Under the pieces are notes generated by a model that saw only the letters and a list, made by a program, of their open reading frames with translations, had not been told where the DNA came from and did no database searches. This document shows positions 1 through 64,000 of a stretch of 64,000 nt of DNA, one piece after another; the first letter of the stretch is position 1, and the number at the start of each line of letters is the position of its first letter. Source of the stretch: Bordetella parapertussis (GTDB lineage Bacteria; Pseudomonadota; Gammaproteobacteria; Burkholderiales; Burkholderiaceae_D); contig CAMBFZ010000019.1 in the NCBI GenBank assembly GCA_945866125.1, positions 53 to 64,052 of the forward strand, written 5' to 3'. A program made the position numbers and the translations under genes.

Positions 1-419
1 AGCACGCCGGGCAAAGGTAATTTACGCGGCAGGATGTTGCCGATAATTTCGCCAAATGGCATCAAACCGAGTTTGAGGCCTTCCATGAAAATCATCAGGC
101 CCACCAGCACGGCGAACAAGCCACCTGCGATGAGTGATGCATCAGCGACTGAGCGCTGCAGCACAATGATTTGAAAGAGAGCAAGGTAAGCCGCCAACGG
201 AATCACCGCTGAAAACTGTTCCATGAAGCGTGTGCCGATGTAAGGTTGCAGCAGGTTGTAGACATCTGAACCCGCCATTTTGAGCTTCTCTGGTTTTTGC
301 GGAATTTCTTTTCCGTTTTTGTCCAGTTTTGGCTTCGGCATTAATTTTGAATAGCTGACCGAGTCGGAATCGACTGTTACGGCCTGCACGTATTCACCGA
401 AGCGAATATTTTTTGCCAT
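1..419 (-). CDS. DUF1538-like integral membrane protein, N-terminal part (gene runs off the window start)
   Basis: Absent from the ORF track because it runs off the edge. The reverse-strand ATG at 419 gives MAKNIRFGEYVQAV...LIAGGLFAVLVGLMIFMEGLKLGLMPFGEIIGNILPRK. It has hydrophobic helices and an EGLKLGLMPFGE-type motif that I associate with DUF1538. Confidence 0.45.
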   Translation of the reverse strand, partial: MAKNIRFGEYVQAVTVDSDSVSYSKLMPKPKLDKNGKEIPQKPEKLKMAGSDVYNLLQPYIGTRFMEQFSAVIPLAAYLALFQIIVLQRSVADASLIAGGLFAVLVGLMIFMEGLKLGLMPFGEIIGNILPRKLPLPGV

Positions 420-822
420 GCTTCCCCCTTTGGTATAGAAATTACCCCGAGGCAAGAATACTTGAGGGGAATATAATTGGCAATAAGGAAAAGGCTCTCA
501 GTGGGTTTTTGAGAGAATTATTCGTGCTAGTTATTCAAATGAAACCGCTCTGCGCGCCGCATGCCCGGTTTTTGCAGGAATTGCTTCTTTGTTTATTTTT
601 TATTTGAAAACGATTTGGCATGGCACTTCAAAAGCCGCAGTTGTCCCGACTGCTGTAAAAAGTGTCGCTGGATCGCCTTGTGCCGATCGCTTCGACGATG
701 GGGTGAAGGGTCTTTAAGCAGCATGCTATCCTGCACGCAAAAATGCGTTCATAAAAAGAACAACGGCTGATTCCCGGCTGTTGACCCCGGGCCACCAGAA
801 CGCGTCACCGGAGATATCCCTC

Positions 823-1704
823 ATGTTTGAACCACTGAAATCCGCCGGCCTGCGAGCCGCCCACATGTTTGTCTTGGCGCTTGGCGCTGTCAGCGTGGGC
901 GGTGCGATCGCGGCTTGCCCTGATGATGCTGCGGTCACTGCCTATCTGGCCGATTTCGCTGCCAAGCGTATCAGCAAGGGCTTTGGCAACGAATTGAGCG
1001 CATCAGACGCCGAATGCGCCAAACGCAAGCTTGTCGATCGTTTGCCCACTGTGCTCGGTCCCAAGCTTGGTTACAAAGCGGCGTTTACTAACGTGGCCTT
1101 GCAAAAACGCTTTGGCGTGGACAGCCCGAAGTGGGGCACGATGTTTGAGCGCAATATGATCGATATTTTGGCGGTCGTGCCGGCTGATTTTGGTGCGCGT
1201 CCCGTCTATGAGGCGGATTTTATTGTGGTGGTAAAGGACGTGGGGCTCGCCGATGCCCAAACACCGCTTGAGGCGCTGGGTCATCTTGAATCGGTGGTAC
1301 CGTTCATCGAATTGGCTGACCTGATGCTCGAAGGTTCCTTCAACGGCAACGCCATGATTGCGACCAATGTTGCCTTCCGCGGCGGGGTGATGGGCGACGA
1401 AATACCGGTGGTAAAAACTCAGGCGTTTCTGGATAGCCTCGCCGAGATGACGGTTGTGATGACGGATGAAGTCGACGGCAAAGAACTCGGACGCGCCAAA
1501 GGCAGCGCCTTGATGGATAACCCGATTCATGCCGCGATGTGGCTGGCGCAGGCGCTCAAAAAAGATGGGGTGACGTTGAAGCCGGGTGATTTACTGAGCC
1601 TCGGTGGCTATATTCCGCCGCAACCAACCAAGCCGGGAATGAAGGTGCAGGTACGCTATATCGGTTTGCCGGGTGATCCGATGGTGGGCGTGGAGCTGGA
1701 GTGA
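823..1704 (+). CDS. 2-keto-4-pentenoate hydratase-like (FAH/MhpD-type hydratase family) protein with an N-terminal signal-like segment
   Basis: ORF 781..1704. The in-frame ATG at 823 follows GGAGAT. Motifs GYKAAFTN, EADFIVVV, FIELAD and LKPGDLLSLGG resemble COG3971 hydratases. Confidence 0.55.
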   Translation: MFEPLKSAGLRAAHMFVLALGAVSVGGAIAACPDDAAVTAYLADFAAKRISKGFGNELSASDAECAKRKLVDRLPTVLGPKLGYKAAFTNVALQKRFGVDSPKWGTMFERNMIDILAVVPADFGARPVYEADFIVVVKDVGLADAQTPLEALGHLESVVPFIELADLMLEGSFNGNAMIATNVAFRGGVMGDEIPVVKTQAFLDSLAEMTVVMTDEVDGKELGRAKGSALMDNPIHAAMWLAQALKKDGVTLKPGDLLSLGGYIPPQPTKPGMKVQVRYIGLPGDPMVGVELE

Positions 1705-1788
1705 GTGCTGTCGGATATTGTCGGCGGTCGTCGGTATACAAAGTTGAAGCCAGGCTGCTTCATAAAACCATAATTAAGGAGCAATCAG

Positions 1789-3390
1789 ATGGGTGAATCT
1801 TCGCGTTTTATTCCGTGGATACTGACCGGCTTCGGCACATTTTTGTTTTTCTTTTTTTCGCCGCTGCTGTCGCTGATTTGCCTGGGCTTGTTTATTCTCG
1901 GCTGGCGTGATTACCGGCAGACGCATCATGCAATTTTGCGTAATTATCCGGTGTCGGGCCATCTACGATTTTTGCTCGAATATATACGCCCGGAGATTCG
2001 CCAGTACTTTCTGGAGAATGACGAGGAAAAGCTGCCGTTTTCGCGCAACCAACGCATCATGGTGTACACCCGCGCGAAAAAACAAAACGACAAACGCGGC
2101 TTCGGTACCATCAAAGCGGTCTACGGGCAAGACAGTGAGTGGCTGGGCCACTCAGCCAAACCCAAAGAAGCGGATCCCAAAACTTTTCGCGTGAAGATCG
2201 GCGGGCCTGCCTGCAGTCAGCCTTACTCGGCCTCTATTTTTAATATCTCGGCCATGAGCTTCGGCGCATTGTCACCCAACGCGATCTTGGCGCTTAACCG
2301 CGGTGCCTACATGGGGGGCTTTGCGCACGACACTGGCGAAGGATCGATTTCGTCCTATCACCGCGAGCATAACGGCGACCTGATCTGGGAAATCGGCTCG
2401 GGTTATTTTGGTTGCCGCACACGCGACGGGCATTTTGACGAAGAAAAATTCACGGCTCAGGCACTCACGCCGCAAGTCAAAATGATCGAAATCAAATTAT
2501 CGCAAGGCGCTAAGCCCGGTCATGGCGGTGTGCTGCCTGCGGCGAAAGTCACGCCTGAGATCGCGGCGGCGCGCGGCGTAGCCTTGGGACAGGATTGCGT
2601 CTCGCCGGCTTCGCACAGCGCCTTTTCCACACCGGCTGAGCTGGTGAGTTTCATTGCGCGCTTGCGCGAACTCTCCGGCGGTAAGCCGGTGGGTTTTAAG
2701 CTCTGTATCGGCCATCCTTGGGAGTGGTTCGGCATTGCCAAGGCGATGCTGGCCGCAGATATTTACCCTGACTTTATCGTCATTGATGGCAGTGAAGGCG
2801 GCACTGGCGCAGCGCCCGTTGAATTTTCCGATCATGTTGGCATGCCGATGCGCGAAGGCTTGCGCCTGGTGCATAACACCTTGTTGGGCATCGGCAAGCG
2901 CGACCAGATCGCGATTGGGGCATCAGGGAAAATTATTTCTGCCTTTGATATCGTGCGCGCCATTGCGCTGGGCGCTGACTGGTGCAATTCGGCGCGCGGC
3001 TTTATGTTCGCGCTGGGATGTATTCAGTCGCGCAGCTGTCATACCGACCATTGCCCCACGGGTGTGGCCACGCAAGATCCGCAACGTCAGCGCGCTTTGG
3101 TGGTGCCGGATAAAGCGGAGCGAGTCAAAAATTTCCACGAGCAGACGGTGGACGCGCTGGGCGAATTAGTGAGCGCGGCAGGCTTCGAGCATCCTGGTGA
3201 CATTACCGCGGACCACATCATGGTGCGCGACCAATCCGGTCATCCGGTTCCGATGGCGATTAATTTACCAACGGTGCCGCCCGGTGCTTTGCTACTGACC
3301 ACGGGTATTGCGAAGTTGCCTGAGCCGTTTCGCAGTTACTGGGCCAGCGCCAAGGCGGCGCATTTTGAGCGACGGGTGCGGGCACGCTAG
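1789..3390 (+). CDS. FMN-binding glutamate synthase family protein (GltB domain-2-like), membrane anchored
   Basis: 533-aa ORF preceded by AAGGAG. It has an N-terminal TM segment and the motifs KLSQGAKPGHGGVLPAAKV, DGSEGGTGAAP and CHTDHCPTGVATQD, typical of glutamate synthase-related FMN proteins. Confidence 0.85.
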   Translation: MGESSRFIPWILTGFGTFLFFFFSPLLSLICLGLFILGWRDYRQTHHAILRNYPVSGHLRFLLEYIRPEIRQYFLENDEEKLPFSRNQRIMVYTRAKKQNDKRGFGTIKAVYGQDSEWLGHSAKPKEADPKTFRVKIGGPACSQPYSASIFNISAMSFGALSPNAILALNRGAYMGGFAHDTGEGSISSYHREHNGDLIWEIGSGYFGCRTRDGHFDEEKFTAQALTPQVKMIEIKLSQGAKPGHGGVLPAAKVTPEIAAARGVALGQDCVSPASHSAFSTPAELVSFIARLRELSGGKPVGFKLCIGHPWEWFGIAKAMLAADIYPDFIVIDGSEGGTGAAPVEFSDHVGMPMREGLRLVHNTLLGIGKRDQIAIGASGKIISAFDIVRAIALGADWCNSARGFMFALGCIQSRSCHTDHCPTGVATQDPQRQRALVVPDKAERVKNFHEQTVDALGELVSAAGFEHPGDITADHIMVRDQSGHPVPMAINLPTVPPGALLLTTGIAKLPEPFRSYWASAKAAHFERRVRAR

Positions 3391-3419
3391 AACGCGCTGC
3401 CGGCCAAGCTGCCTCAGAC

Positions 3420-4190
3420 CTAAAACCGGTACACGTCCCCGTGTACCGGCAGTCGCAAATCACGCCCCGGTAGCGCTGACTTCAGTTGCTGCGCAATTTC
3501 TTCTTCCATTCCCGGTTTACGGTGAACGACAATACTGGCCACGTTATCGGGCAAAGCGGCGAGTCGGCGCGCCACCGTGCTGACATCGAGGTGCATCGAT
3601 AACGCAGCCATCTCGGCCATCTGAATGGGATACGAGCATTCGATGATCACGGCAGCAAGCGCACGATCGCCGGCAATGGCTTCCCAGAAAGCAGGGCAGT
3701 CGATGGTGTCGCCCGAAAAAGCGAGGGCGACCTCGCCTTTTTGTACGCGGTAGCCGCAAGCAGGGATGCCATGGCGGCCGGGCAGGGGGGTAAAACGCAA
3801 GCCAGCGATCTCGAGTGGCACTCCGACGGGTAGGGTATTGAGTTCGACAAAGGGCTGGATTTCGTTGGGGATTTTGGTGAAATCGGGCCAGATCTGATCA
3901 TTGAACACATGCGCGCGCAGGATGTCGATTACGGCCGGTAGCGCCCAGATCTGCAGTGGCGTCTCGCGCGAGGCTGCCACCGAATCAAGCAGCAGTGGCA
4001 GGCAGGCGATATGGTCGAGATGGGCATGGGTGAGCACGATATGGTCGATGCGCGCCATGTGCTCAAGGCTCAGCTCGCCGGCACCGGTGCCGGCGTCAAT
4101 CAGTACGGTGTCATCCAAGCCATAGCAGGTGGTGCGCCGCGCCGTGCCGCCAATGCCGCCGCTGCAGCCAAGCAGGCGCAGGGTAATCAT
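3420..4190 (-). CDS. MBL-fold hydrolase, class II 3',5'-cyclic-nucleotide phosphodiesterase-like
   Basis: ORF 3420..4250; the likely start is the internal ATG at 4190 (MITLRLLGCSGGIGG). The motif THAHLDHI and the overall layout resemble CpdP-type class II phosphodiesterases. Confidence 0.6.
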   Translation of the reverse strand: MITLRLLGCSGGIGGTARRTTCYGLDDTVLIDAGTGAGELSLEHMARIDHIVLTHAHLDHIACLPLLLDSVAASRETPLQIWALPAVIDILRAHVFNDQIWPDFTKIPNEIQPFVELNTLPVGVPLEIAGLRFTPLPGRHGIPACGYRVQKGEVALAFSGDTIDCPAFWEAIAGDRALAAVIIECSYPIQMAEMAALSMHLDVSTVARRLAALPDNVASIVVHRKPGMEEEIAQQLKSALPGRDLRLPVHGDVYRF

Positions 4191-4281
4191 GTCCGTCTCG
4201 CTGTTAATTTCATTGCTGCTCGTTCTGTAAACTTTCACGCGACACATCATAGCGCATCACGAGCAACTTAATAACGTCGTG

Positions 4282-7200
4282 CTAGCTGGCCTTTTCCATG
4301 CTGATTGCAGGATCGATGGCTGGATCAAACCAGCGATACAGTACCGGCAGCACCACCAAGGTGAGCAAGGTCGAGGTGATCAGACCGCCAATGACCACCA
4401 CCGCTAAGGGGCGCTGCACTTCCGAGCCGGGCCCGCTGGCAAACAAAAACGGCACCAGCCCGAGCAGTGCGACGGTGGCCGTCATCATCACCGGCCTGAA
4501 ACGCTGCACACAGCCTTCGCGCACCGCTTCTTTGACGGCCATCCCGTCTTCACGCAGCCGGCGGATGCAGGTAACCAGAACCACGCCGTTCAACACTGCA
4601 ATGCCCCACAGTGCGATAAAGCCAACCGATGCCGGCACGGATAAATACTCGCCCGTGATAGCCAGCCCGAAGACGCCACCAATGGACGCAAAGGGCAGCA
4701 CCGTGATGATGAGTGCGGCTAATTTGAGTGACTTGAACATCATAAAGAGCAGGAAGAAAATGGCCGCAATCGTCAGCGGTATGATGACCATTAAGGTACC
4801 CATAGCGCGCTGCATGTTTTCAAACTGACCGCCCCAGGAAAAATAATAACCATCGGGCAGTTTGACCTTTTGTTCTACCTGTTGCTGCACCTCGGCGACA
4901 AAACTGCCCAAGTCGCGACCGGCTACGTTGGCGCCAACCACGACGCGCCGCTTGCCGGATTCGCGGTTAATAGCGGGCGGGCTGTCGACCAGTGATATCT
5001 TGGCCACCGACTCAAGCGGAATGACCGCGTTATCGGGTGTGCGCAGCAGCGTTTTACGGATGGCGTCGACTGAATTACGGTACGACTCTGGATAGCGCAG
5101 CAAAATTGCATAGCGACGCTCCCCTTCATAGAGCTGACTCACCTCGCTGCCGGCAATGGCGGTCTCGATGATGGCGTGAATGTCGGCGACGTTGATGCCA
5201 TAACGCGCAATGGCACGACGGTCAATATCGATCGTAAGAGTTTGCTGTCCGGAGAGACGATCGATTCGCACATCACGCGCGCCGGGTATTTTTTTGACGA
5301 TCTGCGAGACTTGTTCAGAGAGTCGTTTGAGTTCAGCCAGATCGTCACCAAAAATTTTGATGGCCAGTTGTGAGCGCACGCCAGTCAGCATTTCGTCAAC
5401 GCGCTGTGCAATCGGTTGGTTCATCACCACCTGAACACCGGGCAACACAGCCAGCGCATGACGGATGTCGCCTTCGATTTCGGCCTGAGTGCGGTTAGAT
5501 TTTGGATCAATACTGACGATGGGGTTGGATTCATTTTGTGCAGAGGGATCCGCAGCAGAATCACCGCGACCCATGCCGGCAACGACTAGGCGCACGCCGG
5601 GTACCTGACTGACTATTTTGGCCGCCTGCATTTCAATCTCAATAGATTCGTCCATTGAAATATTAGGCGAACGAATAATCTGCGGCACAATCGAGCCCTC
5701 GTTCATGGTGGGTATGAAGCTCTTGCCCAATAGCGGCACTAGCATGAATGACCCAAGCAGAAGCGCCACGGCGGCGGCCACCGTTTTTTTCTCGGAGGCG
5801 AGTGCAGCGTGCAAGAGCGCCAGATAATGCCGCTTCATCCACGCGATGGGACGGGTGTCGTGGTCGTTGCCGCCTTTGAGGATATAGAAACACAAGGCCG
5901 GCGAAAGGAACATCGAGATCGCCAGCGAAACAGCCAGCGCAATGGCAATCGTCATGGCCAGCGGGCCAAACATCTTGCCTTCCATGCCAGTGAGGGTCAT
6001 CAGCGGCAGGAACACCAGGATAATGATCGAGATGCCGTAGATAGTCGGCTTGGCCACTTCCAGCGTCGCGTCAAGCACGACTCTGCTGCGTTCGGCCACG
6101 CCGGTGCCGGCCGTGCCAAGTTTATGAAAGACGTTTTCTACCACCACCACGGTGCCGTCGACCATCAGACCAATAGCAATGGCCAGCCCCCCCAGCGACA
6201 TGAGATTGGCCGACAAACCGATCCGGTTCATGACCATGAACGTCACCAGTGGCGTGAGAACCAGTGTGGCCACCACGACCAGACTGGAACGCACGTCGCC
6301 GAGAAACACGAGCAGCACAATGACAACCAGAATCACGCCTTCCATTAGTACCTTGCCCACCATCCAAAGCGACGCATCGACCAATTCGGTACGGTCGTAA
6401 AACGGTACGATTTTGAGGCCATTGGGCAGCTGTCCTTTGGCATTGATTTCATCGACGCGTGCTTTCACGCGGGTGACGATTTCTTTGGCATTCCCGCCGC
6501 GCAGCATCATCACGATGCCACCGACGGATTCGGTGTCACCGTTTTTGACGAAGGCGCCGTAGCGCACCGCTGCCCCGATTTTGACTTCGGCCACATCGCG
6601 CACAAACACCGGAATGCCGCTTTCTTCTTTGAGCACAATACTGCCGATGTCTTCCGCAGTGCGGGTCAGACCAACGCCGCGAATGAGATATTGCTCTTCA
6701 CCCTGCGGCAGGATGCCGCCGCCCGAGTTGGCGTTGTTGCTGGCGATGGCCTGGTGAACCGTGTTGAGCGAGAGGTGATAGTGGCGTAGCCGATCCGGAT
6801 TGACCATCACCTGATATTGCCGCTCCAGCCCACCCATCGAATTGATCTCGGCGATGCCGGCAATTGAGCGCAGCATCGGACGCACGACCCAGTCCTGAAT
6901 CGAGCGGCGTTCCATCAGTTCGGTGTCGGTGAGTTTGCGCTTGCCGTCATCGGGATGATCGAGTGTGTATTGATAAACTTCGCCCAGACCCGTGGAGACC
7001 GGGCCCAGCACCGGCGTGACACCGGTGGGCATGCGCGAGCTGACTTCCATCAGTCTTTCCATGACCAGCTGGCGAGCAAAGTAGACGTCCGTGTTGTCGG
7101 TAAAAACCAGCGTAATGAGAGAGAGCCCGTTACGGTTGAGCGAGCGCATGTCAGTCAGGCCAGGCAAGCCGGTCATGCTGATTTCAAGCGGGGCAGTGAC

Positions 7201-7392
7201 GAAACGTTCGACCTCTTCGGTCGAGCGGCCCGGTGCTTCGGCAGCAATCTGCACCTGCACGTTGGTGACATCGGGGAAGGCGTCGACGGACAGCTTCATG
7301 GTCGAGCGAATACCAAAGCCGACCAGTACAAAAGCCATGATCGTCATCACCAGCCGCGCAGCGAGCGACTCGCGAATCAAGAGATTGAGCAT
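4282..7392 (-). CDS. czcA: CusA/CzcA family heavy-metal efflux RND transporter
   Basis: 1036-aa ORF. The N-terminus MLNLLIRESL...DAFPDVTNVQVQI, the 12-TM RND architecture and the GLMVDGTVVVVEN motif fit the family. It lies 3 nt downstream of the adaptor gene. Confidence 0.92.
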   Translation of the reverse strand: MLNLLIRESLAARLVMTIMAFVLVGFGIRSTMKLSVDAFPDVTNVQVQIAAEAPGRSTEEVERFVTAPLEISMTGLPGLTDMRSLNRNGLSLITLVFTDNTDVYFARQLVMERLMEVSSRMPTGVTPVLGPVSTGLGEVYQYTLDHPDDGKRKLTDTELMERRSIQDWVVRPMLRSIAGIAEINSMGGLERQYQVMVNPDRLRHYHLSLNTVHQAIASNNANSGGGILPQGEEQYLIRGVGLTRTAEDIGSIVLKEESGIPVFVRDVAEVKIGAAVRYGAFVKNGDTESVGGIVMMLRGGNAKEIVTRVKARVDEINAKGQLPNGLKIVPFYDRTELVDASLWMVGKVLMEGVILVVIVLLVFLGDVRSSLVVVATLVLTPLVTFMVMNRIGLSANLMSLGGLAIAIGLMVDGTVVVVENVFHKLGTAGTGVAERSRVVLDATLEVAKPTIYGISIIILVFLPLMTLTGMEGKMFGPLAMTIAIALAVSLAISMFLSPALCFYILKGGNDHDTRPIAWMKRHYLALLHAALASEKKTVAAAVALLLGSFMLVPLLGKSFIPTMNEGSIVPQIIRSPNISMDESIEIEMQAAKIVSQVPGVRLVVAGMGRGDSAADPSAQNESNPIVSIDPKSNRTQAEIEGDIRHALAVLPGVQVVMNQPIAQRVDEMLTGVRSQLAIKIFGDDLAELKRLSEQVSQIVKKIPGARDVRIDRLSGQQTLTIDIDRRAIARYGINVADIHAIIETAIAGSEVSQLYEGERRYAILLRYPESYRNSVDAIRKTLLRTPDNAVIPLESVAKISLVDSPPAINRESGKRRVVVGANVAGRDLGSFVAEVQQQVEQKVKLPDGYYFSWGGQFENMQRAMGTLMVIIPLTIAAIFFLLFMMFKSLKLAALIITVLPFASIGGVFGLAITGEYLSVPASVGFIALWGIAVLNGVVLVTCIRRLREDGMAVKEAVREGCVQRFRPVMMTATVALLGLVPFLFASGPGSEVQRPLAVVVIGGLITSTLLTLVVLPVLYRWFDPAIDPAISMEKAS

Positions 7393-7395
7393 GCC

Positions 7396-8571
7396 TTACT
7401 CCAGCTCGGCGCGTTTGCGCTGGCTATTGAGATGAAAGGTGCCATCGACCACGATTCGAGTGCCTTCGTCGATGCCTTTGCGTACCGGCCGGATTTCGCC
7501 AGCGGCTTCATCGAGCTGCACTTCGGTGAGTTTGAATTGCCTTGGGCCGAGTTGTACGAACACATATTCGCGGTTATTTTCGCGCACTACTGCTGACGCC
7601 GGTATGGCCAGTTGATTGATGAAGCTGCCATTGAGATGCAAGGTGGCGAGCATTTGCGGCTTGAGCGCAAAGCCGGGATTGTCGACTGCGGTGCGGATGG
7701 CCACTGTGCGGGTGTCGGGGTGCACGGTGTCGCTGATGAAGACGATTTTGCCTTTCAGGCGAGTCTGGCCGAGCGCCGCGACCTCGACTTCAACTTGCTG
7801 GTTTAGCTGAACCGAATTGGCATCTTTTTCAGGCAAGGCACCCACGACCCAGACATTGGACAGGTCGGCAATGGTAAAGAGTGGGTCACCCGGTTGCGCG
7901 ACCTGACCCTGACTGACTTTACGTTCGACGACCACGCCGGCGCGGGTTGCCGTGATGGCGACTTCGGAGGCCAAGGCGCCGTCTTCGCGTAAGCGCTCGA
8001 TTGCCGTTTGTGACAGCCCGATCAGCTTGAGCTGGTCGGCCGCCGCGCGCAGCTCAGCGCGGCTGATCGATAACTCAACTTCGCGGCGCTGCAATTCGGC
8101 CCCGCCGATCACGTCTGCCAGTACCAACTGCTGTGCGCGTTCGACCGAACGCTCGGCCAACTTGCTGCTGGAAACGGCACGCAGATAGGCCAACTGTGCA
8201 TTGGTCAGCTCAGGGCTGGCGAGTCTGGCGAGCGGCTGCCCGGCTTTGACGCGGTCGCCCACTTCCGCCATCACTTGCGTGACACGACCCGTTACCGAGG
8301 CGCCGGTGCGGGTGGTACGTTGCTCATTGGCTTCGATCTTGCCCACGACTTTTTGCACCAACGCAATGCTGGCCATTTGCGCGGCTTCGACTTTAAATTG
8401 CGCGGCCATTTCGGCGCTGACATTGACCATCATCGGGTCGACTGCCGACGCCGGTGCGCCGGCGGTCTTGGCGGGTGTTTGGGTCGGCTCTTTGCCACAT
8501 CCTGTCAGGGTCAAAACAAGCAGGCTGCCAAGCAGCCAGGACAATGGGCGGGAAAACGATTGTGCAATCAT
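7396..8571 (-). CDS. czcB: Efflux RND periplasmic adaptor subunit (CzcB/CusB-like lipoprotein)
   Basis: ORF 7396..8784. The plausible start is the ATG at 8571 (MIAQSFSRPLSWLLGSLLVLTLTGCGKE, lipobox LTGC). It has a coiled-coil hairpin and beta-barrel layout typical of the HlyD/MFP family. Confidence 0.85.
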   Translation of the reverse strand: MIAQSFSRPLSWLLGSLLVLTLTGCGKEPTQTPAKTAGAPASAVDPMMVNVSAEMAAQFKVEAAQMASIALVQKVVGKIEANEQRTTRTGASVTGRVTQVMAEVGDRVKAGQPLARLASPELTNAQLAYLRAVSSSKLAERSVERAQQLVLADVIGGAELQRREVELSISRAELRAAADQLKLIGLSQTAIERLREDGALASEVAITATRAGVVVERKVSQGQVAQPGDPLFTIADLSNVWVVGALPEKDANSVQLNQQVEVEVAALGQTRLKGKIVFISDTVHPDTRTVAIRTAVDNPGFALKPQMLATLHLNGSFINQLAIPASAVVRENNREYVFVQLGPRQFKLTEVQLDEAAGEIRPVRKGIDEGTRIVVDGTFHLNSQRKRAELE

Positions 8572-8635
8572 GGTCTGATGAGGTAGGTGAAATAAGATAA
8601 TGCAGTGCCCGCAAGCAGGCAGCAGCGCGGTCGGG

Positions 8636-9904
8636 TCAGTCGCCTGCATTAATATAGCGGCCTGCCAGGAAATCGAGTTCGATCGTTGAGGCTTGCAATT
8701 CATAGCGCGCCTGCAGTAAGTCACCCCGTACCGAGCGCAGCACACGTTCGGCATCGAGCACGTCAAGAATGCCGCGCTCGCCAAAGCGGTAAGCGGCTTG
8801 AGCGATACGCAGTGCGGCTTCCGCCCCGATCATCGCGCCTTCGTCGAGCGCCTTGATGCGAAGGCGTGCCACCTCGACGGAGCGCCAAGCGAGCGCGAGT
8901 TGTTGCTGCAGTTCGGCGCGCCGACCCTCTAGCCGGGTGCGCGCCCGTTCACGGTCGGCGATGGCCTCGGCGCGTGGGCCGGCCCGCTGGTCGACGATGG
9001 GGACCTGAATTGACATGCTGAGAATATTTTGGCGGTAATCAGGTTCGCGCTGATGCGAGTAGCGCAGCTCGATGCCGGGCCAGCGGCTCGCGATCGCTTC
9101 GCTGATACGCGCCTGAGCCCGGTCCACGTCGGCGCGTAGCACATGCAACTCAGGATTGGATTCGAGCGCGGTGGCTTCGATGGCGTCGAAAGTGGGCAGA
9201 TCAATCTGGTCGGTGAGATTGCCGTCAAGCGTCCAGGCTGGGGGCAACTGGCCTGCAGCGAGCCGATTGAGATTGATGACCGCCTGCTCGAGTTGCAATT
9301 TGGCCGTTTGCTCGCGCTGGCGGGCATTGATGATTTCGGTATCGGCCTTGATCAGTTCGTATTTGCCCGCTTCGCCTGTCTCAACGCGTACCCGTACCCG
9401 TTGCTGAATCTGTTGCAGCAGCAGCAGCGCATCGCTCGCGGCGAGTAATTCCTCTTTACGCAGCAAATATTCGAAAGCGCGCAAACGGATCTGAGCCACG
9501 ACCTCATTTTGGGTGGCGGCCACGGATTGCAAACTGCCCCGCTCGACCGACCGTGCGGCATCAACCCGTGCGCTACGCAATGCAGGGTTTTCGAACAGCT
9601 GCGCTACGCCAATGCCCGTCACGCTGCCTTGGCCGGCATACCCAGCCATGGCCTGATTACGACCAATATTGCTCTCAAGTCGAGGGTTAGGCCGCGCACC
9701 AGCGGAGGTGACGCTCGCGGTAGCCAGCTCGAGTGTGCGCTTGCTGGTCATTAGTGTCGGGTTGGTTCGAACGATCAACGATACAAGCTCATTGATGGTG
9801 AGCGACACTTCCCTAGCGGCTGGGGCGGGCTCTTTTGCTTGGGCAATACCTACTGTCAGATTCAGTAAAAATAGAACCGAAAAGACACGTGCGCGAGCGA
9901 ACAT
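8636..9904 (-). CDS. czcC: TolC-family outer membrane efflux protein (CzcC-like)
   Basis: 422-aa ORF with signal peptide MFARARVFSVLFLLNLTVGIAQA. It has two repeated OEP-type coiled regions and is the first gene of the czcCBA arrangement. Confidence 0.85.
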   Translation of the reverse strand: MFARARVFSVLFLLNLTVGIAQAKEPAPAAREVSLTINELVSLIVRTNPTLMTSKRTLELATASVTSAGARPNPRLESNIGRNQAMAGYAGQGSVTGIGVAQLFENPALRSARVDAARSVERGSLQSVAATQNEVVAQIRLRAFEYLLRKEELLAASDALLLLQQIQQRVRVRVETGEAGKYELIKADTEIINARQREQTAKLQLEQAVINLNRLAAGQLPPAWTLDGNLTDQIDLPTFDAIEATALESNPELHVLRADVDRAQARISEAIASRWPGIELRYSHQREPDYRQNILSMSIQVPIVDQRAGPRAEAIADRERARTRLEGRRAELQQQLALAWRSVEVARLRIKALDEGAMIGAEAALRIAQAAYRFGERGILDVLDAERVLRSVRGDLLQARYELQASTIELDFLAGRYINAGD

Positions 9905-10043
9905 GGACTAACTTTCTTTGAATTTGAAGGGTGTGCGTCAGCATTTTGTCAGCTTCTGTGCGGCATTATGTCAGGAAAATACGCCTGCTGCAGCGCAATG
10001 ATTTGTTTCTCACCAACATTATTTCAGGTTTACGGCGGGGCGC

Positions 10044-10085
10044 AAAAAAAAGACCGGTCAACTTACAGGTTGCCCGGTCTTTTTT
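10044..10085. terminator. Bidirectional rho-independent terminator-like hairpin
   Basis: AAAAAAAAGACCGG-(16 nt loop)-CCGGTCTTTTTT, flanked by an A-run and a T-run. It lies just downstream of the minus-strand barrel gene that ends at 10127. Confidence 0.6.
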
Positions 10086-10126
10086 GGGGAGTCCCCCGCC
10101 AGCGTGCCGGCGAGGGGTGACGCGTC

Positions 10127-10708
10127 TTAGAAATTGTGCGCGTAATGCACGCGCCAGCTATTTTTGGATTCGGCTGCCGCGCCGGTGCTATAGGCATAAC
10201 GTAGGCCAACGCTGTCGCTTGGGGTAAGGTCATAGGTGACCATGCCGTGATAACGGGTGCTATCAAAATTATTCCCCGTGGCGAAGGCATTGCGGTACCG
10301 GGTGCCGATATCAATGGCAAAGCCTTTGCCGAGCGGGATTTTAATGCCGGCATCAACGGCGTAATGCGCAAACTGCTTGGTGGCTTCAATTTTCTCCCCC
10401 AAACGCAGCGCAACGTAAGGGTACAAACCGTTGCCGAGGTCGTACGATTTTTTGATCTTGATCTCAATGTTGTTTGAGATGGTGCTGGTTCCGGTTACCG
10501 GATTTTTGTCGCTCAATCCTGCTTTGAACGAGTATTCCACCTTATTGGCCGCCTTCACACCAATGGTCACATTGGCTGCAATGTATTCATCAGCAATGGA
10601 GCCCCGTTTTTCTTCCTGGCTGTAATCGAGGGACATAAACGGTTTGAGTTCCGCCTGGGCGGCGGTGCTCATCAAGGCCATCAAGCCCAGCGCTGCGAAT
10701 TTTTTCAT
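10127..10708 (-). CDS. Small outer-membrane beta-barrel protein (OmpW/porin-family-like)
   Basis: ORF 10127..10723; likely start MKKFAALGLMALMSTAAQA (signal peptide). It shows an alternating beta-strand pattern and a C-terminal ...YAHNF with terminal Phe, typical of OMPs. Confidence 0.6.
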   Translation of the reverse strand: MKKFAALGLMALMSTAAQAELKPFMSLDYSQEEKRGSIADEYIAANVTIGVKAANKVEYSFKAGLSDKNPVTGTSTISNNIEIKIKKSYDLGNGLYPYVALRLGEKIEATKQFAHYAVDAGIKIPLGKGFAIDIGTRYRNAFATGNNFDSTRYHGMVTYDLTPSDSVGLRYAYSTGAAAESKNSWRVHYAHNF

Positions 10709-10821
10709 TAGCTGCTCCCACACTATTATTTAATTAAGATCAACTTCTAGTATAGAAGAAAAATTTCTCCAAGGTAAGTTTCTCAAGGCTTTATCGGCAA
10801 TCTTTGCACTTATTTACAGTC

Positions 10822-11952
10822 TTAATTGCCCCAATAGGCAATGTTTCTGGCGATCACTTCGGCGGCCGTTGTGATGGTGGTTTTAGGCATGGGGTTGGGT
10901 GTGACGCGGTCGGATGCCGGTGCCACGTAGACACTTTTCTTAATCAGGTTGGGCGCGCCATAGCTTTTGCTGATTGCGTCGGCCGGGTTTTGAAACAGGC
11001 GCTCAGAATTGGCGATATCGGTCAGCGGCAAATCAAACGGCTGAGGATTTTTCATTACTTGCGCCAACGCGGTGCTGGCGGTAGCGGGCTTGCTGGCAAA
11101 AGCGCTCATTTTGTTAAATTCAGCCAAACTGCTATAGCCCATGGAGACAAGTTTTTTTGCCGCTAGCGCGTCGGTGCCAAGCGTGTTGGCGTTGACGCCA
11201 GTGGGCAGGTTATTCATAGCGCTCAAGGTGCCCGGCAGCCCCGTCAGGATAGCCAACGCTTTGAGCGGGGTGATGGTGGGGTCTTTGAAATTGCTGCTGT
11301 TCATGCCCACCATGGACACCATGGCCGACGCTTTGGGTTCGAGCGTTGCTTTGGCTTGTGTCGCAGTGGTTCCGTTGGGAAAATTTGCCAGCGACTTGAT
11401 GCCAAGGCCAGCCAGCTCCGCATAGGCAGTTTTGAGCTCGTTGTATTGCGTGTTGGAGATCTTGCCCGGCGTTTCCGGGTCTTCGATGAGTTTGAAAGCC
11501 TGATAGGCCGTGGTACCAGCCGGAAATGCACTGAGGTCGTAGATGCCGGACTTCGCCAGCGTCGAGGCCAAAATGCCGTTGGATTTATTTTGAAACAGGC
11601 TGTCGAGTGCCCCTTGCACCGAGGTGCCTTTCGGGAATTTCGCCAGCGTGGGGTAGCCCAGGTCTTTTAGCGTTTGGGTGCCGGCAAGCGCTTTTTTGAG
11701 CGCTGTTTCGGATAGCACTAGATTGCCCGGTGTCGATGGATTATTGTCTTCCGTGCGGAAAGTGACCATTTTAAAGGCGTCATTCCAGCTAGTTCCTGCA
11801 GGGAAACCTTTCGGGCTGGCATCGGTCGTCTTGGCATCCTTTACGCCAGCCGAAATGAGCGCGGCCGTGAGGCTTGTTTTGATTTGCTGCGTACTCAGCT
11901 TGGTGCCGCCGGTCGCGATGACGGGCGAAGATGACGTGACGTTGGTAACCAT
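10822..11952 (-). CDS. Hypothetical protein with four internal FPxGT(S/T) repeats, no signal peptide
   Basis: 376-aa ORF. The motifs KGFPAGTSWNDAFKM, AKFPKGTSVQGALDSL, SAFPAGTTAYQAFKL and ANFPNGTTATQAKATL recur at roughly 45-60 aa spacing. I recognise no family. Confidence 0.5.
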   Translation of the reverse strand: MVTNVTSSSPVIATGGTKLSTQQIKTSLTAALISAGVKDAKTTDASPKGFPAGTSWNDAFKMVTFRTEDNNPSTPGNLVLSETALKKALAGTQTLKDLGYPTLAKFPKGTSVQGALDSLFQNKSNGILASTLAKSGIYDLSAFPAGTTAYQAFKLIEDPETPGKISNTQYNELKTAYAELAGLGIKSLANFPNGTTATQAKATLEPKASAMVSMVGMNSSNFKDPTITPLKALAILTGLPGTLSAMNNLPTGVNANTLGTDALAAKKLVSMGYSSLAEFNKMSAFASKPATASTALAQVMKNPQPFDLPLTDIANSERLFQNPADAISKSYGAPNLIKKSVYVAPASDRVTPNPMPKTTITTAAEVIARNIAYWGN

Positions 11953-12071
11953 GATTGCTCCTGTCGCAGCGTGTTGATTGCGCGTTTCCGACAGGAATAT
12001 GCAAAATTCGTACCAATAAGAAAGTGCAGGACTGTCGCGAAAGACGACAGCGTGACATTAAATGGGTCTAG

Positions 12072-12371
12072 CGAAGTTTTGGTGGTGGTACCAAAATCGC
12101 GAGCAACCTCAGCACGTTCTTGAACGTGCATGTCAGACGGGCATTAGGTGCGCGGGATTTGGTGTATGTTCTCTCCGACGGGTACGATCCGCCTGACGAG
12201 ACCGAACGGTCCATCCGGGCGATTCGGCAACGTGGGGCCAAGTTGTATTGGTTACATCCGAACAAAGAAGAGCCAGGCTCGCAAGCGATACAGCAAAGTC
12301 GGCATCTCATTAGCGGTTTTTTGGCAATCCATCATCTTCAGAGTCTGGAAAATTTGGTCAAGCTGGTTTAG
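12072..12371 (+). pseudogene. 5'-truncated coxE-like VWA-domain gene fragment (C-terminal third only)
   Basis: The open frame from the stop at 12069 reads RSFGGGTKIASNLSTFLNVHVRRALGARDLVYVLSDGYD...LYWLHPNKEEPG...HHLQSLENL. This matches the GGGT(R/K)IG...SDG.D...WLNP...HNL.SL tail of CoxE/VWA proteins, and the N-terminal two thirds are absent. Confidence 0.6.
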
Positions 12372-12386
12372 TCATGAGGTGAAAAA

Positions 12387-13061
12387 ATGGGGTGTCTTTT
12401 AAAGCAAGGTGGCGGTTTGTATGAACAGCTCCGCGTTGGCGCGGTGCTGCTGGCCGCTGGTGAGGGCTCGCGGATGGGGCATGTGCCCAAGTGCCTGCTG
12501 AAGTTGCAGGGAGTGCCTTTGATTAATCGGCATCTCATCGCAATGAGCGGTGGTGGCATTAATGAAGTCGTTGTTGTTACCGGTTTTTATTACGAACAAA
12601 TTGAGCCCTCAGTGGAGAGTTTTCCAGTCACCGTGGTGCGCAATCCGCAGCCAGAGCAGGGCCAGCAATCGTCGGTCAAGCTGGGGCTCGAAGCATTGGG
12701 ATCGGAGTTCGACATTGTCTTGATTGCGCTGGCCGACCAACCCCTGATTGGCAGTGCCGAATTAACAGAGTTGATTGCTGCGTTTAAAAAACGTCCACCC
12801 GGCACCTGCGTGGTGTATCCGGAGGTGCGTGGTCAGCGCGGTAATCCGGTGGCTTTCTCGGGAGAGGTCATTGCGTCCATGCTTGAATCCGGCAAAAACA
12901 TCGGCTGTCGTAAATTCATCGATGCCAATCCAGCGCTGGTGCACAAGCTGGAGACAGACAATGATCGTTTCATTCTCGACCTAGACACCCCCGACGATAT
13001 CGCGTCATTTGAACAGCGGACCGGCTGGGTATTGACCATGCCTGATCCAGTTTCATCCTGA
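12387..13061 (+). CDS. mocA: Nucleotidyltransferase family protein (molybdenum cofactor cytidylyltransferase MocA-like)
   Basis: 224-aa ORF after GAGGTG. The N-terminal GAVLLAAGEGSRMG...K.LLKLQGVPLI signature, IALADQP and RGNPVAF are typical of MobA/MocA-like NTP transferases. Confidence 0.78.
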   Translation: MGCLLKQGGGLYEQLRVGAVLLAAGEGSRMGHVPKCLLKLQGVPLINRHLIAMSGGGINEVVVVTGFYYEQIEPSVESFPVTVVRNPQPEQGQQSSVKLGLEALGSEFDIVLIALADQPLIGSAELTELIAAFKKRPPGTCVVYPEVRGQRGNPVAFSGEVIASMLESGKNIGCRKFIDANPALVHKLETDNDRFILDLDTPDDIASFEQRTGWVLTMPDPVSS

Positions 13062-13084
13062 GGAGCGCTCACGCCATCTGCAAC

Positions 13085-13114
13085 AAAAAAGCGACCTCGA
13101 GGGTCGCTTTTTTT
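13085..13114. terminator. Bidirectional rho-independent terminator
   Basis: AAAAAAGCGACC-TCGAG-GGTCGCTTTTTTT lies between the convergent mocA-like gene and small secreted paralog A. Confidence 0.8.
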
Positions 13115-13146
13115 GTGTAGATCGAGACAAAGCCCGATTCGACAAC

Positions 13147-13569
13147 TTAGTTCGTTGCGCCGTTGTTGCTCATTGCCACACGCTTGTCGCAAACGTTGTT
13201 GGCAATGTTGCGATCGATATCAAGCTTTGGCTTGTAGAAGGACAAGTCGTCATAGCTTGGCTCGGTCAGGCGAGCGTGGTTGGTGTCGGCGGTCTTCAGA
13301 ACAGCAAAACCAGCTAACGCAACGGATTGGTCGGCGCAGTTGACCACGTAGTCGATCTGCTGCACACCGTTCTCGCCCAGATCAAAAAACTTGCGTACTT
13401 TCGACATGCCGTTGGTGTTGTCCATTGCGACGACCGACCAGGTGTTACCTACAGCAGCAACCATCATCACGTCATCTTTATCAGTGACCACGGTAACGTT
13501 GTCCGAACCAGCTGCGAAAGCCGAATTAGCCAAAACCAGACCGACTACGAAAGCGAATTTGTTAAACAT
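13147..13569 (-). CDS. Small secreted protein, paralog A (unknown function, two Cys)
   Basis: ORF 13147..13626. The start at 13569 follows AGGAGCTCCACC and gives MFNKFAFVVGLVLANSAFA as signal peptide. It differs at 4 residues from paralog B. Confidence 0.7.
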   Translation of the reverse strand: MFNKFAFVVGLVLANSAFAAGSDNVTVVTDKDDVMMVAAVGNTWSVVAMDNTNGMSKVRKFFDLGENGVQQIDYVVNCADQSVALAGFAVLKTADTNHARLTEPSYDDLSFYKPKLDIDRNIANNVCDKRVAMSNNGATN

Positions 13570-13652
13570 GGTGGAGCTCCTAAAAGTTGAGAAATTAAAG
13601 TCGTTGAAAGCTGATGAATGAATCATATCACAAACTTAGTATTTGTCCACTT

Positions 13653-13718
13653 TAAATATAAACAAAACCAAAATAATTTCAAATTTACGTAAAAACATTA
13701 GGCTAAATATAAACAAAA
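13653..13718. repeat. Two direct copies of TAAATATAAACAAAA spaced 51 bp apart (promoter region, copy 1)
   Basis: Exact 15-mers at 13653..13667 and 13704..13718, upstream of paralog A. Confidence 0.8.
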
Positions 13719-13935
13719 TGTGGAAATGAGAACAAAACAGCCGAATAAATTATCTAAAAGAAACTTGTTTGGTGGTCGAATTAAGAAAAAGCCGGATGAC
13801 TGCGCGGTCGGGCGCCGGACTCAATGCTGCAATCCCGCTTGTTTTTAGATTTGGCGTCAAGACAAAATCTAAACAACCCTTATTTTCTTGATTTTTGATG
13901 TCGCCCGATTCCTATTTTTCAGGCCGATCACTAAC

Positions 13936-14048
13936 ATGGAGCCCGTACAAAGGCATCAATACCCCATCGGCGTGGTTGCTCGCCGCACCCTTGTTCAACC
14001 TTCAGCATGACGTGTCTGGAAGCGCCGCTGTGAGGTGATCATTCCAAC
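13936..14048 (+). pseudogene. Decayed 5' remnant of the MerR-family gene
   Basis: ATGGAGCCCGTACAAAGGCATCAATACCCCATCGGCGTGGTTGCTCGCCGCACC... parallels 15013 onward (MDTVQKHQYTIGVVARRTHVQPE). This copy reads MEPVQRHQYPIGVVARRTLVQPSA and then hits a stop. Confidence 0.65.
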
Positions 14049-14159
14049 GCGCGACAAGGAAATCAATTGCACCACTACGCAGGGACCTAGGCGCCTCTCA
14101 TCCCGTCGCCGCAGCAGGTATCGGGCGGGCGGACTGTCTGTTGCGACTGTTCGGGCCAT

Positions 14160-14188
14160 AAAAAAAACGACCCACTGGGTCGTTTTTC
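14160..14188. terminator. Rho-independent terminator downstream of paralog B
   Basis: AAAAAAAACGACCC-ACT-GGGTCGTTTTTCT. It appears homologous to the 13085 terminator, with paired stem substitutions. Confidence 0.75.
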
Positions 14189-14220
14189 TGTTTGACAGGC
14201 CCAGGGCCCGTCGAATGCTG

Positions 14221-14643
14221 TTAGTTCGTCGAACCGCCGTTGCCCATTGCCACGCGCTTGTCGCAAACGTTGTTGGCGATGTTGCGATCGATATCAAGCT
14301 TTGGCTTGTAGAAGGACAAGTCGTCATAGCTTGGCTCGGTCAGGCGAGCGTGGTTGGTGTCAGCGGTCTTCAGAACAGCAAAACCAGCTAATGCAACGGA
14401 TTGGTCGGCGCAGTTGACCACGTAGTCGATCTGCTGCACACCGTTCTCGCCCAGATCAAAAAACTTACGTACTTTCGACATGCCGTTGGTGTTGTCCATT
14501 GCGACGACCGACCAGGTGTTACCTACAGCAGCAACCATCATCACATCATCTTTATCAGTGACCACGGCAACGTTGTCCGAACCAGCTGCGAAAGCCGAGT
14601 TAGCCAAGACCAGACCGACTACGAAAGCGAATTTGTTAAACAT
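14221..14643 (-). CDS. Small secreted protein, paralog B
   Basis: ORF 14221..14700 with the same SD and ATG context as paralog A. The sequences differ only at DNVT/DNVA and in the C-terminal SNNGATN/GNGGSTN. Confidence 0.7.
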   Translation of the reverse strand: MFNKFAFVVGLVLANSAFAAGSDNVAVVTDKDDVMMVAAVGNTWSVVAMDNTNGMSKVRKFFDLGENGVQQIDYVVNCADQSVALAGFAVLKTADTNHARLTEPSYDDLSFYKPKLDIDRNIANNVCDKRVAMGNGGSTN

Positions 14644-14726
14644 GGTGGAGCTCCTAAAGGTTGAGAAATTAAAGTCGTTGAAAGCTAATGAACGAATCAT
14701 ATCACAAACTTAGTATTTGTCCACCT

Positions 14727-14792
14727 TAAATATAAACAAAACCAAAATAATTTCAAATTTACGTAAAAACATTAGGCTAAATATAAACAAAA
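14727..14792. repeat. Two direct copies of TAAATATAAACAAAA spaced 51 bp apart (promoter region, copy 2)
   Basis: Exact 15-mers at 14727..14741 and 14778..14792, in the divergent promoter region between paralog B and the MerR gene. Confidence 0.8.
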
Positions 14793-15012
14793 TGTAAAAA
14801 TAAGAATGAAATAAATAAATAAGTTAACTAAAAGAAATTTATTTGACGCATTTGGCAGAAAAAAAGCCCGGCGGGGTGCGCAATAAAGCACGTGTCTCGA
14901 TGCTATATTCCTGCCTGTGTTGAGCTTTAGCGCTAAAACAAAAGCTAAACAGCTCTCAGTTGTATTGATTTTGATTCCATCCGATTCATGTTTTTTTAGG
15001 CCTACCTTCACA

Positions 15013-15954
15013 ATGGACACCGTTCAGAAGCATCAATACACCATCGGCGTCGTCGCGCGCCGCACCCACGTCCAACCTGAAACACTGCGTGTCTGGGAGC
15101 GGCGCTACGATTTGATCGTTCCCGGGCGCAGCGAAACTGGGCGCCGGCTTTATTCAGAGGCAGACATTATTAAGCTATCGTTGGTAAAGCAACTGACAGA
15201 GCTGGGTCATCCCGTGAGCGGCCTGGCCAAATTATCCATTGACGCCTTGCGTGACCGGCTCAGTACGGCGACGGCAAGCGCGCCGAACGATACGCCTCGC
15301 CGTCTGCGTAAATGCCGTGTCATCTTTTTTAACGAATCATTTAGTGTGCGCATGCGGCGTGAGCTGCTGCTGTTTCAGGATATTGACGTGGTGGAGCAAT
15401 GGCAGCCGAGCGGGCAATCGGCGGCGGCGCCGCAGGCTGATGTGCTAATCATTGCTGCTGCCACGATCAATGAGCAGTCGCTGGCTGATGTGCGCCGGCA
15501 GTTACTTGATACGGGTTGCGCAGCAGCGGTGGTGGTCTTTAATTTCGGTACCAAGATGGCACTGACCCAGCTTGAGCGCGCAGGCGTGGTGTGTCTGAAG
15601 GGAGCGGTGACTGCGACAGAAATCCATCGTGCCTGCTTGTCGCTGCGTACCCCAGCGCCGGAGGCCGCGCCGCAAGTGCGCGCGGCCACCGTGCCGGCGC
15701 CTCGCCGCTTTAGTGCCGAGCAGCTCGCGCGGGTTGCCGGGCTGACCGGCACAATTGTTTGCGAGTGCCCCAACCATCTGGCTGAACTGATCGTTAGTCT
15801 CAGCGCGTTCGAGCAGTACAGTAGTGAATGCGCCAATCGTAATGATAAAGACGCAGAGTTGCATGCGCAGCTCAATGAATCGGCTGCCAAGGCCCGCACG
15901 ATTCTTGAAGAGAGCTTGGCGCGCCTGATCGAGATTGAGGGCATTGTTATTTAG
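15013..15954 (+). CDS. MerR family transcriptional regulator with an unrecognised Cys-containing C-terminal domain
   Basis: ORF 14917..15954. The ATG at 15013 gives MDTVQKHQYTIGVVARRTHVQPETLRVWERRYDLIVPGRSETGRRLYSEADI, a MerR-type HTH. The C-terminus contains IVCECPNHLAELI...FEQYSSEC. Confidence 0.8.
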   Translation: MDTVQKHQYTIGVVARRTHVQPETLRVWERRYDLIVPGRSETGRRLYSEADIIKLSLVKQLTELGHPVSGLAKLSIDALRDRLSTATASAPNDTPRRLRKCRVIFFNESFSVRMRRELLLFQDIDVVEQWQPSGQSAAAPQADVLIIAAATINEQSLADVRRQLLDTGCAAAVVVFNFGTKMALTQLERAGVVCLKGAVTATEIHRACLSLRTPAPEAAPQVRAATVPAPRRFSAEQLARVAGLTGTIVCECPNHLAELIVSLSAFEQYSSECANRNDKDAELHAQLNESAAKARTILEESLARLIEIEGIVI

Positions 15955-16189
15955 TGCACGGCACCTTATGCAAGGGGTTCCCGTCATGCTCGATTCGCTG
16001 CATGTCTGACTTTTTTCTTATTGAAATGGCGGTCAGTTATTATTCACGATCGCCCATCGTGCGGATTAATTTATTGGCATCGTTGGTGGATGACCGGCCG
16101 ACCCGTATCTAATTAGCTCGCCCCAGTTTGCAGGCCACGCAGCGGGCTTGTGCTATCAAAAAAATAATAATTTGTCAGGAGACAATTGT

Positions 16190-19100
16190 ATGCGTAGTTA
16201 TATTGGGTTCATTGTTCGTTTTCGCTGGGCTGTGCTTGCACTTGTTTTGCTTGCGACGGTTTTCTTGCATTTTCGTGGTCAGGCCCTGACCGTCATTATT
16301 GATCCCAACAACATCGTGCCGCGCTCGCATCCCTTCGTGGCGACCACGCTTAAAGTGGAAGAGATTTTCGGTTCGCGTTATGTCGGCGTAATCGGTATCA
16401 CGCCGAAAGAAGGGGACGTCTTTAACCCCAAGGTACTCGAAAAAGTCCAGCGCATCACCGCTAAGCTACGTGAAACGCCGCGCGTGGTGAAAGCAAATCT
16501 GCTCTCGGTAGCGGCAAGGCGTGCAAAAGATATTCGTGGCACTGAGGAAGGCATGGAGGTCAAACAAATGATGGGCGATGTGCCCGCCACGCCCGAGCAG
16601 ATGGCCGCTCTGAAAGATGCGTTGCAACGTAATACCGCGTATATGAATTCGGTTGTCTCGCAAGATTTCAAGACCATTACAGTGCTGGCAGAAGTACGTG
16701 ACGCCACGCCTGCCGAACTCAAAGAAGGCAAAGGTGGCTTCACCTATGTGAATAAAAAAATCCTCGAGATCGTCGAGTCTGAACGGGATGAATCGGTCGA
16801 TATCGTCGTTACCGGGTACCCGGCTTTTCTGGCCCAGCTTGAGCAGTTTTCCGCGCGTGGGGGCTTATTGCTGCTGCTTGCAATCGGTATTATCGGCGTG
16901 ATTCACTATGAAGCGTTCCGCACGATACAGGGGCTGATCCTGCCTCTGCTGACACCGATTATTGCCGTCACGTGGGGCAAGGGATTGATGGGATTGGCCA
17001 ATGTGCCGCTCGATATTTTTAATATGTCCACGCCGATTCTAATTTTGGCCGTCGGCGCGGGACACGCGGTACAGATGCTCAAGCGCTACTACGAAGAATA
17101 TAACGTGCTGCGGCAAGATCCGAATTTGTCACCCAAAGAGGCGAACCGATTGGCCGTGATTGAATCGATTGTGAAAATCGGCCCGGTGATGCTGACTGCC
17201 GGACTGGTCGCTGCCGCAGGATTTTTGTCGCTGATGATTTTCGATATCGTGTCGATTCGCGTTTTTGGTATTTTTTCCGGCATAGGCATCTTGAGTATTC
17301 TGGTCATTGAAATGACCTTCATTCCGGCCCTGCGTGCTGTGCTGCCGCCGCCAGGTGAAAAAGAAGCCCGCATGGAGCGCGAAGAGCGCTTCTGGGACCG
17401 TATCACGCATTTCTATGCCGACCTGTTGTTGGGACCCAATCGCCATCGGATTTTTATGGTGTGTGGAGTCATCATTGCGGTTGCTCTGGCTGGCATGTCC
17501 CAGCTCAAAATTGAAAGCGCGCTGAAAAAATATTTTGATCCTGATTTACCGTTGATGGTCGCTGACAAAAAGCTCAACGAGCGCATGGCAGGCACGAATA
17601 ATATTTATCTCTTGATCGAAGGCGACAAACCCGACGCCATCAAAGATCCGGCCGTGCTGCGCGCCATGGATGAACTGCAGAATTATCTGACTACGCGTCC
17701 CAATATCGGCAAAGTGATTTCGATTGCCGAATTTATCAAGCGCATGAACCAGTCAATGAACGCGGATGATCCGGCTTTTTTCCGGATCCCGGACAAGCAG
17801 GCCACCATCGCGGAATATCTGCTGATTTATTCAATGTCTGGCGAGCCGGGTGATTTTGACCCCTACGTTGATTATGATTACCGGATGGCCAACATGGTCG
17901 TCTTCACGCACAGTGACAGTACGGCAGATTTGCATGCACTGTGGAGTGAAATCCAAATTTTTGTTGATGCCAAATTCCCGAAAAATATCAAAGTCAATAT
18001 TGGTGGCAGCGTGGCGCAAAGTGCAGCGATCACCGACGTAATCGTGAAAGATAAAATTTTAAATGTGATCCAGATCGCCAGTGTGGTGTTTCTCGCCACC
18101 GCATTTGTCTTCCGCTCGTTCATTGCCGGCTTGTTGGTCGTCACGCCCTTACTGCTCTCGGTGTTAGTCAACATGGGGTTGATGGGATGGCTTGGCATGC
18201 GGCTCAATGTGCCCACGGCGCTCACATCGGCACTGGCCATTGGTATTGGTGCGGACTACGCGATCTATATGCTCTTTAGATTGCGCGAAGAAATCGCTAA
18301 AGGCACCAACACCGACGAAGCTTTCCGCAAGGTGCTCAGTACCGCTGGTAAGGCCTGCTTGTTTGTGGCCTCGGCAGTGGCAGGGGGCTATGCGGTACAG
18401 GCAGGGTCACGCGGCTATTACCCGCATACCTGGAGTGCGATCTTAATTGGCACCGCCATGCTGGTCAGCGTCACCGCTGCGCTCACCGTGATGCCGGCCC
18501 TGGTTTTAAAATTCCGTCCTTCATTTATTTTTAAAGGAGATCATGTGAACAACGCCGGCAACTTAAAATCCGGAACCGCGCTGATGCTTGTTCTGGGCTT
18601 CACTGCCATGCTTGGTGTGGCGCTGCCAAAGGCATCGTGGGCGATCACGCCGGTCGAGATCATGGAGAAAAATTTCGTCGTCGGCAAATACGCGGATTCC
18701 ACCTCCGAGTCAACGATGACCCTGACTAACAAATCTGGTCAGCAGCGGGTACGCAAATCCTTCGGCACCAGCAAGCTCGACGCGAATGGTGTGGACAACA
18801 AGCGCATGACACGTTTCCTTGAGCCCGTTGATGTCAAAGGCACGGTGTCGCTGCTCGTTGAGCATTCTGACAAAGACGACGATATCTGGATTTATCTGCC
18901 TAGCGTAAAAAAAGTAAGACGCCTTATCTCCAGCAATAAAAAAGACAGCTTCGTGGGTACCGATTTTTCTTATGGCGACGTCATCGGCCATAAGGTCAAG
19001 GAGTGGAATCACACGCTGGTCAAAGAAGAAGAGGTCGATGGCAAGCCTTGCTATGTGATCGAATCGCTGCCGCGGGACGCGTCCGTCAAAGCCAACACCG

Positions 19101-19369
19101 GTTACGCAAAGCGGGTTGCGTGGATTCAGAAAGATAATTTTGTGACCCTCAAATCAGCCTCCTACGACGAGGCCAACGAGCTGCTTAAAGAAGCGCGTTA
19201 CAGCCACTGGAAGGAAGTCGACACCGTCAAGCATAAATGGCAGGCTGGCGTTCTTGAAGCCCGCAATATGCAGACCGGCCACAGCACGGTGATCACGATT
19301 GACCAGTTCAAGGTCAACAATGGTGTGAAGGACGATTATTTCACCACGCGGTATATGGAACAGCAATGA
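16190..19369 (+). CDS. RND-superfamily (MMPL/COG1033-like) exporter fused in frame to a LolA-like outer-membrane lipoprotein-sorting domain
   Basis: ORF 16148..19369. The ATG at 16190 follows AGGAGA. Two blocks of about 6 TM helices with large loops fit an RND exporter. After residue ~785 the sequence has an SD, a GTG and a signal peptide, then DDIWIYLPSVKKVRRLISSNKKDSFVGTDFSYGDV, which is typical of LolA-like proteins. Confidence 0.8.
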   Translation: MRSYIGFIVRFRWAVLALVLLATVFLHFRGQALTVIIDPNNIVPRSHPFVATTLKVEEIFGSRYVGVIGITPKEGDVFNPKVLEKVQRITAKLRETPRVVKANLLSVAARRAKDIRGTEEGMEVKQMMGDVPATPEQMAALKDALQRNTAYMNSVVSQDFKTITVLAEVRDATPAELKEGKGGFTYVNKKILEIVESERDESVDIVVTGYPAFLAQLEQFSARGGLLLLLAIGIIGVIHYEAFRTIQGLILPLLTPIIAVTWGKGLMGLANVPLDIFNMSTPILILAVGAGHAVQMLKRYYEEYNVLRQDPNLSPKEANRLAVIESIVKIGPVMLTAGLVAAAGFLSLMIFDIVSIRVFGIFSGIGILSILVIEMTFIPALRAVLPPPGEKEARMEREERFWDRITHFYADLLLGPNRHRIFMVCGVIIAVALAGMSQLKIESALKKYFDPDLPLMVADKKLNERMAGTNNIYLLIEGDKPDAIKDPAVLRAMDELQNYLTTRPNIGKVISIAEFIKRMNQSMNADDPAFFRIPDKQATIAEYLLIYSMSGEPGDFDPYVDYDYRMANMVVFTHSDSTADLHALWSEIQIFVDAKFPKNIKVNIGGSVAQSAAITDVIVKDKILNVIQIASVVFLATAFVFRSFIAGLLVVTPLLLSVLVNMGLMGWLGMRLNVPTALTSALAIGIGADYAIYMLFRLREEIAKGTNTDEAFRKVLSTAGKACLFVASAVAGGYAVQAGSRGYYPHTWSAILIGTAMLVSVTAALTVMPALVLKFRPSFIFKGDHVNNAGNLKSGTALMLVLGFTAMLGVALPKASWAITPVEIMEKNFVVGKYADSTSESTMTLTNKSGQQRVRKSFGTSKLDANGVDNKRMTRFLEPVDVKGTVSLLVEHSDKDDDIWIYLPSVKKVRRLISSNKKDSFVGTDFSYGDVIGHKVKEWNHTLVKEEEVDGKPCYVIESLPRDASVKANTGYAKRVAWIQKDNFVTLKSASYDEANELLKEARYSHWKEVDTVKHKWQAGVLEARNMQTGHSTVITIDQFKVNNGVKDDYFTTRYMEQQ

Positions 19370-20664
19370 CGCTGCAGTCGCGCTCAAGAGGCCCGAGAAA
19401 TATTGGCCATGCACTCGCCACGGTGAGTGCGGGTGCGTTGCTGCTGCTCGGGATGCTTGTGCCGGTGGCCTGTGCAGCGGGCGCCGACGACGGGCCGGAA
19501 TTGGCCCCGCCGGAGCGCGCAGCCGGGTCTGGTCTGACGCGCGGGCTCAATCAGTTAGGTCTGACGGGTTCTCTGCGCAGTGGTATCTGGTCATCCAATC
19601 GGCTCTACGATGATGTCGGGAATGTTGGCACGGCGTCAAACTGGCTTAAGCTGGAAAAAAAACTCAATAGCGGGTTGGGACTCTATGCCGAGGGTTACGC
19701 CGCACGAGAAGATGTAAGAAGTAATGGCTACTCTCGCTCGCGTGTGCGCGAGGCCTACCTCGAGGGCCGTGCAGGCGCCTTTGACTTCAGGGTTGGCAAA
19801 CAAATCATCGCGTGGGGGCGCGCGGACCGTCTTAATCCGACTGACAATCTGACCGGGCGAGACGCGACCTTGATGGGCGCCGATATTGATGAAGATCGCT
19901 TTGGCTCGGTAGCGGCCAAGGGCTCATGGAATGTGGATCCGTATACGAGCCTGAGCGCAATCTGGTTACCGGAATTCGCCCCAAACAAAATATTTTTACG
20001 CCCTGGTTTTTCAGAGAGCACGCCGACTGGCAGCCGGCAATGGGCACTCAAGATGGATCAGTCCGGTAAAACAATCGATTGGTCGCTATCCTATTTTGAT
20101 GGCTATGACCTTGCCGGCGATCTGTCGGCGGCGTTAAGGATTCAGCATTATCGGACTAAGGTCATCGGCATGGATGCAGCGACAAGCGTAGGCAGCTATC
20201 GCTTCGCGCTGGAATCGGCCTACACGATGACGGAAGACCCGGATGGCAACAATGAATTCGTCAAAAATCCCTTTGTGTATACCGTCTTTGGGGTTGAGCA
20301 TGATTTCGGTAATGAGACCAGCGGCATCGTGCAGATTTTTAATCGCCATGTGCTGAACTACAGCACGCCCTCAGATGCGGCACGGCTGCATGCCATCTTC
20401 AGTTCGCAACTCGATCGTAATCAAAACGGTGTGAGCTTGCGTATCGCCAAAAAATGGTGGAATCAGACACTGGAAACCGAATTGGCGGGCTCGAGTCTGA
20501 TCGAGCGCCGGGCTTACTCGGTACGACCCCGGATTACTTATTTGTGGAGCGACAGCATCAAGCTGCTGGCCGGCTATGAGTATTATCAGGGTGGCAGCGA
20601 TACGCTCTTTGGCTACCTGAAAAAGAATAACGTGCTCTTCGCAGAACTGCGTTATTTTTATTAA
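19366..20664 (+). CDS. Outer-membrane beta-barrel protein (DUF1302/alginate-export-like)
   Basis: Its ATG overlaps the upstream stop (ATGA). It has a signal peptide ...LLLLGMLVPVACAAGA, the motif FRVGKQIIAWGRADRLNPTDNL, and a C-terminal AELRYFY with an aromatic end. Confidence 0.65.
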   Translation: MTLQSRSRGPRNIGHALATVSAGALLLLGMLVPVACAAGADDGPELAPPERAAGSGLTRGLNQLGLTGSLRSGIWSSNRLYDDVGNVGTASNWLKLEKKLNSGLGLYAEGYAAREDVRSNGYSRSRVREAYLEGRAGAFDFRVGKQIIAWGRADRLNPTDNLTGRDATLMGADIDEDRFGSVAAKGSWNVDPYTSLSAIWLPEFAPNKIFLRPGFSESTPTGSRQWALKMDQSGKTIDWSLSYFDGYDLAGDLSAALRIQHYRTKVIGMDAATSVGSYRFALESAYTMTEDPDGNNEFVKNPFVYTVFGVEHDFGNETSGIVQIFNRHVLNYSTPSDAARLHAIFSSQLDRNQNGVSLRIAKKWWNQTLETELAGSSLIERRAYSVRPRITYLWSDSIKLLAGYEYYQGGSDTLFGYLKKNNVLFAELRYFY

Positions 20665-20795
20665 GATTAGTGGCCGGATAGTTGCTTGAATCCGGCGCAC
20701 AATCTCGGCATCCTCGCATCTTCCCGGTTTTTCTGGCTGCAATAGCCTATGATGCTTCCCTTCCTCAGCTACCGGCAGTGCACCGGCATTCAACA

Positions 20796-21983
20796 ATGAC
20801 CACCCTTGTCAAGAACGATCAACCATTCCCGCTACTGCAATGGACAGAAAACGAGCAGGCCTGTAGCGCCCGCTGGCGTTCCGAAAATGGCGTGTCGCCG
20901 CCAAAGCGTGTGGTCGTGGCCGACGATACCCTGACCGCTGATTCGGCGTATCGGCTAGCCTGCGAAGGTACCGGTATTTTATGGCGCGGCGATTTTCAAA
21001 ATGCACGTCAGTTGCTGCAGGCATTGGCGCGACGTGCCGACCGGCCCGCCAAAAAATCCGGCAGAAAATCCAACAAGCCGGCCCCCTCAATGACGGAGAC
21101 CTTTCATCTGCACCGACAGGCACAGTCGCAGCGGTCGCGCACCCTGGGCATGCTCCTGATCGGCTTTGATGCCGACCACAGCGTGCCGCTGCGTCGGGCA
21201 CCGGACGTCAGGCTGGCGTGTAACGAAGCCTATGGCCGTAACGAGATGCCCTATGTTGCATCAATGCGCGAGCTGCTTGGGGTAATCAGCGCCCACGAAT
21301 GGCGTAAACGCGGGGTAGAGATTGCCGCCTTATCTGACGATGCACCGTGCCGCATTCATCCGCACTACGGCGTGTTTGCACCTGTCCGTACCGACTATGT
21401 GCCGCTGGTTGCCGAAGCGCCGTTGCCGGCTACGCTGCAAACAAATTCATTGGCGTTTGATATTGGGACCGGCACCGGCGTGCTTGCTGCGGTGCTGGCC
21501 AAACGGGGCATCGCGCGTGTTGTTGCAACCGATCTGGATGCGCGTGCCTTGTCGTGCGCCCGTGAAAATATCGACAGGCTGGACTTGCGTACGCAGATCA
21601 GCTTGGTTGAAGCCGATTTATTCCCGCCCGGCCAGGCACCGCTGATTGTCTGTAATCCGCCCTGGGTACCGGCGCGACCAAGTTCACCGATTGAGCATGC
21701 GGTGTTTGATCCGGAGAGCCGGATGCTGCGCGGATTTATGGCGGGACTGGCCGCACACCTGACGCCGGATGGTGAGGGCTGGCTGGTTCTGTCGGATCTG
21801 GCCGAACATCTCGGCTTACGCAGCCGCGGTGAATTACTTGAATGGATTGATGCTGCTGGTTTGAAGGTCGTCGCGCGCATTGATGCGCGGCCCACCCATG
21901 CGAAAGCTGCGGATCCGACCGATGCTTTGCATGCAGCAAGGGCGGCTGAGGTGACCTCATTGTGGCGTCTGGGGGCGCGCTAA
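20796..21983 (+). CDS. Class I SAM-dependent methyltransferase (NPPW-motif, small-domain methyltransferase type)
   Basis: ORF 20682..21983; probable start at ATG 20796. It carries the SAM motif FDIGTGTGVLAAVLAKRG and the catalytic-type motif LIVCNPPWVP. Confidence 0.75.
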   Translation: MTTLVKNDQPFPLLQWTENEQACSARWRSENGVSPPKRVVVADDTLTADSAYRLACEGTGILWRGDFQNARQLLQALARRADRPAKKSGRKSNKPAPSMTETFHLHRQAQSQRSRTLGMLLIGFDADHSVPLRRAPDVRLACNEAYGRNEMPYVASMRELLGVISAHEWRKRGVEIAALSDDAPCRIHPHYGVFAPVRTDYVPLVAEAPLPATLQTNSLAFDIGTGTGVLAAVLAKRGIARVVATDLDARALSCARENIDRLDLRTQISLVEADLFPPGQAPLIVCNPPWVPARPSSPIEHAVFDPESRMLRGFMAGLAAHLTPDGEGWLVLSDLAEHLGLRSRGELLEWIDAAGLKVVARIDARPTHAKAADPTDALHAARAAEVTSLWRLGAR

Positions 21984-22117
21984 AAAGCGAGGGCTAGTGC
22001 CGACAAATTGGAGGCAAGTCCCGTCAACCTTTATTTTTGCAACACATTGAAGATCAGCGCTAGTGCATTAACAATCAATTCTTAGCGGTTTGCCATCCTG
22101 TTTGAGTTACTTAGTCC

Positions 22118-22711
22118 TTGTGCAATTCAAGGGAGGTCGACGTGGATACTGGCAGAAGTAATCGTTCCGAGCATTTTTTTGCTTACTTACCCCACCAAGT
22201 GCAGGGTGACGCGGTCGGTGTTCAAGAGAGTGTTATTGGATGTCAAAAAGTCAAAATTAATGAGGGAGATAAAAAGAAATCAGTGATCGTATTTACGAGA
22301 ATTCCTATTTCTGAATTTGATAGCAGCAAGGCAGCACAAAAATCAGCCGCCAAGGCTGTTGACCAGTTGAAAAATTTTTATCAACTCAATGGCATGAAGA
22401 AAAAGACGGCAAGCAGCGCTGTTCATAATATTAAGCACCGGCCTGATAACTTACACTCTGTGAATGCGATGAGTACGCAGCATTTTGAAGAATTTGCGAT
22501 GGCGGCTCTTCATATGCCAATGATCGGTTCACTAGACCAGCTCGTTGACTTGAATGAATCAACCGAAATTATTCGTCAACATCATATGAAAAAAGCCTTT
22601 GAAGCAGACGGTGAGATGATCGAAAATGCGTTGATAAAAAACGATAATTTCAGTACCGATGATTTTTCCCAAACAGAGATCGCAACTGAAGTCACCACTA
22701 AAAAAACCTAA
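22118..22711 (+). CDS. Hypothetical protein in the low-GC islet
   Basis: 197-aa ORF in an AT-richer segment. The start is uncertain and I recognise no motif. Confidence 0.35.
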   Translation: MCNSREVDVDTGRSNRSEHFFAYLPHQVQGDAVGVQESVIGCQKVKINEGDKKKSVIVFTRIPISEFDSSKAAQKSAAKAVDQLKNFYQLNGMKKKTASSAVHNIKHRPDNLHSVNAMSTQHFEEFAMAALHMPMIGSLDQLVDLNESTEIIRQHHMKKAFEADGEMIENALIKNDNFSTDDFSQTEIATEVTTKKT

Positions 22712-22964
22712 GGGCAGCAACCAGCCACCATCGTTCAACTTGCTGTGCCTGTGGTGTTCGATTCAGCGACGCAATATAAAGGCGGCTTTAGTAAACATGA
22801 GGAGGTCGCCAACATTAATAGGGGTGACTTCGTCCCGTTGGTAATCAACTCGACAGTGGCAATTTTAGATCACAATGCCTTACTGGTTGCGACCTGTTAA
22901 TCACGACAATTCACGCAATCAAAACATCATCAACAGGTCGCAATCAGCATCACTTCACATCGTC

Positions 22965-24497
22965 TTAGCTAAATTTTTTACCTTCTTGTTCCAAGGTCTT
23001 CGAGCCAGCTCTGAGTAAGAAAGCATCCAGTACGGCTTGCGTGGCTTCTTTGCTCTGGCCTTGCTTGATACTGTTCACGATGAGTTCATCCGCCACGAGG
23101 CTGAGCACTTCGATTGGCAATTCGTCCGAGCGGATAATAGGATGAGCACGCAGATGTTCACGTAGCTCTGGAATGGCTTTATTTTGAGCTAGCATTGCGG
23201 CAATCCTGGCTTTTGCCGGCGCCTCGAGATACTGATCATCGAAGTGAAATGTAGTCAAGCTAATGTGCACAGCTAATGCCTCCACAATTAACGCGGCTTC
23301 GGTCGGATCGAGTGGGTATGCCGGTGCCTGGATACTTGTGAGCGCAGAATTGGATTGAATTAACGTGGCAAATACAGGCCCCATTACTCCAGTCACCTCG
23401 TCAGGTAAATCGCAAAATTTTAATTCGCTTACGTGTTGAAATTCAGGATAGTTCATCAACGTATCAGGAATCAGGTGCATGGTTTCAACATGTTTAGCTA
23501 CTGAGACAGTGATGGATTTAAGATCATCCGACAAACCAGCATGCAGCAACAAATAAGTCGCCATCGCTAAATCTTGCTCGACACCTAGTCCATCGCAGTG
23601 CATCTCGGCCAAAAGTAGCTGGGCATTTCGATGGCCTTGACTTGCTGCCTTGCGCAACCAGGTGGCAGCTTGAACATAATCTTGCTTGCCTGCCTGTCCG
23701 TGTGCGTACATCAATCCTAAATTACCCTGCGAAAATGCGCAGCCTTGATCCGCGGCTTTGCGATGCCAGTCTGCAGCTTTCCCGTAATCTTGGTCGACGC
23801 TATCGCCATTGAAGTACAGCACCGCCAAATTACTCTGCGCCATTGCATGGCCTTGGTAAGCCGCCTTGTGCCACCAGAAAAACGCTTGATCGTAATCTTT
23901 CTTTACACCGACTCCGCTCGCATACATATCGGCTAAATTATTTTGAGAAGCTGCATGACCTTGGTCAGCCGCCTTGTGCCACCAGAAAAACGCTTGCTCG
24001 TAATCTTGGTCGACACCTTCTCCCGTGGCGTACAGTTCTGCCAAATTATTCTGTGCAAGCGCATTGCCTTGGTCTGCGGCCAGGCGGTACCAAGTGGCAG
24101 CTTGAGCGACATCTTTTTCGACATTTTCGCCATTCTCGAAACACCTTCCTAGTTCGAGTTGTGCATACTCTTCGCCAGACAGCGCTGCGCGTTCTAGTAC
24201 AACGAATAGCACTGCGGAAAAATTAAGCATCGCATCCACGTTGTTACGCACGTCGTTGTCAGCTGTTTCAATTGGTGTAGGTGCCAACGGGATACCATTT
24301 GATTCACCGGTTTCCTCATCACGCACCATTGAAGAATGCGTCGGTTCTCGGTTAATCAGTCTAGGCACGGAGCTCCCTGAATTGAATGCGGTGGGTGGCG
24401 TGGATTCAGTGCGCGTTGTTGAATCCGTCCGCGCGTTATCTGCATCAATAGATTGATTAGACGTCTGAGTTAAATCCGCTGATAGAACACGTTTCAT
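22965..24497 (-). CDS. Sel1-like repeat (SLR/TPR) protein with a disordered N-terminus and a possibly LRR-like C-terminal domain
   Basis: 510-aa ORF with at least five tandem ~36-aa units, such as AQNNLAELYATGEGVDQDYEQAFFWWHKAADQGH. The first ~90 aa are S/T/N/D-rich with no signal peptide. The C-terminal ~190 aa are leucine-rich. Confidence 0.85.
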   Translation of the reverse strand: MKRVLSADLTQTSNQSIDADNARTDSTTRTESTPPTAFNSGSSVPRLINREPTHSSMVRDEETGESNGIPLAPTPIETADNDVRNNVDAMLNFSAVLFVVLERAALSGEEYAQLELGRCFENGENVEKDVAQAATWYRLAADQGNALAQNNLAELYATGEGVDQDYEQAFFWWHKAADQGHAASQNNLADMYASGVGVKKDYDQAFFWWHKAAYQGHAMAQSNLAVLYFNGDSVDQDYGKAADWHRKAADQGCAFSQGNLGLMYAHGQAGKQDYVQAATWLRKAASQGHRNAQLLLAEMHCDGLGVEQDLAMATYLLLHAGLSDDLKSITVSVAKHVETMHLIPDTLMNYPEFQHVSELKFCDLPDEVTGVMGPVFATLIQSNSALTSIQAPAYPLDPTEAALIVEALAVHISLTTFHFDDQYLEAPAKARIAAMLAQNKAIPELREHLRAHPIIRSDELPIEVLSLVADELIVNSIKQGQSKEATQAVLDAFLLRAGSKTLEQEGKKFS

Positions 24498-24714
24498 AAT
24501 GAACTTGTCTCACTAATAAAGGGAGACACATCGGTAACGCGATTCACTAGGTAGTTCACCTGCCTTGCTTAGGCTATCGTGCGCATTCCATCGGTCGAAT
24601 TTTCACTATTTCCCAAGCTACTTCGGACTATTTTTAGCAAAGGATTGTGCGCGCAGCGCGTCTGTAGCGTGAAGGGTAGGTCGGATAAAAATTGATCGAT
24701 CGAACACGTGCAGA

Positions 24715-25647
24715 TCAAGCGTGGGCCTCACTAGACGGGGCCACGGTAACGGCCACGTCCAGTACATGGTGTGCCCCGCCGCGAATGACGCCGCGCACCG
24801 GTGAGACGTCTGCATAATCGCGTCCGATTGCCAGTGCGATGTAGTCCTCGCCGGGTGAGCTCAGGCCCCAACGATTGTTGGTTGGATCGAGATCAAACCA
24901 GTGCCCGCGCGGGGCTGCGCCACTGGTAGAAAATTCGGGGACATAGAGCGACACCCATGCGTGCGAGGCATCGCTGCCGATTAAGCGCGGTTGTCCGGCA
25001 GGGGTGTCGGTGAGCAGATAGCCGCTGACGTAGCGGGCAGCCAAACCAAGGTGGCGGGAACACGATAAAAAGATGTGCGCAAAATCCTGGCAGACTCCTT
25101 GCCGAAGCGCCAGTGCTTCGTGCGCCGGTGTATGAATATCCGTGCTCAGACTGACATAGCGGACTTGATGATGAATGCGATCCATTAAATCAATCGCAGC
25201 GTCAAGTACAGGACGACGCGGCGTGAAAATCGGGCGCACAAATTCGGCGAATTCGGTGTGGTCAATGACGTGCGGCGACGCAAAAGTAAATTCGGCTGCC
25301 GCATCCCAGCGTGCGCCGGCATGATAACGAAAATGCTCGCGTACGTCTTCCCAGGCCGGGGTTTTTTGTGGCGCGAGCCGGCCGCTGTGTATCGTGCGCG
25401 TTTCAATTAGACTGCGGGCGGAAATATGCAAGACATCGTGCCGGCTTTGGATGGAAAAAAAAGACCGCACATTGCCAAATACATCCTGATAGCTGCTCTG
25501 CCAGTCTGGCGCCGGCGTAATCGTCAGACGCGAATGAAGGACGTGTTGAGTCGGACCATCGCAAGGGTTCAAATGCGCGATGTGCTGCGCAATCTCGACG
25601 CCGGGTACGTAGCGGTAGGTGGTGTCATGAGTGACGTCGAGACGCAT
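24715..25647 (-). CDS. Transglutaminase family protein (Bact_transglu_N plus transglutaminase core)
   Basis: MRLDVTHDTTYRYVPGVEIAQH..., Cys motif GVCQDFAH, His motif SHAWVSLY and Asp motif FDLDPTN. It lies 2 nt downstream of the ATP-grasp gene. Confidence 0.88.
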   Translation of the reverse strand: MRLDVTHDTTYRYVPGVEIAQHIAHLNPCDGPTQHVLHSRLTITPAPDWQSSYQDVFGNVRSFFSIQSRHDVLHISARSLIETRTIHSGRLAPQKTPAWEDVREHFRYHAGARWDAAAEFTFASPHVIDHTEFAEFVRPIFTPRRPVLDAAIDLMDRIHHQVRYVSLSTDIHTPAHEALALRQGVCQDFAHIFLSCSRHLGLAARYVSGYLLTDTPAGQPRLIGSDASHAWVSLYVPEFSTSGAAPRGHWFDLDPTNNRWGLSSPGEDYIALAIGRDYADVSPVRGVIRGGAHHVLDVAVTVAPSSEAHA

Positions 25648-25649
25648 GA

Positions 25650-28328
25650 TTAGTTTTGTACGCTGTGTTCGCGGGTATGGCTAAAATAGCGCGCACTGAT
25701 CAGGTCGGACACCTGCCACACTACGCTGGTACATTGCGCCAGGCGCTGGCGCAAATGCGTCAAAACACCGTTGTCGTCGGTTGCGGCTAGTGCGGCCAAA
25801 TCCCAGGATGACAGGTCGGGTACGCTTTGTACCAGTGCGTCGGATTCATGTGGTTCGGTACCCGTCAGCTTGCCCAAACGGCTGCGCAGGCTACGGGCTA
25901 CCCAGGCTAGTGAGCGCGGATTGTCGCTGTCTAAGACCAGCAAATCCAGCAAGGCGCGCAGCTCACGGCTTTGTTGATTTTGTGCCTGGTAGGTGATGGT
26001 ACTGTCGAACACGGCCAGTAGCGCGAGAAAGCCTGCACTATCTTGCTCAGGATTGTCGAGCACCCCGGCGCGCAAGGCTAAGTCCAGTGCCGTGGTCAGT
26101 AAGCCCAAGCGCTCAAGATAACGCCCGATGGTCAGCAACTGCCAGCCGTCGTCGCGAGTCATGCGGTCTGATTGTGCGCCGGTGATGGCAGCGAGGGTCG
26201 TACTGGCATGCGTCAGACAAGCCAGCGCTTGCACGGGTGAATAATCATGACGATTGATGGTCTCAGCGGTCTCCTGACTAAACACACTGACACAGCTGAC
26301 AATCGTTCCCCACTGCTCAGTCGACAAACGCTCTCGTACGGCCGAGGCAGACGTTTTGAGCGCCTGCAAATTAAAGCCCACGCTGGTGACGTGCTCGTGC
26401 TGATCAAGCGAGTTAATCAGCGTGCGCTCAAAAATACGGCGCCCGGCACTGTTGGCGTGCGACGGGATGTCCGCATTGGATTGCGCGAATTGTGACTGAG
26501 ACTGAGACTGAGACTGAGATTGTCCCAATGCCGACGGTACCCCGGCCGGCACCAGGCCTTCTTTTTGTGCGAGTGTCTTAAGCCAGCTCCACAACGGGCG
26601 CGAGGACGGATTTTCGCTATGCAAACTCTCCAGACAGAGCCGGGCTAGTCTGACGGCGTGTTCACTCCGCTCGGTGTAGCGTCCCAGCCAGAAAAGATTT
26701 TCGGCAGCGCGACTTGTGACGAGCCGTTTGCGTTGGTACAGCACTTTAATTTTTGGCGTTACCTGGGCGAGCGTCTGGATAGGCAAGGGCAGTTGGGTGC
26801 TACTTTTTACCCAGACATCGGCGCTACTGCCACCGCGTTGCATTGACGCTGCGCCGCTCTGCGATAACGCGATGCGTGCTAGTCCACCCGGCAGTACATA
26901 CCAGGATTGTGGGTCATTTCTGAGCGCAAAAACGCGCAACATAAACGAGCGCGGCACAACCGAGGTGGCACTCGCTGGTGCGGCGGTATTGTGCCAGGTT
27001 GGCATTTGCGCCAACGGCATTGTGCTTTGTATGGTGTAGGCGTCGGGCTGGCGGGTGATGCGCCCGACCCACTCATCGCGTTGTGCCTGCGACAGGCTAC
27101 TGCCCAGCGTGGGCTCAAAGGTGTCATGCAAGACTGAGCCCGGGTAGGTCGGCTTAAAGGTGCTGTGGCGCAGCTGAGGTAGCGCTGCCTCAAGTGCCGC
27201 ACGCTCGCCGCACCACCAGGTGTTTAAGGCGGGTAGTAGCAACGTCTCGCCGAGCAAGCGTTGGCTCAATGCCGGCAAAAATCCCAGCAGCGCGGGCGAC
27301 TCCAAAAAAGCCGATCCCGGCGCATTAGCCATCACCACATTGCCGGCCCGGACTGCCTGCAGCAGACCCGGCACGCCCAAGGTGGAGTCGGCCCGCAATT
27401 CGAGCGGATCGAGAAATTCGTCATCAAGCCGTTTGAGCAAAACATGGACCGGTTCGAGCCCGCGCAAGGTACGCAGATACAAATGCTGATCGCGCACCGT
27501 CAGGTCACTTCCCTCGGCCAGTGTCAGACCAAGATGACGCGCCAGATACGCATGCTCAAAATAGGTTTCGTTGTAAGGTCCCGGAGTGAGCAGCGCAATA
27601 TGCGAATCATTACCCGCCGGGCTTTGGCGTTTGAGGGAGTCGATCAGCTCACGATAAACATCGGTTAGCGGCTCGATTCGCATGGCCTCATAAGCTTGCG
27701 GAAACTGGCGTGAAATCAGGGTGCGGTTTTCTAATAAGTAGCCCAGACCAGATGGTGCCTGGGTACGCTGCGAGACCACCGACCAGTGACCATCGGGGCC
27801 ACGCGCCAAATCGAGGGCAACGAGTTGCAAGTAGTTGCCACCGGCTGGCGTGACGCCATGCATGGCGCGCAGATAGCCGGGATGTCCCTGCACCAAGGCC
27901 GACGGAATCAAGGCATCGTGGAGCAGTTGCTGCGGGCCGTAGACATCGGCAATCATTTTTTCGAGCAGCCGGGCACGCTGCAGCGTGCCGGCTTCAATCT
28001 GCTGCCAGTCGTCATGGCCGACAATCAGCGGAAACAGATCAACCGACCAAGGCCGTTGCGGGCCATCCTGATCGGCGTAGATGTTGTAGGTAATCCCGTT
28101 GTCGCGTACTTGTCGGGTCAGCTCGTCGGACCGGCGATCAAAATCCTGCAGGCCGCTTGCGTCAATTTGACTGAAAAATTCGGCCCAGTCAGCAGACAAA
28201 GCCGTCTGCGTGCCACTAACCTGTCCCCGCAACTCATCAAAGTGTTCGCTCGTGGCGTGGGGGGCGAGCTGCCCCACGGCTTGCGCCAGCGAGCGGGGTG
28301 CAGCGATGTCGGGTTGGCGGGTCTCCAC
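25650..28328 (-). CDS. Circularly permuted type-2 ATP-grasp protein fused to an alpha-E domain
   Basis: 892-aa ORF. The N-terminal ~470 aa match COG2308-type motifs (LLTPGPYNETYFEHAYLARHLGLTLAEGSDLTV, NAPGSAFLESPALLGFLP). The C-terminal part carries the alpha-E signature AAENLFWLGRYTERSE. Confidence 0.85.
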   Translation of the reverse strand: METRQPDIAAPRSLAQAVGQLAPHATSEHFDELRGQVSGTQTALSADWAEFFSQIDASGLQDFDRRSDELTRQVRDNGITYNIYADQDGPQRPWSVDLFPLIVGHDDWQQIEAGTLQRARLLEKMIADVYGPQQLLHDALIPSALVQGHPGYLRAMHGVTPAGGNYLQLVALDLARGPDGHWSVVSQRTQAPSGLGYLLENRTLISRQFPQAYEAMRIEPLTDVYRELIDSLKRQSPAGNDSHIALLTPGPYNETYFEHAYLARHLGLTLAEGSDLTVRDQHLYLRTLRGLEPVHVLLKRLDDEFLDPLELRADSTLGVPGLLQAVRAGNVVMANAPGSAFLESPALLGFLPALSQRLLGETLLLPALNTWWCGERAALEAALPQLRHSTFKPTYPGSVLHDTFEPTLGSSLSQAQRDEWVGRITRQPDAYTIQSTMPLAQMPTWHNTAAPASATSVVPRSFMLRVFALRNDPQSWYVLPGGLARIALSQSGAASMQRGGSSADVWVKSSTQLPLPIQTLAQVTPKIKVLYQRKRLVTSRAAENLFWLGRYTERSEHAVRLARLCLESLHSENPSSRPLWSWLKTLAQKEGLVPAGVPSALGQSQSQSQSQSQFAQSNADIPSHANSAGRRIFERTLINSLDQHEHVTSVGFNLQALKTSASAVRERLSTEQWGTIVSCVSVFSQETAETINRHDYSPVQALACLTHASTTLAAITGAQSDRMTRDDGWQLLTIGRYLERLGLLTTALDLALRAGVLDNPEQDSAGFLALLAVFDSTITYQAQNQQSRELRALLDLLVLDSDNPRSLAWVARSLRSRLGKLTGTEPHESDALVQSVPDLSSWDLAALAATDDNGVLTHLRQRLAQCTSVVWQVSDLISARYFSHTREHSVQN
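26494..26520. repeat. In-frame hexanucleotide microsatellite (GACTGA/TCAGTC, about 4.5 units) encoding (QS)n
   Basis: gactgagactgagactgagactgagat is read on the minus strand as GQSQSQSQSQSQF, inside the alpha-E portion of the 892-aa protein. Confidence 0.9.
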
Positions 28329-28350
28329 GGCGCAGGTCTTGGGTCTGTTC

Positions 28351-31300
28351 TTATCGTCTCAGGTCTAACGTGAACGGATGTTCGCGGCTTGCAGCAGCAT
28401 CAATATTGGGCATCATATCGGATAGCACACCCGGGGTATGGCCCATACGGAAGAAGCGACCCAGTCGGCGGGCCTCGGCTTCGTAGGCATTGACGGGTAG
28501 GTTGTCATAACTTAAGCCGCCCGGATGCACGACATGATACTGGCAACCACCGACTGAGCGCTTCATCCAGGTGTCGACCAGATCAAATATCAGCGGCGCA
28601 TGCAGATCAATACTGGGATGCAGACTCGAGGGCGGGTTCCAGGCTTTGTATCGTACGCCGGCGACAAATTCGCCGGTGGTGCCGCTGGATTGTAGTGGCA
28701 CCGGGCGGCCGTTACAGGTGAGGCAATAGCGGCTTGCGTTAAAGCCGGTCACCCTGACTTCGACGCGTTCAAGCGAGGAATCGACATAGCGTGCAGTACC
28801 GCCGGCAGTGCTTTCTTCGCCCATTACATGCCAGGGTTCCAGCGCGTGGCGCAAATGCAGCGTCATGCCCATGCTGTCCAGACTGCCGATACGGGGGAAA
28901 CGGAATTCCAGATGCGGTGCAAACCATTCGGGCTTGAAGGCAAAGCCGCTTTGCTGCATCTCGGTGATGATGTCGTTAAAATCCATCTGCACAAATGCCG
29001 GCAACAAAAAGCGATCATGCAGCTCGGTTCCCCAACGGGTTACAGGGGCGCGATAAGGCGTAGCCCAAAAACGCGCAATCAGCGCGCGCAGCAGCAGCTG
29101 CTGCACGATGCTCATGCGCGCATGCGGCGGCATTTCAAAGGCGCGCAATTCAAGTAAGCCGAGGCGGCCGGTGATACTGTCGGGTGAATACAGTTTATCG
29201 ATACAAAATTCACTACGATGGGTATTGCCGGTGACGTCGATCAGAATATTTCTGAGCGTGCGGTCGACTAGCCAGGGAGGTAACTCGTCTTGGTGCTTGT
29301 CACGATGGGCATAAATTTCACGCAAGGCGATTTCCAACTCATAGAGTTGATCATTGCGCGCTTCATCAACGCGCGGTGCCTGACTGGTGGGGCCGATAAA
29401 CAACCCGCTAAACAGATAGGACAGGCTAGGGTGGTTATGCCAATACAAGATCAGGCTGGCTAATAACTCGGGCCGGCGCAAAAACGGACTATCTGCAGGG
29501 GTAGCGCCGCCCATCACAAAATGATTACCGCCACCGGTGCCGGTGTGACGGCCGTCGGTCATGAATTTTTCCGCAGACAAGCGCGACTCAAACGCTGCCT
29601 GATATAAAAATTCCGTGTGCGCGACGATCTCGTTCCAGTTGTGGGCCGGATGAATATTCACTTCAATGACGCCAGGGTCGGGCGTGACTTGCAATAGCTT
29701 CAGGCGCGGGTCGCGCGGTGGTGGGTAGCCTTCCAGCACAATCTTGAGTTGTAATTCTTCGGCCGTGGCTTCCACCGCTGCGAGCATGCGCAGATAATCT
29801 TCAAGCCGTGCCACCGGCGGCATAAATACATAAAGTGAACCGGTTTTTCCGCCGAATTCTTTTTCGGCTTTGGGGCCGTTCGCGCGCATTGGATCGCGCG
29901 TCTCGACACAGAGCGCGGTACGGGCAACGCCAACCGCGGAGGTAAATTTTTCCGGTGCGATGTCTGCGGCTGCAACGCTTGTGGCAGTCTTTGGTGCATC
30001 GATCGTGTGCGGCTGACTGCGCACATTGACCGTTGCAGGTAACGGCGGGCGGGGCGCAAATGGGTCTTGCTCAATCAGGTACGGATAGTCTGATTTTTTT
30101 ACCCACGGTAGCGCATCAAGCGGCAGCCGGTAGCCCATGGGCGAATCACCCGGCATCAAAAAAAGCCGATCGTCGCGGAAATGCCAGGGTCCGGTGGTCC
30201 ATGCTGGTTCATCGTTCTCGACGGATTCGGCGATTTGCAGTGGCAGCGCGTAGCCAACCACAGACTCGAGCTGCTGCAAAAATACGCGCCGCAGTCGGGC
30301 ACGATCAAGCGCATCGTCAAGGCGGGAATCAAGCGCATCGACATTGACCGGCAGGCGCGCCTCGCGCCATTGATAATAAAGTGCGTCTTCAAAAGCCGGA
30401 TGAATGTAGGCATCGGTCAGGCCGAGCTTGGCCGTCAGGACATGGATAAAACGTTTGGCATCATCGGCCGTATAGACCATAGGTTCGGCTTCATTGGCAA
30501 ACAAAGCCGGGTTGCGCCAGACCGGTTTGCCATCAGCGCGCCAGCAAATCGACAGCGCCCAGCGCGGCAATTGCTCACCGGGGTACCACTTGCCCTGACC
30601 GTAATGCAAAAAGCCACCGCGGCCATATTCATCACGCAGTTTATTGACGAGTTCGGTTGCATAGCCCCGCTTGGTCGGACCGAGCGCGTCCGTGTTCCAC
30701 TCAGGCTCATCGCGCCCCTGTGCCGCCACGAAGGTTGGCTCGCCTCCCATGGTCAGGCGCACGTCACCGGCCTCGAGCTGGTGGTCGACAGCGGTACCAA
30801 GCGCGATGATGTCGGCCCATTGTTCGTCGCTATAGGGTTTAGTCACGCGGGGCGACTCGACAATGCGCGTAATGTTCATCGCATGGCGGAAGGTCACCTC
30901 AGACTCGTCGACGCCGCCTTCGATTGGCGCTGCGCTGGATGGTTCGGGTGTGCAGGCCAAGGGGATATGCCCTTCGCCCGCGAGCAGACCTGAGGTGGGG
31001 TCCAGTCCGATCCAGCCCGCACCGGGCAAATAGACTTCGCACCAGGCATGCAAATCGGTGAAATCAACATCGGTGCCGCTGGGGCCATCCAGTGATTTGA
31101 CATCCGGTTTAAGTTGAATCAGATAGCCCGACACAAAGCGGGCGGCGAGCCCGCAATGGCGGAGCAAGTGCACCAGCAGCCAGCCACTATCGCGACATGA
31201 GCCGCTGCGTTTGGTTAGGGTTTCTTCGGGCGATTGCACGCCGGGTTCGAGGCGCACCAGGTAGCGAATATCTTGCTGCAGTTGCTGATTGATTTTGACC

Positions 31301-31734
31301 AGAAAATCAATCGTGCGCATCGTGCTGCGGTCGATCGTTTTAAGGTAATTTTTGACACTCGGTGCGGCACAACCCACCTGCAAATAGGGCCCCAGTTCTT
31401 TTGTTAGGGTGCGACTGTAGGCGAAGGGATAATTCTCGGCATCGGGCTCGAGGAAAAAATCAAAAGGATTAAACACCGCCATCTCGGCGACGACATCCAC
31501 CGTCACGGTAAAGTGCGTGGTTTTTTCAGGGAAGACCAGACGGGCCTGATAATTCGCGAACGGGTCTTGCTGCCAGTTGATGAAATGGCCAGTCGGTTCG
31601 ACCTTGAGGGAGTACGACAGAATCTGGCTGCGGCTATGCGGCGCAGGTCGTAGCCGAATCACTTGCGGACCTAATTCAACCGGGTGATCGTAGTGATATT
31701 CGGTAACGTGATGCAGGGCGATATGGAGGGACAT
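28351..31734 (-). CDS. Large transglutaminase-like protein with DUF2126 domain
   Basis: 1127-aa ORF starting MSLHIALHHVTEYHYDHPVELGPQVIRLRPAPH. It has the core motifs SGSCRDSGWLLVHLLRHCGLAARFVSGY, HAWCEVYLPGAGWIGLDPTSG and a long C-terminal DUF2126-like region. Confidence 0.85.
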   Translation of the reverse strand: MSLHIALHHVTEYHYDHPVELGPQVIRLRPAPHSRSQILSYSLKVEPTGHFINWQQDPFANYQARLVFPEKTTHFTVTVDVVAEMAVFNPFDFFLEPDAENYPFAYSRTLTKELGPYLQVGCAAPSVKNYLKTIDRSTMRTIDFLVKINQQLQQDIRYLVRLEPGVQSPEETLTKRSGSCRDSGWLLVHLLRHCGLAARFVSGYLIQLKPDVKSLDGPSGTDVDFTDLHAWCEVYLPGAGWIGLDPTSGLLAGEGHIPLACTPEPSSAAPIEGGVDESEVTFRHAMNITRIVESPRVTKPYSDEQWADIIALGTAVDHQLEAGDVRLTMGGEPTFVAAQGRDEPEWNTDALGPTKRGYATELVNKLRDEYGRGGFLHYGQGKWYPGEQLPRWALSICWRADGKPVWRNPALFANEAEPMVYTADDAKRFIHVLTAKLGLTDAYIHPAFEDALYYQWREARLPVNVDALDSRLDDALDRARLRRVFLQQLESVVGYALPLQIAESVENDEPAWTTGPWHFRDDRLFLMPGDSPMGYRLPLDALPWVKKSDYPYLIEQDPFAPRPPLPATVNVRSQPHTIDAPKTATSVAAADIAPEKFTSAVGVARTALCVETRDPMRANGPKAEKEFGGKTGSLYVFMPPVARLEDYLRMLAAVEATAEELQLKIVLEGYPPPRDPRLKLLQVTPDPGVIEVNIHPAHNWNEIVAHTEFLYQAAFESRLSAEKFMTDGRHTGTGGGNHFVMGGATPADSPFLRRPELLASLILYWHNHPSLSYLFSGLFIGPTSQAPRVDEARNDQLYELEIALREIYAHRDKHQDELPPWLVDRTLRNILIDVTGNTHRSEFCIDKLYSPDSITGRLGLLELRAFEMPPHARMSIVQQLLLRALIARFWATPYRAPVTRWGTELHDRFLLPAFVQMDFNDIITEMQQSGFAFKPEWFAPHLEFRFPRIGSLDSMGMTLHLRHALEPWHVMGEESTAGGTARYVDSSLERVEVRVTGFNASRYCLTCNGRPVPLQSSGTTGEFVAGVRYKAWNPPSSLHPSIDLHAPLIFDLVDTWMKRSVGGCQYHVVHPGGLSYDNLPVNAYEAEARRLGRFFRMGHTPGVLSDMMPNIDAAASREHPFTLDLRR

Positions 31735-31769
31735 AGTCAGTCAGTCACGTCGTGAATTATTCCGGTGAT

Positions 31770-31784
31770 GCACTAAATTAGTGC
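31770..31784. promoter_or_regulatory. Perfect 7-1-7 palindrome GCACTAAATTAGTGC upstream of the transglutaminase cluster
   Basis: Seen directly. It lies ~36-50 bp upstream of the DUF2126 gene ATG (31734), in the 215-bp gap after tssA. Confidence 0.5.
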
Positions 31785-31949
31785 GCACCTCGGCGCGATC
31801 GCCTAAGCGATCACGAAAATCCCGCGTGTGGCTGGTGTTTATAGGGCGTTTCGCTGCAATGAGGTGCTCACAGCGACAAAAGCATTTTGCATGCCCGTGG
31901 GGGTTGGGCGCGGGAGATTAGCCCGATACCCATCGGGATCGGGCTGGTT

Positions 31950-33179
31950 TTAGCGTGGCGACGACATGCCCAGCATGGTGAAAAAACGCTCGAGCGCGCC
32001 TTCACCGCTGCCCGCTTCCTGGATCAGTTCAGGCAGCGACATCTGTCCCCACCGCACCGCACGCCGGACCAGATAGGGGGTGGGGCTGTGCGGCTCGGTA
32101 GCTTGCAAAAATGCGGCGGCGGCTTCAAGTTGGCGATAGGCGTCCTCGCGACTGCTGAGCACCGCGGCGATCGTTGCGATGTCCTGCGCCTGGTCGACGA
32201 CAGGCGGCGCAGGTACGTCACCTGGCACCGCTGGTACGCCATCTGACGTAAGCAACGCATCCGGTTCAGGAGAAGCGTCAGGCTCTGTTGTAGCGGGCGG
32301 CTCCATAGGTTCCTGTTCCTCCTTGGCAGTCAGGCTGGCAAATTGCCACCAGGGCTTCGCGCCGCCTGATGATACGGGGATTTCTGCAGCCAGACTTTTT
32401 GCGGCCGCCAAAATAGATTCCAACACCGCTCTGACCTGCGCCAAGGAGAGCGAATCGTCGGGGATGAGACTATCAAGACGCTCCGATAAGGCCTTGATAG
32501 AAGTGAGCGCCCCATCGGCCTGACTGGCGACTATTTGTAAAATTTTGGAGTCGCTGGGCTGGATGCTATCGCGAATTGCTTGTCGGTTGGCCCATGTAGG
32601 CGGTGCATCATTTTTTTTGTCGCGCTCTTTGCCACGGTTCTTATCATTCGCTTTGCGCTCGGTCTCACCGACGGGCGTGGTTTCCCAGTCCAGCAAGGTC
32701 ACCGGCATCTCACGCGTAGCGGTAGCCGGCAAGATCAGCACATGCTGCTTCAAGGTGATTGGCAAGGGGCCATTGAGCCAGACAAAAGGCGCGATACGGC
32801 GATCATAATCTCCGTCTTCAATTGCTGGCCAGCCGCTGTTCCAGTAGCGATCGACCATGCCATTGATGAGCGCAAGACCGGCCTGCAGGCCCTCAAGTCG
32901 ATGCAAGCGACTCCACGCGTCGCATAACCAGATAGCGACCTGAAAATCCTTCGAGTCTTCGTCCAGCAAGCGAATGCAAGACGCGGCGACTTCACGCCAA
33001 TCAGCGCGAACGAGCGGACGCTCCCACTCGCCCATCGGCAAAGTCGGATCGTCCTCTTCGCGGGCTTTGCCAAGATCGATAAAAGCACGTTCGTAGCGCA
33101 TCCACCGGCCGGCGGGTGCGTCGCCGGCCAAGGGTTCGAGTAAATCTGCAACGGTCTGATTGAGCGTGAGCTTGGTCAT
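31950..33179 (-). CDS. tssA: Type VI secretion protein TssA (ImpA N-terminal domain family)
   Basis: LLEPLAGDAPAGRWMRYERAFIDLGKAREEDDP...ADWREVAASCIRLLDEDSKDFQVAIWLCDAWSRLHRLEGLQAGL matches the ImpA_N pattern. It abuts the tssM stop. Confidence 0.85.
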   Translation of the reverse strand: MTKLTLNQTVADLLEPLAGDAPAGRWMRYERAFIDLGKAREEDDPTLPMGEWERPLVRADWREVAASCIRLLDEDSKDFQVAIWLCDAWSRLHRLEGLQAGLALINGMVDRYWNSGWPAIEDGDYDRRIAPFVWLNGPLPITLKQHVLILPATATREMPVTLLDWETTPVGETERKANDKNRGKERDKKNDAPPTWANRQAIRDSIQPSDSKILQIVASQADGALTSIKALSERLDSLIPDDSLSLAQVRAVLESILAAAKSLAAEIPVSSGGAKPWWQFASLTAKEEQEPMEPPATTEPDASPEPDALLTSDGVPAVPGDVPAPPVVDQAQDIATIAAVLSSREDAYRQLEAAAAFLQATEPHSPTPYLVRRAVRWGQMSLPELIQEAGSGEGALERFFTMLGMSSPR

Positions 33180-36100
33180 TTATCGATCCAGTGCAGGGGC
33201 ACGATCCGGGAATACTCGCGGCCAGGCAAGCGGCGTCGTTTTTCCCGGCTCAGAAAGGGTCAGGCCGGCAAACACGCGCACGACCTTATCTTTGCCCACG
33301 GGGTCTTTAGGATCGGCGGGGGCAACGGGCAGTTCTAAGCGCAGCAGCTGTGTGCGTGTATCCAACGAATCATCGAGCCGCAGCAATTGAATCATGTCCA
33401 GCAAAGCCCATGGCCCTTCAAAGTGGAAGCTGGCGGTTTTTTTGCTGACAGACAGGAATGGATTATTCGTATCTCCCTGTGGAATCAGCGGCACATCATT
33501 CGCAAAACGCAGCGTCAGCCGCACGCTGGCACCCGGCTTCCAGCGCAAGGGCTTTGGCGGATCGCGCAGTTTGATGGTTTGCTCGCCAATGCTCAAGGAC
33601 CAGTCGATGATTTTATTCCCGCCGATTTCGGCCGCCGTATTAATACGGAATTTGGCCTGCACATCAAAGCCAGCCTGAATGGCAGGATCGGTTGGAAATA
33701 GCGGCGCCATAAATTGACGCACGGCCGCAAACTGCAAAGCGATATCCCGTATCGGCAGGGTTGCACTCTCGGTGCCGAGACTGCGGGCCAGAACCTCTGG
33801 TGACACGGCCGGCAGATGGTTCAGCGCCGCGCTGACTTCAGCGATGTCTGCACTGGCGATTTCATTGTATTCACCGAGCTTGGCTGTCATCGGACGCGAG
33901 CCTGTGAAAGGACGCCGTCCCTTGAGGGCGCGATTAAAATCTGCCGAAAAAACAGCCCATTGATCCACAAAACTCCGGCGATCCAGCGCCACACAACGGC
34001 GCGTAATTACCCGATGCAGATCCTGCTGGCGCTCCGCAAAATAATTGCCTGGCCGGCGTACCGGTTCATGAATTTTAAGCGCAGCCATACAGCTTGGTGC
34101 ATCAAGATCGCGACCCATATCGAGCAAGAAACGCTCAAGTTTGCCCAGACTGCTCTTGGGATCTTTGGCCTTATAGAGTTCGATGTCTGCTGCAATCGCG
34201 GCCCAACGCGTCAGTTCTGGTGTATTGCGGCTCTCCGTGGGGAGTGCAGTGCGGTAGGCCATTGCACGGGTGGCGAGTGCGTCGATTTTGCCAAACTGCC
34301 TGGCAAGATAGTCGGGCAGATCTTGCTGCGTACCCGCGCCAAACACAGACAACATGCCCTTGGTTTCACTGCGCCCGTCGTCCCCATCTGAATCACCCAG
34401 ACTGTAGAGTCGCGCGTTAAGCAGCTCCGCGCTCAATGATTTGAGACGCGCCGACGCATCATTGGCGACAATCGTTTGCAGTGTGTGGAACTGCTCGTCT
34501 TGACCTGTTTCCTTGAGCATCGTGCCGATTTTTTTCAGATGCGCCGAGGTCGCCTCAAAATTTGCATTCTGCGCTAAGCGGTCGTCTGAATGTCCTCCTT
34601 CAGTCGTCTCAATCGTAAACGATTGCGACACGATGTCGACGAGTAGTAGCGAGAATTGATAATCAATTAATTCGCGTACCGATGCCTGCATCATCTGTGG
34701 GAATTTGGGCAAATCGTCAGTAAGATATTTTTTACGTGATTCATTGAGCTTCGCTGCCTTGTCTAGCTTCTCGTTATTCCAGAGGACCAAGGTGCCTTTC
34801 GCTGTAGCGTCGAGGCCATCGCCGACCGTGGTGTGCATAAATGGCTGCTCAATAAAATTATCCAGCGCATTGAGCAAGTTTTCGCGCTCTTTTGAGAGCT
34901 TGAGCGGCGTGCCCTCCACGATGGGGGCTAATGCGCTTTCTAGCTGAGTGCCGCCATTGTATTTAAACAGGGTCGTGAATTCTACTTTCGTTTTGGCGAA
35001 ATTTTCACGAGAATCTAAGCGAATTTTCTCGACGGCTTCCGGGCCAATCAGTTTGAGTTTCGAAAAATCGTGCAGCAGTTTGTCATAGGCGCTACCTGAG
35101 CGCATGTCTAATTGCGTGATCCAAGTGCCATCACCTATATCCAATAAGGCTTTTTGATTTTTGATCGCATCGAGCAGAGCCCGGTAACGGGTCAACATGT
35201 CGGCGCTAGTGGGCATATCGCTGCCGTTGAACATCGTCAGCACCTCATTTTTGGCGTCAATGATCCGCATCTCTGAGGCAATAAGCGCATTTTTTTCGAA
35301 TATTTTTTGGTGCAGCGCGAGCGAACCTTTCAGAAAACTACAACGAGCGGCAAGCGAGATAGCGGACTTATCGATCAATTCAGCGTCATTGATCGAGACT
35401 TTTTTAAACAAAGCGATCGACGCTGTCAGGTCGCCGGGAACATCCGCTCCTAGAGCATCAAGCACTAAGTCATGAATATCGTCCTGGCTTGTTTTTGTTG
35501 GCGTCTTCAAGCTTTGCATTGCCAGCACATTTGTATCAAGTCGCTTCATTTCCGCTAAGAAGCGGGAGAGCATCGTGAACTCGGGCAGGGTCTCGATGTC
35601 AATCGAGGGTTCGGTGTTGAGGTTAAAAGCGCTAGTCGCCGTGCCTGGTGCTGAGCAATTGTCCGCGCCGCCAGCCAGTGTGTTGGACATAGGGTTGAGT
35701 GGCGCACGGGTTAGCTCAGCGGTGCGGCGGTATAAAGATTTTTGAATCGTGCTGACGGCAAGCTCGGCAAACTCTTGTTCGATACGTTTGTATGCCCGTA
35801 AAAATAAATCATCAAATATCGGCCAGGAGCCCGGCATGAACGGGTTGATCGGCCGAGGACTGTCGCTGGTTGGCTTATAGGAGTCGTTAAAGCGTTTAGC
35901 CTGCAGCTGTTCAAGACCAATCATCAGCGATAGCGCCGTTTTGCGATACCACTCGAATTCAATTACCTCTCCTTTGCTACTTGCCTGAGCACGGAACTGG
36001 CGGTCGCGATTGAGACCGTCTATCCCTTCGGCGAGCACGGGGAAAACGCGTTGCAACTGGATCGTTGAGGCAATTAGTCCCACGCTAAAAATCGACAGCA

Positions 36101-37208
36101 CGGCAATCGCCGACCAGCGCGAGATCCGACTCATGATGGGTCTGGCCAACCGTTGCGAATGCGCCGCTCGCGACAGACCGAATTCGGCGAAGACTTTCTT
36201 CTCAATGACGTCCCGCAAAAATACGGGCTCTTGCGTGGCGCCGTAGAGGTACATCCCGCGCAAGAAAAACGGCTCATGATAAGCATTGGCCCGCATGAGT
36301 TCATCGACATAGGTCGACATCCCTTCACGCAATTCGGCCAGTCGGCTCGGTAGCAAAAATAATTCAGAAGGGGAATGCAGCTGGACATCCGAAGCAAACA
36401 ATTCTGCCGACACGGTCGCAACAGATTGCTCCATCTGGTCAAATGCCTGCGTGACCCAATCCGATTGATACAGCATGGTCGGCTGATAGGGCGAGGACCA
36501 GCCCAGCATGCTTTGGCGCATGGATTGGGGCAGGGCGGCGGCAAATTCCGAAAAACACGCAAGGTGTTCACCGCCTGAGATCAGCACATATACCGCAAAG
36601 CGCATTGCGTAGTGGTTTTGCGCAATCCAGATACGACGACTGGCCAGATTGGCACGACGTTTTAATTCTTCGCGACCGGTCGGGCTCTGGTCGAGCAGTA
36701 GGTTAACTGGGATCGAGACAACGATTGAATCTAACGGACGCTGCGGGCGGTAACGACCACAGAGAGCGAGAAAGGCTTCCCAGCTGCGTTCTTCCTGCAG
36801 TTCGCCTTCGGCAGTCAGCGCCGCGTTGGACTCAAGCGAGATGACAATGCCGCGATCGAAAAAATGCCAGTTTGGCGCGTGCGCTTCTTTGTCAATATCA
36901 TGGTCAGGCGCTAACACCCGGGAGATGCCGGCGCGTTCGAGTGCAGACCCGGTACCATCTTCCTTCTCGTGCATCAGCACAACCCAAGGAATATCGTAGC
37001 GCTTGGGGCGGGCTGTGATATTACGCTCAATGAGTTCCACGGCAGACCTGAAAGCATCGCGCATTTGCCCTAGATGCAGCGAGATGCGGCGTGTCGCCTT
37101 ACCCTCATCTTTATCTTTACGCACGCTAAATTTGAGCGCCGAAAAGAGAATCACCAAGGTGACGATGAAAAGAATCGCAATCCAGATGAGTGAGAGCGGG
37201 TTATCCAC
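33180..37208 (-). CDS. tssM: Type VI secretion membrane subunit TssM (IcmF family) with a degenerate Walker A
   Basis: 1342-aa ORF with N-terminal TM helices and IcmF-like central and C-terminal regions. The P-loop position reads IPWVVLMHEKEDGTGSALERAG, with no GxxGxGK(S/T). Confidence 0.85.
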   Translation of the reverse strand: MDNPLSLIWIAILFIVTLVILFSALKFSVRKDKDEGKATRRISLHLGQMRDAFRSAVELIERNITARPKRYDIPWVVLMHEKEDGTGSALERAGISRVLAPDHDIDKEAHAPNWHFFDRGIVISLESNAALTAEGELQEERSWEAFLALCGRYRPQRPLDSIVVSIPVNLLLDQSPTGREELKRRANLASRRIWIAQNHYAMRFAVYVLISGGEHLACFSEFAAALPQSMRQSMLGWSSPYQPTMLYQSDWVTQAFDQMEQSVATVSAELFASDVQLHSPSELFLLPSRLAELREGMSTYVDELMRANAYHEPFFLRGMYLYGATQEPVFLRDVIEKKVFAEFGLSRAAHSQRLARPIMSRISRWSAIAVLSIFSVGLIASTIQLQRVFPVLAEGIDGLNRDRQFRAQASSKGEVIEFEWYRKTALSLMIGLEQLQAKRFNDSYKPTSDSPRPINPFMPGSWPIFDDLFLRAYKRIEQEFAELAVSTIQKSLYRRTAELTRAPLNPMSNTLAGGADNCSAPGTATSAFNLNTEPSIDIETLPEFTMLSRFLAEMKRLDTNVLAMQSLKTPTKTSQDDIHDLVLDALGADVPGDLTASIALFKKVSINDAELIDKSAISLAARCSFLKGSLALHQKIFEKNALIASEMRIIDAKNEVLTMFNGSDMPTSADMLTRYRALLDAIKNQKALLDIGDGTWITQLDMRSGSAYDKLLHDFSKLKLIGPEAVEKIRLDSRENFAKTKVEFTTLFKYNGGTQLESALAPIVEGTPLKLSKERENLLNALDNFIEQPFMHTTVGDGLDATAKGTLVLWNNEKLDKAAKLNESRKKYLTDDLPKFPQMMQASVRELIDYQFSLLLVDIVSQSFTIETTEGGHSDDRLAQNANFEATSAHLKKIGTMLKETGQDEQFHTLQTIVANDASARLKSLSAELLNARLYSLGDSDGDDGRSETKGMLSVFGAGTQQDLPDYLARQFGKIDALATRAMAYRTALPTESRNTPELTRWAAIAADIELYKAKDPKSSLGKLERFLLDMGRDLDAPSCMAALKIHEPVRRPGNYFAERQQDLHRVITRRCVALDRRSFVDQWAVFSADFNRALKGRRPFTGSRPMTAKLGEYNEIASADIAEVSAALNHLPAVSPEVLARSLGTESATLPIRDIALQFAAVRQFMAPLFPTDPAIQAGFDVQAKFRINTAAEIGGNKIIDWSLSIGEQTIKLRDPPKPLRWKPGASVRLTLRFANDVPLIPQGDTNNPFLSVSKKTASFHFEGPWALLDMIQLLRLDDSLDTRTQLLRLELPVAPADPKDPVGKDKVVRVFAGLTLSEPGKTTPLAWPRVFPDRAPALDR

Positions 37209-38076
37209 GGCTTACCTCACTGGAAACAGGGCGCTCAATCTTTGCCGGCGCAGCAGGATCAAGCGCCCGGCGCAGCGGTGACGAGCTCCAGCGCCAAAGG
37301 ATCTGAGACAAAATCAACAACGCCAGCAGCGCGCCAATAAAGATCAGGCTTGACTGACTAAAACGGAAAAATCGGACAGGCTCCATATTGGAGAGCACGC
37401 TCTGGTAGGCCTGCTCCGAGATAACGCGATCGGCAAAAGCAGGTTGCTCAGCTAAATCTGATTTTAATAACGGTTCACGACGATAGATTTTTCGGTACAG
37501 CGCGTCGCGAATGGGGATCAGCGAGTCATCCGCATCTGGCCCACGAAAACGACCTTGAAACCCAATGGCTACTGCAAATAAATATAGCGGCGCGAGTTGT
37601 TGTGCACGGCTCGAGGTATCACCAAGCAGCTGCGAAATGCGATCGAAAATTTTATCGCCGGCGAGGCTCGACCCGAACAAGCGGGTCTCAACCAGGTAGC
37701 TCGTGAAAAAAGGCCGGCCACTCCAGGCCTCACTGAGCAGTAACTCGTCTGCCATCGCCGCTTTCAGGTAGCGTAATTCATCCACAAGCATCAGTTCTGC
37801 CTGACTTGCTTCTCGCGAAAACTGCAGGTCTTGCGCTTCCGCGATGCGAGCGATGTTGTCCGACATTTTTTTCGCAGCATTGTTAGCTTCTTTGGATACG
37901 GTCGGGTCGGACAGGTCAAGATCACCCGGCGCTGCATGGACAAGCTGCTGCCTGACTTCATCAATAAATTCCCGGAACTGACGTAACAGCAACGACTCCG
38001 CCGTACCAGCAACGATGAGCTTGGCACGGGGCAGCGATTGTCTGCGTTCCTTTTCCGGGCGAGTAAGTATTCCCAT
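37201..38076 (-). CDS. tssL: Type VI secretion protein TssL (DotU family), no peptidoglycan-binding extension
   Basis: It has the DotU-like motif LYLFAVAIGFQGRFRG and a single C-terminal TM (LIFIGALLALLILSQILW) followed by only ~25 residues. It overlaps the tssM start by 8 nt. Confidence 0.82.
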   Translation of the reverse strand: MGILTRPEKERRQSLPRAKLIVAGTAESLLLRQFREFIDEVRQQLVHAAPGDLDLSDPTVSKEANNAAKKMSDNIARIAEAQDLQFSREASQAELMLVDELRYLKAAMADELLLSEAWSGRPFFTSYLVETRLFGSSLAGDKIFDRISQLLGDTSSRAQQLAPLYLFAVAIGFQGRFRGPDADDSLIPIRDALYRKIYRREPLLKSDLAEQPAFADRVISEQAYQSVLSNMEPVRFFRFSQSSLIFIGALLALLILSQILWRWSSSPLRRALDPAAPAKIERPVSSEVSRG

Positions 38077-38090
38077 TGCGCTCTACTTTT

Positions 38091-39413
38091 CTAGGCCGTT
38101 GTACCGCGAATAAACAAGACGATCCCGCTTGGCTTGACAATGGCACCGGCGCGACCGGAAGGTCCAATGACGAGCCGGCTCTCCGGTTTTAGCAGCTCGG
38201 CACCGGGCAGGATTTCATACAGCATCACGCCAGGTAGACTACGCAGTTGTAATTCCTCGGCGGCGAGTATGTGGGTGCGCTTCAGACCCAGAATACGTTT
38301 TTCCCGATGCTCGGCGAAGGCGTGGTTGGCACCAATGACGGCGCTCTCCATCCAATCTTCGATCTCGGTGGCAGATTGGCCTTTGACCCCGATGATCAGA
38401 CGGTTTTTGATCCACTCGGGCTGCATCGCCAACTCATACACCCCATTGGTCCAGGCGAAGCCGACTTCACGATAATCCTGGCTCACTTCACTCAGGTTTT
38501 CTTCAATCTCTTTGAGTAAAGGTACAAAGCTGCGGTGCGGGTGCCCATGATCATAGGGCGGCGGCAACGTGGGCAAGGTGCCAGGCCGCAGCAGCGATAA
38601 CGGCCCCAGTAGGTTGCACAGCGCTAGATAGAGCGGGTAGGGACCGAGCGAAGGACTTTGTAGCAGCGCTTCAAGCCCCGGCATGGCGGGCACTAGGCAA
38701 CTCAAGCGATGCATGATCAGTGGACGTTCAGCGCGCTGCTCTGTGGCGGACATGCCAGCGGCCTGGCGCGCAAGAAAAGCGGCCTTACTCCGCAGCGATA
38801 CGACTAAATGGCGCACCGTGTTGAGTAATTCGGGCGACGCTGCGACATCCAGCAATTCGGGCAGCTCTGGCCCGAGCTTCATCACGCCGTCATCTTCGAT
38901 CACGCTGCCCAAGCGCATGCTGACGTAGGCGGCTGACGGCACATCGCCCGCAGCGAGGCTTAAGTTATGGACCAGCCGTGGAATATCCGCCGGCATCGCG
39001 TCTGACACTTCGTCTTGCACTGGCGAGGAAGCGACAGATATAAAGCGGGCGGGCAGTGCTGGTTGCGTCATCTGACGCGAGACTGGCAGACAAAGGTAAA
39101 TAGGGAGCGGACCTTCGGCTAGGGTCGACGTAAAATCATCAAGACGCATCGACAATTCGATGGCGGCAGGATCATTGGCATCGAGGTGCACTGCGGTGCC
39201 GTCAGGCAGCAAGGCATCGAGCTCAAGCACGCGCAACAATCCTGATGCGAGCAGGCCAAGATCAAATTTAAGACGCTTGACCCCCCAGCTGTAAGGCGTT
39301 GTGGCCAGAGTGTGCCAAGCGATTAAGCTATCGACGCGTGCGGACTCTACTTGAAAATGCTGCGGCGAGAGCATCATGCCCTCGTGCCACTGTATCCGAT
39401 CGGGGGATTTCAT
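38091..39413 (-). CDS. tssK: Type VI secretion baseplate subunit TssK
   Basis: It carries the IQWHEGMMLSPQHFQ signature near the N-terminus. The ORF opens at a TTG (39455), but the first in-frame ATG (39413) follows AAAGGGA, so the start is uncertain. Confidence 0.85.
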   Translation of the reverse strand: MKSPDRIQWHEGMMLSPQHFQVESARVDSLIAWHTLATTPYSWGVKRLKFDLGLLASGLLRVLELDALLPDGTAVHLDANDPAAIELSMRLDDFTSTLAEGPLPIYLCLPVSRQMTQPALPARFISVASSPVQDEVSDAMPADIPRLVHNLSLAAGDVPSAAYVSMRLGSVIEDDGVMKLGPELPELLDVAASPELLNTVRHLVVSLRSKAAFLARQAAGMSATEQRAERPLIMHRLSCLVPAMPGLEALLQSPSLGPYPLYLALCNLLGPLSLLRPGTLPTLPPPYDHGHPHRSFVPLLKEIEENLSEVSQDYREVGFAWTNGVYELAMQPEWIKNRLIIGVKGQSATEIEDWMESAVIGANHAFAEHREKRILGLKRTHILAAEELQLRSLPGVMLYEILPGAELLKPESRLVIGPSGRAGAIVKPSGIVLFIRGTTA

Positions 39414-39457
39414 AGAACGCGTCCCTTTGTGTTCGTTGTTTTCTTCATGGTGCAATT

Positions 39458-39940
39458 CTATTTCTGCTGAGCGCCAGCGGAGAAATCGTTGGCCTCGAAT
39501 TCTAATCGAATGCGACCTTCTAACTCATCAAGCCGAACCCGGTGTTCGCCCTGGGCAAAATAATCAGCAAAGCCAATAACGGCAAATACCTGCTTCTCGC
39601 AGAAGGGTTTGCCCGGCACGGTCTTGGACTCGCCTGGCGCTAACTCCCAGCTCCGGCTATGTAAGGCATTGGGATAAGTTTTGAGCAAACTATCTTTTGC
39701 CGCAAACCAGTCTGCTGCTTTCATCCCGAGTATTTTGTCAACCAAGGCCGGCTCATAAATTGTGACGATATCGACCGCTAACGGGAAATTCATATTGATC
39801 GCCGGCGGCATATTAAACGTGACGGTATCCCACTTGAGCGCCTTCCCGGGCGGAACGACAGCGTTTTTTACGCTTTGAAAAACACTACAGCCTACTAACA
39901 GCAGACCGGCGAGTAGTGTGATTGCTGTGCGCATTGTCAT
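39458..39940 (-). CDS. tssJ: Type VI secretion lipoprotein TssJ
   Basis: MTMRTAITLLAGLLLVGCSVF contains a lipobox. At 160 aa and positioned upstream of tssK, tssL and tssM, it fits TssJ. Confidence 0.75.
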   Translation of the reverse strand: MTMRTAITLLAGLLLVGCSVFQSVKNAVVPPGKALKWDTVTFNMPPAINMNFPLAVDIVTIYEPALVDKILGMKAADWFAAKDSLLKTYPNALHSRSWELAPGESKTVPGKPFCEKQVFAVIGFADYFAQGEHRVRLDELEGRIRLEFEANDFSAGAQQK

Positions 39941-40140
39941 GGCTTGCTGGCGGGCGCTGGCGCCGATTTTTCAGTGGCTGTCGTCGCGACCATTTGGGGA
40001 GTCTGTTTTTCACTCGTCTCTATCAGCACCGAGCGCCGTCCTATTTCAAAACCAAACAACACCAGCAATGCCATGGCCAACAACACGCAGATAACGCAAA
40101 TGGTAATCAGGCGCGGCGTAAGAGAAAGATTGAGATTCAT
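39937..40140 (-). CDS. 67-aa single-pass membrane protein, translationally coupled between the DUF4280 gene and tssJ
   Basis: ATGA overlaps occur at both ends (40137-40140 and 39937-39940). The sequence is MNLNLSLTPRLITICVICVLLAMALLVLFGF... with a polar A/P/T-rich tail. Confidence 0.55.
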   Translation of the reverse strand: MNLNLSLTPRLITICVICVLLAMALLVLFGFEIGRRSVLIETSEKQTPQMVATTATEKSAPAPASKP

Positions 40141-40526
40141 GCGACCTCCACCGTCATTTGTCCCGGCATTGAAATTTCGATGGAGCCCGCCCACATGCAG
40201 TCGAGCTTGCAGGTGTCTTGCAACGCGGCCATATTGGCGATTTTGACCGTGGGCGAACCCGGGCTCCAGGGTGCGACCGTCATCGGTATGCAGGGCATCG
40301 GCGTCAATGCGCCAAGCGCGGCCGCAGTAGCTGCCGCCACCATTGGATTGGCCATCGATTTGCACATGCCGAAGGGCAGAATATTGAGCATCGGAATATT
40401 GTCCATCACGGTTGCCGCAGGCATGCCCGTCATGACCGCGTTAGCCGGCAATACCATCAAGGTACCGGGCGCCAGTCCCATTGAGCATTTGAGCATTGCA
40501 CCACCGCAGACTTGTTTGGGCATCAT
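40137..40526 (-). CDS. DUF4280 (PAAR-like) domain protein
   Basis: MMPKQVCGGAMLKCSMGLAPGTLMVLP...NILPFGMCKSMANPMVAAATAAALGALTPMPCIPMTVAPWSPGSPTVKI...CMWAGSIEISMPGQ matches the conserved DUF4280 pattern. Confidence 0.85.
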   Translation of the reverse strand: MMPKQVCGGAMLKCSMGLAPGTLMVLPANAVMTGMPAATVMDNIPMLNILPFGMCKSMANPMVAAATAAALGALTPMPCIPMTVAPWSPGSPTVKIANMAALQDTCKLDCMWAGSIEISMPGQMTVEVA

Positions 40527-41146
40527 TACCCCCTAAAAATGGATTCGATCCGACCGGCCAGCGTGGTTTTGCCATCTGCATCAGCCGGTCGTCCTTTTTG
40601 ATCAAAACGCTCTATGTCGCCCACGCGCTGACCTTTTTCGTACTGTGTGCGCTCCATCAGATTGCCGTTTTTCCAATAGTTGCAAAGCGCACCATCGAGC
40701 AGATCATTTTTATACGCGGCGCTTTGCGATACATCGCCTTCGCTGGTGAAGTCCTCGGTCAGGCCTTCACGCAGACCCGCCTGGTAACGCGCAATCCGTA
40801 TCAATTGTCCTTGCGAAAAATATCGCGCCTCGCCTTGCAGGCGACCCGCTTCATAAAATAGCTCTGCTGCGATCATGCCAGGCGGGCCGTAAATCACGGC
40901 TGGCCCATCGAGGACATCATTTTTATATTGCTGCTGCATCAGCAGGCCATGTGCTGAATAAATCGCGCAGCTGCCATTGCGCTTACCACCCGCATAGTGC
41001 GTCTTTTGTTCCAAATTCCCGTTCGCGTCGTAGCTTAAGCTTTCGCCATCGAGCTGCCCTTCACGCAAGACCAGCTCGTGACGCGGGTTACCGTCATCAC
41101 CATGGATGGTCAGGTTGTCGGTTTCAGTGGCGGTGGTGTCGGTCAT
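40526..41146 (-). CDS. MORN-repeat variant (YwqK-like) protein
   Basis: 206-aa ORF with repeated G-x-(x)-Y-x-x-(N/G)-G-x-L units (YDANGNLEQKTHYAGGKRNG, NYWKNGNLMERTQYEKGQRVG). It starts 4 nt after the vgrG stop and shares 1 nt with the DUF4280 start. Confidence 0.75.
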   Translation of the reverse strand: MTDTTATETDNLTIHGDDGNPRHELVLREGQLDGESLSYDANGNLEQKTHYAGGKRNGSCAIYSAHGLLMQQQYKNDVLDGPAVIYGPPGMIAAELFYEAGRLQGEARYFSQGQLIRIARYQAGLREGLTEDFTSEGDVSQSAAYKNDLLDGALCNYWKNGNLMERTQYEKGQRVGDIERFDQKGRPADADGKTTLAGRIESIFRG

Positions 41147-41150
41147 GTCA

Positions 41151-43250
41151 TTAATTGATTTTTACCATGCCGCCCTTGATGGTCGTTGTGCCACCACCGT
41201 CCATATCATGCGATGCGGATGCCTTGCTCGCGATCGACAATGCTTCGATCTTGAGACTAGCGCCCGACTTAATGCTAAACGCCGCCGCTGATTCTGCAGA
41301 GAGCGCGTCGCCTGACTTTATCGTCATGGCGGCCCCGGAACTAATCGACATGGCCGCACCGGATTTAAAGGTAATTTTGCCGGCCACATCAAAGCTCAGA
41401 TCACCATCAACTTTTAATGTGACGTTGCCGGTGATGGTTTGCGTCATATCTTTGGTGACTGACAGCGCCAGATTGCCCGCCACGCTGTGCGTCAGGTTCG
41501 CGCCATTGGTGTGCGTTTCGTCGCCATCAACAGTTACTTTGCGGGTGGCAGCAACGGTGTGCGTTTCATTACCGGCACTCACTGCGATGCTTCGGTCGCC
41601 TTTGGTGATGGTGCGGGCTTCATTGCCTTCTTCCACCAGCAGGGTGCGGTTACCTTTTTTGATGGTACGTGTCTCATTGCCCAGATAAAGCGTGCTGTCG
41701 AGATCGTTTTCGATATCGACTTTCATGTCTTTTTGCGCATGAAAATAAAACTGTTCGCTGCCTTGCTTATCTTCCATGCGCATCTCGTTACCATCGATGC
41801 GGTCGCTGCTATCTTTCACATTGCCAGATTTGGTATTGCCGTCGCCGGTTTTGGTTGGGCGCGACCGGATCACGCTCTGCGTTTGCATTGCCGGCAGAGC
41901 GACCGGCGTGGCACGCTCGCCGTTATAAACCGAGCCTGTGATGATGGGACGGTTTGGATCGCCATCAATGTAGCTGACGATCACTTCTTGCCCGATGCGC
42001 GGAATGAACATGCTGCCCCAGCCGTTGCCGGCCCAGGTTTGCGACACGCGTACCCAGCAGGAGCTGGTGTCGTCTTTAGCCGCGGACTGATCCCAGTAAA
42101 ACTTTACCTTGATACGTCCCAGCGCATCAGTCCAGATTTCTTCGCCATCAGGCCCGACGACTAAAGCGGATTGGCTGCCGGCCACGACGGGTCGGGCCGT
42201 GCGGCGAGGTGGACGGAATACAGTTGTTGCCGGATGCGCTTCGAAATGGTTGGTATAGCTCTCGTTATCTGCCCGATGGGTAACGGCACGTAGCGCATAG
42301 CGGATGTTGAGCTTGGCATTGGCGTGCTCGGTCAGACTAAACGCACCACCGGCGGTCAAGGTGCAGCACAGGCTGTCACCCACGGCAGTCAAGGCATCAG
42401 CCTGACCCTCTTGCAGACGCAGTCCGGTGGATTTTGTGCCATCGGCGACGATCTGATAGTGGCCGGGATACTCATAAATACTGCCGGTGACGATCTTGCC
42501 GCTGCCAGCCGTTGAGCTGGCCGCCAAGGCAGTACTCGGTGTGTTGTAAGCGTAGTCGGATGCGGTGAAGGTTTGGGTTACCAGCTGGCCGCTTGATTCG
42601 AACCGTAGCACGCTGTCGGCCCATTCGCGGGTATCGTTGCGGCCGCGGAAAATCAAGGCGCTCGCCTGCGGGCAATCGACATGCGCGCTCGCGCTGTCGG
42701 CTAGCACCAGCGTGTGGCTGCTCGCGGTGAAGGTGAAAAAATAAAAAATGCCTTCTTCTTCCATTAAGCGCGACACAAAATCTAAGGGCGATTCATCGTA
42801 TTGCACGCAGTATTCACGTACTGCATAGGTGCCCTGCAATTTTTTCTCGACCGTGATGCTGTAGCGGCTCAGCACCGCATCGATGATGTCAGTAGCGCTC
42901 TGATTTTGAAAAATGACCCGGTCGCGGCTGAGTGAAAGCAGCCACAAGGCCGGCACCATCTCGGCGGTGTAATACGCAAACTGTGCGTCCAGACCGGATT
43001 GCGTAAAGCGGGCAATCACGCCGTGAAAAAAACGTTCTACCCCAGTGGCGTGACGCACCGTGACGGTGACGGTCGTGCCAACGATGGTCGTCGGATCGAT
43101 ACTGCTGTTGGACGACTTCATGGCCAGGTTAAAGCGAAACGGCTGAGATAAAGTTTCGGTGCCGGTGAAGCTGTCTAAGAGCAGTACGTCAGCGCCAAGC
43201 GAGGTCGTCATCGACAGCATTGCTTTGTCTTGTGTGAAGCCGTCTCTCAT
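41151..43250 (-). CDS. vgrG: Type VI secretion spike protein VgrG (TssI)
   Basis: 699-aa ORF. It has the N-terminal LLLDSFTGTETLSQPFRFNLAMKS, the gp27/gp5-like core IPRIGQEVIVSYIDGDPNRPIITGSVYN, a C-terminal beta-helix repeat, and ends GGMVKIN. Confidence 0.92.
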   Translation of the reverse strand: MRDGFTQDKAMLSMTTSLGADVLLLDSFTGTETLSQPFRFNLAMKSSNSSIDPTTIVGTTVTVTVRHATGVERFFHGVIARFTQSGLDAQFAYYTAEMVPALWLLSLSRDRVIFQNQSATDIIDAVLSRYSITVEKKLQGTYAVREYCVQYDESPLDFVSRLMEEEGIFYFFTFTASSHTLVLADSASAHVDCPQASALIFRGRNDTREWADSVLRFESSGQLVTQTFTASDYAYNTPSTALAASSTAGSGKIVTGSIYEYPGHYQIVADGTKSTGLRLQEGQADALTAVGDSLCCTLTAGGAFSLTEHANAKLNIRYALRAVTHRADNESYTNHFEAHPATTVFRPPRRTARPVVAGSQSALVVGPDGEEIWTDALGRIKVKFYWDQSAAKDDTSSCWVRVSQTWAGNGWGSMFIPRIGQEVIVSYIDGDPNRPIITGSVYNGERATPVALPAMQTQSVIRSRPTKTGDGNTKSGNVKDSSDRIDGNEMRMEDKQGSEQFYFHAQKDMKVDIENDLDSTLYLGNETRTIKKGNRTLLVEEGNEARTITKGDRSIAVSAGNETHTVAATRKVTVDGDETHTNGANLTHSVAGNLALSVTKDMTQTITGNVTLKVDGDLSFDVAGKITFKSGAAMSISSGAAMTIKSGDALSAESAAAFSIKSGASLKIEALSIASKASASHDMDGGGTTTIKGGMVKIN

Positions 43251-45907
43251 GATGCGGCCTCCGCATCAGTGAGCGTAAAACAAAATTCGCCTTGCGCATC
43301 GAGGCTGAGGTGCACTGCGCTAAACGGCGCGTGCGCCGCAATGCGCTGCAACACTGCCGAGGCCAGCTCAGGCAATAGCGTCTGCGTGACGATATGATCA
43401 ATATTGCGGGCGCCGCTTTCGACTTCGGTACAACGCGCAGCAATCGCACTGCTCACTGACGCATCCCAGATAAATTGCGCACCATGATTGGACAGCACAC
43501 GGGCGGCGAGTTGCGCCAGCTTGAGCCCGACAATTCGCTGTATCTGCGCGTCTGCCATCGGACGATACGGCACGATGACCACGCGGCCTAAAAAGGCGCT
43601 CGGAAATTGTTCAAGCAGAGCAGGGCGCAAGGCCTCAACAACGGCAGCGGTGCTGGCTGCGGGCTGGCGCGTGCAAGTGTCAACGACTACATCTTGTGCC
43701 GCGTTCGAGGTCAGCAAGATGAGCGTATTACGGAAATCAATCAGCGTGCCCTCGGCGTCTTCCATCACGCCCTTGTCGAACACCTGGAAAAATAATTCCA
43801 GCACATCCGGATGCGCTTTTTCCATTTCGTCGAGCAGCACCAGACTGTAGGGTTGGCGCCGCACTGCCTCGGTTAATACGCCCCCTTTGCCATAGCCGAC
43901 ATAGCCGGGTGGCGCACCTTTGAGGCCAGAGACCGAATGGGCTTCCTGGAATTCGGACATATTGACCGTGACCATATGCTGCTGGCCGCCAAAGAGCAGA
44001 TCAGCGAGCTGGCACGCGGTTTCGGTTTTGCCCACGCCGCTGGGGCCGACTAGCAAAAATACACCGACCGGTTTGGAGGGATCGTCAAGGCCGGCCCGAT
44101 AGGTCCGGATGCGGCGGGTGATGGTGTCGAGCGCGTCGTCTTGTCCGACGATGCGCTCACGTAGCCGGTCGTGCAGATTTAGCACTGCCTGGTGTTCGTC
44201 GTCGAGCATGCGGCCCACCGGGATCCCGGTCCAGCTGGCAATCACCGCAGCGACGCTACCCGCGTCGACGGCTGCCGGCACCAGCGCGCGCTCGCCTTGC
44301 AACGCGCGTAGTTCAGCTTCAAGCCGCTTGAGTTCGGTACTGTCGTCAGCTGCGGCGCTGCCGCTGCCGCTGTCAGTGCCGTGATCGGCATGCGCGCGGG
44401 TCTTTGCGCGGCACGCAACAATCGCCTCCACCAAACCGCGTTCGGCAGACAGCCGCGCTTGCAGGGTTTCCTGTTCGGCCTTGGCGGCTTGCAGCGCGGC
44501 TTGTGCATCGGCAATCGCCTGGCGGTGGTCTTGTCCGGCGGCCGCTTCGCGTTGATGAATGCGCAGCTGATGACCAATGTCTTCAATGCGCCGCGTAATA
44601 GATTCAATCCCTTCAGGCACGCCGGCCTGGGCCTGCGCGACGCGTGCGCAGGCGGTATCCAAAATACTGATCGCTTTGTCGGGCAACTGGCGCCCAGTGA
44701 TGAAGCGGTGGGACAGGCGCACCGCTTCGCGCACGGCGATATCAAGGATTTGCACGTTATGGTGGGCTTCCAGGCTCTCGACTATGCCGCGCAACATATC
44801 CGTGGCGACTGCTTCCGTGGGTTCGGCGACCTTGACTACCTGAAATCGGCGCGCCAGAGCCGGATCACGCTCGACATATTTTTTGTACTCGGCCCAGGTC
44901 GTCGCGGCAATGGTGCGCAACTCGCCGCGTGCCAAGGCCGGCTTGAGCAGATTGGCTGCATCACCGGCGCCTTCGCTGCCACCGGCACCGATCAGCTGAT
45001 GGGCTTCATCAATGAACAGCACTATGGGCGTGACCGACGCTTTGACTTCGGCGATGACCATCTTCAAACGGTTTTCAAATTCACCTTTGACGCCGGCGCC
45101 TGCTTGCAGCAAGCCTAAATCGAGCATGCGTACTGAAATGCCTTGCAGCGCAGGCGGCACGTCGCCCCGTACGATTTTTTGTGCAAAGCCCTCTACCACG
45201 GCAGTTTTGCCGACCCCGGCCTCACCGGTCAGAATGGGATTGTTTTGCCGTCTACGCAGCAAAATTTCGATTAGCTGCCGTACTTCCAGGTCGCGGCCAC
45301 GAATGGTGTCGAACTTGCCGGCAGCGGCCAAGGCCGTGAGGTCAATAGTGAATTGATCAAGCGCCGGCGTGGTCGCTTTGCTGTGTCGCGTGGCCGCGGC
45401 CGGGGTGCTTGCGGTGGCTGCGCTGGCTTTGCCTTCTTCGAGCCCGGCCACGAGGGTGGGTAGCGTGTTACGCAAGGCCTCACGCGGGATTTGTAACAGG
45501 CTCGGTGCGGAGTCGACGAGCAGACCGCGCAGTGTGTCGCTCTCTAGCGCAGCGAGCAAAATGGCACCGGAACGTATCTGCTGCTCGCCCAGCGCCACCG
45601 AGCTAATGACCCAGGCCTGTTCAAGCAAGGCGGGTACTTGATTTGAGATGACGGGTGTTCGGCCGTTGCCGCGTTTGAACCCATCAAGTGCGGTTTGCAG
45701 TTGCGTCGTGACGCGCTCTGGCGCGATGGCGAAGTGATCCAGGATCACCCGCAGATCGCTTGCCGGGGTTTCCAGCAAACGAATAAGAAGGTGCTCGGGG
45801 TCGACGCTGAAATGCGTTTGCTGTGCGCACAGCTCGGCGGCACGCTCCATCGCGTCGCGACAGGGGCGGTTGAGCCGCAGAATCAGGGTGCGCAGCTCGC
45901 TACTCAT
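43247..45907 (-). CDS. clpV: Type VI secretion ATPase TssH (ClpV)
   Basis: 886-aa ORF with two AAA+ modules (GEAGVGKTAVVEG and LLVGPSGVGKTE, plus Walker B LFIDEAH and LLDEMEKAH). Confidence 0.93.
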   Translation of the reverse strand: MSSELRTLILRLNRPCRDAMERAAELCAQQTHFSVDPEHLLIRLLETPASDLRVILDHFAIAPERVTTQLQTALDGFKRGNGRTPVISNQVPALLEQAWVISSVALGEQQIRSGAILLAALESDTLRGLLVDSAPSLLQIPREALRNTLPTLVAGLEEGKASAATASTPAAATRHSKATTPALDQFTIDLTALAAAGKFDTIRGRDLEVRQLIEILLRRRQNNPILTGEAGVGKTAVVEGFAQKIVRGDVPPALQGISVRMLDLGLLQAGAGVKGEFENRLKMVIAEVKASVTPIVLFIDEAHQLIGAGGSEGAGDAANLLKPALARGELRTIAATTWAEYKKYVERDPALARRFQVVKVAEPTEAVATDMLRGIVESLEAHHNVQILDIAVREAVRLSHRFITGRQLPDKAISILDTACARVAQAQAGVPEGIESITRRIEDIGHQLRIHQREAAAGQDHRQAIADAQAALQAAKAEQETLQARLSAERGLVEAIVACRAKTRAHADHGTDSGSGSAAADDSTELKRLEAELRALQGERALVPAAVDAGSVAAVIASWTGIPVGRMLDDEHQAVLNLHDRLRERIVGQDDALDTITRRIRTYRAGLDDPSKPVGVFLLVGPSGVGKTETACQLADLLFGGQQHMVTVNMSEFQEAHSVSGLKGAPPGYVGYGKGGVLTEAVRRQPYSLVLLDEMEKAHPDVLELFFQVFDKGVMEDAEGTLIDFRNTLILLTSNAAQDVVVDTCTRQPAASTAAVVEALRPALLEQFPSAFLGRVVIVPYRPMADAQIQRIVGLKLAQLAARVLSNHGAQFIWDASVSSAIAARCTEVESGARNIDHIVTQTLLPELASAVLQRIAAHAPFSAVHLSLDAQGEFCFTLTDAEAAS

Positions 45908-46929
45908 GCGCCACTTGCCTCGAAGCGGAAACGTGAGGGTGTCACACAGCGGGACTTGCCACTGGCTGCCGGGCCCGCCAGCCAGGCCGTCCAGCCTAGC
46001 TGCAATGGCGTGCGCGCCGATAGGCGGGCGGGCGGCAACGCGCTGGCGGCCGGAGTGAGAGCGACCTCAACCTTGGTATTAGCAGGTAAAAAGCGACGCA
46101 CCGACGCGCAAAATCCGGCGTGATCGGCCCCGCCGGGCAACAGGCTTTGTATCCGACTGATGTTCATCTCTTTGCTGCTAAGGCGAATGCCTGCTCCCTG
46201 ATCCCATACTTTTCTTCCTAATGTGGCACTCTGCCCCAGCACCGGTGCGCGACCGAGACTGCCTAAACCGGTCAGTTCATCGTTTTCGATACGGTGCCAG
46301 CCGCCGACAAATTGCTCACCCGTGACGGGCAGGGCAAAGCGATCTGAGAGCATCGTGGTCAAGCCCGCCATCGAGCGCGGAACGCCACCAAGCAGGCCGG
46401 CATGCCGAAGCCAGGGCGTGTGTTTGGTGCTGGACAGCGAGGGCGTAATGCCGAGTGCACACAACGCATCAGTGCATCTTGCCACAGAGGAAGCATTTGG
46501 GGAGCGCCAGCCGAGCCCGATCCGGTGTTTTTTTCTACCTAAATAAAACAGGCTGAGGAAACGATGCTGAAAAATATCGAGAAAATCGGCAGTCGCAAAG
46601 TCTTTGACGCTATTACGTTCCAACAGCATTTCCGTAAACGCCGCCGGCATGGCACCGGCTTGACCGAGCAAAGAGAGCACGGGTGAGGTCAAATGAAAAG
46701 CTTCACCGGTGGCGGCGCCTTCGCGGGCGCTGTAAACATCACTTGATTCAAAGCCGAGCGAGACGCGGCTGCTCAGTCGGACGGCTTCGGTGCTATCGGC
46801 TTGCCCAATTTCGCCAAAGCCACGTGCGACCCCTTCGCGCTCAAGCAAACTGATCGCCTGAAACAGATCAAAGCTCTCCGGTTTGGCCAATAAATTAGCG
46901 AGCAGGCCCTCTTTGACGTTGTCTGACAT
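45904..46929 (-). CDS. tssG: Type VI secretion baseplate subunit TssG
   Basis: ORF 45904..46977. The ATG at 46929 (MSDNVKEGLLANLLAKPESFDLFQAISLLER) shares 1 nt with the tssF stop. The FxLFQAxxLLE signature is present. Confidence 0.85.
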   Translation of the reverse strand: MSDNVKEGLLANLLAKPESFDLFQAISLLEREGVARGFGEIGQADSTEAVRLSSRVSLGFESSDVYSAREGAATGEAFHLTSPVLSLLGQAGAMPAAFTEMLLERNSVKDFATADFLDIFQHRFLSLFYLGRKKHRIGLGWRSPNASSVARCTDALCALGITPSLSSTKHTPWLRHAGLLGGVPRSMAGLTTMLSDRFALPVTGEQFVGGWHRIENDELTGLGSLGRAPVLGQSATLGRKVWDQGAGIRLSSKEMNISRIQSLLPGGADHAGFCASVRRFLPANTKVEVALTPAASALPPARLSARTPLQLGWTAWLAGPAASGKSRCVTPSRFRFEASGA

Positions 46930-48695
46930 TAGACCAGCTCCTGGGTGCCGGAGATCGGTGGCCAGAGAGTCAGGCACTCTTCACCCCGATAAATACCGAG
47001 CTGGACAAAGGAGTTGATGGTCGTGTAGAGCGCGAAAAAGCGCGCCAGTACGGCCGAAAACAAGACGGCCGAGGAGCCGGCAAAGGCATCCGCATCCAAC
47101 TCGAGCCGTACACCGGTGCCACGGCAATAGCCGCGCCATGCATCACCCTGGATGCGCCGTGTGACGCCATGGGCAGACAGACCGGTGATGCCACGTATCT
47201 GTTCGAGGTCGCGGTTATGGTCGGACGCAAACAGCGAGAGCATCTCGCGTAACTGATTGCGGCCGGTTTCGCCACTGACCAGAGAATCGTGACTCAAGGT
47301 GAGCAGCGACGCGAGCCGCCAAATGGTGTCGCCGTCTAGGGGCGGATTGCGCTGGCGCGATGGCTCGGTCACGCAGCGGATGCGCAGGCCGTTTGAAATG
47401 CCTTCGCCTTTTAATCGGGTTTGGGTACTAATCTGCTCGGCTAATCCGCGGTTGGTACACAGCGTGCGGGCATACACCACCGGTGCTGTGGGGCTGCGGC
47501 GGGTGTTGCGCTGATCCACAAAACTCAGGTGCATATCGGTGCCGGAGATATCCCTGCGCAAGCTGCGCTCGCGCCGCGCCGCCCAAAATACGCCTTCGGT
47601 TTCGTCACTGCCCTGGCCCAGAGCAGAAAACTGCGGAATGCTTTGTGGTCGGTCGCTGCCGGGATCTGACGCGGTGACCAGTTCGATCGAATGAATTTCG
47701 GTGATGGCCTCGCGGGCGCGGTCGGCCACCAGCAAAATCTCATGCTGACGATGGTCAATGAGAATCGGTTCGGTGGAACGCGGGAAAAGATTGATTGCGG
47801 CCACGCAGCCAAGCCGAAAATTCTCGGCGCTCAGCGCGCGCAGTTTGCGCGGTACGCCGCCAACATCAAAACGTAGCGTAAAACGCGAGCCCGATAATTT
47901 AGCCGCCCGCAAGCCACTAATATCAAAGAAATGAAATTTGGCCGGAAACGCAAAATATTCCTGCAGCAGGCCATAGGCCGGATGCGCGCCCGGCGCCTGG
48001 GGCAGCAACTGAAAGGCCGCATCAAAGCCGATATTTTTGCAGGATGAGGCGGGCAGGGTGTGCACTACGCCGCGCTCATTTTCAAGGTGGATTGACTTGA
48101 TTTTGGTGGCCAGACATTCATAGAGTGCACCGACCAAAGACCAGTCACCACTCAGATGTACGCGCAGCGTATCAAGCTCTAATTCGGCCAAGTCGGCATC
48201 GTGTTCAGTGGCCACGGTCAAGACCAGCTTACCGTCGTCATCGAGCAGACCTTCTTCAATGCTTAGCGGCCAGAGTGTGGTATCCCAGCCGGTGCGAAAG
48301 CGGCACTCTTCACCGGTATCCGCTTCGGCCACGACGCTGGTGTGACGCGGTATCACGAGACCGGCTGTCACTTTGCCTTGCGCCCCATCCAGGCCAAATT
48401 CGACGATGGTCATCGACGGGATCGGCGCCAGCATGGTCGGGCAGAGATTTTCTAGCAAGCCGTGGGCGACTTGCGGAAATTCGGTATCAAGATCGCGGTG
48501 TACCCGCGCTGCTAAAAAAGCGAACGATTCGATGAGTCGTTCCGTATGAGGATCTTGCGATTCGGTGCCGTGATAATCGAGTCGGCTGGCGACTTTCGGA
48601 TAGCGACGCGCGAAATTCTGCCCTTGCGAACGCAGATAGGCGAGCTCGCGGGCGTAGTAATCAAGCAGATCATTTTCTTTGGTCTTCGATTGCAT
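46929..48695 (-). CDS. tssF: Type VI secretion baseplate subunit TssF
   Basis: 588-aa ORF. LLDYYARELAYLRSQGQNFARRYPKVASRL is the canonical TssF N-terminus. Confidence 0.9.
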   Translation of the reverse strand: MQSKTKENDLLDYYARELAYLRSQGQNFARRYPKVASRLDYHGTESQDPHTERLIESFAFLAARVHRDLDTEFPQVAHGLLENLCPTMLAPIPSMTIVEFGLDGAQGKVTAGLVIPRHTSVVAEADTGEECRFRTGWDTTLWPLSIEEGLLDDDGKLVLTVATEHDADLAELELDTLRVHLSGDWSLVGALYECLATKIKSIHLENERGVVHTLPASSCKNIGFDAAFQLLPQAPGAHPAYGLLQEYFAFPAKFHFFDISGLRAAKLSGSRFTLRFDVGGVPRKLRALSAENFRLGCVAAINLFPRSTEPILIDHRQHEILLVADRAREAITEIHSIELVTASDPGSDRPQSIPQFSALGQGSDETEGVFWAARRERSLRRDISGTDMHLSFVDQRNTRRSPTAPVVYARTLCTNRGLAEQISTQTRLKGEGISNGLRIRCVTEPSRQRNPPLDGDTIWRLASLLTLSHDSLVSGETGRNQLREMLSLFASDHNRDLEQIRGITGLSAHGVTRRIQGDAWRGYCRGTGVRLELDADAFAGSSAVLFSAVLARFFALYTTINSFVQLGIYRGEECLTLWPPISGTQELV

Positions 48696-49171
48696 CAGCC
48701 TAACTCCACACTACGTTTTGCAGAAGGCTGCAGAATTTCATCGGCGGCGATGTTAAAACTAATTCGCCGGCTGGTTTTTGCGATGCGCAGATTCCCTGAA
48801 ATGGCATATTGCGCGATAAATTTACCCAATGGATTTTGCAGCAACGCGACCTCAACATCCGTCAGGCGCGGTTCAAATACCGTAATAGCTTTGGCGATCG
48901 CCTGCTGAATCACACGCCGGTCTGCCTCACTTTGAGTCGACCGCGCTGAATAGTCCGGAATACCGTAATCAAGAACGGTTAGCTCTGCATCAAAAAATGC
49001 ATCGATCGTGAGTCGCGAGCGCGAGTTGGTTAGTCTGGCAAGTTCACGCGCCACAGAGTCTTCGACGCCGCTTGCTGACAATATGTGTCCCATGCCACCA
49101 TCGGGATCGATGGCGGTCTGAGACAGTTTGTCGAAAAGAGGGATTGGCCCCCCGGGTAACAGACGCGACAT
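48695..49171 (-). CDS. tssE: Type VI secretion baseplate subunit TssE (gp25-like)
   Basis: 158-aa ORF with LTNSRSRL...VLDYGIPDYS...FEPRL motifs typical of GPW/gp25-family TssE. Confidence 0.85.
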   Translation of the reverse strand: MSRLLPGGPIPLFDKLSQTAIDPDGGMGHILSASGVEDSVARELARLTNSRSRLTIDAFFDAELTVLDYGIPDYSARSTQSEADRRVIQQAIAKAITVFEPRLTDVEVALLQNPLGKFIAQYAISGNLRIAKTSRRISFNIAADEILQPSAKRSVELG

Positions 49172-49215
49172 AGGGTGTCACCTTAAGGTGTGCCTGTATT
49201 CCCGAGGCGCTGTGA

Positions 49216-49770
49216 TTATGCAGGAAGGTTGGTCGACAAATCCCATCCGAAATCGGTACTGCCGCCAGGCATGTTGTCGAATTTCGATTGCGAGTAAGTC
49301 ACCTTGATTGCCGTGAAAGAGAGCGTGAATACATCGTATGGTAAAACACCACCGCCCTCACCGAGGTGCTTGAAGGTGGATACGATGGTATTTTCCATTT
49401 CAAAATCTAACAGATTGGCGTATTCGCCCCCAACGGTGCGACCGACATGAAACTTGGTCGTTTTTAAATTGGTCGCGGCGGCGCAGGCTGCCATCAGAGT
49501 CGGCGTCGACAAATCAGCCATTTTGGTAAACGTCATGTCTTGAAATACTGGACGACCAGCGGTTCGTTCGGTATTGGCGATGTCCCTTTGCATCGGGAGC
49601 TGCACGCCGAAGGCATAGTTCAGACAAATGATGCCCGTTTTGTCGGGGCCGCTCACGAGCAAGTTACCGTCTACGTCGGTGATATTCATGACATAGATGT
49701 CGCTCGCACTACTGCCGTTGGCTGTGGTTGGATGCAAAACGTTTAGTGGTTTTAAGTTATCAGATAGCAT
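49216..49770 (-). CDS. hcp: Type VI secretion tube protein Hcp (TssD) with a ~20-aa N-terminal extension
   Basis: 184-aa ORF. PVFQDMTFTKMADLSTPTLMAACAAATNLKTTKFHV aligns with the Hcp core (VSFQDLSFTK..D.ASP.L..AC..G). It also has VFTLSFTAIKVTY and a C-terminal DFGWDLSTN. Confidence 0.82.
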   Translation of the reverse strand: MLSDNLKPLNVLHPTTANGSSASDIYVMNITDVDGNLLVSGPDKTGIICLNYAFGVQLPMQRDIANTERTAGRPVFQDMTFTKMADLSTPTLMAACAAATNLKTTKFHVGRTVGGEYANLLDFEMENTIVSTFKHLGEGGGVLPYDVFTLSFTAIKVTYSQSKFDNMPGGSTDFGWDLSTNLPA

Positions 49771-49832
49771 GGTGAAATCTCCATTAGTCGCCCAGTGTCC
49801 GCGCGAATTAAATTAATTTAAATAGAATATGC

Positions 49833-51335
49833 TCAGCCTGCAGAGGCAGGTAATTCGGCGACCATGCGGATGGAGGCAGTGAGTTCTTCCATTTGGAAAT
49901 GTGGGCGTACAAATACGACGGCCTGATACACACCTGGTTTTCCTGGAACCTCGGAGACATCGACGCGAGCACTCGACAGCGGGAGGCGCGCTTTGGTTGC
50001 CTGAGGTGCAGCAGCGTTAAGGCAGATGTAATCAGCGAGCCAATTGTTGAGGTACGATTCGATCGAATCTTTGGTCTGGAAGCTACCAATTTTGTCGCGG
50101 ATCATCACCTTAATGTAATGCGCGAAACGCGATGCCGCCAGAATGTAAGGCAGGCGCGCGGACAGTTGCGCATTCGCGTTGGCGTTATCCTTGTTGTATA
50201 CCTTGGCTTTGTTGACCGTTTGGCCACCAAAAAATGCAGCAAAGTTCGATCCCTTGGAATTGACGACGGCGATAAAACCTAAGTCATTCAATTCTTTTTC
50301 GCGACGGTCCGTGATGACGACTTCTGTTGGGCATTTGAGCGCGATATCACCTTCATCCGTTTTGAAGGTATGCGCTGTCATGCTCTCGACTTTTCCGCCG
50401 CCCTCAACGCCGCGAATCGCGGTGGTCCAGCCATGCTTGGCAAAGGCGTCAGTAATCCGCAAGCCCAGCAGGTAGCACGAGTTACCCCACAAGTATTTGC
50501 TGTGATCCTTGCCGTCGACATCTTCTTCGTAGCTGAACTGGTCGACCGGCACGGTCATGGCGCCATACGGCAAACGGGACACGTGACGTGGCAACACCAA
50601 GCCGACATAGCGTGAATCTTCTGATTCGCGGAATGACTTCCAGGAGATCAGTTCAGCGCTGTCAAAAATCTTGGACAAATCACGCGGCGTGCCGATATCG
50701 AGGAAAGTCTTCATGTCAAACAGGGCTGGCGCTGCGGCCGAAATAAACGGTGCATGCGCGGCAGCGGCCACTTTGGAGATGCGCTCAAGGAGTGCTACAT
50801 CTTGAGGATGACGGCCAAAATAATAGTCGCCGATCAACATCGAATAAGGATGTCCGCCGAATGTGCCGTATTCCTCTTCGTAGACCTTTTTGAACAACAC
50901 GCTCATGTCGTAGTCGACGGCGGTTTCCAGATCGTTGAGCAATTCTTTCTTACTCACGCTCATGAGACGAATCTTCAAGCGCGAACTCGTTTCTGTCCCA
51001 AAAACAAAGTCATGCAGCCCGCGCCAAGAGGCTTCGAGCGCCTGGAATTCAGGGTGATGCATGATCGCATTGAGTTGTTTGGTCAACATATCGTCGATCT
51101 CGGCGACACGCTCATTGATCATCGCCACTACGCCTTTATCCGGACTGAACTTCATGTCCTGATCCAGAATTTGTGCGGCGAATTGCCCGATCATTTTCTT
51201 TGCATAAGGCGTCTGTGATGGTTCATTAACCATATTGCCGCCTTGAATAATCTGGTCCAGCAAACTTGCTGCACCCGATTGTCCGGCATTGCCTGCCGCA
51301 CCCGCTGTCGTTGTATTTTCTGCCATGTCATTCAC
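49833..51335 (-). CDS. tssC: Type VI secretion sheath large subunit TssC (VipB)
   Basis: 500-aa ORF of canonical size, positioned after tssB, with sheath motifs such as HPEFQALEASWRGL. Confidence 0.92.
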   Translation of the reverse strand: MNDMAENTTTAGAAGNAGQSGAASLLDQIIQGGNMVNEPSQTPYAKKMIGQFAAQILDQDMKFSPDKGVVAMINERVAEIDDMLTKQLNAIMHHPEFQALEASWRGLHDFVFGTETSSRLKIRLMSVSKKELLNDLETAVDYDMSVLFKKVYEEEYGTFGGHPYSMLIGDYYFGRHPQDVALLERISKVAAAAHAPFISAAAPALFDMKTFLDIGTPRDLSKIFDSAELISWKSFRESEDSRYVGLVLPRHVSRLPYGAMTVPVDQFSYEEDVDGKDHSKYLWGNSCYLLGLRITDAFAKHGWTTAIRGVEGGGKVESMTAHTFKTDEGDIALKCPTEVVITDRREKELNDLGFIAVVNSKGSNFAAFFGGQTVNKAKVYNKDNANANAQLSARLPYILAASRFAHYIKVMIRDKIGSFQTKDSIESYLNNWLADYICLNAAAPQATKARLPLSSARVDVSEVPGKPGVYQAVVFVRPHFQMEELTASIRMVAELPASAG

Positions 51336-51365
51336 CGTAGGTAAGGTTCGAGGAGCTGTCCGGGA

Positions 51366-51947
51366 TTAAGCGTCGGCCGGGGGAGTTGGCTCGGGAGCGG
51401 CCGCTGCTGGCGCTTCCGCTGCTGGTGCTGCTGCCGCTGGAGCCGCTTCGGCGGTGCCGGAAGTTGCTGCAGTTCGGACTTCCTTGAGTCCTTCGGTATT
51501 GCCGACGACGTTGGCGAGCAGGCCGCCAAGTTCATCATTACCGTCAAGCTTCGAGAGCAAATCGCGCAGCTCAAGACGTGCTTCAAGCAATTTCTTTAAG
51601 CGGGGAACTTGGTCAACGATGGCTTCTGGATGAAAATCAGCGAATTTTTTGAAATTCAGCTCGACCTTCAAATTACCGTCACCCTTCATCGTGTCAGCCA
51701 CGCTCATGTCCAGACGAGGAGCGAGCTTGCCCATGATTTCGTCAAAATTGTCGCGGTCAATCTCGACAAAGCGGCGGTCTTTCAGTTTGATCGGCGCCGC
51801 GGCCGGCTTGCCAAGCAAGTCAGCCATCACGCCAACGACGAGCGGCAGCTCTTTTTTCTCTACTGCATCGCCAATTTCAACGTCATATGTAATTTGAACC
51901 CGTGGTGGTCGGTTTCTTCCTACCCACTTTTGCAGACTATCAGCCAT
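51366..51947 (-). CDS. tssB: Type VI secretion sheath small subunit TssB (VipA) with an Ala/Pro-rich C-terminal tail
   Basis: MADSLQKWVGRNRPPRVQITYDVEIGDAVEKKELPLVVGVMADL is a canonical TssB N-terminus. The last ~35 aa read TAATSGTAEAAPAAAAPAAEAPAAAAPEPTPPADA. Confidence 0.9.
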   Translation of the reverse strand: MADSLQKWVGRNRPPRVQITYDVEIGDAVEKKELPLVVGVMADLLGKPAAAPIKLKDRRFVEIDRDNFDEIMGKLAPRLDMSVADTMKGDGNLKVELNFKKFADFHPEAIVDQVPRLKKLLEARLELRDLLSKLDGNDELGGLLANVVGNTEGLKEVRTAATSGTAEAAPAAAAPAAEAPAAAAPEPTPPADA

Positions 51948-52035
51948 TGATCGGTACCCCCTGAAAACAAACTGGTTTGAACAGGGTCCGATTTCCTAGA
52001 CCCGAGATTTTATTGCTTGAACGAAAGATTAACTC

Positions 52036-52047
52036 ATACTTTAGTAT
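52036..52047. promoter_or_regulatory. 12-bp palindrome ATACTTTAGTAT about 90 bp upstream of tssB
   Basis: It is a perfect ATACT-TT-AGTAT inverted repeat in the AT-rich tssB leader. Near-identical sites occur at 52782, 63688 and 63754. Confidence 0.55.
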
Positions 52048-52118
52048 TAAATCAAGGTTTTTTTAAAACTAAGTGAATATTTATTGCAAACGCCTGTTTT
52101 GAGAGCGGGCGCGCGCGC

Positions 52119-52748
52119 TCAGCAGAGTTTATTGAGCAGCTTTTCCGCCATCACGGTTGCCAGACGGCTGCGCATGCGGGTCACGCTCAATCGCTCCTGT
52201 TCCAGCTTGGCCACGCTATGAATCTGGTCGATCAGACGCAGTTTTGCCTTGTCAATCGATTGCTGCGTAAGCTTCAACTCGGCCCGTAACTCTTCGCGTC
52301 TGACGATTTTTGATGACATATCATGCAGCGCATCGGTGATGATGTGCCAGGGACTTGTCGCGCTGTCCGGCAAGCCTTCTTGTAGCTGGGAGAACAGTAG
52401 GTTGAGGTTTTCCCCCAGTTCGGCGATGGATTCGACAGAAAATGGCTGGGTGCTGTCCTCGGCAATAGACGATACGGCCAGGTCGATTAACTGGTTGGTT
52501 TCGGCAACGCGGCGGGCTAAGTCTTCAAATCCGGCCGGCATTTTGTCGAATAAATCCTCGCCCGAGATGCGCTCATCAATGCGAGTTGTGTCCAATTGCA
52601 GGGACTCATGGGATCGGGCTTCGCGCGTCTCAGGACGATGAAAGCTGCGACCAAACGGGTTGTCCTGCCTGGCTGGCGGATTGGTGCGGGCGCGAAATCC
52701 GTCTTCCGCTGATCCGTCGTCGCCGGGAGGGCTCGGTGGCTTTTGCAT
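52119..52748 (-). CDS. Hypothetical soluble protein with a disordered N-terminus and coiled-coil C-terminus
   Basis: 209-aa ORF (MQKPPSPPGDDGS...) with no TM segment and no recognised domain. It lies immediately upstream of the T6SS operon, in the same orientation. Confidence 0.5.
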   Translation of the reverse strand: MQKPPSPPGDDGSAEDGFRARTNPPARQDNPFGRSFHRPETREARSHESLQLDTTRIDERISGEDLFDKMPAGFEDLARRVAETNQLIDLAVSSIAEDSTQPFSVESIAELGENLNLLFSQLQEGLPDSATSPWHIITDALHDMSSKIVRREELRAELKLTQQSIDKAKLRLIDQIHSVAKLEQERLSVTRMRSRLATVMAEKLLNKLC

Positions 52749-52781
52749 TTTTTTTACTCCTTTGGTATCACCGGAGAAATC

Positions 52782-52793
52782 ACACTAAAGTAT
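52782..52793. promoter_or_regulatory. Palindrome variant ACACTAAAGTAT in the divergent promoter between the 52119..52748 gene and the histidine kinase
   Basis: It has one mismatch to ATACTAAAGTAT and lies ~35-45 bp upstream of the ATG at 52748. Confidence 0.5.
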
Positions 52794-52888
52794 AATTCAA
52801 AAAAATTCTGCAATGAAACTTTATTAATGTCCGGACCTGCATTGGGCCAGATAATCCGGATATAAACGATTCGCGGGGGGAGCAATTC

Positions 52889-54670
52889 GTGCCTGATAAC
52901 GCCAGCGGCAACCCGTCTTTCCTGGTACTCGCTAGCCTGAGTCTGGCCGGTATGCTGGTCGTATTTCCGCACGCGGCGCAGGCGCCGCTGTCGCCTTACG
53001 GGCTGGCTTGGCTGGGCAGTTTGATTGTGTTGGGGGCGGAGCAGTTATTTCGGAGTTGGCGCTGGTCTGAGCAGGGCCGGTTTCCAGTCGATGATTTGCT
53101 GTTGGTGCTGACTGCTGTGCTGTGGTCTATCGGCTTTGCTTTTGGCTGGCAGGTGGCGCCAGCGGGGCTGCAAATTGCGATGACGGTGGCGATTGCTGCG
53201 TTGGTGCTGGTGATGGCGGCGACGTATTACGCCAGGCGCTGGGCTTGTCTGACGGCGATTGCTTTGCTGGGTTTGCCGTGTGCACTTGTTGTGTTGGCGG
53301 CTCCGGGTAGCTTGCCGTTTATGGGAGTGGCGCTGACTATTCTGAGCGCGCTGTGCATGGTGGTGGTAGCCCGTTTCTCACGCTGGATAGATCGCGATGC
53401 GGAAGCGCGGGGCCGTGTTGCAGGTTTGCTTGAACAGGTTGCGCAGCGCAGGCTTGAGTTGCAAGAGGCCGAGATTAACCGTTCGCGTTTTCTTGCCTCG
53501 ATCAGTCACGATCTGCGTCAGCCCATGCATGCCATCAATCTCTATATCGGTAGCATCGAACGTAGTTTGCTCTCGGCACAGCAGGCCTCTGACGAGCGGC
53601 TTCGGGCGTCGGAGAGTGTGCTGCGCTTGAAGCAGAGCGTGGGCTACATGAATGATATTTTCGACAGCCTGCTCGATGTGAGTCAGCTCGATACGGGTGT
53701 GGTGCGGGTCTCGCTGGATCGCGTGCAGGCGCTGCCGTTTTGCAAGCGTTTGCTTGAACAATTTACCCGCACGGCTGAGGAACTCGGGATACGCATTGAG
53801 CTGTGTGGCGAGGGCGCGGAGCAGATTTTTCTGCAGACTGACACGCGTCTGCTAGAGCGGATTGTGCGCAATTTCCTTAGCAATGCGTTGCGCTATACGC
53901 GCAAGGGCGGCATTCGTTTGCGACTACGTGTGCGCGATGGGGTATGCCGCATCTCGGTAGTGGATACCGGTGTCGGTATTCCGATTGCGATGAAGAAAAA
54001 AATCTTTGATGAGTTTATGCGTCTGGATCAATCCGCCAGTTCGCTGGGCTCCAAGGGTGTGGGACTGGGGCTGTCCATTGCCAGAAGACTAGCCGCAAGG
54101 ATTGGCGCGCACATCTCGCTGCATAGTTATGTCGGAATGGGTTCGGTGTTTGCCGTTGATGTGCCGCTGTCGACCAAGCGGCCTTCGCTGCAAGAGCGGC
54201 ATGCGCTACGCGAAGAGCGAATTTTGCAGGCGGTACTGCCCAATATTACGATGAGCCACGCCGAGGACACGCTGCTTGTTTGTCTAGAGACGGATCCGGA
54301 TATCAGTAATGCGATGTCGCTACTGGCACCGGCTTTGGGTCTGCGTTTATTGGTGGCCACCTCAAGCGCCGCCGTCATCGCGGAGCTGGGCCGGTTGCAC
54401 CGGATTCCGGATTTACTTTTGATTGATAGTCAGCTGCCAAGCGAGACTGCACTGCAGGCCTTGGCCAGTATTAATGATGAATTCAACCTCGACATCCCGG
54501 CTATTGTGCTCAGCTCTGATATGTCGATGGAGCTGGCAACGCTGGACAGGTGCTTGCCGGTGACGGTGCTGCAAAAACCGTTTTCGTCGGATCGGCTGCA
54601 TGAGGCGATTAATGCCGGGCTGTCAAAATCCAAGGAACAGAGGGCACAACTGCGGCTGGGGGATTTTTAA
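52889..54670 (+). CDS. Membrane-bound hybrid sensor histidine kinase (HisKA, HATPase and a C-terminal receiver-like domain)
   Basis: 593-aa ORF (GTG start, uncertain) with ~5-6 N-terminal TM helices. It has the H-box SRFLASISHDLRQPMHAI, N/G boxes (RNFLSNALRYT, DTGVGIP, GVGLGLSI), and a C-terminal REC-like fold with LLLIDSQLP. Confidence 0.82.
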   Translation: MPDNASGNPSFLVLASLSLAGMLVVFPHAAQAPLSPYGLAWLGSLIVLGAEQLFRSWRWSEQGRFPVDDLLLVLTAVLWSIGFAFGWQVAPAGLQIAMTVAIAALVLVMAATYYARRWACLTAIALLGLPCALVVLAAPGSLPFMGVALTILSALCMVVVARFSRWIDRDAEARGRVAGLLEQVAQRRLELQEAEINRSRFLASISHDLRQPMHAINLYIGSIERSLLSAQQASDERLRASESVLRLKQSVGYMNDIFDSLLDVSQLDTGVVRVSLDRVQALPFCKRLLEQFTRTAEELGIRIELCGEGAEQIFLQTDTRLLERIVRNFLSNALRYTRKGGIRLRLRVRDGVCRISVVDTGVGIPIAMKKKIFDEFMRLDQSASSLGSKGVGLGLSIARRLAARIGAHISLHSYVGMGSVFAVDVPLSTKRPSLQERHALREERILQAVLPNITMSHAEDTLLVCLETDPDISNAMSLLAPALGLRLLVATSSAAVIAELGRLHRIPDLLLIDSQLPSETALQALASINDEFNLDIPAIVLSSDMSMELATLDRCLPVTVLQKPFSSDRLHEAINAGLSKSKEQRAQLRLGDF

Positions 54671-54757
54671 GCAGCACAACAAAGTCCTCTAGCGAGGCCT
54701 CGCCAAGTATGCGGCGCCGCTGACCAGGCTGTTTGGTCTGGTTAATCTGGTGCTGGC

Positions 54758-55441
54758 TACATGGCGATTGATGGCCGGTCATGCCCAAGATGCGTGCTGA
54801 AAACGGGGTAAGGCGCAATAACTGCACAAAGCGCTCGAATTGGCCATGTCGAGACATCGGTTAAAAGAAAATGGTCAAAAAATTGGACGACTGAACAGGC
54901 GTCCCAATATTAAGCAACTGGAAAAGCGTTCAGCAACGGCGTTGTCGTGGCAGTTACCACGTTGGCTCATGCTTGGCTGCTGATTGTGTATCTTCAAAAA
55001 CGCTTGCCAATCATAGCTGCTGAATTGACTGCCCTGATCGGCTGCACCACGACGGTAGATTGAGGCTGAGGACGCTACACGGCCATCAGCAGGGCGTTGA
55101 TGGCGAAATCGCGGTCGATGCGCGGTCCCATCGTCCAGCCAGTCACCTGACGCGAGAATAAATCAAAAACGGCAGACAGGAATAGCCAGCCTTCGTGCGT
55201 CCGAATATAGGTGCTGTTCTTGATCCAGGCCCGATTGGGCTGCTTCACATCAAATTGTCGCTGCAGGTGGCTCGGCGCCATGACGGCAGCTCCAGCCAAG
55301 GGTAATAGCCGCTGGGATGAAACACCATCATCTTGCAGAGACGCCGCATTTCCCGGGACGATTCAGATTTTGTCACGGCGCTGACCGCATCCAGCGCTCA
55401 AGTAGCCTGTTCGACGCGGCCATTATAAGAAAATGGCCCAA
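54758..55441 (-). mobile_element. Degraded IS3-family transposase (orfB) remnant with frameshifts, stops and an internal deletion
   Basis: Minus-strand fragments read ...RRLCKMMVFHPSGYYPWLELPS.., HLQRQFDVKQPNRAWIKNSTYIRTHEGWLFLSAVFDLFSRQVTGWTMG, ..DQGSQFSSYDWQAFLKIHNQQPSMSQRGNCHDNAVAERF.., and a decayed ...YPVFSTHLG tail. orfA is absent, as are ~85 aa between the SGYY and HLQRQF blocks. Confidence 0.8.
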
Positions 55442-55677
55442 AAACCGACCAACGTATAAGAGCTTGCGCAAAACAGTGCGTAAAATTGATTGGTGCACTT
55501 CCTTGGCTTGTAATCACTCATTATTTATTTTGTCCATGTTTAAGATGTTTTAACGACAGTTAAAATCGTGTAATGTATGGCCACTGCGAGATATGAACAA
55601 GTTTTACTGTCGACTAAGATCCAATCTAAGTAGTTATCTATCCAATAACATTGAATAATTTAAAAGAGGCGTCCGCA

Positions 55678-58548
55678 ATGTCCCAAGACTTTCAAGCCGC
55701 TAACCAGATTTCTAGTCAGCCAATTACCCGTGACGTTAGCGACAGCGGCGCCATTCTATTTATCGATGGTGACGGAAATTGGCTAGTTGGATCGACAAAT
55801 TCGGCGGTCAAGTCGTACATCGAAATTCATACAGCGACCGATGATAACGTCACCGATGCTACGTTCGGGTTGACGGCACAATCTGTCACAAAGGTAGAAA
55901 CTGGTGGTTATATTTTATATCTTGAAGATACACAGGATGGGGAGTTTTATACCGTCGAAGTGAGCGCCGATGGGGTGTTTGATTTTGATAATGTCACCTT
56001 AATGTCTTCCGATGATATTCATAATTACGAAGAAGACGAGGGTGAAGACATAGACGATTCAGGCAATATTGGTGGTGATGATTGGATCCATGATGACGGC
56101 TATTTAGATATTACCGTCGGCGCCGACGGATCTTATGAAATAACGCGTGAGGATGGTACCTCGGTCATTATTAACTACGACGGCAAACCTATCGACCACG
56201 AATGGTTGACAGACGGTGGTTATGAGCTTTTGGAAGCTGTTCCTGATCCTTCTGCGGTCGATGGTCTGGGCTTTGCGGTTTATGCGTACCATGCTGGATA
56301 TGATTTTGTGTTTACATTATGGTTAGATTCCTCCGGAAACATTACCAATATTCCTTCCAACGATAACGATAACGATAATTGGGAAGATGACGTGGTGATT
56401 AATACCGATACCGATGACGATACGGATATTAATGAAGGTGGCGATACCGATATCGTAACGGGATGGGCCGCTGATCTAAAAACATCGTATCTCCAAACTG
56501 CCCTCACCGAAGGTGGCATGGTTGAAGGCGGCATTACGCATGCCGAGGCAGTATCCCTGTTCCAGGGGCTTGCTTCTGACCTCACGTCTTCCGGCGTATC
56601 GGTTATCAGTGACGATGTAATGCAAGATCTCACGAGTATCGCCGCGCGAGCGGATGGTTTGTTTACGTCAACCAATATGCTCGGAGAAGAAAATAACTAT
56701 CTGTCCAGCGTCGTCGTTGAGCTGATCCACGGGTCTCCCGCGAACGCATTTTATACAGGGGGCGCATCACAACAAACCCAGCTTGGTAATATCGGTGATG
56801 GCACCAGCATTGCGAATTTCGAAAAATTAATTGATAAATGGTTGCTCGGAAAAGATGTGCCGCAGGCATTGACGGGAGGCGATTCGGCTAATCCGGATGG
56901 CACGGGTGCAAGCGGCAACTATAGCGTGATCGACGGCGAGATGTTCATTGATGGCGCAAGCGGTGAAGAGGTGGCGCAGCAAAATATTGGTGACTGCTAT
57001 CTCGATGCGTCCTTTATCTCCATCGCTGAGACAAACCCCGACGCTTTCAAGGCCGCTGCATCAGAAAACGCGTCGGACGGCACCGACAAAACCTGGGGTG
57101 TCCGCTTCCTGGATAACAATGGGCAGTCTTATTGGGTCACCGTCAATAATAAGCTGCCGACCCTATCCGGGGCGGCCAGTGCCACTACAGATGACCTGAT
57201 CTATAACAAGTCAACGACCACCGGTGAATTATGGCCGTCCTTGTTCGAAAAGGCCTACGTTCAAGTTAATGAGACAGGCCTGTTGAAGTCGAGCTCTGGT
57301 AGCGTTAATGCGTATTGGGCCGTTGAGGGGGGGTGGTCGGTGCCCTTGCTGCATATTGCAGGCGGCACATCCATTACGGGCTTTAGTGATTGCATGGACT
57401 ATGGCGCTGTTGAGGATTGGGTAACAGTTACGTCGCTCAATGCGAGTAACATAAATAGTAATATCCAACAGGTAATGAAAGATTTAAATGCAGGTAAGCC
57501 AGGATGGCTAGGCTCATGGTCGCAGATTCCCGGTGCGACCGGCAGCACAAATTTTGTTTCTGGTCACGCGTACTCTATTGTTGATGCGGAGCCGGATAAT
57601 CCATCCAACACCACCGTAAAAATATTTAATCCATGGGGCGTTAATGACGGTTATGGTTGGGAGTCCCCGTTCACGAAAGAAGTGTCCTTTGTCGTTGACG
57701 TTGATTCCTTAAAAAACTTTGGTGTTTTTATTCTGGACTCATCCGCGGCAGTGGTGAGCAGCACCTCCAGCATGACGCCAGCAGACGTTCATGCCTACCT
57801 TGCGGCGGGTAACGAACGGGCTAGCGTGACCGCTGGCGCATTGACAGTAGGAGATGCCTCGGACGATACCTTGGCAGGCGACGGTTTGGCTAACGTCTTA
57901 GTCGGTAAAGACGGCGATGATGCCATCGACGGTGGTGCGGGTAATGACAATTTGCTGGGTGGCGATGGCGCAGATTCGCTCATCGGTGGAGATGGTATCG
58001 ACACCGCTGTGTTCACCGGTGTGATTGCTGATTATCTGATCACGGTTGATGCGGCAGCCTGTACAGTTGTGAATGAGGCCGATTTCAAGCGCACCACCGA
58101 TAGTCTGACATCGGTAGAGAGATTGCAGTTTACCGATTCGTCGCTGGCGCTCGACACGGACGGTAACGCGGGTCAGGTTTACCGTCTCTATCAGGTGTTT
58201 GATCGCGATCCGACTGAGGGCGACACCACAGGTCTGGGCTATTGGATTGCGCAGGTCGATGGCGGGATGGACTTATCGGAAGTGGCTGCACGGTTTATCG
58301 ATTCCACTGAATTCAGCACGACGTATGGTGACAACTTAAGTAATGCCGAATTCATCACCAGCCTCTACGACAACTTTTTAAACAGAACCGCCGACCAGAG
58401 TGGCTTTGACTGGTGGGTGGCGCAGCTTAATACCAATGCAGACACTCGTGCGACGGTGTTGGCAGAGTTTTCCGACTCGGCAGAAAATGTCGCCGCGGTA
58501 GCCAGCCTGATTGTCGGCGGTATTGGATATACCGAGTTTGTAGCGTAA
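55678..58548 (+). CDS. Calpain-like (peptidase C2) cysteine protease fused to RTX calcium-binding repeats and a C-terminal DUF4214 domain
   Basis: ORF 55651..58548; the ATG at 55678 follows AAGAGG. Calpain triad contexts are QQNIGDCYLDASFISIA (Cys codon 56995-56997), VSGHAYSIVD (His 57565-57567) and VKIFNPWG (Asn 57628-57630), plus ELWPSLFEKAYVQV. Four GGxGxDxUx nonapeptides lie at ~57846-58016. The DUF4214-like tail contains VYRLYQVFDRDPTEGDTTGLGYWIAQV...FDWWVAQLN. Confidence 0.8.
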   Translation: MSQDFQAANQISSQPITRDVSDSGAILFIDGDGNWLVGSTNSAVKSYIEIHTATDDNVTDATFGLTAQSVTKVETGGYILYLEDTQDGEFYTVEVSADGVFDFDNVTLMSSDDIHNYEEDEGEDIDDSGNIGGDDWIHDDGYLDITVGADGSYEITREDGTSVIINYDGKPIDHEWLTDGGYELLEAVPDPSAVDGLGFAVYAYHAGYDFVFTLWLDSSGNITNIPSNDNDNDNWEDDVVINTDTDDDTDINEGGDTDIVTGWAADLKTSYLQTALTEGGMVEGGITHAEAVSLFQGLASDLTSSGVSVISDDVMQDLTSIAARADGLFTSTNMLGEENNYLSSVVVELIHGSPANAFYTGGASQQTQLGNIGDGTSIANFEKLIDKWLLGKDVPQALTGGDSANPDGTGASGNYSVIDGEMFIDGASGEEVAQQNIGDCYLDASFISIAETNPDAFKAAASENASDGTDKTWGVRFLDNNGQSYWVTVNNKLPTLSGAASATTDDLIYNKSTTTGELWPSLFEKAYVQVNETGLLKSSSGSVNAYWAVEGGWSVPLLHIAGGTSITGFSDCMDYGAVEDWVTVTSLNASNINSNIQQVMKDLNAGKPGWLGSWSQIPGATGSTNFVSGHAYSIVDAEPDNPSNTTVKIFNPWGVNDGYGWESPFTKEVSFVVDVDSLKNFGVFILDSSAAVVSSTSSMTPADVHAYLAAGNERASVTAGALTVGDASDDTLAGDGLANVLVGKDGDDAIDGGAGNDNLLGGDGADSLIGGDGIDTAVFTGVIADYLITVDAAACTVVNEADFKRTTDSLTSVERLQFTDSSLALDTDGNAGQVYRLYQVFDRDPTEGDTTGLGYWIAQVDGGMDLSEVAARFIDSTEFSTTYGDNLSNAEFITSLYDNFLNRTADQSGFDWWVAQLNTNADTRATVLAEFSDSAENVAAVASLIVGGIGYTEFVA

Positions 58549-58563
58549 TTCTGTAGTAAAAAG

Positions 58564-58586
58564 GGGGGCCGGCTTCGGCCCCCTTT
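58564..58586 (+). terminator. Rho-independent terminator after the calpain-like gene
   Basis: GGGGGCCG-GCTT-CGGCCCCC, an 8-bp GC stem followed by TTT. Confidence 0.65.
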
Positions 58587-58708
58587 CACGTTGCTGGGCT
58601 TTGTTCGCTGCTCGGTTAGCGGTCAAAGCGTTCTTGTTCTCCTCACTCAAATACGATCACTTAGCACTTGTTTAGGTGCTAGGTACTTGTTCGAAAGTTT
58701 TTTCTGTA

Positions 58709-59962
58709 ATGACTAGCCAAGATAAAGACGAAGCGCTCGCTGAGAATGGCGACCCAGTGGCACAACTACGTGCTGGTTTGTATCATTTAGAACAGGGTGA
58801 ACGTCAGCAGGATTTCAAGAAGGCGCTAAGTTATCTCAGAAAATCTGCAATTCAAGGAAACATCGAAGCGCAATACCACATGGGGTTGGTGCACAAGCAA
58901 GGCAAAGGCGTTGAAGCAAATCCAACGATCGCGCTGAAGTGGTTTTATATTGCTGCTGAAGCTGGGCATAAACAGGCTATTTCTTTGACCCAAAATGGCG
59001 AAACGGGCATGCTTCCCAAGCGGACGAATACCGCAAAAAATCTGTCGAAATATTTTAGTGATGCCGTGATGCTGTACAAAGCTTCAGTCGTCAAAAATAA
59101 ACCAGATTGGCAATTTAAATTGGGATGTTTGTTCGAAGCAGGATTGGGCGTAGATCAGGATTATGCCGAAGCCGCCCATTGGTACAAGTTGGCGTCCGAC
59201 CAAAAACATGACGCGGCGCATGCGGCACTAGGCAAGTTGCATTTTCATGGGCTGGGTGTTGCGAATAGTACGGCCCAAGCGGTCGATTTGTTTACCATCA
59301 GTGCGGCCAATGGGAACGCGGATGGGCAGTACCACTTGGGTTATGCCTATGAAATGGGTATTGGCGTTGAAAAAAATGTAGAAGAAGCCTATCAACTCTA
59401 TTCGCTTGCTGCTGAAAAAGAACATAAGCTCGCATTGCTGCGTTTGGGTTTGATGTTTCGTACTGGTATCGATATCAAGCCTAAGGTCAGTGAAACGGGC
59501 ATGGCGTCCAAAAAAAAATATGGACTCGCATCAAAATACGAAGAGGCGAGAGAGCCGGAAAAAGAGTGGCACTCGCAAGACTTTGAAAAATCCCATCAAT
59601 ATTTCAAAAGGTCAGCAGATAAAGGTAGCCCGGACGCGCAGTATTATCTAGGCACCTTTTATGCGCAGGGACTTGGGATTGCTCAAGATTTTAACGCTGC
59701 AGTCAAGTATTTCAGGCTGGCGGTGGCTCAGGGGCATCCAGAAGCGATGTCCAATCTGGCATTTCTGTACGCGCATGGGCAGGGACTTCTTGCCGATTAC
59801 CTTAAAGCAGCTATGTGGTACGAGGTGAGCAGACGTCTGGGCTATAAAACAATCGAAAAAAACTTGGAATTCGTTTTGAGCAAAATGACGAATGAAGAAG
59901 CGCAGGAAGCCAAAGCACTCGCTGCGCGCTGCATAGCGGAAAATTATCAAGGATACGATTAA
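58709..59962 (+). CDS. Sel1-like repeat protein
   Basis: ORF 58676..59962; probable start MTSQDKDEAL at 58709. It has multiple SLR units (AQYHMGLVHKQGKGVEANPTIALKWFYIAAEAGH, AQYYLGTFYAQGLGIAQDFNAAVKYFRLAVAQGH). No signal peptide is evident. Confidence 0.85.
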   Translation: MTSQDKDEALAENGDPVAQLRAGLYHLEQGERQQDFKKALSYLRKSAIQGNIEAQYHMGLVHKQGKGVEANPTIALKWFYIAAEAGHKQAISLTQNGETGMLPKRTNTAKNLSKYFSDAVMLYKASVVKNKPDWQFKLGCLFEAGLGVDQDYAEAAHWYKLASDQKHDAAHAALGKLHFHGLGVANSTAQAVDLFTISAANGNADGQYHLGYAYEMGIGVEKNVEEAYQLYSLAAEKEHKLALLRLGLMFRTGIDIKPKVSETGMASKKKYGLASKYEEAREPEKEWHSQDFEKSHQYFKRSADKGSPDAQYYLGTFYAQGLGIAQDFNAAVKYFRLAVAQGHPEAMSNLAFLYAHGQGLLADYLKAAMWYEVSRRLGYKTIEKNLEFVLSKMTNEEAQEAKALAARCIAENYQGYD

Positions 59963-60038
59963 TCGTGTAAGTTATTCAGCGCTGTTGAGTTGTCATACGT
60001 GCGCTTTACGACCGTCGCTTGCGTCGGTGCTGAAAGGA

Positions 60039-60052
60039 GGCCGGCTTCGGCC
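60039..60052. terminator. Weak hairpin GGCCG-GCTT-CGGCC between convergent genes
   Basis: It has the same GGCCGGCTTCGGCC core as the 58564 hairpin but only a 5-bp stem. It is followed by GCTTTGCTTTG. Confidence 0.35.
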
Positions 60053-60125
60053 GCTTTGCTTTGTGGGATCTGGTTTGCCGAATGGTCAAAGCGAGATTTC
60101 TGGCATACGTTTTTCAACGCAGCGT

Positions 60126-60791
60126 TCACGCCTTATTCGTAAAAAGCCCCAGACGCTGCGCGACCAGCACGGCTTGGGTGCGGCTGACGACTTGTAATTC
60201 ACGGAAGATCGCCCCGACGTGAGATTTGGCGGTGATTTCGGTGATACCCAAACTGTCGGCAATCTCTCGGTTGCTATTGCCCTGACAAATCATCGACAGC
60301 ACTTGCAGCTGCCGGTCGGTCAGGGTGATGCGCTTGATGCTTGCGCTGTCGGCCGCACCGCTGCTGCTGAGCCATTCGCCGGTTTGCAGTTCACCTTCCA
60401 ACGCGCGCGATACCAGGGAGAGCATGTCTTCCATCGGCGCCCCTTTGCTGATAAAGGCCGACGATCCGGCGCCCAGACAGGCACCAACCTGTAATTCATC
60501 ATCGCTGCCGGAGACGGTGATGATGCTGATTTCCGGGCCCAGAGAAAGTACGCGCCGAATGGCGGCGAGTCCGCCTAAGCCGGGCAGGCCCAGATCGATC
60601 AGGACCCACCAGCGAATTTTTTTTGATTTTTTGAGTGCAGCTTCCAGTAAGGCGATACCGTCTTCGGCGTTGCTGCAGGATTCAACGCGTAATTCCGGAA
60701 AGCGGGTGCGTAAAGCGTCCGCCATCGCCAGGCGGATCATGGGGTGGTCGTCAACGACCAGGAAAGATTGGGCTTTATCCATTGCTGGCAT
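60126..60791 (-). CDS. NarL/FixJ (LuxR-type HTH) response regulator
   Basis: ORF 60126..60869; likely start at M27 (60791) or M30 (60782). The REC domain has FLVVDDHPMIRLAM...VLIDLGLPG. The C-terminal LuxR HTH reads LTDRQLQVLSMICQGNSNREIADSLGITEITAKSHV. Confidence 0.88.
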   Translation of the reverse strand: MPAMDKAQSFLVVDDHPMIRLAMADALRTRFPELRVESCSNAEDGIALLEAALKKSKKIRWWVLIDLGLPGLGGLAAIRRVLSLGPEISIITVSGSDDELQVGACLGAGSSAFISKGAPMEDMLSLVSRALEGELQTGEWLSSSGAADSASIKRITLTDRQLQVLSMICQGNSNREIADSLGITEITAKSHVGAIFRELQVVSRTQAVLVAQRLGLFTNKA

Positions 60792-60901
60792 TTTAACGGA
60801 TGCGGTGGGCTCTTTGGGTGCGGTGCATGGTGGGCTGGTAAAAAATGACCCTGTGCCTTTCCGTATCACCGCCCAAAAGTAATCAGTACAAATTCTGCCC
60901 T

Positions 60902-61375
60902 TCAGATAACCAGACTTAAGCCCAAAAAGATCAGCGCCACCAGCGTGGCGATCAGGGGTGTGGCGCTGGCCGCGGTGTAGCGGCGTGCGTTTTGTGCGAA
61001 CAATTCGGAGGATGCTGGAAGATTAATTTTTTGCACGCCGTCGAGTATCGTTAGCTCGGCGGCAGCGAGTCCGTGCCAGTCAGCTTTGGGTATGTCAAAG
61101 CGGGTATTTGATGCGCGCTCTGGTGCCGCTGCGGGCGTGTGATGCTCCAGAAAATGGTCTTCCGGATAACCCAGCGCGACGGCCAGCCGGCACGCACAAT
61201 GCACCCGATGCGCCTCTTCAATGAAGCCTTGCGGGGCATCGGTCTCCAGGCTTTGTACCTGCTCTTCGGTGAGCCCGGCCAGCATCGCCAAAATACTGAT
61301 ACTCAGGCGGTGGTCTCGACGGGCGCGATGAATTTTTTTTGACAGCACCTGCGCGTTGGTGGTGGGGCTACTCAT
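60902..61375 (-). CDS. XRE-type helix-turn-helix protein with a C-terminal transmembrane anchor (RodZ-like architecture)
   Basis: 157-aa ORF with the N-terminal HTH IHRARRDHRLSISILAMLAGLTEEQVQSLE and the C-terminal TM ATPLIATLVALIFLGLSLVI. Its start overlaps the upstream stop (ATGA, 61372-61375). Confidence 0.65.
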   Translation of the reverse strand: MSSPTTNAQVLSKKIHRARRDHRLSISILAMLAGLTEEQVQSLETDAPQGFIEEAHRVHCACRLAVALGYPEDHFLEHHTPAAAPERASNTRFDIPKADWHGLAAAELTILDGVQKINLPASSELFAQNARRYTAASATPLIATLVALIFLGLSLVI

Positions 61376-62784
61376 GCTGCAGCTCTTTCTTTCAACGCAG
61401 CCGGTGCCAGGGGCGCGCTGGCCCTTGCCAGCCTTGCTTCATCAATCAGCGTGACGCGCACCAGAAAAAAATGTCGGTGGTCAGGCGTGTAGAGTTTTTC
61501 CAGCGCCACGGATATCCCGCCGTCACTGCGCCGCATGAGCCACGCGGTCGCTTTGTTGGTGGCAAGGATGGCATTCTCGAGTTGGGCAATTTCGGTGTCG
61601 TTGTCGGACAAAATCCGCAGCTTGTCCCATAACAGACCGGAGTTGGCATAGCGATCCATGGGCCCCAATAGCGTCGCCCAGGCATCCGACATGGAGATGA
61701 TTGCAAAATGCTGGTCGAGCAGCCCAGTGATTTCATACGCCGCATCGGCGCGAGCCTCGTTGAGCAGTTCGCGCAAATCCCCAAAATCAAAAGGTAGCGG
61801 TTCGAGCATCATGTAATGCAGTCGCTCGGTCTGAAATTCCAGGAGCATGGTGCTGATTTGCAGAATGGCGACGTGCTGATCCGGACGCTGAAACACCGCA
61901 CGTAGTTTTCCGTGGGGCCCCGGCTGCACGGTGAGAAACAGCGCCTCCAGAGTTTGCTCATCGAGTTCAGGGAAAGCCAGAAATTTGCGCGCACCGGCAT
62001 TGGCAAAAACAAGCTTGCCGTCAGAGCGGGCAATGAGCACCATGCCGGGCGATTGATACAGTGCCTGTGACGCGATGCCCAAGCCGTTTTGCAGTGCATT
62101 GGCTTGCTGTACCAGCGCGCGGGAAAGTCGGTCTGCACCTTCGGTGCGGCGCGCTACAAATAAATGCCCGAGTTCTGCCGTGATCAGCAGTTTTAAACCC
62201 AGCCAGATGACGCCGACTGCTTCGAGCAGCCATTGCCTTGGCATAGCCGCGCCAAGTGGCGCGGCAAGTAGCACGACCGTGCTCAGCAGCAGCACCGTTG
62301 CCAGGGTGCTGATGACGGAGAGGGTAGCGAGTGATTTACTGGATTCAACCGATGTTTTGGCGGTTTTGGAGGCTTCGATAGCGATGCACAAATAACTCGC
62401 GCCCAGCATGGCCACAATAATCACGGCACCATTGATAGCAGGGGCTGCGGCCGGCGCTACTTGCGCGGCAATCGCTAACACCACGGCCGCACACACGCTG
62501 AGCAAAATGTGCTGGCGCGCCGGAACCGGTGGCTGCGCCACGCTGCCGGCGAGGCACAGTGCCGAGAGTAATTCAAACCCGGCAAAGCTATTGATATCAG
62601 CCGGTAGCACGTAGAAAAACAAGAGCCATGCGGCCACTGGCTGCACCAGCCCTAGCAAAATAGCCATCCAGCCAAATTGCTCAGAGGTGGTCAGTCTTGT
62701 GTGTTCATGCCGCAGTAAGGCGGTACCGATCAGCCCTGCGCTGCAGAGTAGAAAGAAGGCGACGATGGCGGCTTGAAATTGCAT
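61372..62784 (-). CDS. Polytopic membrane protein with two cytoplasmic PAS-like domains and no recognisable output domain
   Basis: 470-aa ORF with ~6 N-terminal TM helices, then PAS-like segments (GMVLIARSDGKLVFANAGARKFL..., ITGLLDQHFAIISMSDAWATLLG...). I see no H-box, GGDEF, EAL or HTH. Confidence 0.55.
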   Translation of the reverse strand: MQFQAAIVAFFLLCSAGLIGTALLRHEHTRLTTSEQFGWMAILLGLVQPVAAWLLFFYVLPADINSFAGFELLSALCLAGSVAQPPVPARQHILLSVCAAVVLAIAAQVAPAAAPAINGAVIIVAMLGASYLCIAIEASKTAKTSVESSKSLATLSVISTLATVLLLSTVVLLAAPLGAAMPRQWLLEAVGVIWLGLKLLITAELGHLFVARRTEGADRLSRALVQQANALQNGLGIASQALYQSPGMVLIARSDGKLVFANAGARKFLAFPELDEQTLEALFLTVQPGPHGKLRAVFQRPDQHVAILQISTMLLEFQTERLHYMMLEPLPFDFGDLRELLNEARADAAYEITGLLDQHFAIISMSDAWATLLGPMDRYANSGLLWDKLRILSDNDTEIAQLENAILATNKATAWLMRRSDGGISVALEKLYTPDHRHFFLVRVTLIDEARLARASAPLAPAALKERAAA

Positions 62785-62798
62785 AAGCGGCGCGAGCG

Positions 62799-63659
62799 CT
62801 AGCGAGACGGCAAAGGCGCCGCAGAGGGCGCGGCACGCGGTTGCGGCAACGCCGTCAGGGCCGGGTCGAGCGCCGCGGCCTGCATGGTTTGCTCGGTTTC
62901 ATTGTCTTCGTCGGTCTGTAGTGGCACCGCAACCGCTTGCGCGATATTTTCAGGCGCGACGGCGGCTTGAGTAATCCGGTGCGATTGCGTGTGCTGCGCT
63001 AAGGGCGCATCAAGCGCCGGCGTGACCGGCTCCATCATCAGCAGTGCCGCCAGTAAGCCGGTTGCCGATAAGGCCAGCGCTCTGGCCGGCAAGGATATCT
63101 GCCTCAGGCGGCCACAAGCGGCGCGGACCATGCCCGACAGGCGCACTAATCTGGCATCGGGATCGATATCCCAGCGCAGCATGCGGCTTCCCAAAAACTG
63201 TATTTTTCGCTGATCTGCCTGCGGATCAAGGGCGTCAAACAAGGCTACAATCGGCAGCTGCGCACCGAGGAATTCGCCCGCTAATTTCACCATCTCGCGG
63301 AATTCACGCTCCGGCATCGCCGAGGCATTGCGTACTAGCAGTAATTGTTCGCTGCTCGTAGCGAACCTTGCTGGACGCCGCTGACGAGGACCGCTTAAGG
63401 TGTTGTCGGAGAGTGTTGCCAGTGCCTTGTTATAGCGCCGGGATGTCGCTTCGGTGACTAAGTCTGCAAACTGCTCGGGATCATAGTTAAGCACGGTAAG
63501 CCTCTCGCGCTCGTGCAGCCAACATTGCAGCACCCGGACATAACTAAGCAGCTTGCGCGAGTCTGCGCAGACGATCGCTACGTGCAGCGGATCGTCGGCC
63601 AGATAGCGGCAGACGATCGCAAAGTGCTCTTGATCTTCAGGTTGGATAATGGTCGGCAT
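62799..63659 (-). CDS. Hypothetical protein resembling a P-loop-less ExeA/GspA-type AAA fold with a TM segment
   Basis: 286-aa ORF. VAIVCADSRKLLSYV sits where a Walker A would be, and EQLLLVRNASAMP where a Walker B would be. A hydrophobic segment LALSATGLLAALLMM and an A/P-rich tail follow. Confidence 0.4.
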   Translation of the reverse strand: MPTIIQPEDQEHFAIVCRYLADDPLHVAIVCADSRKLLSYVRVLQCWLHERERLTVLNYDPEQFADLVTEATSRRYNKALATLSDNTLSGPRQRRPARFATSSEQLLLVRNASAMPEREFREMVKLAGEFLGAQLPIVALFDALDPQADQRKIQFLGSRMLRWDIDPDARLVRLSGMVRAACGRLRQISLPARALALSATGLLAALLMMEPVTPALDAPLAQHTQSHRITQAAVAPENIAQAVAVPLQTDEDNETEQTMQAAALDPALTALPQPRAAPSAAPLPSR

Positions 63660-63687
63660 TGTCGGTTTAAAAACTCACCCCAAAATT

Positions 63688-63699
63688 ATACTAAAGTAT
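63688..63699. promoter_or_regulatory. 12-bp perfect palindrome ATACTAAAGTAT about 30-40 bp upstream of the 62799..63659 operon
   Basis: Seen directly. It has the same half-sites as the tssB-upstream site at 52036. Confidence 0.55.
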
Positions 63700-63753
63700 T
63701 AGTTTCTGTAGGAAACTTTAGCGGGTGTGTTTGCTAAATTGGCCTAGAAATTA

Positions 63754-63765
63754 ATACTTTAGAAT
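63754..63765. promoter_or_regulatory. Palindrome variant ATACTTTAGAAT, second site upstream of the same operon
   Basis: It has one mismatch to ATACTTTAGTAT and sits 66 bp (centre to centre) from the 63688 site. Confidence 0.45.
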
Positions 63766-63822
63766 GATATTTTTGGATCTGAGTAAATCGACCGCACGCA
63801 CCGGCCCGCCAGGCCGGTGGGC

Positions 63823-64000
63823 TTAGTTGCCCGCGATTCTGCCGGCCAGATGCGCCAGTGCTTCTTCCACTTGATCGACCAGAATCAGGCACTGGTCACC
63901 GGGTTTCAGCAAAGCCAGCCCGCGGTCGATGGCTAAAAACTCACCGAAAATTTCTTCGATATACGTGGTGCGGCTAGCACCGTCGAGTCCTTGTCGCAGT
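63823..64000 (-). CDS. C-terminal end of a gene running off the window (tentatively cyanophycin synthetase / Mur-ligase-like C-terminus)
   Basis: The reverse strand reads ...LRQGLDGASRTTYIEEIFGEFLAIDRGLALLKPGDQCLILVDQVEEALAHLAGRIAGN, then a stop at 63823-63825. The resemblance to CphA tails (I.DE.EAI...GD.V.I) is weak. Confidence 0.3.
   Translation of the reverse strand, partial: LRQGLDGASRTTYIEEIFGEFLAIDRGLALLKPGDQCLILVDQVEEALAHLAGRIAGN

Follow-up and report, generated by a model that had tools for sequence, protein, structure and literature searches.

Three small genes between vgrG and the tssJ position of a T6SS operon probably form a conserved block encoding spike and cargo in a group 4A (i4a) T6SS, with a TseF/TeoL-type effector. 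What we established for this module in the window (the whole 64,000-nucleotide stretch of Bordetella parapertussis DNA analyzed) is its gene structure, the family assignment of its proteins by sequence, fold and synteny, and its co-divergence with the surrounding cluster. Read in this way, a VgrG cargo island that seems to lack a toxin would be explained by the known non-toxic "public-goods" T6SS effectors, and the TseF/TeoL effector class would extend to a further Burkholderiales-type lineage.

Gene organization of the module

The operon is arranged in the order tssB, tssC, hcp, tssE, tssF, tssG, clpV, vgrG, the module, tssJ-like, tssK, tssL, tssM and tssA (Table 1). The initial annotation described three translationally coupled genes between vgrG and the tssJ position, and this was confirmed at every junction. 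The vgrG stop TAA (41151-41153) is followed by a 4-nt spacer, TGAC (41147-41150), before the MORN ORF, and one A of a TAATG at 40524-40528 is common to the MORN TAA stop and the DUF4280 ATG. ATGA overlaps combine the DUF4280 stop with the start of the 67-aa ORF at 40137-40140 and the stop of that ORF with the TssJ-like start at 39937-39940.

VgrG ends in ...GGGTTTIKGGMVKIN with no effector domain at its C-terminal end, and this C-terminus is similar to that of P. aeruginosa VgrG3, as found on a metagenome contig (L101). No nuclease, lipase, amidase, Rhs, DUF4123, DUF1795 or DUF2169 gene is present between vgrG and tssK, in agreement with the earlier remark that DUF4280 has no toxin or immunity gene beside it. 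The three module proteins gave no Pfam match to the adaptor families DUF4123/Tap, DUF1795/Eag and DUF2169, so the MORN protein does stand outside these families, as had been proposed.

Table 1. Features of the T6SS operon and the module in the window
Feature	Position	Strand	Basis
T6SS operon containing the module	31950..51947	-	Pfam and NCBIfam matches
vgrG, 699 aa	41151..43250	-	TIGR03361 2.7e-171; Phage_GPD 4.5e-88
TseF/TeoL-family MORN_2 protein, 206 aa	40526..41146	-	Pfam MORN_2 2e-11; predicted VgrG-carried secreted cargo
Stand-alone DUF4280 PAAR-like spike-tip protein, 129 aa	40137..40526	-	Pfam DUF4280 1.8e-34
Single-pass membrane protein, 67 aa (Bphy_5988 family)	39937..40140	-	Syntenic homologues, TM segment
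TssJ-position outer-membrane lipoprotein, 160 aa	39458..39940	-	Position and lipobox LLVGC

The DUF4280 tip protein

The DUF4280 gene sits one gene away from vgrG, and its product is identified by its profile match as a PAAR-like tip protein, which bears out the initial annotation. The Pfam match (PF14107) covers the full profile, 1-109 of 109, and the 129-residue protein has no extension. Four cysteines (C14, C55, C79 and C110) are retained in at least 99% of 88 sequences. Homologues number over 7,900, with 65-81% identity across Burkholderiales; the protein is 61% identical to the PA2375 orthologue and occupies the position of Bphy_5987. Francisella IglG and canonical PAAR proteins have the DUF4280 fold family and the conserved cysteines in common with the window protein, but IglG has an N-terminal extension, which the window protein lacks. 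The NCBIfam IglG model scored 3.6e-11, below its cutoff, and the candidate assignment as an IglG orthologue was rejected since this score is far under the IglG equivalog cutoff.

Assignment of the MORN protein to the TseF/TeoL family

As judged by sequence comparison, the MORN protein is a member of the TseF/TeoL family and a homologue of both characterized effectors. With scores that are inflated by the MORN_2 repeats, such that a generic Bacteroidota MORN protein still reached 3e-10 in a small-database phmmer search, it matched the 178-aa TseF at 2e-17 in BLASTP and 4e-17 in phmmer (30% identity over 127 aa), the teoL orthologue of Cupriavidus sp. P-10 at 9e-26 and 2e-25, respectively (33% over 148 aa), and P. 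phymatum Bphy_5986 at 3e-28 (phmmer). The alignment to TseF is in register and includes the non-repeat C-terminal tail. Generic YwqK proteins scored far below the TseF/TeoL orthologues against the MORN protein. Further family traits present are its small size (206 aa; about 180-240 aa in the family), the MORN_2 repeats and adjacency to vgrG and a PAAR-like gene. The initial annotation had named this protein as a candidate payload or adaptor, and its homology to TseF and TeoL makes it likely cargo.

The reference tseF gene was recovered from contig L101 using a published primer; its protein reads MAASGK...AEP, and the gene adjoins the vgrG3 C-terminus, with a DUF4280 gene in convergent orientation. 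The exact 23-mer of the tseF deletion primer had no match in metagenome or viral contigs, the L101 locus differing by 1 nt. An 18-mer tseF start primer had no match in viral contigs and 120 matches in metagenome contigs, mostly due to chance, one of them being tseF. The Cupriavidus sp. P-10 orthologue lies at L209:8809-9525, with published teoL primers matching its start and stop. When the MORN protein alone was used as query, a word-indexed homologue search returned three near-identical matches and one unrelated Bacteroidota protein, and a profile built from 20 MORN sequences returned 38 matches, the named TseF not among them.

An alignment of 20 MORN orthologues shows 11 invariant glycines and a common C-terminal helix. 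The AF2 model (pLDDT 91.8) consists of 15 β-strands and the C-terminal helix, a plain MORN β-sheet, and its best Foldseek matches were MORN1 and junctophilin, with all high-ranked matches of MORN type. Neither AF2 nor Foldseek pointed to a catalytic or enzyme fold, and no signal peptide was apparent by eye at the N-terminus.

Since the MORN_2 repeat family is common to the window protein and YwqK antitoxins, and automatic annotation gives the name "toxin-antitoxin system YwqK family antitoxin" to homologues from plasmid records and P. phymatum, the MORN protein could be a YwqK-type immunity protein against a toxin encoded elsewhere. We regard this as highly improbable: neither here nor in about 40 syntenic loci does it have an LXG, deaminase or other toxin gene as a neighbor, and its nearest characterized relatives are secreted effectors, with generic YwqK proteins scoring much lower. 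The automatic annotation "YwqK family antitoxin" would thus be misleading for such genes inside T6SS clusters.

Conservation and co-divergence with the T6SS cluster

In relatives with a DUF4280 identity of 81-99% (L001, L086) the four genes of the arrangement recur with identical 1-nt and 4-nt overlaps, and the gene order was found again in about 40 more distant loci. Because both order and overlaps recur in relatives, the arrangement is not due to chance. Conservation of the order, a check suggested with the initial annotation, was examined in 87 DUF4280 loci: the MORN gene lies immediately upstream of DUF4280 in 39 of them, and 31 of these 39 also have the small membrane gene. The MORN orthologues are tightly linked to T6SS loci and do not behave as a housekeeping family unconnected with secretion.

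The identity of the MORN protein drops in step with that of the core genes (82, 46, 33 and 30% in our co-divergence comparison), and it is 46% identical where core components are 61-81% identical at equal distance. These alignments indicate that a single T6SS lineage has conserved the module, which co-diverges with the core genes. A variable adaptor/effector/immunity cassette was rejected on account of this co-divergence. Relatives carry an insert of about 4 kb, which was considered as a source of the missing toxin and excluded by its gene content, a solute-binding protein and dicarboxylate symporters. Between the window and P. phymatum, identities are 63% for ClpV, 46% for VgrG and 47% for TssK, and the order is the same. 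Core-gene homology and order, compared with P. phymatum T6SS-b and the P. aeruginosa H3-T6SS, point to T6SS group 4A/i4a, the label of these reference clusters being taken from PMC8356804 and PMC7970981.

Another possibility is that the MORN protein acts inside the cell as an adaptor, chaperone or structural Tag protein that loads or stabilizes the hydrophobic DUF4280 protein on VgrG, its release being a by-product of firing. The gene always adjoins vgrG and DUF4280, with one nucleotide in common with the DUF4280 start, and the protein is kept in beta- and alphaproteobacterial clusters, a Nitrospiraceae MAG and Pseudomonas regardless of PQS production. TseF binds VgrG3 directly, and the same slot in Burkholderia T6SS-5 holds non-effector Tag proteins, one of which, TagA/B-5, is required for Hcp secretion (PMC6335564). 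A structural or adaptor role of this kind would account equally well for the strict conservation and the translational coupling to DUF4280. However, secretion is not a feature of the known adaptors (Tap/DUF4123, Eag/DUF1795 and DUF2169), whereas TseF and TeoL occur in supernatants, on vesicles and with extracellular partners (PMC5379069, PMC8776902). The MORN protein also diverges more quickly than the core components, a pattern seen more typically in cargo. We therefore consider a mainly intracellular role rather unlikely. It is also a possibility that chaperoning of the DUF4280 tip was the ancestral role of the MORN protein and that vesicle tethering is a lineage-specific addition.

The small membrane protein and the TssJ-position lipoprotein

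The 67-aa protein is the sole module member without characterized relatives. It has no Pfam or NCBIfam match, while phmmer found it in about 35 syntenic loci, P. phymatum among them (6e-06). Its alignment shows a conserved MxYxLSLTxR, a TM segment and then LGxEiG, followed by a variable Pro/Ala-rich tail, and the protein is probably located in the inner membrane with its N-terminus inside and a periplasmic tail. Burkholderiales clusters keep the gene, and none of the Pseudomonas and alphaproteobacterial loci examined has it. Where relatives have inserted transporter genes, it keeps beside DUF4280 and not tssJ. The initial annotation had offered this protein either as an accessory coupled to tssJ or as an immunity-like peptide. 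The first proposal is made less likely by this preference for DUF4280; the second is unsupported, as there is no toxin to neutralize.

The trio had further been described as a potentially undescribed adaptor/effector/immunity arrangement, in which the 67-aa protein would be the immunity protein or the true effector partner. This protein is in no known family, conserved and coupled to the module. Against such a set, a toxic domain is absent throughout the module, the MORN protein falls within a described family, and the synteny had already been reported (PMC5379069, PMC8356804), so the arrangement as such is not new. In addition, the small gene is missing from Pseudomonas and alphaproteobacterial loci that still have MORN and DUF4280 and is thus not an obligatory partner, and the conserved part of its product is the TM segment, atypical of an effector-binding immunity surface. 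A novel set of this kind appears improbable to us. We suggest tentatively that the 67-aa protein is an undescribed accessory of Burkholderiales group 4A T6SSs, which might dock the spike and cargo at the membrane complex or gate effector release.

The TssJ-like gene was assigned by its place before tssK and by the signal peptide and lipobox LLVGC alone. The lipoprotein has no Pfam match, no match to the NCBIfam TssJ HMM and no PDB sequence-profile match to TssJ. Two of 14 orthologues matched TIGR03352 at an E-value of 0.017, and a single-sequence AF2 prediction (pLDDT 36) gave an unusable model.

Proposed function of the module

Secretion, VgrG binding and vesicle recruitment are known from published work on homologues only, and our account of how the module works draws on that work; we infer that mechanism and ligand are the same here. 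TseF, a 178-aa protein with MORN motifs encoded beside vgrG3, shows H3-T6SS-dependent secretion, was pulled down with VgrG3 (direct binding) and binds PQS, FptA and OprF; in the original data its release was lowered, not abolished, in T6SS mutants (PMC5379069). TeoL (Reut_A1725), encoded directly downstream of vgrG1 (Reut_A1726), is secreted by T6SS1, binds LPS and recruits vesicles (PMC8776902). Both are non-toxic effectors that recruit outer-membrane vesicles (OMVs) and serve iron uptake, and both were found in supernatants and on vesicles (PMC5379069, PMC8776902).

By analogy, the DUF4280 PAAR-like cone would cap the VgrG trimer, and the MORN_2 protein, an orthologue of TseF/TeoL in the wide sense, would bind VgrG in the cytoplasm. 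Fired with the spike into the medium, it could then work as a non-toxic tether: the elongated MORN β-sheet would bind a surface component of OMVs and an outer-membrane receptor of the producer. Iron and other vesicle cargo would reach the cell through such tethering. These functions are carried over from homologues that are only 30-33% identical to the window protein. With a putative effector that is not toxic, an immunity gene would not be expected.

The vesicle ligand is PQS in P. aeruginosa and the LPS O-antigen in Cupriavidus (PMC5379069, PMC8776902), and we found no mapping of ligand-binding residues in the TseF/TeoL literature. Although the ligand is not predictable from homologues, because the characterized members differ in ligand (PQS versus LPS) and receptors, the LPS O-antigen is more likely here than PQS, because the cluster is of Burkholderiales type. 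The TseF and TeoL systems are both Fur-repressed. A consensus scan for the 19-bp Fur box, a weak test with a motif that may not be the host's, gave no match of at least 13/19 in the T6SS promoter regions 51948-52118 and 52749-52888. The annotated window genes include no TonB-dependent receptor gene.

The pair of a TseF/TeoL-type gene and DUF4280, with the small membrane protein added in Burkholderiales, can be taken as a conserved group 4A signature, and the OMV-recruitment model is therefore open to testing well beyond Pseudomonas and Cupriavidus.

Comparison with known systems

Burkholderia T6SS-5 has the same order of clpV, vgrG, an accessory slot, a 130-aa PAAR-like protein, tssJ, tssK, tssL and tssM. 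Its slot holds pentapeptide-repeat and DUF3540 proteins and no MORN protein, and VgrG-5 has its own C-terminal effector domain. Equivalence of the MORN gene to the T6SS-5 Tag genes was rejected on the basis of this different slot content.

In the P. aeruginosa H3-T6SS, TseF (PA2374) adjoins vgrG3 (PA2373) and the PAAR-like PA2375, as in the window (Lin et al. 2017, Nat Commun, PMC5379069), and synteny of TseF-family MORN_2 genes with vgrG and PAAR is given in Supplementary Fig. 2 of that study. TseF is shorter than the window protein and lacks the first repeats, and PQS, its ligand, is confined to Pseudomonas and related species. PA2375 is convergent, whereas the window DUF4280 gene is co-directional; the H3 locus has no 67-aa membrane gene and its cluster is split into two divergent operons. 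P. fluorescens Tfe5, a TseF homologue with a YwqK domain, is encoded downstream of vgrG3 with a linked small PAAR gene (PMC7970981).

Another counterpart is TeoL of the C. necator/pinatubonensis JMP134 T6SS1 (Li et al. 2021, ISME J, PMC8776902), likewise a MORN_2 protein, whose gene directly follows vgrG within a Burkholderiales T6SS. The gene order is the same as in the window, with hcp1 (A1731), clpV1 (A1727), vgrG1 (A1726), teoL (A1725) and tssM1 (A1715) fitting the P. phymatum T6SS-b layout. A C-terminal LxxRxExxxRG helix is common to TeoL-type and window MORN proteins, but at the N-terminus the TeoL-type proteins extend about 30 aa further. The TeoL system is further defined by LPS binding, CubA/CstR receptors and Fur control. 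In the Cupriavidus and Paraburkholderia clusters, the small TM gene is separated from tssJ by genes for a solute-binding protein and two Na:dicarboxylate symporters, which the window lacks; in P. phymatum this insert is also reported to carry a racemase (PMC8356804).

P. phymatum STM815 T6SS-b (Bphy_5985-5988; Hug et al. 2021, PMC8356804), of family i4a, has the same four-gene order, and its cluster corresponds to that of the window apart from the transporter/racemase insert before tssJ. That paper does no more than list the genes, with the entries "YwqK antitoxin", "PAAR-like" and "hypothetical protein" following vgrG. The four window genes match their Bphy_5985-5988 homologues at 1e-178, 3e-28, 5e-49 and 6e-06, respectively.

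Gene organization

The module lies within one minus-strand T6SS operon, as annotated with Pfam and NCBIfam (table). Reading the sequence reproduced every junction described in the initial annotation: the vgrG stop and the ATG of the 206-aa MORN ORF are separated by the 4-nt spacer TGAC, the last A of that ORF's TAA is the first A of the ATG of the 129-aa DUF4280 ORF, and ATGA overlaps mark the next two junctions, from the latter to the 67-aa ORF and from there to the lipoprotein gene. Related contigs repeat these genes together with their overlaps, so this coupling is a conserved feature. Among the module genes, family searches (Pfam, NCBIfam) detected neither toxin, Rhs nor immunity families, nor any known adaptor family, also in agreement with the initial annotation. 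An antisense ORF across the DUF4280 and small genes is unsupported; the GC-rich coding strand opposite most likely accounts for its presence.

No TssJ HMM (Pfam, NCBIfam) recognised the lipoprotein encoded at the tssJ position, nor did a PDB sequence profile search identify it as TssJ, and TIGR03352 was found at E 0.017 in only two of 14 orthologues; this protein could be a highly diverged TssJ. Directly upstream of tssB is a 209-aa ORF without a family and, divergent from it, a hybrid histidine kinase gene, a candidate local T6SS regulator; no Fur-box-like site was found in the intergenic regions around these two genes. A three-gene set lies directly downstream of tssA, and the cluster is flanked by a calpain-type peptidase-domain protein and two Sel1-repeat proteins, possibly secreted or eukaryote-directed factors.

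Features of the window and of related loci (L-handles denote fetched loci of relatives)
Feature	Coordinates	Strand	Family or remark
tssB	51947-51366	-	first listed gene of T6SS operon
tssC	51335-49833	-	
hcp	49770-49216	-	
tssE	49171-48695	-	
tssF	48695-46929	-	
tssG	46977-45904	-	
clpV	45907-43247	-	
vgrG	43250-41151	-	
206-aa ORF	41146-40526	-	MORN_2, 2e-11
129-aa ORF	40526-40137	-	DUF4280, 1.8e-34, whole profile
67-aa ORF	40140-39937	-	no Pfam/NCBIfam family
lipoprotein, tssJ position	39940-39458	-	no Pfam/NCBIfam family
tssK	39455-38091	-	
tssL	38076-37201	-	
tssM	37208-33180	-	
tssA	33179-31950	-	
204-aa antisense ORF	39922-40536	+	unsupported
209-aa ORF	52119-52748	-	no family
hybrid histidine kinase	52889-54670	+	HisKA, HATPase_c, receiver
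set member 1, 1127 aa	within 24715-31734	-	transglutaminase-N/core, DUF2126 'amidoligase'
set member 2, 892 aa	within 24715-31734	-	circularly permuted ATP-grasp, alpha-E
set member 3, 310 aa	within 24715-31734	-	second transglutaminase-like protein
965-aa protein	55651-58548	+	calpain-type C2 peptidase, RTX repeat, DUF4214
Sel1-repeat protein	58676-59962	+	
Sel1-repeat protein	22965-24497	-	
transporter insert	L014:6605-10262, L069:6448-11079, L088:15300-19400		Comamonadaceae, Polaromonas, Paraburkholderia, Cupriavidus versions
convergent DUF4280 layout	L074:5935-10323, L081:5989-9780, L101:165-2929		Janthinobacterium, Iodobacter, P. aeruginosa-like contig
MORN gene directly after DUF4280 gene	L019:5989-8260, L024:5980-8280		Paenibacillus, ~600 aa
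MORN gene ~1.4 kb upstream of DUF4280 gene	L055:2690-6399		uncultured bacterium, ~630 aa

Identity and fold of the MORN protein

A tblastn search of plasmid records gave matches on the Paraburkholderia phymatum megaplasmid and Azospirillum chromids. Four P. phymatum genes (Bphy_5985-5988), listed in PMC8356804 in the order vgrG, 'YwqK antitoxin', PAAR-like and hypothetical protein, are homologous to the window vgrG, MORN, DUF4280 and 67-aa genes (E 1e-178, 3e-28, 5e-49 and 6e-06) and belong to the T6SS-b cluster, which that paper assigns to family i4a. Since the P. aeruginosa H3-T6SS is likewise of group 4A, its effector TseF was checked. TseF (PA2374) has 178 aa with three MORN motifs and adjoins vgrG3, and Supplementary Fig. 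2 of the same paper depicts MORN_2 genes of the TseF family in synteny with vgrG and PAAR genes (Lin et al., PMC5379069). The tseF gene was retrieved from a P. aeruginosa-like metagenome contig with the paper's cloning primer (ATGGCGGCATCCGGCAAG) as a 178-aa ORF (MAASGK...AEP; MORN_2 3.6e-16) with a VgrG C-terminus on one side and a DUF4280 gene in convergent orientation on the other; both primers match, and the deletion-primer site is present with one mismatch. Its product and the window protein share 30% identity across 127 residues (E 2e-17), and their alignment stays in register, the non-repeat C-terminal tail included.

The Cupriavidus T6SS1 effector TeoL (Reut_A1725) is encoded directly downstream of vgrG1 (A1726), with clpV1 as A1727, hcp1 as A1731 and tssM1 as A1715 (PMC8776902), a numbering that mirrors the T6SS-b layout. 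In Cupriavidus sp. P-10, the published teoL primers match the MORN gene (two mismatches at the start codon, none at the stop), whose product shares 33% identity with the window protein (E 9e-26). Tfe5 of P. fluorescens F113, described as a TseF homologue with a YwqK domain, is encoded downstream of vgrG3 with a small PAAR gene linked (PMC7970981). Based on the comparisons with TseF, TeoL, Tfe5 and P. phymatum, the window MORN protein very probably belongs to the TseF/TeoL family. The initial annotation is partly upheld: the cargo is linked to VgrG, the tip protein is PAAR-like and the MORN protein is the likely payload. The suggestion that the arrangement is undescribed was not borne out, this family being already known, nor was that of an adaptor/effector/immunity trio. 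Automatic annotation as a YwqK immunity protein was also rejected, as none of about 40 syntenic loci contains a toxin.

In an alignment of 20 orthologues, TseF among them, some seven to eight hairpin repeats of 23 residues, with 11 glycines invariant, are followed by a short C-terminal helix (consensus LxxRxExxxRG). Structure prediction, suggested in the initial annotation, gave a confident MORN fold (AlphaFold, 13-sequence alignment, pLDDT 91.8) of 15 β-strands followed by a helix at 196-205. Foldseek matches were MORN1, junctophilin and axonemal MORN proteins (TM up to 0.60) with no enzyme fold among them, and a PDB sequence profile search returned only the MORN part of SET7/9. The predicted fold suits a binding or tethering role rather than that of a toxin.

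Conservation and co-divergence

The window proteins served as queries against the ORFs of 80 species-representative loci around DUF4280 homologues and of a few more loci obtained by exact protein look-up. The MORN gene is immediately upstream of DUF4280 in 39 of 87 loci, bearing out the gene order whose conservation the initial annotation had proposed to check, and 31 of these 39 also have a 67-aa gene homologue. The order clpV, vgrG, MORN, DUF4280 is kept in Oxalobacteraceae MAGs (MORN E 1e-43 to 1e-50), in Comamonadaceae, Limnohabitans, Polaromonas and Acidovorax (1e-28 to 1e-38), and in Azospirillum, other alphaproteobacteria and one Nitrospiraceae MAG. The source is an uncultured, probably Oxalobacteraceae-like bacterium, its nearest related clusters being those of Oxalobacteraceae MAGs.

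Identity to the window falls in parallel across all cluster genes, from the relative L086 (ClpV 69%, VgrG 61%, MORN 46%, DUF4280 81%, small protein 44%, TssJ-like 52%, TssK 65%) to P. phymatum (63%, 46%, 33%, 66%, 44%, 35% and 47%). This indicates that the MORN gene was inherited with the cluster, evolving faster than the core genes, and rules out a swapped-in cassette.

In a second layout of the same module, a TseF-like gene (~175 aa) follows vgrG, the DUF4280 gene is convergent and the small TM gene is absent. The Paenibacillus and L055 loci (table) show that DUF4280/MORN pairing also occurs outside proteobacterial T6SS clusters.

The DUF4280 protein is very highly conserved (>7,900 homologues; 65-81% identity over many Burkholderiales genera). 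C14, C55, C79 and C110 are kept in at least 99% of 88 sequences, which would fit a metal-binding PAAR-like cone such as has been described for IglG. The 67-aa protein, the one uncharacterised element of the module and only a 'hypothetical protein' in the literature, has a conserved N-terminal region (MxYxLSLTxR), a TM helix, a likewise conserved LGxEiG and a variable tail rich in Pro, Ala and Ser; its charge distribution points to an N-in, C-out topology. Its gene stays by DUF4280, ~4 kb from tssJ, in clusters with a transporter insert; the Pseudomonas and alphaproteobacterial versions examined lack it.

Proposed function

The present analysis shows the family membership, fold, synteny and co-divergence of the MORN protein; secretion, VgrG binding and vesicle recruitment are known for homologues only (PMC5379069, PMC8776902). 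By analogy, VgrG capped by DUF4280 would form a spike carrying the MORN protein, as TseF is reported to have recovered VgrG3 in a GST pull-down (PMC5379069). Released extracellularly, the protein would link outer-membrane vesicles to a receptor on the producer. No immunity gene is expected, since such an effector is non-toxic. For TseF the vesicle ligand is PQS and the receptors are FptA/OprF (PMC5379069); for TeoL they are LPS O-antigen and CubA/CstR, which are TonB-dependent receptors (PMC8776902). LPS would be more plausible than PQS here because the cluster is of Burkholderiales type.

We consider it somewhat likely that this mechanism applies, and its extension to this organism, ligand included, is by homology. 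Against the transfer, identity to characterised members is only 30-33%, TseF and TeoL already differ in ligand, no receptor gene is annotated nearby in the window, and a window scan found no Fur box upstream of the operon, with a consensus that may not be the host's. The main alternative is that the MORN protein may primarily serve the DUF4280 tip as an adaptor or structural accessory, a role that could coexist with that of an effector.

Comparison with known systems

The operon order is shared by Burkholderia T6SS-5, where genes for a different set of Tag proteins separate vgrG from the PAAR-like gene (PMC6335564). Relatives including Cupriavidus and Paraburkholderia carry genes for an SBP_bac_3 solute-binding protein and two Na:dicarboxylate symporters between the small TM gene and tssJ; in P. 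phymatum T6SS-b the genes after the module encode an amino-acid ABC transporter component, two such symporters and a racemase (PMC8356804). This insert is absent from the window and its Oxalobacteraceae relatives. Compared with the Pseudomonas cluster, the window has a single operon, a co-directional DUF4280 gene and the additional 67-aa gene. Its nearest counterparts are C. necator T6SS1 (TeoL), P. phymatum T6SS-b and P. aeruginosa H3-T6SS (TseF/PA2375), and the module is a divergent further member of this described effector module rather than a new system type.

What the first reader, a model, noticed from the sequence alone, without database searches (positions are those of the whole stretch)
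52036..52793. Shared 12-bp palindrome ATACT-WW-AGTAT in the T6SS promoter and the adjacent divergent promoter
A perfect palindrome ATACTTTAGTAT (52036-52047) lies about 90 bp upstream of tssB. ACACTAAAGTAT (52782-52793, one mismatch) lies in the 140-bp divergent region between the orphan gene 52119..52748 and the hybrid histidine kinase. The same element occurs twice more, upstream of the regulatory operon at 63688 and 63754. Four copies of a 12-mer confined to promoter-like AT-rich gaps in a 64-kb window are unlikely to be chance. They suggest one dimeric DNA-binding protein co-regulating the T6SS, its neighbour and the regulator operon. The LuxR-type response regulator (60126..60791) and the XRE-type HTH-TM protein (60902..61375) are the obvious candidates.
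Basis: seen in the sequence. Interest (0 to 1): 0.66.

Follow-up and report, generated by a model that had tools for sequence, protein, structure and literature searches.

The report
Conserved operator in T6SS regulatory promoters
A 12-base inverted repeat (ATACT-WW-AGTAT) sits inside the core promoters of a type VI secretion operon, its neighbour genes and an adjacent regulator operon. It is kept at the same places in over 100 related bacterial loci, so it is very probably the binding site of the locus's own NarL-type response regulator, which probably acts there as a repressor.

Summary
Four copies of ATACTWWAGTAT (at most one mismatch) lie at 52036, 52782, 63688 and 63754, all intergenic, against about 0.06 expected by chance. 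The element is not a strict palindrome: it has 5-bp arms and a 2-bp A/T spacer.

The gene module is A-B-C-RR, a histidine kinase, a conserved coiled-coil protein (the "orphan"), then tssB. It recurs in 106 loci from Burkholderiales genomes and metagenomes (GC 28-70%). The 12-mer is kept at the same three promoters wherever the contig reaches them, while the flanks diverge (247 hits against 8-17 in shuffles).

The site lies inside core promoters:
- at tssB, in the 17-18 bp spacer between a conserved CTTGA (-35) and TAGTAT (-10);
- at the regulator operon, overlapping a TATAAT that sits 7 nt before a mostly leaderless ATG;
- at the divergent kinase and orphan promoters, overlapping TATAAT and TATACT.

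This geometry fits repression and autorepression.

The NarL/LuxR-type response regulator is the best candidate binder. Its recognition helix is invariant, and the site shares CT-AA-AG with NarL 7-2-7 and DosR boxes. One lineage keeps all three sites but has lost the HTH of the rival protein C.

Binding and the direction of regulation are inferred, not shown. I found no prior description of the element. It is a new member of a known kind.

The parts
52036..52047 (.). Site X: 12-mer ATACTTTAGTAT (ATACTAAAGTAT on the gene strand) upstream of tssB
   Evidence: It is conserved in every related locus that reaches tssB, across 56 distinct flanking sequences.
52050..52055 (-). Putative -35 hexamer TTGATT of the tssB promoter, 2 nt upstream of site X, preceded by an A-tract
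   Evidence: CTTG(A/C) sits at a fixed offset from the 12-mer in 55 of 56 distinct X sequences. This is inference from conservation. The tool's consensus scan did not call a promoter here.
52026..52031 (-). Putative -10 hexamer TAATCT of the tssB promoter (18-bp spacer holding site X). Most relatives have TAGTAT here, within a conserved TTAGTATTG
   Evidence: Inference from conservation; the scan did not call it.
52782..52793 (.). Site Y: 12-mer ACACTAAAGTAT (ATACTTTAGTGT on the minus strand) in the divergent gap between the coiled-coil gene and the histidine kinase gene
   Evidence: The same one-mismatch variant (AGTGT arm) is kept in most relatives, inside an invariant GTATTATACTTTAGTGTGA in the non-AT-rich lineages.
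52789..52794 (-). Putative -10 TATACT for the coiled-coil ('orphan') gene, formed by a T plus the left arm of site Y
   Evidence: The preceding T is invariant. AT-rich relatives have a perfect TTGACA-N16-TATACT. Inference.
52791..52796 (+). Putative -10 TATAAT for the hybrid histidine kinase gene, overlapping the right arm of site Y
   Evidence: The ATT flank is invariant in non-AT-rich relatives. Inference.
63688..63699 (.). Site Z1: 12-mer ATACTAAAGTAT (ATACTTTAGTAT on the gene strand) upstream of the A-B-C-RR operon
   Evidence: It is conserved upstream of gene A in all loci that reach that far and is identical in the close relative L113.
63685..63690 (-). Putative -10 TATAAT of the A-B-C-RR operon, overlapping the right arm of site Z1
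   Evidence: In 15 of 21 relatives the ATG of A lies exactly 10 nt after the 12-mer (TATAAT/TATACT-N7-ATG, with no Shine-Dalgarno), implying a leaderless mRNA. The window has 28 nt instead.
63754..63765 (.). Site Z2: second, one-mismatch copy ATACTTTAGAAT, 66 bp upstream of Z1
   Evidence: It is kept exactly in the close relative L113 while nearby bases differ. It is not found in more distant relatives at one mismatch or fewer.
51366..51947 (-). tssB (VipA), first gene of the long T6SS operon
   Evidence: Pfam T6SS_VipA, E = 3e-53. Downstream genes are VipB, Hcp, TssE, TssF, TssG and ClpV.
52119..52748 (-). Conserved 209-aa protein (the 'orphan'): disordered N-terminus followed by a long helix
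   Evidence: 60 homologues. AF2 model. No Pfam, PDB or fold match.
52889..54670 (+). Membrane hybrid histidine kinase (HisKA, HATPase_c, receiver; no Hpt domain found)
60126..60791 (-). NarL/LuxR-type response regulator, the proposed binder of the 12-mer
   Evidence: Pfam Response_reg + GerE. Best NCBIfam matches ErdR and NarL, both below cut-off. PDB matches NarL, VraR, LiaR and DosR. The recognition helix is invariant in relatives.
60902..61375 (-). Protein C: weak Cro/C1-type HTH (HTH_25/HTH_19-like) with a C-terminal transmembrane anchor; the rival candidate
61372..62784 (-). Protein B: 470-aa multi-pass membrane protein, no known domain
62799..63659 (-). Protein A: 286 aa, no known domain, first gene of the regulator operon

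Best explanation
The 12-mer ATACT-WW-AGTAT is the operator of a self-contained control module for this type VI secretion system. A dimer of the locus-encoded NarL/LuxR-type response regulator (60126-60791) most likely binds it. The adjacent histidine kinase (52889-54670) probably phosphorylates that regulator.

The site lies inside core promoters in every case:
- in the -35/-10 spacer of the tssB promoter;
- over the -10 hexamer of the A-B-C-RR operon;
- over the two face-to-face -10 hexamers of the divergent kinase and coiled-coil-gene promoters.

A bound regulator would therefore exclude RNA polymerase. It would repress the T6SS operon, the coiled-coil gene and the kinase gene, and it would autorepress its own operon. 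A signal that lowers the DNA-binding form of the regulator would de-repress all four units together.

What is shown: the sites exist, they are non-random, they are conserved in position and sequence across very divergent relatives, and they overlap conserved promoter-like hexamers.

What is inferred: which protein binds, that binding represses, and which phosphorylation state binds.
For: Non-randomness: four sites in the window against 0.06-0.07 expected.

Footprint: in 26 genome loci and 80 metagenome loci carrying the same module (GC 28-70%; orphan identity down to 37%, RR down to 52%), the 12-mer is present at the same three positions wherever the contig reaches them. There are 247 hits with at most one mismatch in 1.09 Mb, against 8-17 in local-composition shuffles, and almost none lie elsewhere.

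Trans-acting factor: where the regulator operon is unlinked from the T6SS (L049 versus L017 and L025), both parts keep their sites.

Promoter geometry:
- tssB: invariant CTTG(A/C)-N4/5-12-mer-N2/3-TTAGTATTG, which reads as -35/17-18 bp/-10.
- Regulator operon: TATAAT-N7-ATG, leaderless in 15 of 21 loci, with TAT shared with the 12-mer.
- Coiled-coil gene: TTGACA-N16-TATACT in AT-rich relatives.

RR as the binder:
- It is the only protein of the module with a family-level DNA-binding domain in all lineages.
- Its HTH, including ITAKSHVG, is invariant in 24 loci.
- The site has the inverted-repeat, 2-bp-spacer layout of NarL 7-2-7 sites (TACCCCTAAAGGGGTA, PMC4549865). It has the same ACTAAAGT core as the DosR box (TTGGGGACTAAAGTCCCTAA, PMC5999986).
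- DosR K182 contacts the AG of that core, and the equivalent Lys is kept in this RR.
- The L095/L111 lineage has three perfect sites and an intact RR, but its protein C lacks the HTH.

Precedents:
- NarL-P represses frdA through a 7-2-7 site at -4/+6.
- The hybrid kinase AtsR with AtsT represses T6SS-1 in Burkholderia cenocepacia (PMC10482370, PMC5295037).
Against: - No binding or expression data exist, and all promoter assignments are inferred.
- The tool's sigma-70 scan found no promoter at its 9-of-12 threshold in either window region.
- At tssB a second conserved -10-like box (TAAAAT/TAAATT/CAACAT, 22-23 nt downstream of the site) would put the 12-mer at about -41, a class II activator position.
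- The argument from loss of C's HTH rests on a single lineage.
- A regulator encoded elsewhere in the genome cannot be excluded, because no whole genome could be scanned.
- The kinase is a hybrid without a visible Hpt partner, so the phosphotransfer route to the RR is unproven.
Confidence: 0.6

Rival explanations
1. The same site and the same response regulator, but with dual action. RR~P activates tssB from a class II position (site centred near -41 relative to a downstream promoter) and represses only its own operon and the divergent pair.
For: A -10-like box (TAAAAT in the window; TAAATT, TAATAT or CAACAT in relatives) lies 22-23 nt after the 12-mer in most non-AT-rich lineages. Many NarL-family regulators, DosR among them, are activators. 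A start there would place a stem-loop at the 5' end of the mRNA.
Against: The box is absent in the AT-rich lineages, where a second 12-mer or the Shine-Dalgarno follows within about 20 nt. In the close relative L114, two of its few substitutions destroy the box (ACAAAG), while the CTTGA/12-mer/TTAATCT block is unchanged. The invariant CTTG 4-5 nt upstream of the site has no role in this model.
Confidence: 0.2
2. The binder is protein C (60902-61375), a membrane-anchored Cro/C1-type HTH protein, and the response regulator acts elsewhere.
For: The C family gives weak but recurrent matches: HTH_25 in 11 of 13 members, HTH_19 in 9 of 13 (best E = 2.8e-6), and profile hits to SinR, C.BclI and 434 Cro at E = 0.02-0.9. 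Such proteins bind short palindromes as dimers. C is encoded in the operon that carries the site.
Against: The residues at the start of its putative recognition helix vary (T/S/N/A/G/K, D/E, A/Q/T/V/I), although the DNA site is invariant. The best family match, HTH_25, is the RodZ type, and as far as I recall that HTH binds protein rather than DNA. The L095/L111 lineage keeps three perfect sites but only the C-terminal membrane part of C. Membrane tethering is awkward for a repressor of three promoters.
Confidence: 0.08
3. The site is bound by a protein outside the candidates: a regulator encoded elsewhere in the genome, or the conserved coiled-coil 'orphan' protein.
For: Only about 20 kb per genome could be inspected. 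The coiled-coil protein co-occurs with sites X and Y in all loci and has a basic, highly conserved C-terminus.
Against: The site precedes the RR operon even when that operon is unlinked from the T6SS (L049), which is the signature of autoregulation. The coiled-coil protein has no recognisable DNA-binding fold. As far as I recall, the motif matches no common global-regulator consensus such as Fur, FNR, CRP, LexA, IHF or the LysR T-N11-A box.
Confidence: 0.08
4. There is no dedicated factor. The 12-mer is conserved because it is itself two overlapping, oppositely oriented -10-like hexamers (TATACT on each strand), that is, a symmetric promoter core.
For: With its flanks the element reads TATACT, TATAAT or TAGTAT. 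At site Y it does serve divergent genes.
Against: At X and Z there is no divergent gene, yet both arms and the A/T centre are invariant. At X the left arm is preceded by C, A or G rather than T, and the element lies in the spacer rather than at -10. -10 hexamers are normally far less conserved than this across GC 28-70%.
Confidence: 0.04

Closest known systems
NarL 7-2-7 sites and NarL-mediated repression (E. coli frdA)
   Same: The regulator is of the same family (REC + GerE HTH; NarL is the best full-length PDB hit). Both sites are inverted half-sites separated by 2 bp with inner CT-AA-AG: TACCCCT-AA-AGGGGTA against ATACT-AA-AGTAT. NarL represses by sitting on the core promoter at -4/+6 (PMC4549865).
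   Different: The outer half-site bases differ (ATA against TACCC). The regulated function is a T6SS. This RR scores far below the NarL equivalog cut-off (87 against 250 bits), so it is not NarL.
DosR/DevR box of Mycobacterium tuberculosis
   Same: The central 8 bp, ACTAAAGT/ACTTTAGT, are identical within a palindrome (TTGGGGACTAAAGTCCCTAA). The recognition-helix lysine that contacts the AG (DosR K182) is conserved in this RR (PMC5999986).
   Different: DosR needs GGG outside the core, its box is 20 bp long and it activates (the last point from my own knowledge). Here the flanks are ATA and the positions suggest repression.
AtsR/AtsT of Burkholderia cenocepacia
   Same: Both are in the order Burkholderiales. 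Both have a membrane hybrid sensor kinase without an Hpt domain plus a cytosolic response regulator, and AtsR/AtsT negatively controls a T6SS (PMC10482370, PMC5295037, PMC6612558).
   Different: Orthology could not be tested because no AtsR or AtsT sequence was available. As far as I recall, atsR is not linked to the T6SS-1 cluster and no operator has been defined for AtsT. Here the system is T6SS-linked, comes with the genes A, B, C and the coiled-coil gene, and has a defined candidate operator.
Cro/C1 (XRE) repressor operators, such as controller C-protein boxes
   Same: Short palindromic operators overlapping core promoters, bound by HTH dimers. The locus encodes a weak Cro/C1-type HTH protein.
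   Different: That protein is membrane-anchored, variable in its recognition helix, and lacks the HTH in one lineage that keeps the sites.

Membership tests
NarL/FixJ (LuxR-type) response regulator: the proposed binder | N-terminal receiver domain with the acidic pocket and phospho-acceptor Asp, plus a conserved Ser/Thr and Lys | tested here: met
   Pfam Response_reg. DDHP, the IDLGLPG Asp, ISG and FISK are invariant in 24 orthologues.
NarL/FixJ (LuxR-type) response regulator: the proposed binder | C-terminal GerE/LuxR four-helix HTH | tested here: met
   Pfam GerE, E = 1.1e-16. PDB matches to the LiaR, VraR, NarL, GerE and DosR DNA-binding domains.
NarL/FixJ (LuxR-type) response regulator: the proposed binder | Binds inverted half-sites as a dimer (7-2-7-like layout) | tested here: inconclusive
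   The DNA element has that layout and shares CT-AA-AG with NarL and DosR sites. Binding itself was not tested.
NarL/FixJ (LuxR-type) response regulator: the proposed binder | Physical binding of this RR to the 12-mer | not testable with these tools
   Needs EMSA, footprinting or DAP-seq.
Repressor operator overlapping a sigma-70 core promoter | The site lies between -35 and +1 of the regulated promoter | tested here: inconclusive
   Conserved hexamers at fixed offsets support it: CTTGA/TAGTAT at X, TATAAT-N7-ATG at Z, TTGACA-N16-TATACT at Y. The consensus scan called no promoter in the window, and no start sites are mapped.
Class II activator site (centred near -41.5) | The site abuts or overlaps -35 of a promoter whose -10 lies about 22 nt downstream | tested here: not met
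   It is impossible at Z, where the ATG lies 10 nt after the site, and at the orphan promoter, where the SD lies about 25 nt after the site. It is possible only at X, and there the downstream box is not universal.
AtsR/AtsT T6SS-repressing phosphorelay | Hybrid kinase with a receiver but no Hpt, paired with a cytosolic RR | tested here: met
   HisKA + HATPase_c + Response_reg only. The RR lies nearby. The L111 lineage has a plain kinase, consistent with direct His-to-RR transfer.
AtsR/AtsT T6SS-repressing phosphorelay | Sequence orthology to AtsR (BCAM0379) and AtsT (BCAM0381) | not tested
Cro/C1 (XRE) HTH protein: protein C | Significant match to a Cro/C1-type HTH family | tested here: inconclusive
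   The window protein scores below threshold (HTH_25 E = 0.07). 11 of 13 family members give weak hits, best HTH_19 at 2.8e-6. PDB profile hits are at E = 0.02-1.
Invertible DNA switch (sites X and Y as inverted repeats flanking the orphan gene) | A site-specific recombinase nearby, and both orientations seen among relatives | tested here: not met
   No recombinase was found in the module. The orientation is the same in all loci examined.
Dispersed repeat, MITE or REP element | Extended similarity beyond the core between copies | tested here: not met
   The flanks of the four copies are unrelated. Only the 12-mer is shared.

The most novel reading that the evidence does not exclude
The 12-mer may be a 'promoter-as-operator' design. 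Its arms read as TATACT, TATAAT or TAGTAT, so they double as -10 hexamers, and RNA polymerase and the response-regulator dimer would compete for literally the same bases at four transcription units. Together with a mostly leaderless, autorepressed regulator operon, this would form a compact all-or-none switch for T6SS firing. The switch is specific to a large, uncultured clade of planktonic Burkholderiales. The dual constraint would explain why the element is invariant from 28% to 70% GC. The module's unknown proteins (A, B, membrane-anchored C and the coiled-coil protein) would be new signalling parts of that switch.
Probability: 0.3. Interest if true: 0.55.

Novelty: new member of a known kind. 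Interest (0 to 1): 0.45.

Why it matters
The finding gives a concrete, testable cis-element and a named candidate regulator for a T6SS found in many uncultured freshwater and marine Burkholderiales, where nothing is known about T6SS control. It defines a small regulon: the T6SS operon, the coiled-coil gene, the kinase gene and the A-B-C-RR operon. It predicts repression with negative autoregulation and supplies promoter architecture for reporter design. It also flags four conserved proteins of unknown function as parts of the control module. Conceptually it is a standard two-component operator, so its value lies in annotation and experimental entry rather than in a new principle.

Tried and rejected
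- **Chance or composition artefact.** Rejected by shuffles of the whole window, of the intergenic segments only, and of the related loci.
- **Dispersed repeat.** Rejected because the flanks of the four copies are unrelated.
- **Invertible segment between sites X and Y.** No recombinase is present, and the orientation is the same in all loci.
- **RNA element.** A 5-bp stem with a 2-nt loop cannot fold. Rfam gave only a sub-threshold eukaryotic SmY hit.
- **Sigma-54 promoter at tssB.** By eye, no GG-N10-GC match is aligned with the conserved TTGC.
- **Known global-regulator boxes.** Fur, FNR, CRP, LexA, IHF and LysR T-N11-A / ATAC-N7-GTAT do not fit. This comparison is from memory, not a database test.
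- **Literature search for the motif string.** It found only incidental primer matches.
- **Primary AtsR/AtsT papers.** They are not held, so orthology could not be tested.
- **Homologues of protein A and protein C.** The word-indexed protein search found only 2 and 4 close homologues. Family alignments were therefore built from the fetched loci instead.
- **Fold search for the coiled-coil protein.** It gave no meaningful match.
- **The tssB leader stem-loop.** It shows some compensatory changes but is not better than shuffles in the window.
- **P. aeruginosa HT-SELEX atlas.** It holds nothing on ErdR.
Full report
**Observation.** The window holds exactly four matches to ATACTWWAGTAT with at most one mismatch:
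- 52036-52047, ATACTTTAGTAT
- 52782-52793, ACACTAAAGTAT
- 63688-63699, ATACTAAAGTAT
- 63754-63765, ATACTTTAGAAT

Dinucleotide shuffles of the window expect 0.06. Shuffling only the 6.2 kb of intergenic DNA, segment by segment, expects 0.069, and no shuffle in 1000 reached 3. Relaxing to two mismatches adds only two hits, both inside genes. The element is not a strict palindrome. It has perfect 5-bp arms (ATACT/AGTAT) around a 2-bp A/T centre. In relatives the centre is TT, AA or TA and never AT.

**Gene context.**
- tssB (VipA) is 51366-51947 on the minus strand and heads a long T6SS operon.
- The 'orphan' 52119-52748 has 60 homologues at 43-99% identity, so it is not an orphan. Its model has a disordered N-terminus followed by a 76-residue helix, with no known fold.
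- 52889-54670 is a membrane hybrid histidine kinase with HisKA, HATPase_c and a receiver, and no Hpt.
- 54700-59962 holds an IS3 remnant, a calpain/RTX/DUF4214 gene and a Sel1 gene.
- On the minus strand, 63659-60126 is an operon of A (286 aa), B (470 aa, membrane), C (157 aa) and a response regulator with Response_reg + GerE domains.
- The regulator's best PDB matches are NarL, VraR, LiaR and DosR.

**Comparative evidence.** An alignment of the 'orphan' family retrieved 26 loci from species-representative genomes. These are Oxalobacteraceae and Burkholderiaceae MAGs and isolates, plus marine TMED betaproteobacteria. An alignment of the regulator retrieved 80 metagenome loci.
- Nearly all loci show the same module: [site Z] A-B-C-RR, a convergent kinase, [site Y], the orphan gene, [site X], tssB, tssC. 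The window differs by a 5.4-kb insertion between the kinase and the regulator.
- The 12-mer is present at X, Y and Z in every locus long enough to include those positions. GC ranges from 28% to 70%. Protein identity falls to 37% for the orphan and 52% for the RR.
- Over 1.09 Mb there are 247 hits with at most one mismatch (157 exact), against 8-17 in shuffles that keep 100-bp local composition. Almost none fall outside X, Y and Z.
- Site Y keeps the same asymmetric variant (AGTGT, or AGTCT in some high-GC lineages) in most loci.
- AT-rich marine lineages carry two sites at X (23 bp apart) and two at Y (34 bp apart).
- In lineages where the regulator operon is unlinked (L049) from the kinase-orphan-tssB block (L017, L025), each part keeps its sites. 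That is what a trans-acting, autoregulated factor predicts.
- In close relatives of the window organism, all four sites are identical while neighbouring bases have changed, including the one-mismatch site at 63754.

**Anatomy relative to promoters** (inferred from conservation; coordinates in 'parts').
- *tssB.* All lineages share an A/T tract, an invariant CTTG(A/C), 4-5 nt, the 12-mer, 2-3 nt, then TTAGTATTG (TTAATCT in the window; AATAAT/TAATAA in AT-rich lineages). This reads as -35 TTGAYN, a 17-18 bp spacer filled by the 12-mer, and -10 TAGTAT. TTAGTAT is also a third half-site.
- *Regulator operon.* The 12-mer is followed by AAT or ACT, giving TATAAT or TATACT. In 15 of 21 loci the ATG of A lies exactly 10 nt after the 12-mer with no Shine-Dalgarno. 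This implies a leaderless mRNA whose -10 shares three bases with the site. The N-terminus of A is conserved from that ATG, so the start codon is real.
- *Divergent gap.* An invariant T before the 12-mer gives TATACT towards the orphan. AT-rich relatives show TTGACA-N16-TATACT. The opposite strand reads ACACTAAAGTATAAT, which is TATAAT towards the kinase.
- The simple consensus scanner found no promoter at its threshold in the window. These assignments therefore rest on conserved spacing, not on scores.
- A protein on the 12-mer would overlap RNA polymerase contacts at all four units, which is the geometry of repression and autorepression.
- The main alternative at tssB is a conserved -10-like box 22-23 nt downstream, which would put the site near -41. 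That box is missing in AT-rich lineages and is mutated in the close relative L114.

**Which protein binds.**
- The regulator's HTH is essentially invariant in 24 loci (LT[DE]RQxQVLSM...EITAKSHVGGIF), matching an invariant DNA target.
- The site has the inverted-repeat, 2-bp-spacer layout that NarL prefers (7-2-7, TACCCCTAAAGGGGTA). NarL-P represses frdA from such a site at -4/+6 (PMC4549865).
- Its central ACTAAAGT is identical to the centre of the DosR consensus TTGGGGACTAAAGTCCCTAA. There K182 contacts the AG (PMC5999986), and the equivalent lysine is invariant here.
- Protein C does look like a Cro/C1-type HTH with a C-terminal membrane anchor: HTH_25 in 11 of 13 family members, HTH_19 in 9 of 13 (best 2.8e-6), and profile hits to SinR, C.BclI and 434 Cro.
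- However, the first residues of C's putative recognition helix vary. Its best family, HTH_25, is the RodZ type.
- In the L095/L111 lineage C is reduced to its membrane part without any HTH. That lineage still keeps three perfect sites, an intact RR and a plain, non-hybrid kinase.
- In that lineage the RR is the only protein of the module with a recognisable DNA-binding domain.
- I therefore favour the RR at about 0.7 and C at about 0.1, with the rest going to an unlinked factor or the coiled-coil protein.

**Comparison with the known.**
- The element works like a NarL-family operator, and the regulator passes the family's domain tests. It is not NarL, ErdR or any curated equivalog, since all scores are far below the cut-offs.
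- The nearest functional analogue is AtsR/AtsT of Burkholderia cenocepacia, a hybrid kinase and response regulator that repress T6SS-1 (PMC10482370, PMC5295037, PMC6612558). Orthology could not be tested because the sequences and primary papers were unavailable.
- Full-text searches for the motif string and for NarL-type T6SS regulators found no description of this site or module.

**Verdict.**
- The target set also includes the kinase gene.
- The 'orphan' is a conserved module member.
- The likely binder is the response regulator rather than the HTH-TM protein.
- The geometry points to repression with negative autoregulation.

It is a new member of a known kind: a two-component-system operator. 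The evidence is solid and directly testable, but conceptually it is ordinary. What remains inferred is binding, the direction of regulation, the active phosphorylation state and the transcription starts.

Noticed in passing
window 54700-59962: IS3-family transposase fragments (54700-55400, minus strand), a calpain-like/RTX/DUF4214 protein gene (55651-58548) and a Sel1-repeat gene (58676-59962) form a 5.4-kb insertion between the kinase and the regulator. In almost all related loci those two genes are adjacent. Sel1 homologues lie elsewhere, upstream of site Z, in the high-GC relatives.
   Followed up: partly
window 52119-52748: The 'orphan' gene is a conserved family (60 homologues), always found between sites Y and X. 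It is predicted to have a disordered N-terminus and a 76-residue helix with a near-invariant basic C-terminus (RMRSRLAxVMADKLLNKLR). It has no Pfam, PDB or fold match, and its function is unknown.
   Followed up: partly
L008 4789-4813 and equivalents; window 63659-63699: Gene A appears leaderless in most relatives (TATAAT/TATACT-N7-ATG, no Shine-Dalgarno). The window lineage instead has a 28-nt gap without an obvious Shine-Dalgarno.
   Followed up: partly
L029, L030, L031, L069, L077, L080, L090, L091, L098-L105 (GC 28-37%): AT-rich marine lineages carry duplicated sites at X (23 bp apart) and Y (34 bp apart). The three examined at site Z (L029-L031) also have an extra ParA/MinD-like ATPase gene (Walker A KGGVGKS) as the first gene after that site.
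   Followed up: no
L111 7600-9700 (same in L095): This lineage has a plain histidine kinase without a receiver domain and a truncated protein C without the HTH. The divergent start codons of the kinase and the orphan gene appear to share a CATG, with site Y lying inside the first codons of the kinase reading frame.
   Followed up: partly
window 51983-52006 (minus strand); tssB leaders of relatives: A stem-loop precedes the tssB Shine-Dalgarno. It differs in sequence between lineages and shows some compensatory changes (3 of 6 pairs). In the window the fold is no better than shuffles (z = -0.27), and an alternative pairing with the Shine-Dalgarno is predicted.
   Followed up: partly
window 52102-52120: A GC-rich palindrome, GAGCGGGCGCGCGCGCTC, lies immediately after the stop codon of the coiled-coil gene. 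It has no T-run, so it is at best a weak terminator between that gene and the tssB promoter.
   Followed up: no
window 60902-61375: Protein C resembles RodZ in layout: an N-terminal HTH_25-like domain, a linker and a single transmembrane helix at the C-terminus. It may be a membrane scaffold rather than a DNA-binding regulator.
   Followed up: partly

Follow-up and report, generated by a model that had tools for sequence, protein, structure and literature searches.

A Calpain-Type Cysteine Protease with C-Terminal RTX and DUF4214 Modules in a Variable Gene Cassette

Introduction

Calpains are intracellular calcium-activated proteases of eukaryotes, and their bacterial relatives are rare. The sole bacterial homologue that has been characterised biochemically is Tpr of Porphyromonas gingivalis (MEROPS family C2; PMC4631099). 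According to Rawlings (2015), RTX repeats were found in a single bacterial calpain, that of Gloeobacter, where they lie N-terminal to the protease, and DUF4214 in none (PMC4631099). A catalytic head followed by C-terminal RTX repeats and an uncleaved signal is the layout of the serralysin-type exoproteases (AprA, PrtA-C, serralysin) and the RTX lipases, while RTX repeats together with a C-terminal DUF4214 are found in Psh of Pseudomonas putida KT2440, a protein that leaves the cell through a type I secretion system (T1SS) and binds the O-antigen of LPS (bioRxiv 10.64898/2026.09.02.748959).

In the window analysed here, that is, the whole 64 kb stretch of DNA assigned to Bordetella parapertussis, a calpain-type protein is encoded at 55678-58548, and both sequence profiles and structural models support its reading as a calpain-type C2 protease combined with RTX repeats and DUF4214. 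It resembles the bacterial C2 homologues in the order of Gln, Cys, His, and Asn, in lacking Calpain_III and penta-EF-hand (PEF) domains, and in its patchy taxonomy. In contrast to the bacterial calpains covered by PMC4631099, its RTX and DUF4214 parts are C-terminal, the position used by T1SS substrates, and neither its N-terminal module of W_rich_C-like repeats and a helical domain nor the Burkholderiales subfamily appears in that description. With serralysins and RTX lipases it has in common the overall layout (the uncleaved signal being putative in the window protein), the acidity, and the lack of a Sec signal. It departs from them in having a calpain-type cysteine protease as its head instead of a zinc metalloprotease, in the DUF4214 units that follow the RTX repeats, and in the lack of an adjoining T1SS or inhibitor gene in the window. 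Psh is likened to it by domain order, RTX preceding DUF4214 in both, and provides a tested precedent for the tail; as a phage-receptor shield without enzyme domain, however, Psh lacks some 700 aa that in the window protein hold the N-terminal repeats, the helical domain, and the protease. The original prediction had regarded the domain combination as undescribed, which is correct for the searched literature (no paper there joins a calpain-like protein with type I secretion), but the same C2-RTX-DUF4214 architecture recurs, unannotated, in several Burkholderiales lineages. The present status of the finding is that of a well-supported annotation, not of a new mechanism.

Architecture of the Protein

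The open reading frame extends on the plus strand from an ATG at 55678 to a stop codon ending at 58548, exactly as predicted, and specifies 956 aa with a pI of 4.05 and 3 Cys. A Shine-Dalgarno-like AAGAGG (55664..55669, plus strand), read from the sequence, precedes the ATG by 8 nt. An in-frame TTG at 55651 is also present upstream but is unlikely to be the start, because of this AAGAGG and because the gene calls of the relatives begin at the same Met. Hydropathy analysis of the first 60 aa (Kyte-Doolittle, 12-aa means) gave a maximum of 1.0 and thus no transmembrane segment or signal peptide, in agreement with the claimed absence of a Sec signal. The latter, along with an acidic and Cys-poor composition typical of RTX exoproteins, is an observation that supports export. 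Downstream, a GC-rich 8-bp hairpin resembling a terminator (58564..58583) is located 16 nt past the stop codon, between the protease gene and a gene for a Sel1-repeat protein. A comparison of the window gene with its orthologue in L087 indicated purifying selection, the overall omega being 0.13 and that of the protease core 0.07.

The calpain-type (peptidase C2) core occupies aa 414-690 (56917..57747, plus strand) and was delimited by Pfam, PDB, and Foldseek matches. Two checks of the calpain assignment had been suggested, a profile search and a structural comparison, and both turned out in its favour. Pfam Peptidase_C2 (PF00648) matched aa 421-666 with 59.6 bits (cutoff 23.8; E 3.5e-16), covering profile positions 39-252 of 297. 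The best Foldseek match of the model in the PDB was the protease core of human calpain-1 (7w7o; E 7.3e-9, target-normalised TM 0.54, 343 columns, about 17 % identity) and not another papain-like fold; no other clan-CA family was matched by the model at E<1e-3. In addition, the family profile found calpain-1, -2, -3, -5, -8, and -9 in the PDB with E values from 2e-13 to 1e-7. The pLDDT of the core model is about 75-85.

The three catalytic contexts named in the original prediction, QQNIGDCYLDAS (C440), SGHAYSIV (H630), and IFNPWG (N651), were all recovered and can be aligned to calpain, and the helix ELWPSLFEKAYVQV likewise aligns to its calpain counterpart. By alignment, the oxyanion-hole residue Q434 (codon 56977..56979) corresponds to Gln109 of calpain-1, the nucleophile C440 (56995..56997) to Cys115, the catalytic H630 (57565..57567) to His272, and the catalytic N651 (57628..57630), which is followed by an invariant PWG, to Asn296 (all codons on the plus strand). 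Each of the four is conserved in 76/76 homologues, the set underlying all conservation counts given here, while the family spans about 80 genomes. The substrate-cleft helix is kept just as strictly across these widely diverged sequences, and the stretch after N651 is variable and shorter than in calpains.

In the alignment, calcium site 1, defined as I89, G91, D96, and E175 of calpain-2 (PMC4631099), has its equivalents in I424, G426, E431 (Asp elsewhere in the family), and E517, with Asp or Glu at position 431 in 76/76, E517 in 73/76, and G426 in 63/76 homologues. In the region of site 2 (E292, D299, Q319, E323), which HMMER leaves unaligned, no conserved acidic positions are seen. Retention of site 1 without site 2, a pattern that the window protein may share, has been reported for some bacterial calpains (PMC4631099). 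Compared to the cores of calpain-1 and calpain-2, the window protein thus retains the fold, the catalytic residues, the LW..L.EKAY helix, and the site 1 ligands (equivalents of D106 and E185), and calcium-dependent activation is, judging from the sequence, a likely working principle of both. It differs from these classical calpains in its low identity, the shortened PC2 part after the Asn, and the site 2 ligands, which are not recognisably conserved. Moreover, it has neither a small subunit nor C2-like or penta-EF-hand domains (no Pfam match to Calpain_III or penta-EF-hand at E<0.1), is predicted to be extracellular, and would owe its calcium dependence mainly to the RTX repeats and other accessory modules.

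The region upstream of the protease had been described as a highly acidic N-terminus of about 430 aa. Acidity is indeed pronounced in aa 1-262 (23 % D+E) but drops to 12 % in aa 263-420, and the region, which the first reading under-interpreted, is a conserved folded module. A first W_rich_C-like repeat (aa ~15-135; 55720..56082, plus strand), modelled by AF2 with a pLDDT >90, consists of a beta-sheet unit and a helix and ends in a DxDxSG-type loop (EDIDDSGNIG). A second repeat together with an acidic low-complexity linker follows at aa 136-262 (56083..56463, plus strand), as deduced from the model, in which aa 229-262 appear as a disordered stretch, and from profile matches. The third part is a helical domain directly before the protease (aa 263-395; 56464..56862, plus strand; pLDDT about 85), which is kept across the family and has no Pfam or PDB match. 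This module of two W_rich_C-type repeats and a helical domain is common to about 70 proteins, mostly from Burkholderiales.

The assignment of the repeats stems from profile comparison, as W_rich_C (PF07483) itself gave no Pfam match at E<1 in aa 1-420. A profile of the N-terminal family matched 542 cluster representatives, and all 40 of those sampled carry W_rich_C, 12 of the 40 also having RTX repeats and 9 of the 40 serralysin domains. Over the same stretches, the profile matches proteins built of 4-10 tandem W_rich_C units with E values down to 1e-90. The repeats of the window protein have in common with W_rich_C proteins of cyanobacteria and proteobacteria a period of about 110 aa and a loop of the DLNGDG type, but have lost the conserved Trp residues. 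No solved structure was matched by the W_rich_C repeat.

At the other end of the protein, the RTX beta-roll comprises aa 723-779 (57844..58014, plus strand) and was identified from Pfam, a match to CyaA, the repeat register, and Foldseek. Instead of the four nonapeptides originally counted, six consecutive units in register are present (aa 725-778), three of which are canonical. The HemolysinCabind profile, whose use had been recommended, scored 21.4 bits and thus just short of the cutoff of 23, but the repeats match the RTX blocks of CyaA at E 8e-18, and Foldseek likewise matched RTX domains, namely those of lipases exported by T1SS, of serralysins, and of CyaA. A beta-strand segment flanking the block (aa 780-811; 58015..58110, plus strand) is apparent from the secondary structure of the model and is kept in RTX-bearing relatives. 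The predicted DUF4214 tail was recovered after the RTX repeats as two helical units (aa ~812-939; 58111..58494, plus strand), with PF13946 matching in two stretches at 95.3 bits, best at aa 870-939. The RTX and DUF4214 parts were modelled poorly, with pLDDT values below 50-70.

Within the C-terminal ~57 aa (58375..58545, plus strand), a putative uncleaved T1SS signal is suggested by the ending GYTEFVA, which is the same in paralogues A and B (see below). With its acidic residue followed by three hydrophobic ones, this terminus resembles protease- and lipase-type endings by pattern only.

Genomic Context and Relatives

The protease gene belongs to a variable cassette composed of genes for a histidine kinase, two paralogues (A and B), a Sel1-repeat protein, and a LuxR-type regulator, and the window gene is paralogue B. 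Between A and B, conservation is highest in the DUF4214 region and divergence greatest in the second repeat and linker (aa 136-262). The conserved left border is a hybrid histidine kinase gene (52889..54670, plus strand; identified by Pfam, 99.3 % identity to the L001 copy), the conserved right border a LuxR/GerE-type response regulator gene (60126..60869, minus strand; Pfam, 98.8 % identity to the L001 copy), and such a pair of genes brackets the cassette in every strain examined. In the window, the place of paralogue A, as known from related strains, is taken by a degraded, frameshifted IS3-type transposase remnant (54875..55376, minus strand), of which one 74-aa fragment matches rve at E 9.7e-7 and rve_3 is matched weakly; the remnant is absent in L001, L087, and L095. 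The Sel1-repeat protein gene (58709..59962, plus strand) is an optional member that is present in L095 and L097 and absent in L001 and L085; its product, 417 aa long when counted from the ATG, contains 7 Sel1 repeats and lacks a signal peptide. The low-GC islet of the original prediction proved to be real in part: GC is 0.42-0.44 at 55500-56500 and 0.47 in the Sel1 gene, as compared to 0.55-0.59 in the flanks, but the remainder of the protease gene reaches 0.51-0.53.

A type VI secretion system (T6SS) had been noted nearby, and its complete core is indeed encoded at 31950-52748 on the minus strand. Between it and the protease gene lie a 209-aa ORF, the gene for the hybrid histidine kinase, and an intergenic stretch of 1 kb. 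This linkage is found only in near-identical syntenic contigs and is absent for P0006, P0014, and P0018. The adjacency is local synteny only, and nothing ties the protease gene to the T6SS.

As stated originally, no T1SS genes were found within the 64 kb of the window. Two candidates were considered and dismissed: a trio at 4282-9904 is an ABC-less RND pump (AcrB/CusB-like/OEP), and an ABC gene just past the window in the syntenic L001 belongs to a cyanophycin-associated transporter.

Genes for type I secretion do occur beside relatives. The C2-RTX-DUF4214 proteins of L031 and L034 have genes for an HlyB-like ABC transporter and an HlyD adaptor directly downstream, the adaptor scoring 306 bits with TIGR01843 (cutoff 209). 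The core module also sits in the middle of giant RTX proteins of 1.5-3.4 kaa (L025, L027, L035, L081), of which that of L035 adjoins an LssB-type ABC gene (821 bits, cutoff 693) and an HlyD gene (375 bits), and that of L025 an LssB-type ABC gene scoring 632 bits, i. e., under the 693-bit cutoff. A gene of the HlyD cluster lies within 10 kb of 4/19 RTX-bearing as compared to 2/61 RTX-less loci, a difference with a one-sided Fisher p of 0.026 among loci that are phylogenetically non-independent. The L031 protein combines a weak RsaA_NTD match with six copies of DUF4214, and in P0021 from Pseudoduganella a tail of RTX and DUF4214 is preceded by a serralysin head. Many family members of about 690 aa, finally, consist of the N-terminal repeats, the helical domain, and C2 and are free of a signal peptide, RTX, and DUF4214. 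T1SS export is thus no constant feature of the core module, which could act inside the cell.

Export and Possible Function

Taken together, we consider it reasonably probable that the gene encodes a cysteine protease of the calpain type (family C2) which, after export by a T1SS, works outside the cell in a calcium-folded state. The choice between T1SS and T6SS had been left open; the genes linked to relatives favour the former, and no evidence was found for the latter. As long as the protein is in the cytoplasm, where calcium is low, its RTX block would be unfolded, as would probably be the N-terminal DxDxDG-like loops and calpain calcium site 1, and the enzyme would in this state be inactive and fit for secretion. 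A T1SS whose genes lie in another part of the genome would recognise the C-terminus and export the protein C-terminus first, whereupon extracellular calcium would fold the RTX beta-roll as well as the other parts and switch the enzyme on. By analogy to Psh, the DUF4214 units may retain the protease at the cell surface via LPS O-antigen, and the N-terminal repeats, being the most divergent between A and B, probably bind the target or substrate.

Several observations count against the type I model, namely the lack of T1SS genes in the window, the HemolysinCabind score below its cutoff, and a C-terminal signal that is a resemblance of pattern. To these may be added the ~690-aa family members free of RTX and DUF4214, the poor models of the RTX and DUF4214 parts, a calcium site 2 that is not recognisably kept, and the source of the Psh result, which is one preprint and concerns a distant protein.

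Among the rival explanations, an effector of the neighbouring T6SS, with the Sel1-repeat protein as immunity protein or chaperone, appears highly improbable. The gene does border a complete cluster, tssB being some 3 kb away, and the missing signal peptide would fit. The cassette, moreover, is lower in GC, varies between strains, and contains tandem paralogues as well as a small partner gene that is optional, a pattern resembling effector/immunity islands. However, the protease gene is on the opposite strand behind the intervening histidine kinase and 209-aa ORF, no adaptor gene is nearby, and PAAR, VgrG, Hcp, Rhs, or MIX-type domains were not detected by Pfam at E<0.1. Beyond the species group, relatives (P0006, P0014, P0018) are not found beside T6SS genes and several are beside T1SS genes, RTX repeats are a hallmark of type I secretion (PMC3034196), and Sel1, missing in L001 and L085 although both retain paralogue A, is not an obligate partner. 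An intracellular regulatory protease akin to eukaryotic calpains, in which the RTX repeats and EF-hand-like loops sense calcium and which may be coupled to the histidine kinase and LuxR regulator on either side, is hardly likely either, even though it would account for the many ~690-aa proteins with the core module and no RTX repeats or signal peptide, for the conserved calcium site 1, and for the placement between kinase and regulator genes in all strains examined. RTX folding requires millimolar calcium, and such repeats are known from exported proteins only (PMC3034196); DUF4214 and W_rich_C repeats are carried by secreted or surface proteins, the strong acidity and the few Cys suit an exoprotein, and relatives of the same architecture adjoin T1SS genes.

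Somewhat less improbable, albeit still unlikely, is a mainly structural or adhesive surface protein, for example an S-layer- or Psh-like coat, in which the protease would serve only for self-processing or release, like the cysteine protease domain of MARTX toxins, and not for the degradation of external substrates. The embedding of the module in the four RTX giants, the L031 protein with its six copies of DUF4214 and its weak match to RsaA_NTD, and the nature of Psh as a non-enzymatic surface shield all point in this direction. Yet the stand-alone forms of about 690 aa contain no obvious part to process, broad divergence has left both the substrate-cleft helix and the catalytic residues strictly conserved, and the serralysin-type heads found on the same RTX-DUF4214 tail (P0021) are those of true exoproteases.

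A more specific version of the T1SS-exported protease is put forward as a long shot: a calcium-switched surface calpain in which site 1, the W_rich_C loops, and the RTX repeats together would keep the enzyme inert until type I export, DUF4214 would hold it on LPS, and paralogues A and B would be aimed at different external targets (for instance phage, predator, or competitor proteins) by their divergent N-terminal repeats. If true, the protein would be an enzymatic counterpart of the Psh shield and could serve as a model for the origin of calcium control in calpains.

Conclusions

In this locus and its family, a calpain core is combined with RTX repeats and DUF4214, the standard equipment of bacteria for export that depends on calcium and for display at the surface. 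If the T1SS-exported protease is confirmed, a class of cysteine proteases would join the RTX exoproteases, which until now comprise metalloproteases and lipases, the widespread W_rich_C and DUF4214 modules would be given a functional context, and a tractable bacterial system for the calcium gating of the calpain fold would become available.

Protease Domain and Putative Calcium-Binding Features

The protease gene (55678–58548, + strand) encodes a protein of 956 aa; its ATG at 55678 is the start position in all related gene calls and has the sequence AAGAGG 8 nt on its 5' side. The protein is acidic (pI 4.05, 16% Asp+Glu), contains three cysteines, and lacks a hydrophobic N-terminal segment, in line with the original prediction that there is no signal peptide. 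Pfam models matched Peptidase_C2 at aa 421–666 (E 3.5e-16, 59.6 bits, cutoff 23.8) and DUF4214 in two stretches (95.3 bits), with HemolysinCabind slightly under its threshold (21.4 bits vs. a cutoff of 23). Comparison with solved structures directly returned calpains 1, 2, 3, 5, 8, and 9 as well as the RTX blocks of CyaA (E 8e-18), and a search of the PDB with a family profile recovered the protease cores of calpains (E 2e-13 to 1e-7). The proposed succession of C2, RTX, and DUF4214 domains is thus borne out by Pfam and solved-structure alignments, and in the latter each motif quoted beforehand aligns with its calpain counterpart; the count of four RTX nonapeptides has to be raised to six units in nonapeptide register, at aa 725–778.

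In the AlphaFold2 model (mean pLDDT 65, protease 75–85), the best PDB match was the human calpain-1 core 7w7o (E 7e-9, TM 0.54, 343 columns), and all remaining PDB matches were to RTX domains (T1SS lipases, serralysins, CyaA). By alignment, Q434, C440, H630, and N651 are equivalent to Q109, C115, H272, and N296 of calpain-1 and, together with W519, E524, and P652, are invariant in 76 distinct homologues. The side-chain ligands of calcium site 1 are likewise kept (Asp/Glu at 431 in 76/76, Glu517 in 73/76). The stretch C-terminal to the catalytic Asn is shorter than in calpain and variable, so that calcium site 2 is not recognisable; in keeping site 1 without a recognisable site 2, the family agrees with some bacterial calpains in which site 1 alone is retained (Rawlings 2015, PMC4631099).

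The N-Terminal Module

The first ~420 aa, previously described as an acidic N-terminus, are a folded, conserved module that includes acidic loops and an acidic linker. The region (aa 1 to ~420) can be aligned with 30%-identical proteins that lack the RTX and DUF4214 tail. Modelled separately (pLDDT 78, first domain >90), it comprises two beta-rich units of ~110 aa, each closed by a helix plus an acidic loop, which reads EDIDDSGNIG in unit 1; an acidic low-complexity linker and a helical domain (aa 263–395) come next. Foldseek searches of the PDB with this model gave nothing at E<1e-3 and a weak likeness to beta-propeller blades (DPP4, Sec12).

A word-indexed profile search with an RTX-free alignment gained almost nothing, and an exhaustive HMM search was required: against 1.84 billion representatives, the profile of aa 1–262 matched 542 proteins, 60 of them at E<=1e-30, and many of the matches contain 4–10 tandem copies. 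In all 40 sampled matches, Pfam W_rich_C (PF07483) was found, with the unit consensus GY.V.W...G.Y..W..D..G...L...E..F..DLNGDG.IG; 12 of these 40 proteins also carry an RTX domain and nine a serralysin domain. The repeats of the window protein themselves are too diverged to match the Pfam model (no match at E<1). Published work offers almost no characterisation of the W_rich_C repeat, whose DxDxDG-type loop suggests calcium binding.

Organization and Evolution of the Cassette

With its counterpart at the syntenic locus L001 of another genome, the window protein shares only 68% identity, whereas identity is 99% for the flanking histidine kinase and LuxR genes. A hypervariable allele under diversifying selection would produce such a pattern, yet this reading was dropped because loci L087–L089 and the pair L093+L097 reveal two protease genes, A and B, in tandem: the L001 gene is paralogue A, the window gene is paralogue B, and true B orthologues are 96% identical. 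The full order at these loci is histidine kinase, A (977 aa), B (955–956 aa), Sel1, and LuxR. Copy number varies across the compared region (54671–60125 in the window), A, B, and/or Sel1 having been lost in individual strains: L001 and L085 hold A only, the window and L086 B plus Sel1, and L095 Sel1 plus an apparent A/B recombinant, an A gene with a B-like 3' end. Breaks within the cassette genes are common among metagenome contigs. Identity between A and B is lowest in the W_rich_C-like repeats (45–54%) and highest in the C-terminal tail (87–91%). Among B orthologues, dS is 0.13 and omega 0.13 (0.07 in the protease core), values indicative of purifying selection on a working enzyme.

At the place of A, between the histidine kinase and protease genes, the window carries a degraded IS3-type transposase in frameshifted fragments (54875–55376, − strand; rve E 9.7e-7; 'SMSQRGNCHDNAVAERF'), which is absent in related strains that have A at this position. 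The predicted low-GC islet holds for the first ~800 bp of the protease gene and its upstream region (GC 0.42–0.44) and for the following gene (0.47); the drop is limited to these stretches, with flanks at 0.55–0.59. Directly 3' of the protease gene, beyond a GC-rich hairpin (58564–58583), lies the Sel1 gene (58709–59962, + strand), whose cytoplasmic-looking product of 417 aa has seven Sel1 repeats and no signal peptide. As it accompanies either paralogue and is missing in some strains, it is not an obligate partner of the protease; it may serve as an inhibitor or chaperone or be unrelated. Another Sel1-repeat protein, larger at 509 aa, is encoded at 22965–24497 (− strand); the cassette gene is not its duplicate, the likeness being at repeat level only (27%).

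Distribution and Domain Architectures

When two motifs of the family were scanned against 185,579 species genomes, 78 loci were returned. Full-length relatives with N-terminal module and C2 domain stem nearly all from Burkholderiales (including Comamonadaceae, Rubrivivax, Aquabacterium, and Giesbergeria), and relatives from Cyanobacteria and Planctomycetota have in common with the window protein only the part from aa ~260–340 onward. The family comprises a stand-alone form of ~690 aa without RTX or signal peptide, a 1.5-kaa form (L024, L031, L034) with helical and C2 domains, RTX, and six DUF4214 copies, and giants of 2.3–3.4 kaa in which the module is embedded (L025, L027, L032, L033, L035, L081). 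In a tandem pair from a Burkholderiaceae MAG (L007, 9536–15188), one member has DUF4214 at its N-terminus and an SWM_repeat before the module, so DUF4214 is not C-terminal in every case. Duganella sp. LX20W encodes a 1447-aa protein with C2 and DUF4214. The combination, initially not recognised as described, hence recurs in databases, always unannotated, and no paper on it was found. RTX repeats are reported for one bacterial calpain, in N-terminal position, and DUF4214 for none (Rawlings 2015, PMC4631099); a review of RTX proteins lists no calpain-type enzyme (PMC3034196), and a literature search combining calpain-like proteins with type I secretion returned no paper.

Among cyanobacterial calpain loci, seven (L053, L054, L062, L068–L070, L076) have a conserved ORF of ~160–190 aa within ~100 nt downstream, which has no Pfam match and may encode a cognate inhibitor or partner. 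In another cyanobacterial subgroup (L056, L065, L079, and L080), the gene after the calpain homologue encodes ~280 aa that weakly match SurA_N/rotamase.

Route of Export

Both a T1SS and the neighbouring T6SS had been considered as export routes. A complete T6SS core (31950–52748) lies on the strand opposite to the protease gene, and its TssC is closest to those of Paraburkholderia and Cupriavidus (73–75%), a hint at a betaproteobacterial, perhaps Burkholderiales, host. Adjacency of the protease gene to a T6SS occurs only in contigs near-identical to the window and is absent in distant relatives, and Pfam detects neither a PAAR, VgrG, or Hcp domain nor one of MIX type in the protein. More plausible candidates for T6SS cargo or adaptors than the calpain-like gene are a MORN-repeat protein gene (40526–41146, − strand) and a 160-aa ORF without Pfam match, both directly downstream of vgrG (region 39458–41146).

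Against an exported protease stand the existence of RTX-less family members and, as originally stated, the lack of T1SS genes within the 64-kb window. The HlyD_D23/OEP genes at 7396–9904 belong, with an AcrB gene, to an RND pump, a 740-aa ABC transporter in L001, at a position beyond the window's end, is cyanophycin-associated (NF052233), and NHLP-type ABC genes beside a short homologue (L011) were judged unrelated to protease export. Relatives do have such genes nearby: in L031 and L034, an HlyB-like ABC gene directly follows the C2+RTX+DUF4214 gene (best model TIGR01846, 601 and 596 bits, under its cutoff), in L031 followed by an HlyD-family T1SS adaptor gene (TIGR01843, 306 bits, cutoff 209), whose L034 counterpart is assigned by the same BLAST cluster only. 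An LssB-type ABC gene above the 693-bit cutoff (821 bits) is present in L035, along with an HlyD gene (375 bits); the LssB-like ABC gene of L025, at 632 bits, stays under this cutoff. HlyD-cluster genes occur within 10 kb at 4/19 RTX-bearing vs. 2/61 RTX-less family loci (p 0.026, the loci not being independent). Furthermore, the Pseudomonas putida surface protein Psh, with the same tail order of RTX then C-terminal DUF4214, is T1SS-exported and binds LPS O-antigen; DUF4214 tails are described on varied cargo including peptidases, without mention of calpain (bioRxiv 10.64898/2026.09.02.748959). The T1SS genes next to relatives, the Psh precedent, and a T6SS linkage confined to near-identical contigs together make T1SS export likely, and by analogy with Psh surface retention is plausible.

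Other Genes in the Window

Beside tssA, a cluster at 24715–31734 (− strand) is a conserved, poorly understood peptide-modification-type operon; it encodes a transglutaminase-like protein, a protein combining circularly permuted ATP-grasp with Alpha-E, and one combining transglutaminase with DUF2126 amidoligase. At 60902–63659 (− strand) lie three conserved genes for products of 157, 470, and 286 aa, all without Pfam match; their neighbours in L001 and L097 are the LuxR regulator gene on one side and two cyanophycin synthetase genes on the other. The region 16148–20664 (+ strand) encodes a fusion protein of 1073 aa, in which an MMPL/RND-type transporter is joined to LolA_like and DUF1329 regions, then a DUF1302 protein.

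Proposed Function

Summed up, the window protein is most likely a calcium-folded calpain-type cysteine exoprotease, and we consider it somewhat probable that it is both exported by a T1SS and active. It joins components of known kinds in a new way, a bacterial C2 peptidase being combined with an export tail of the RTX/DUF4214 type. With less confidence, DUF4214 may anchor the enzyme to LPS. Its target specificity may lie in the N-terminal repeats.
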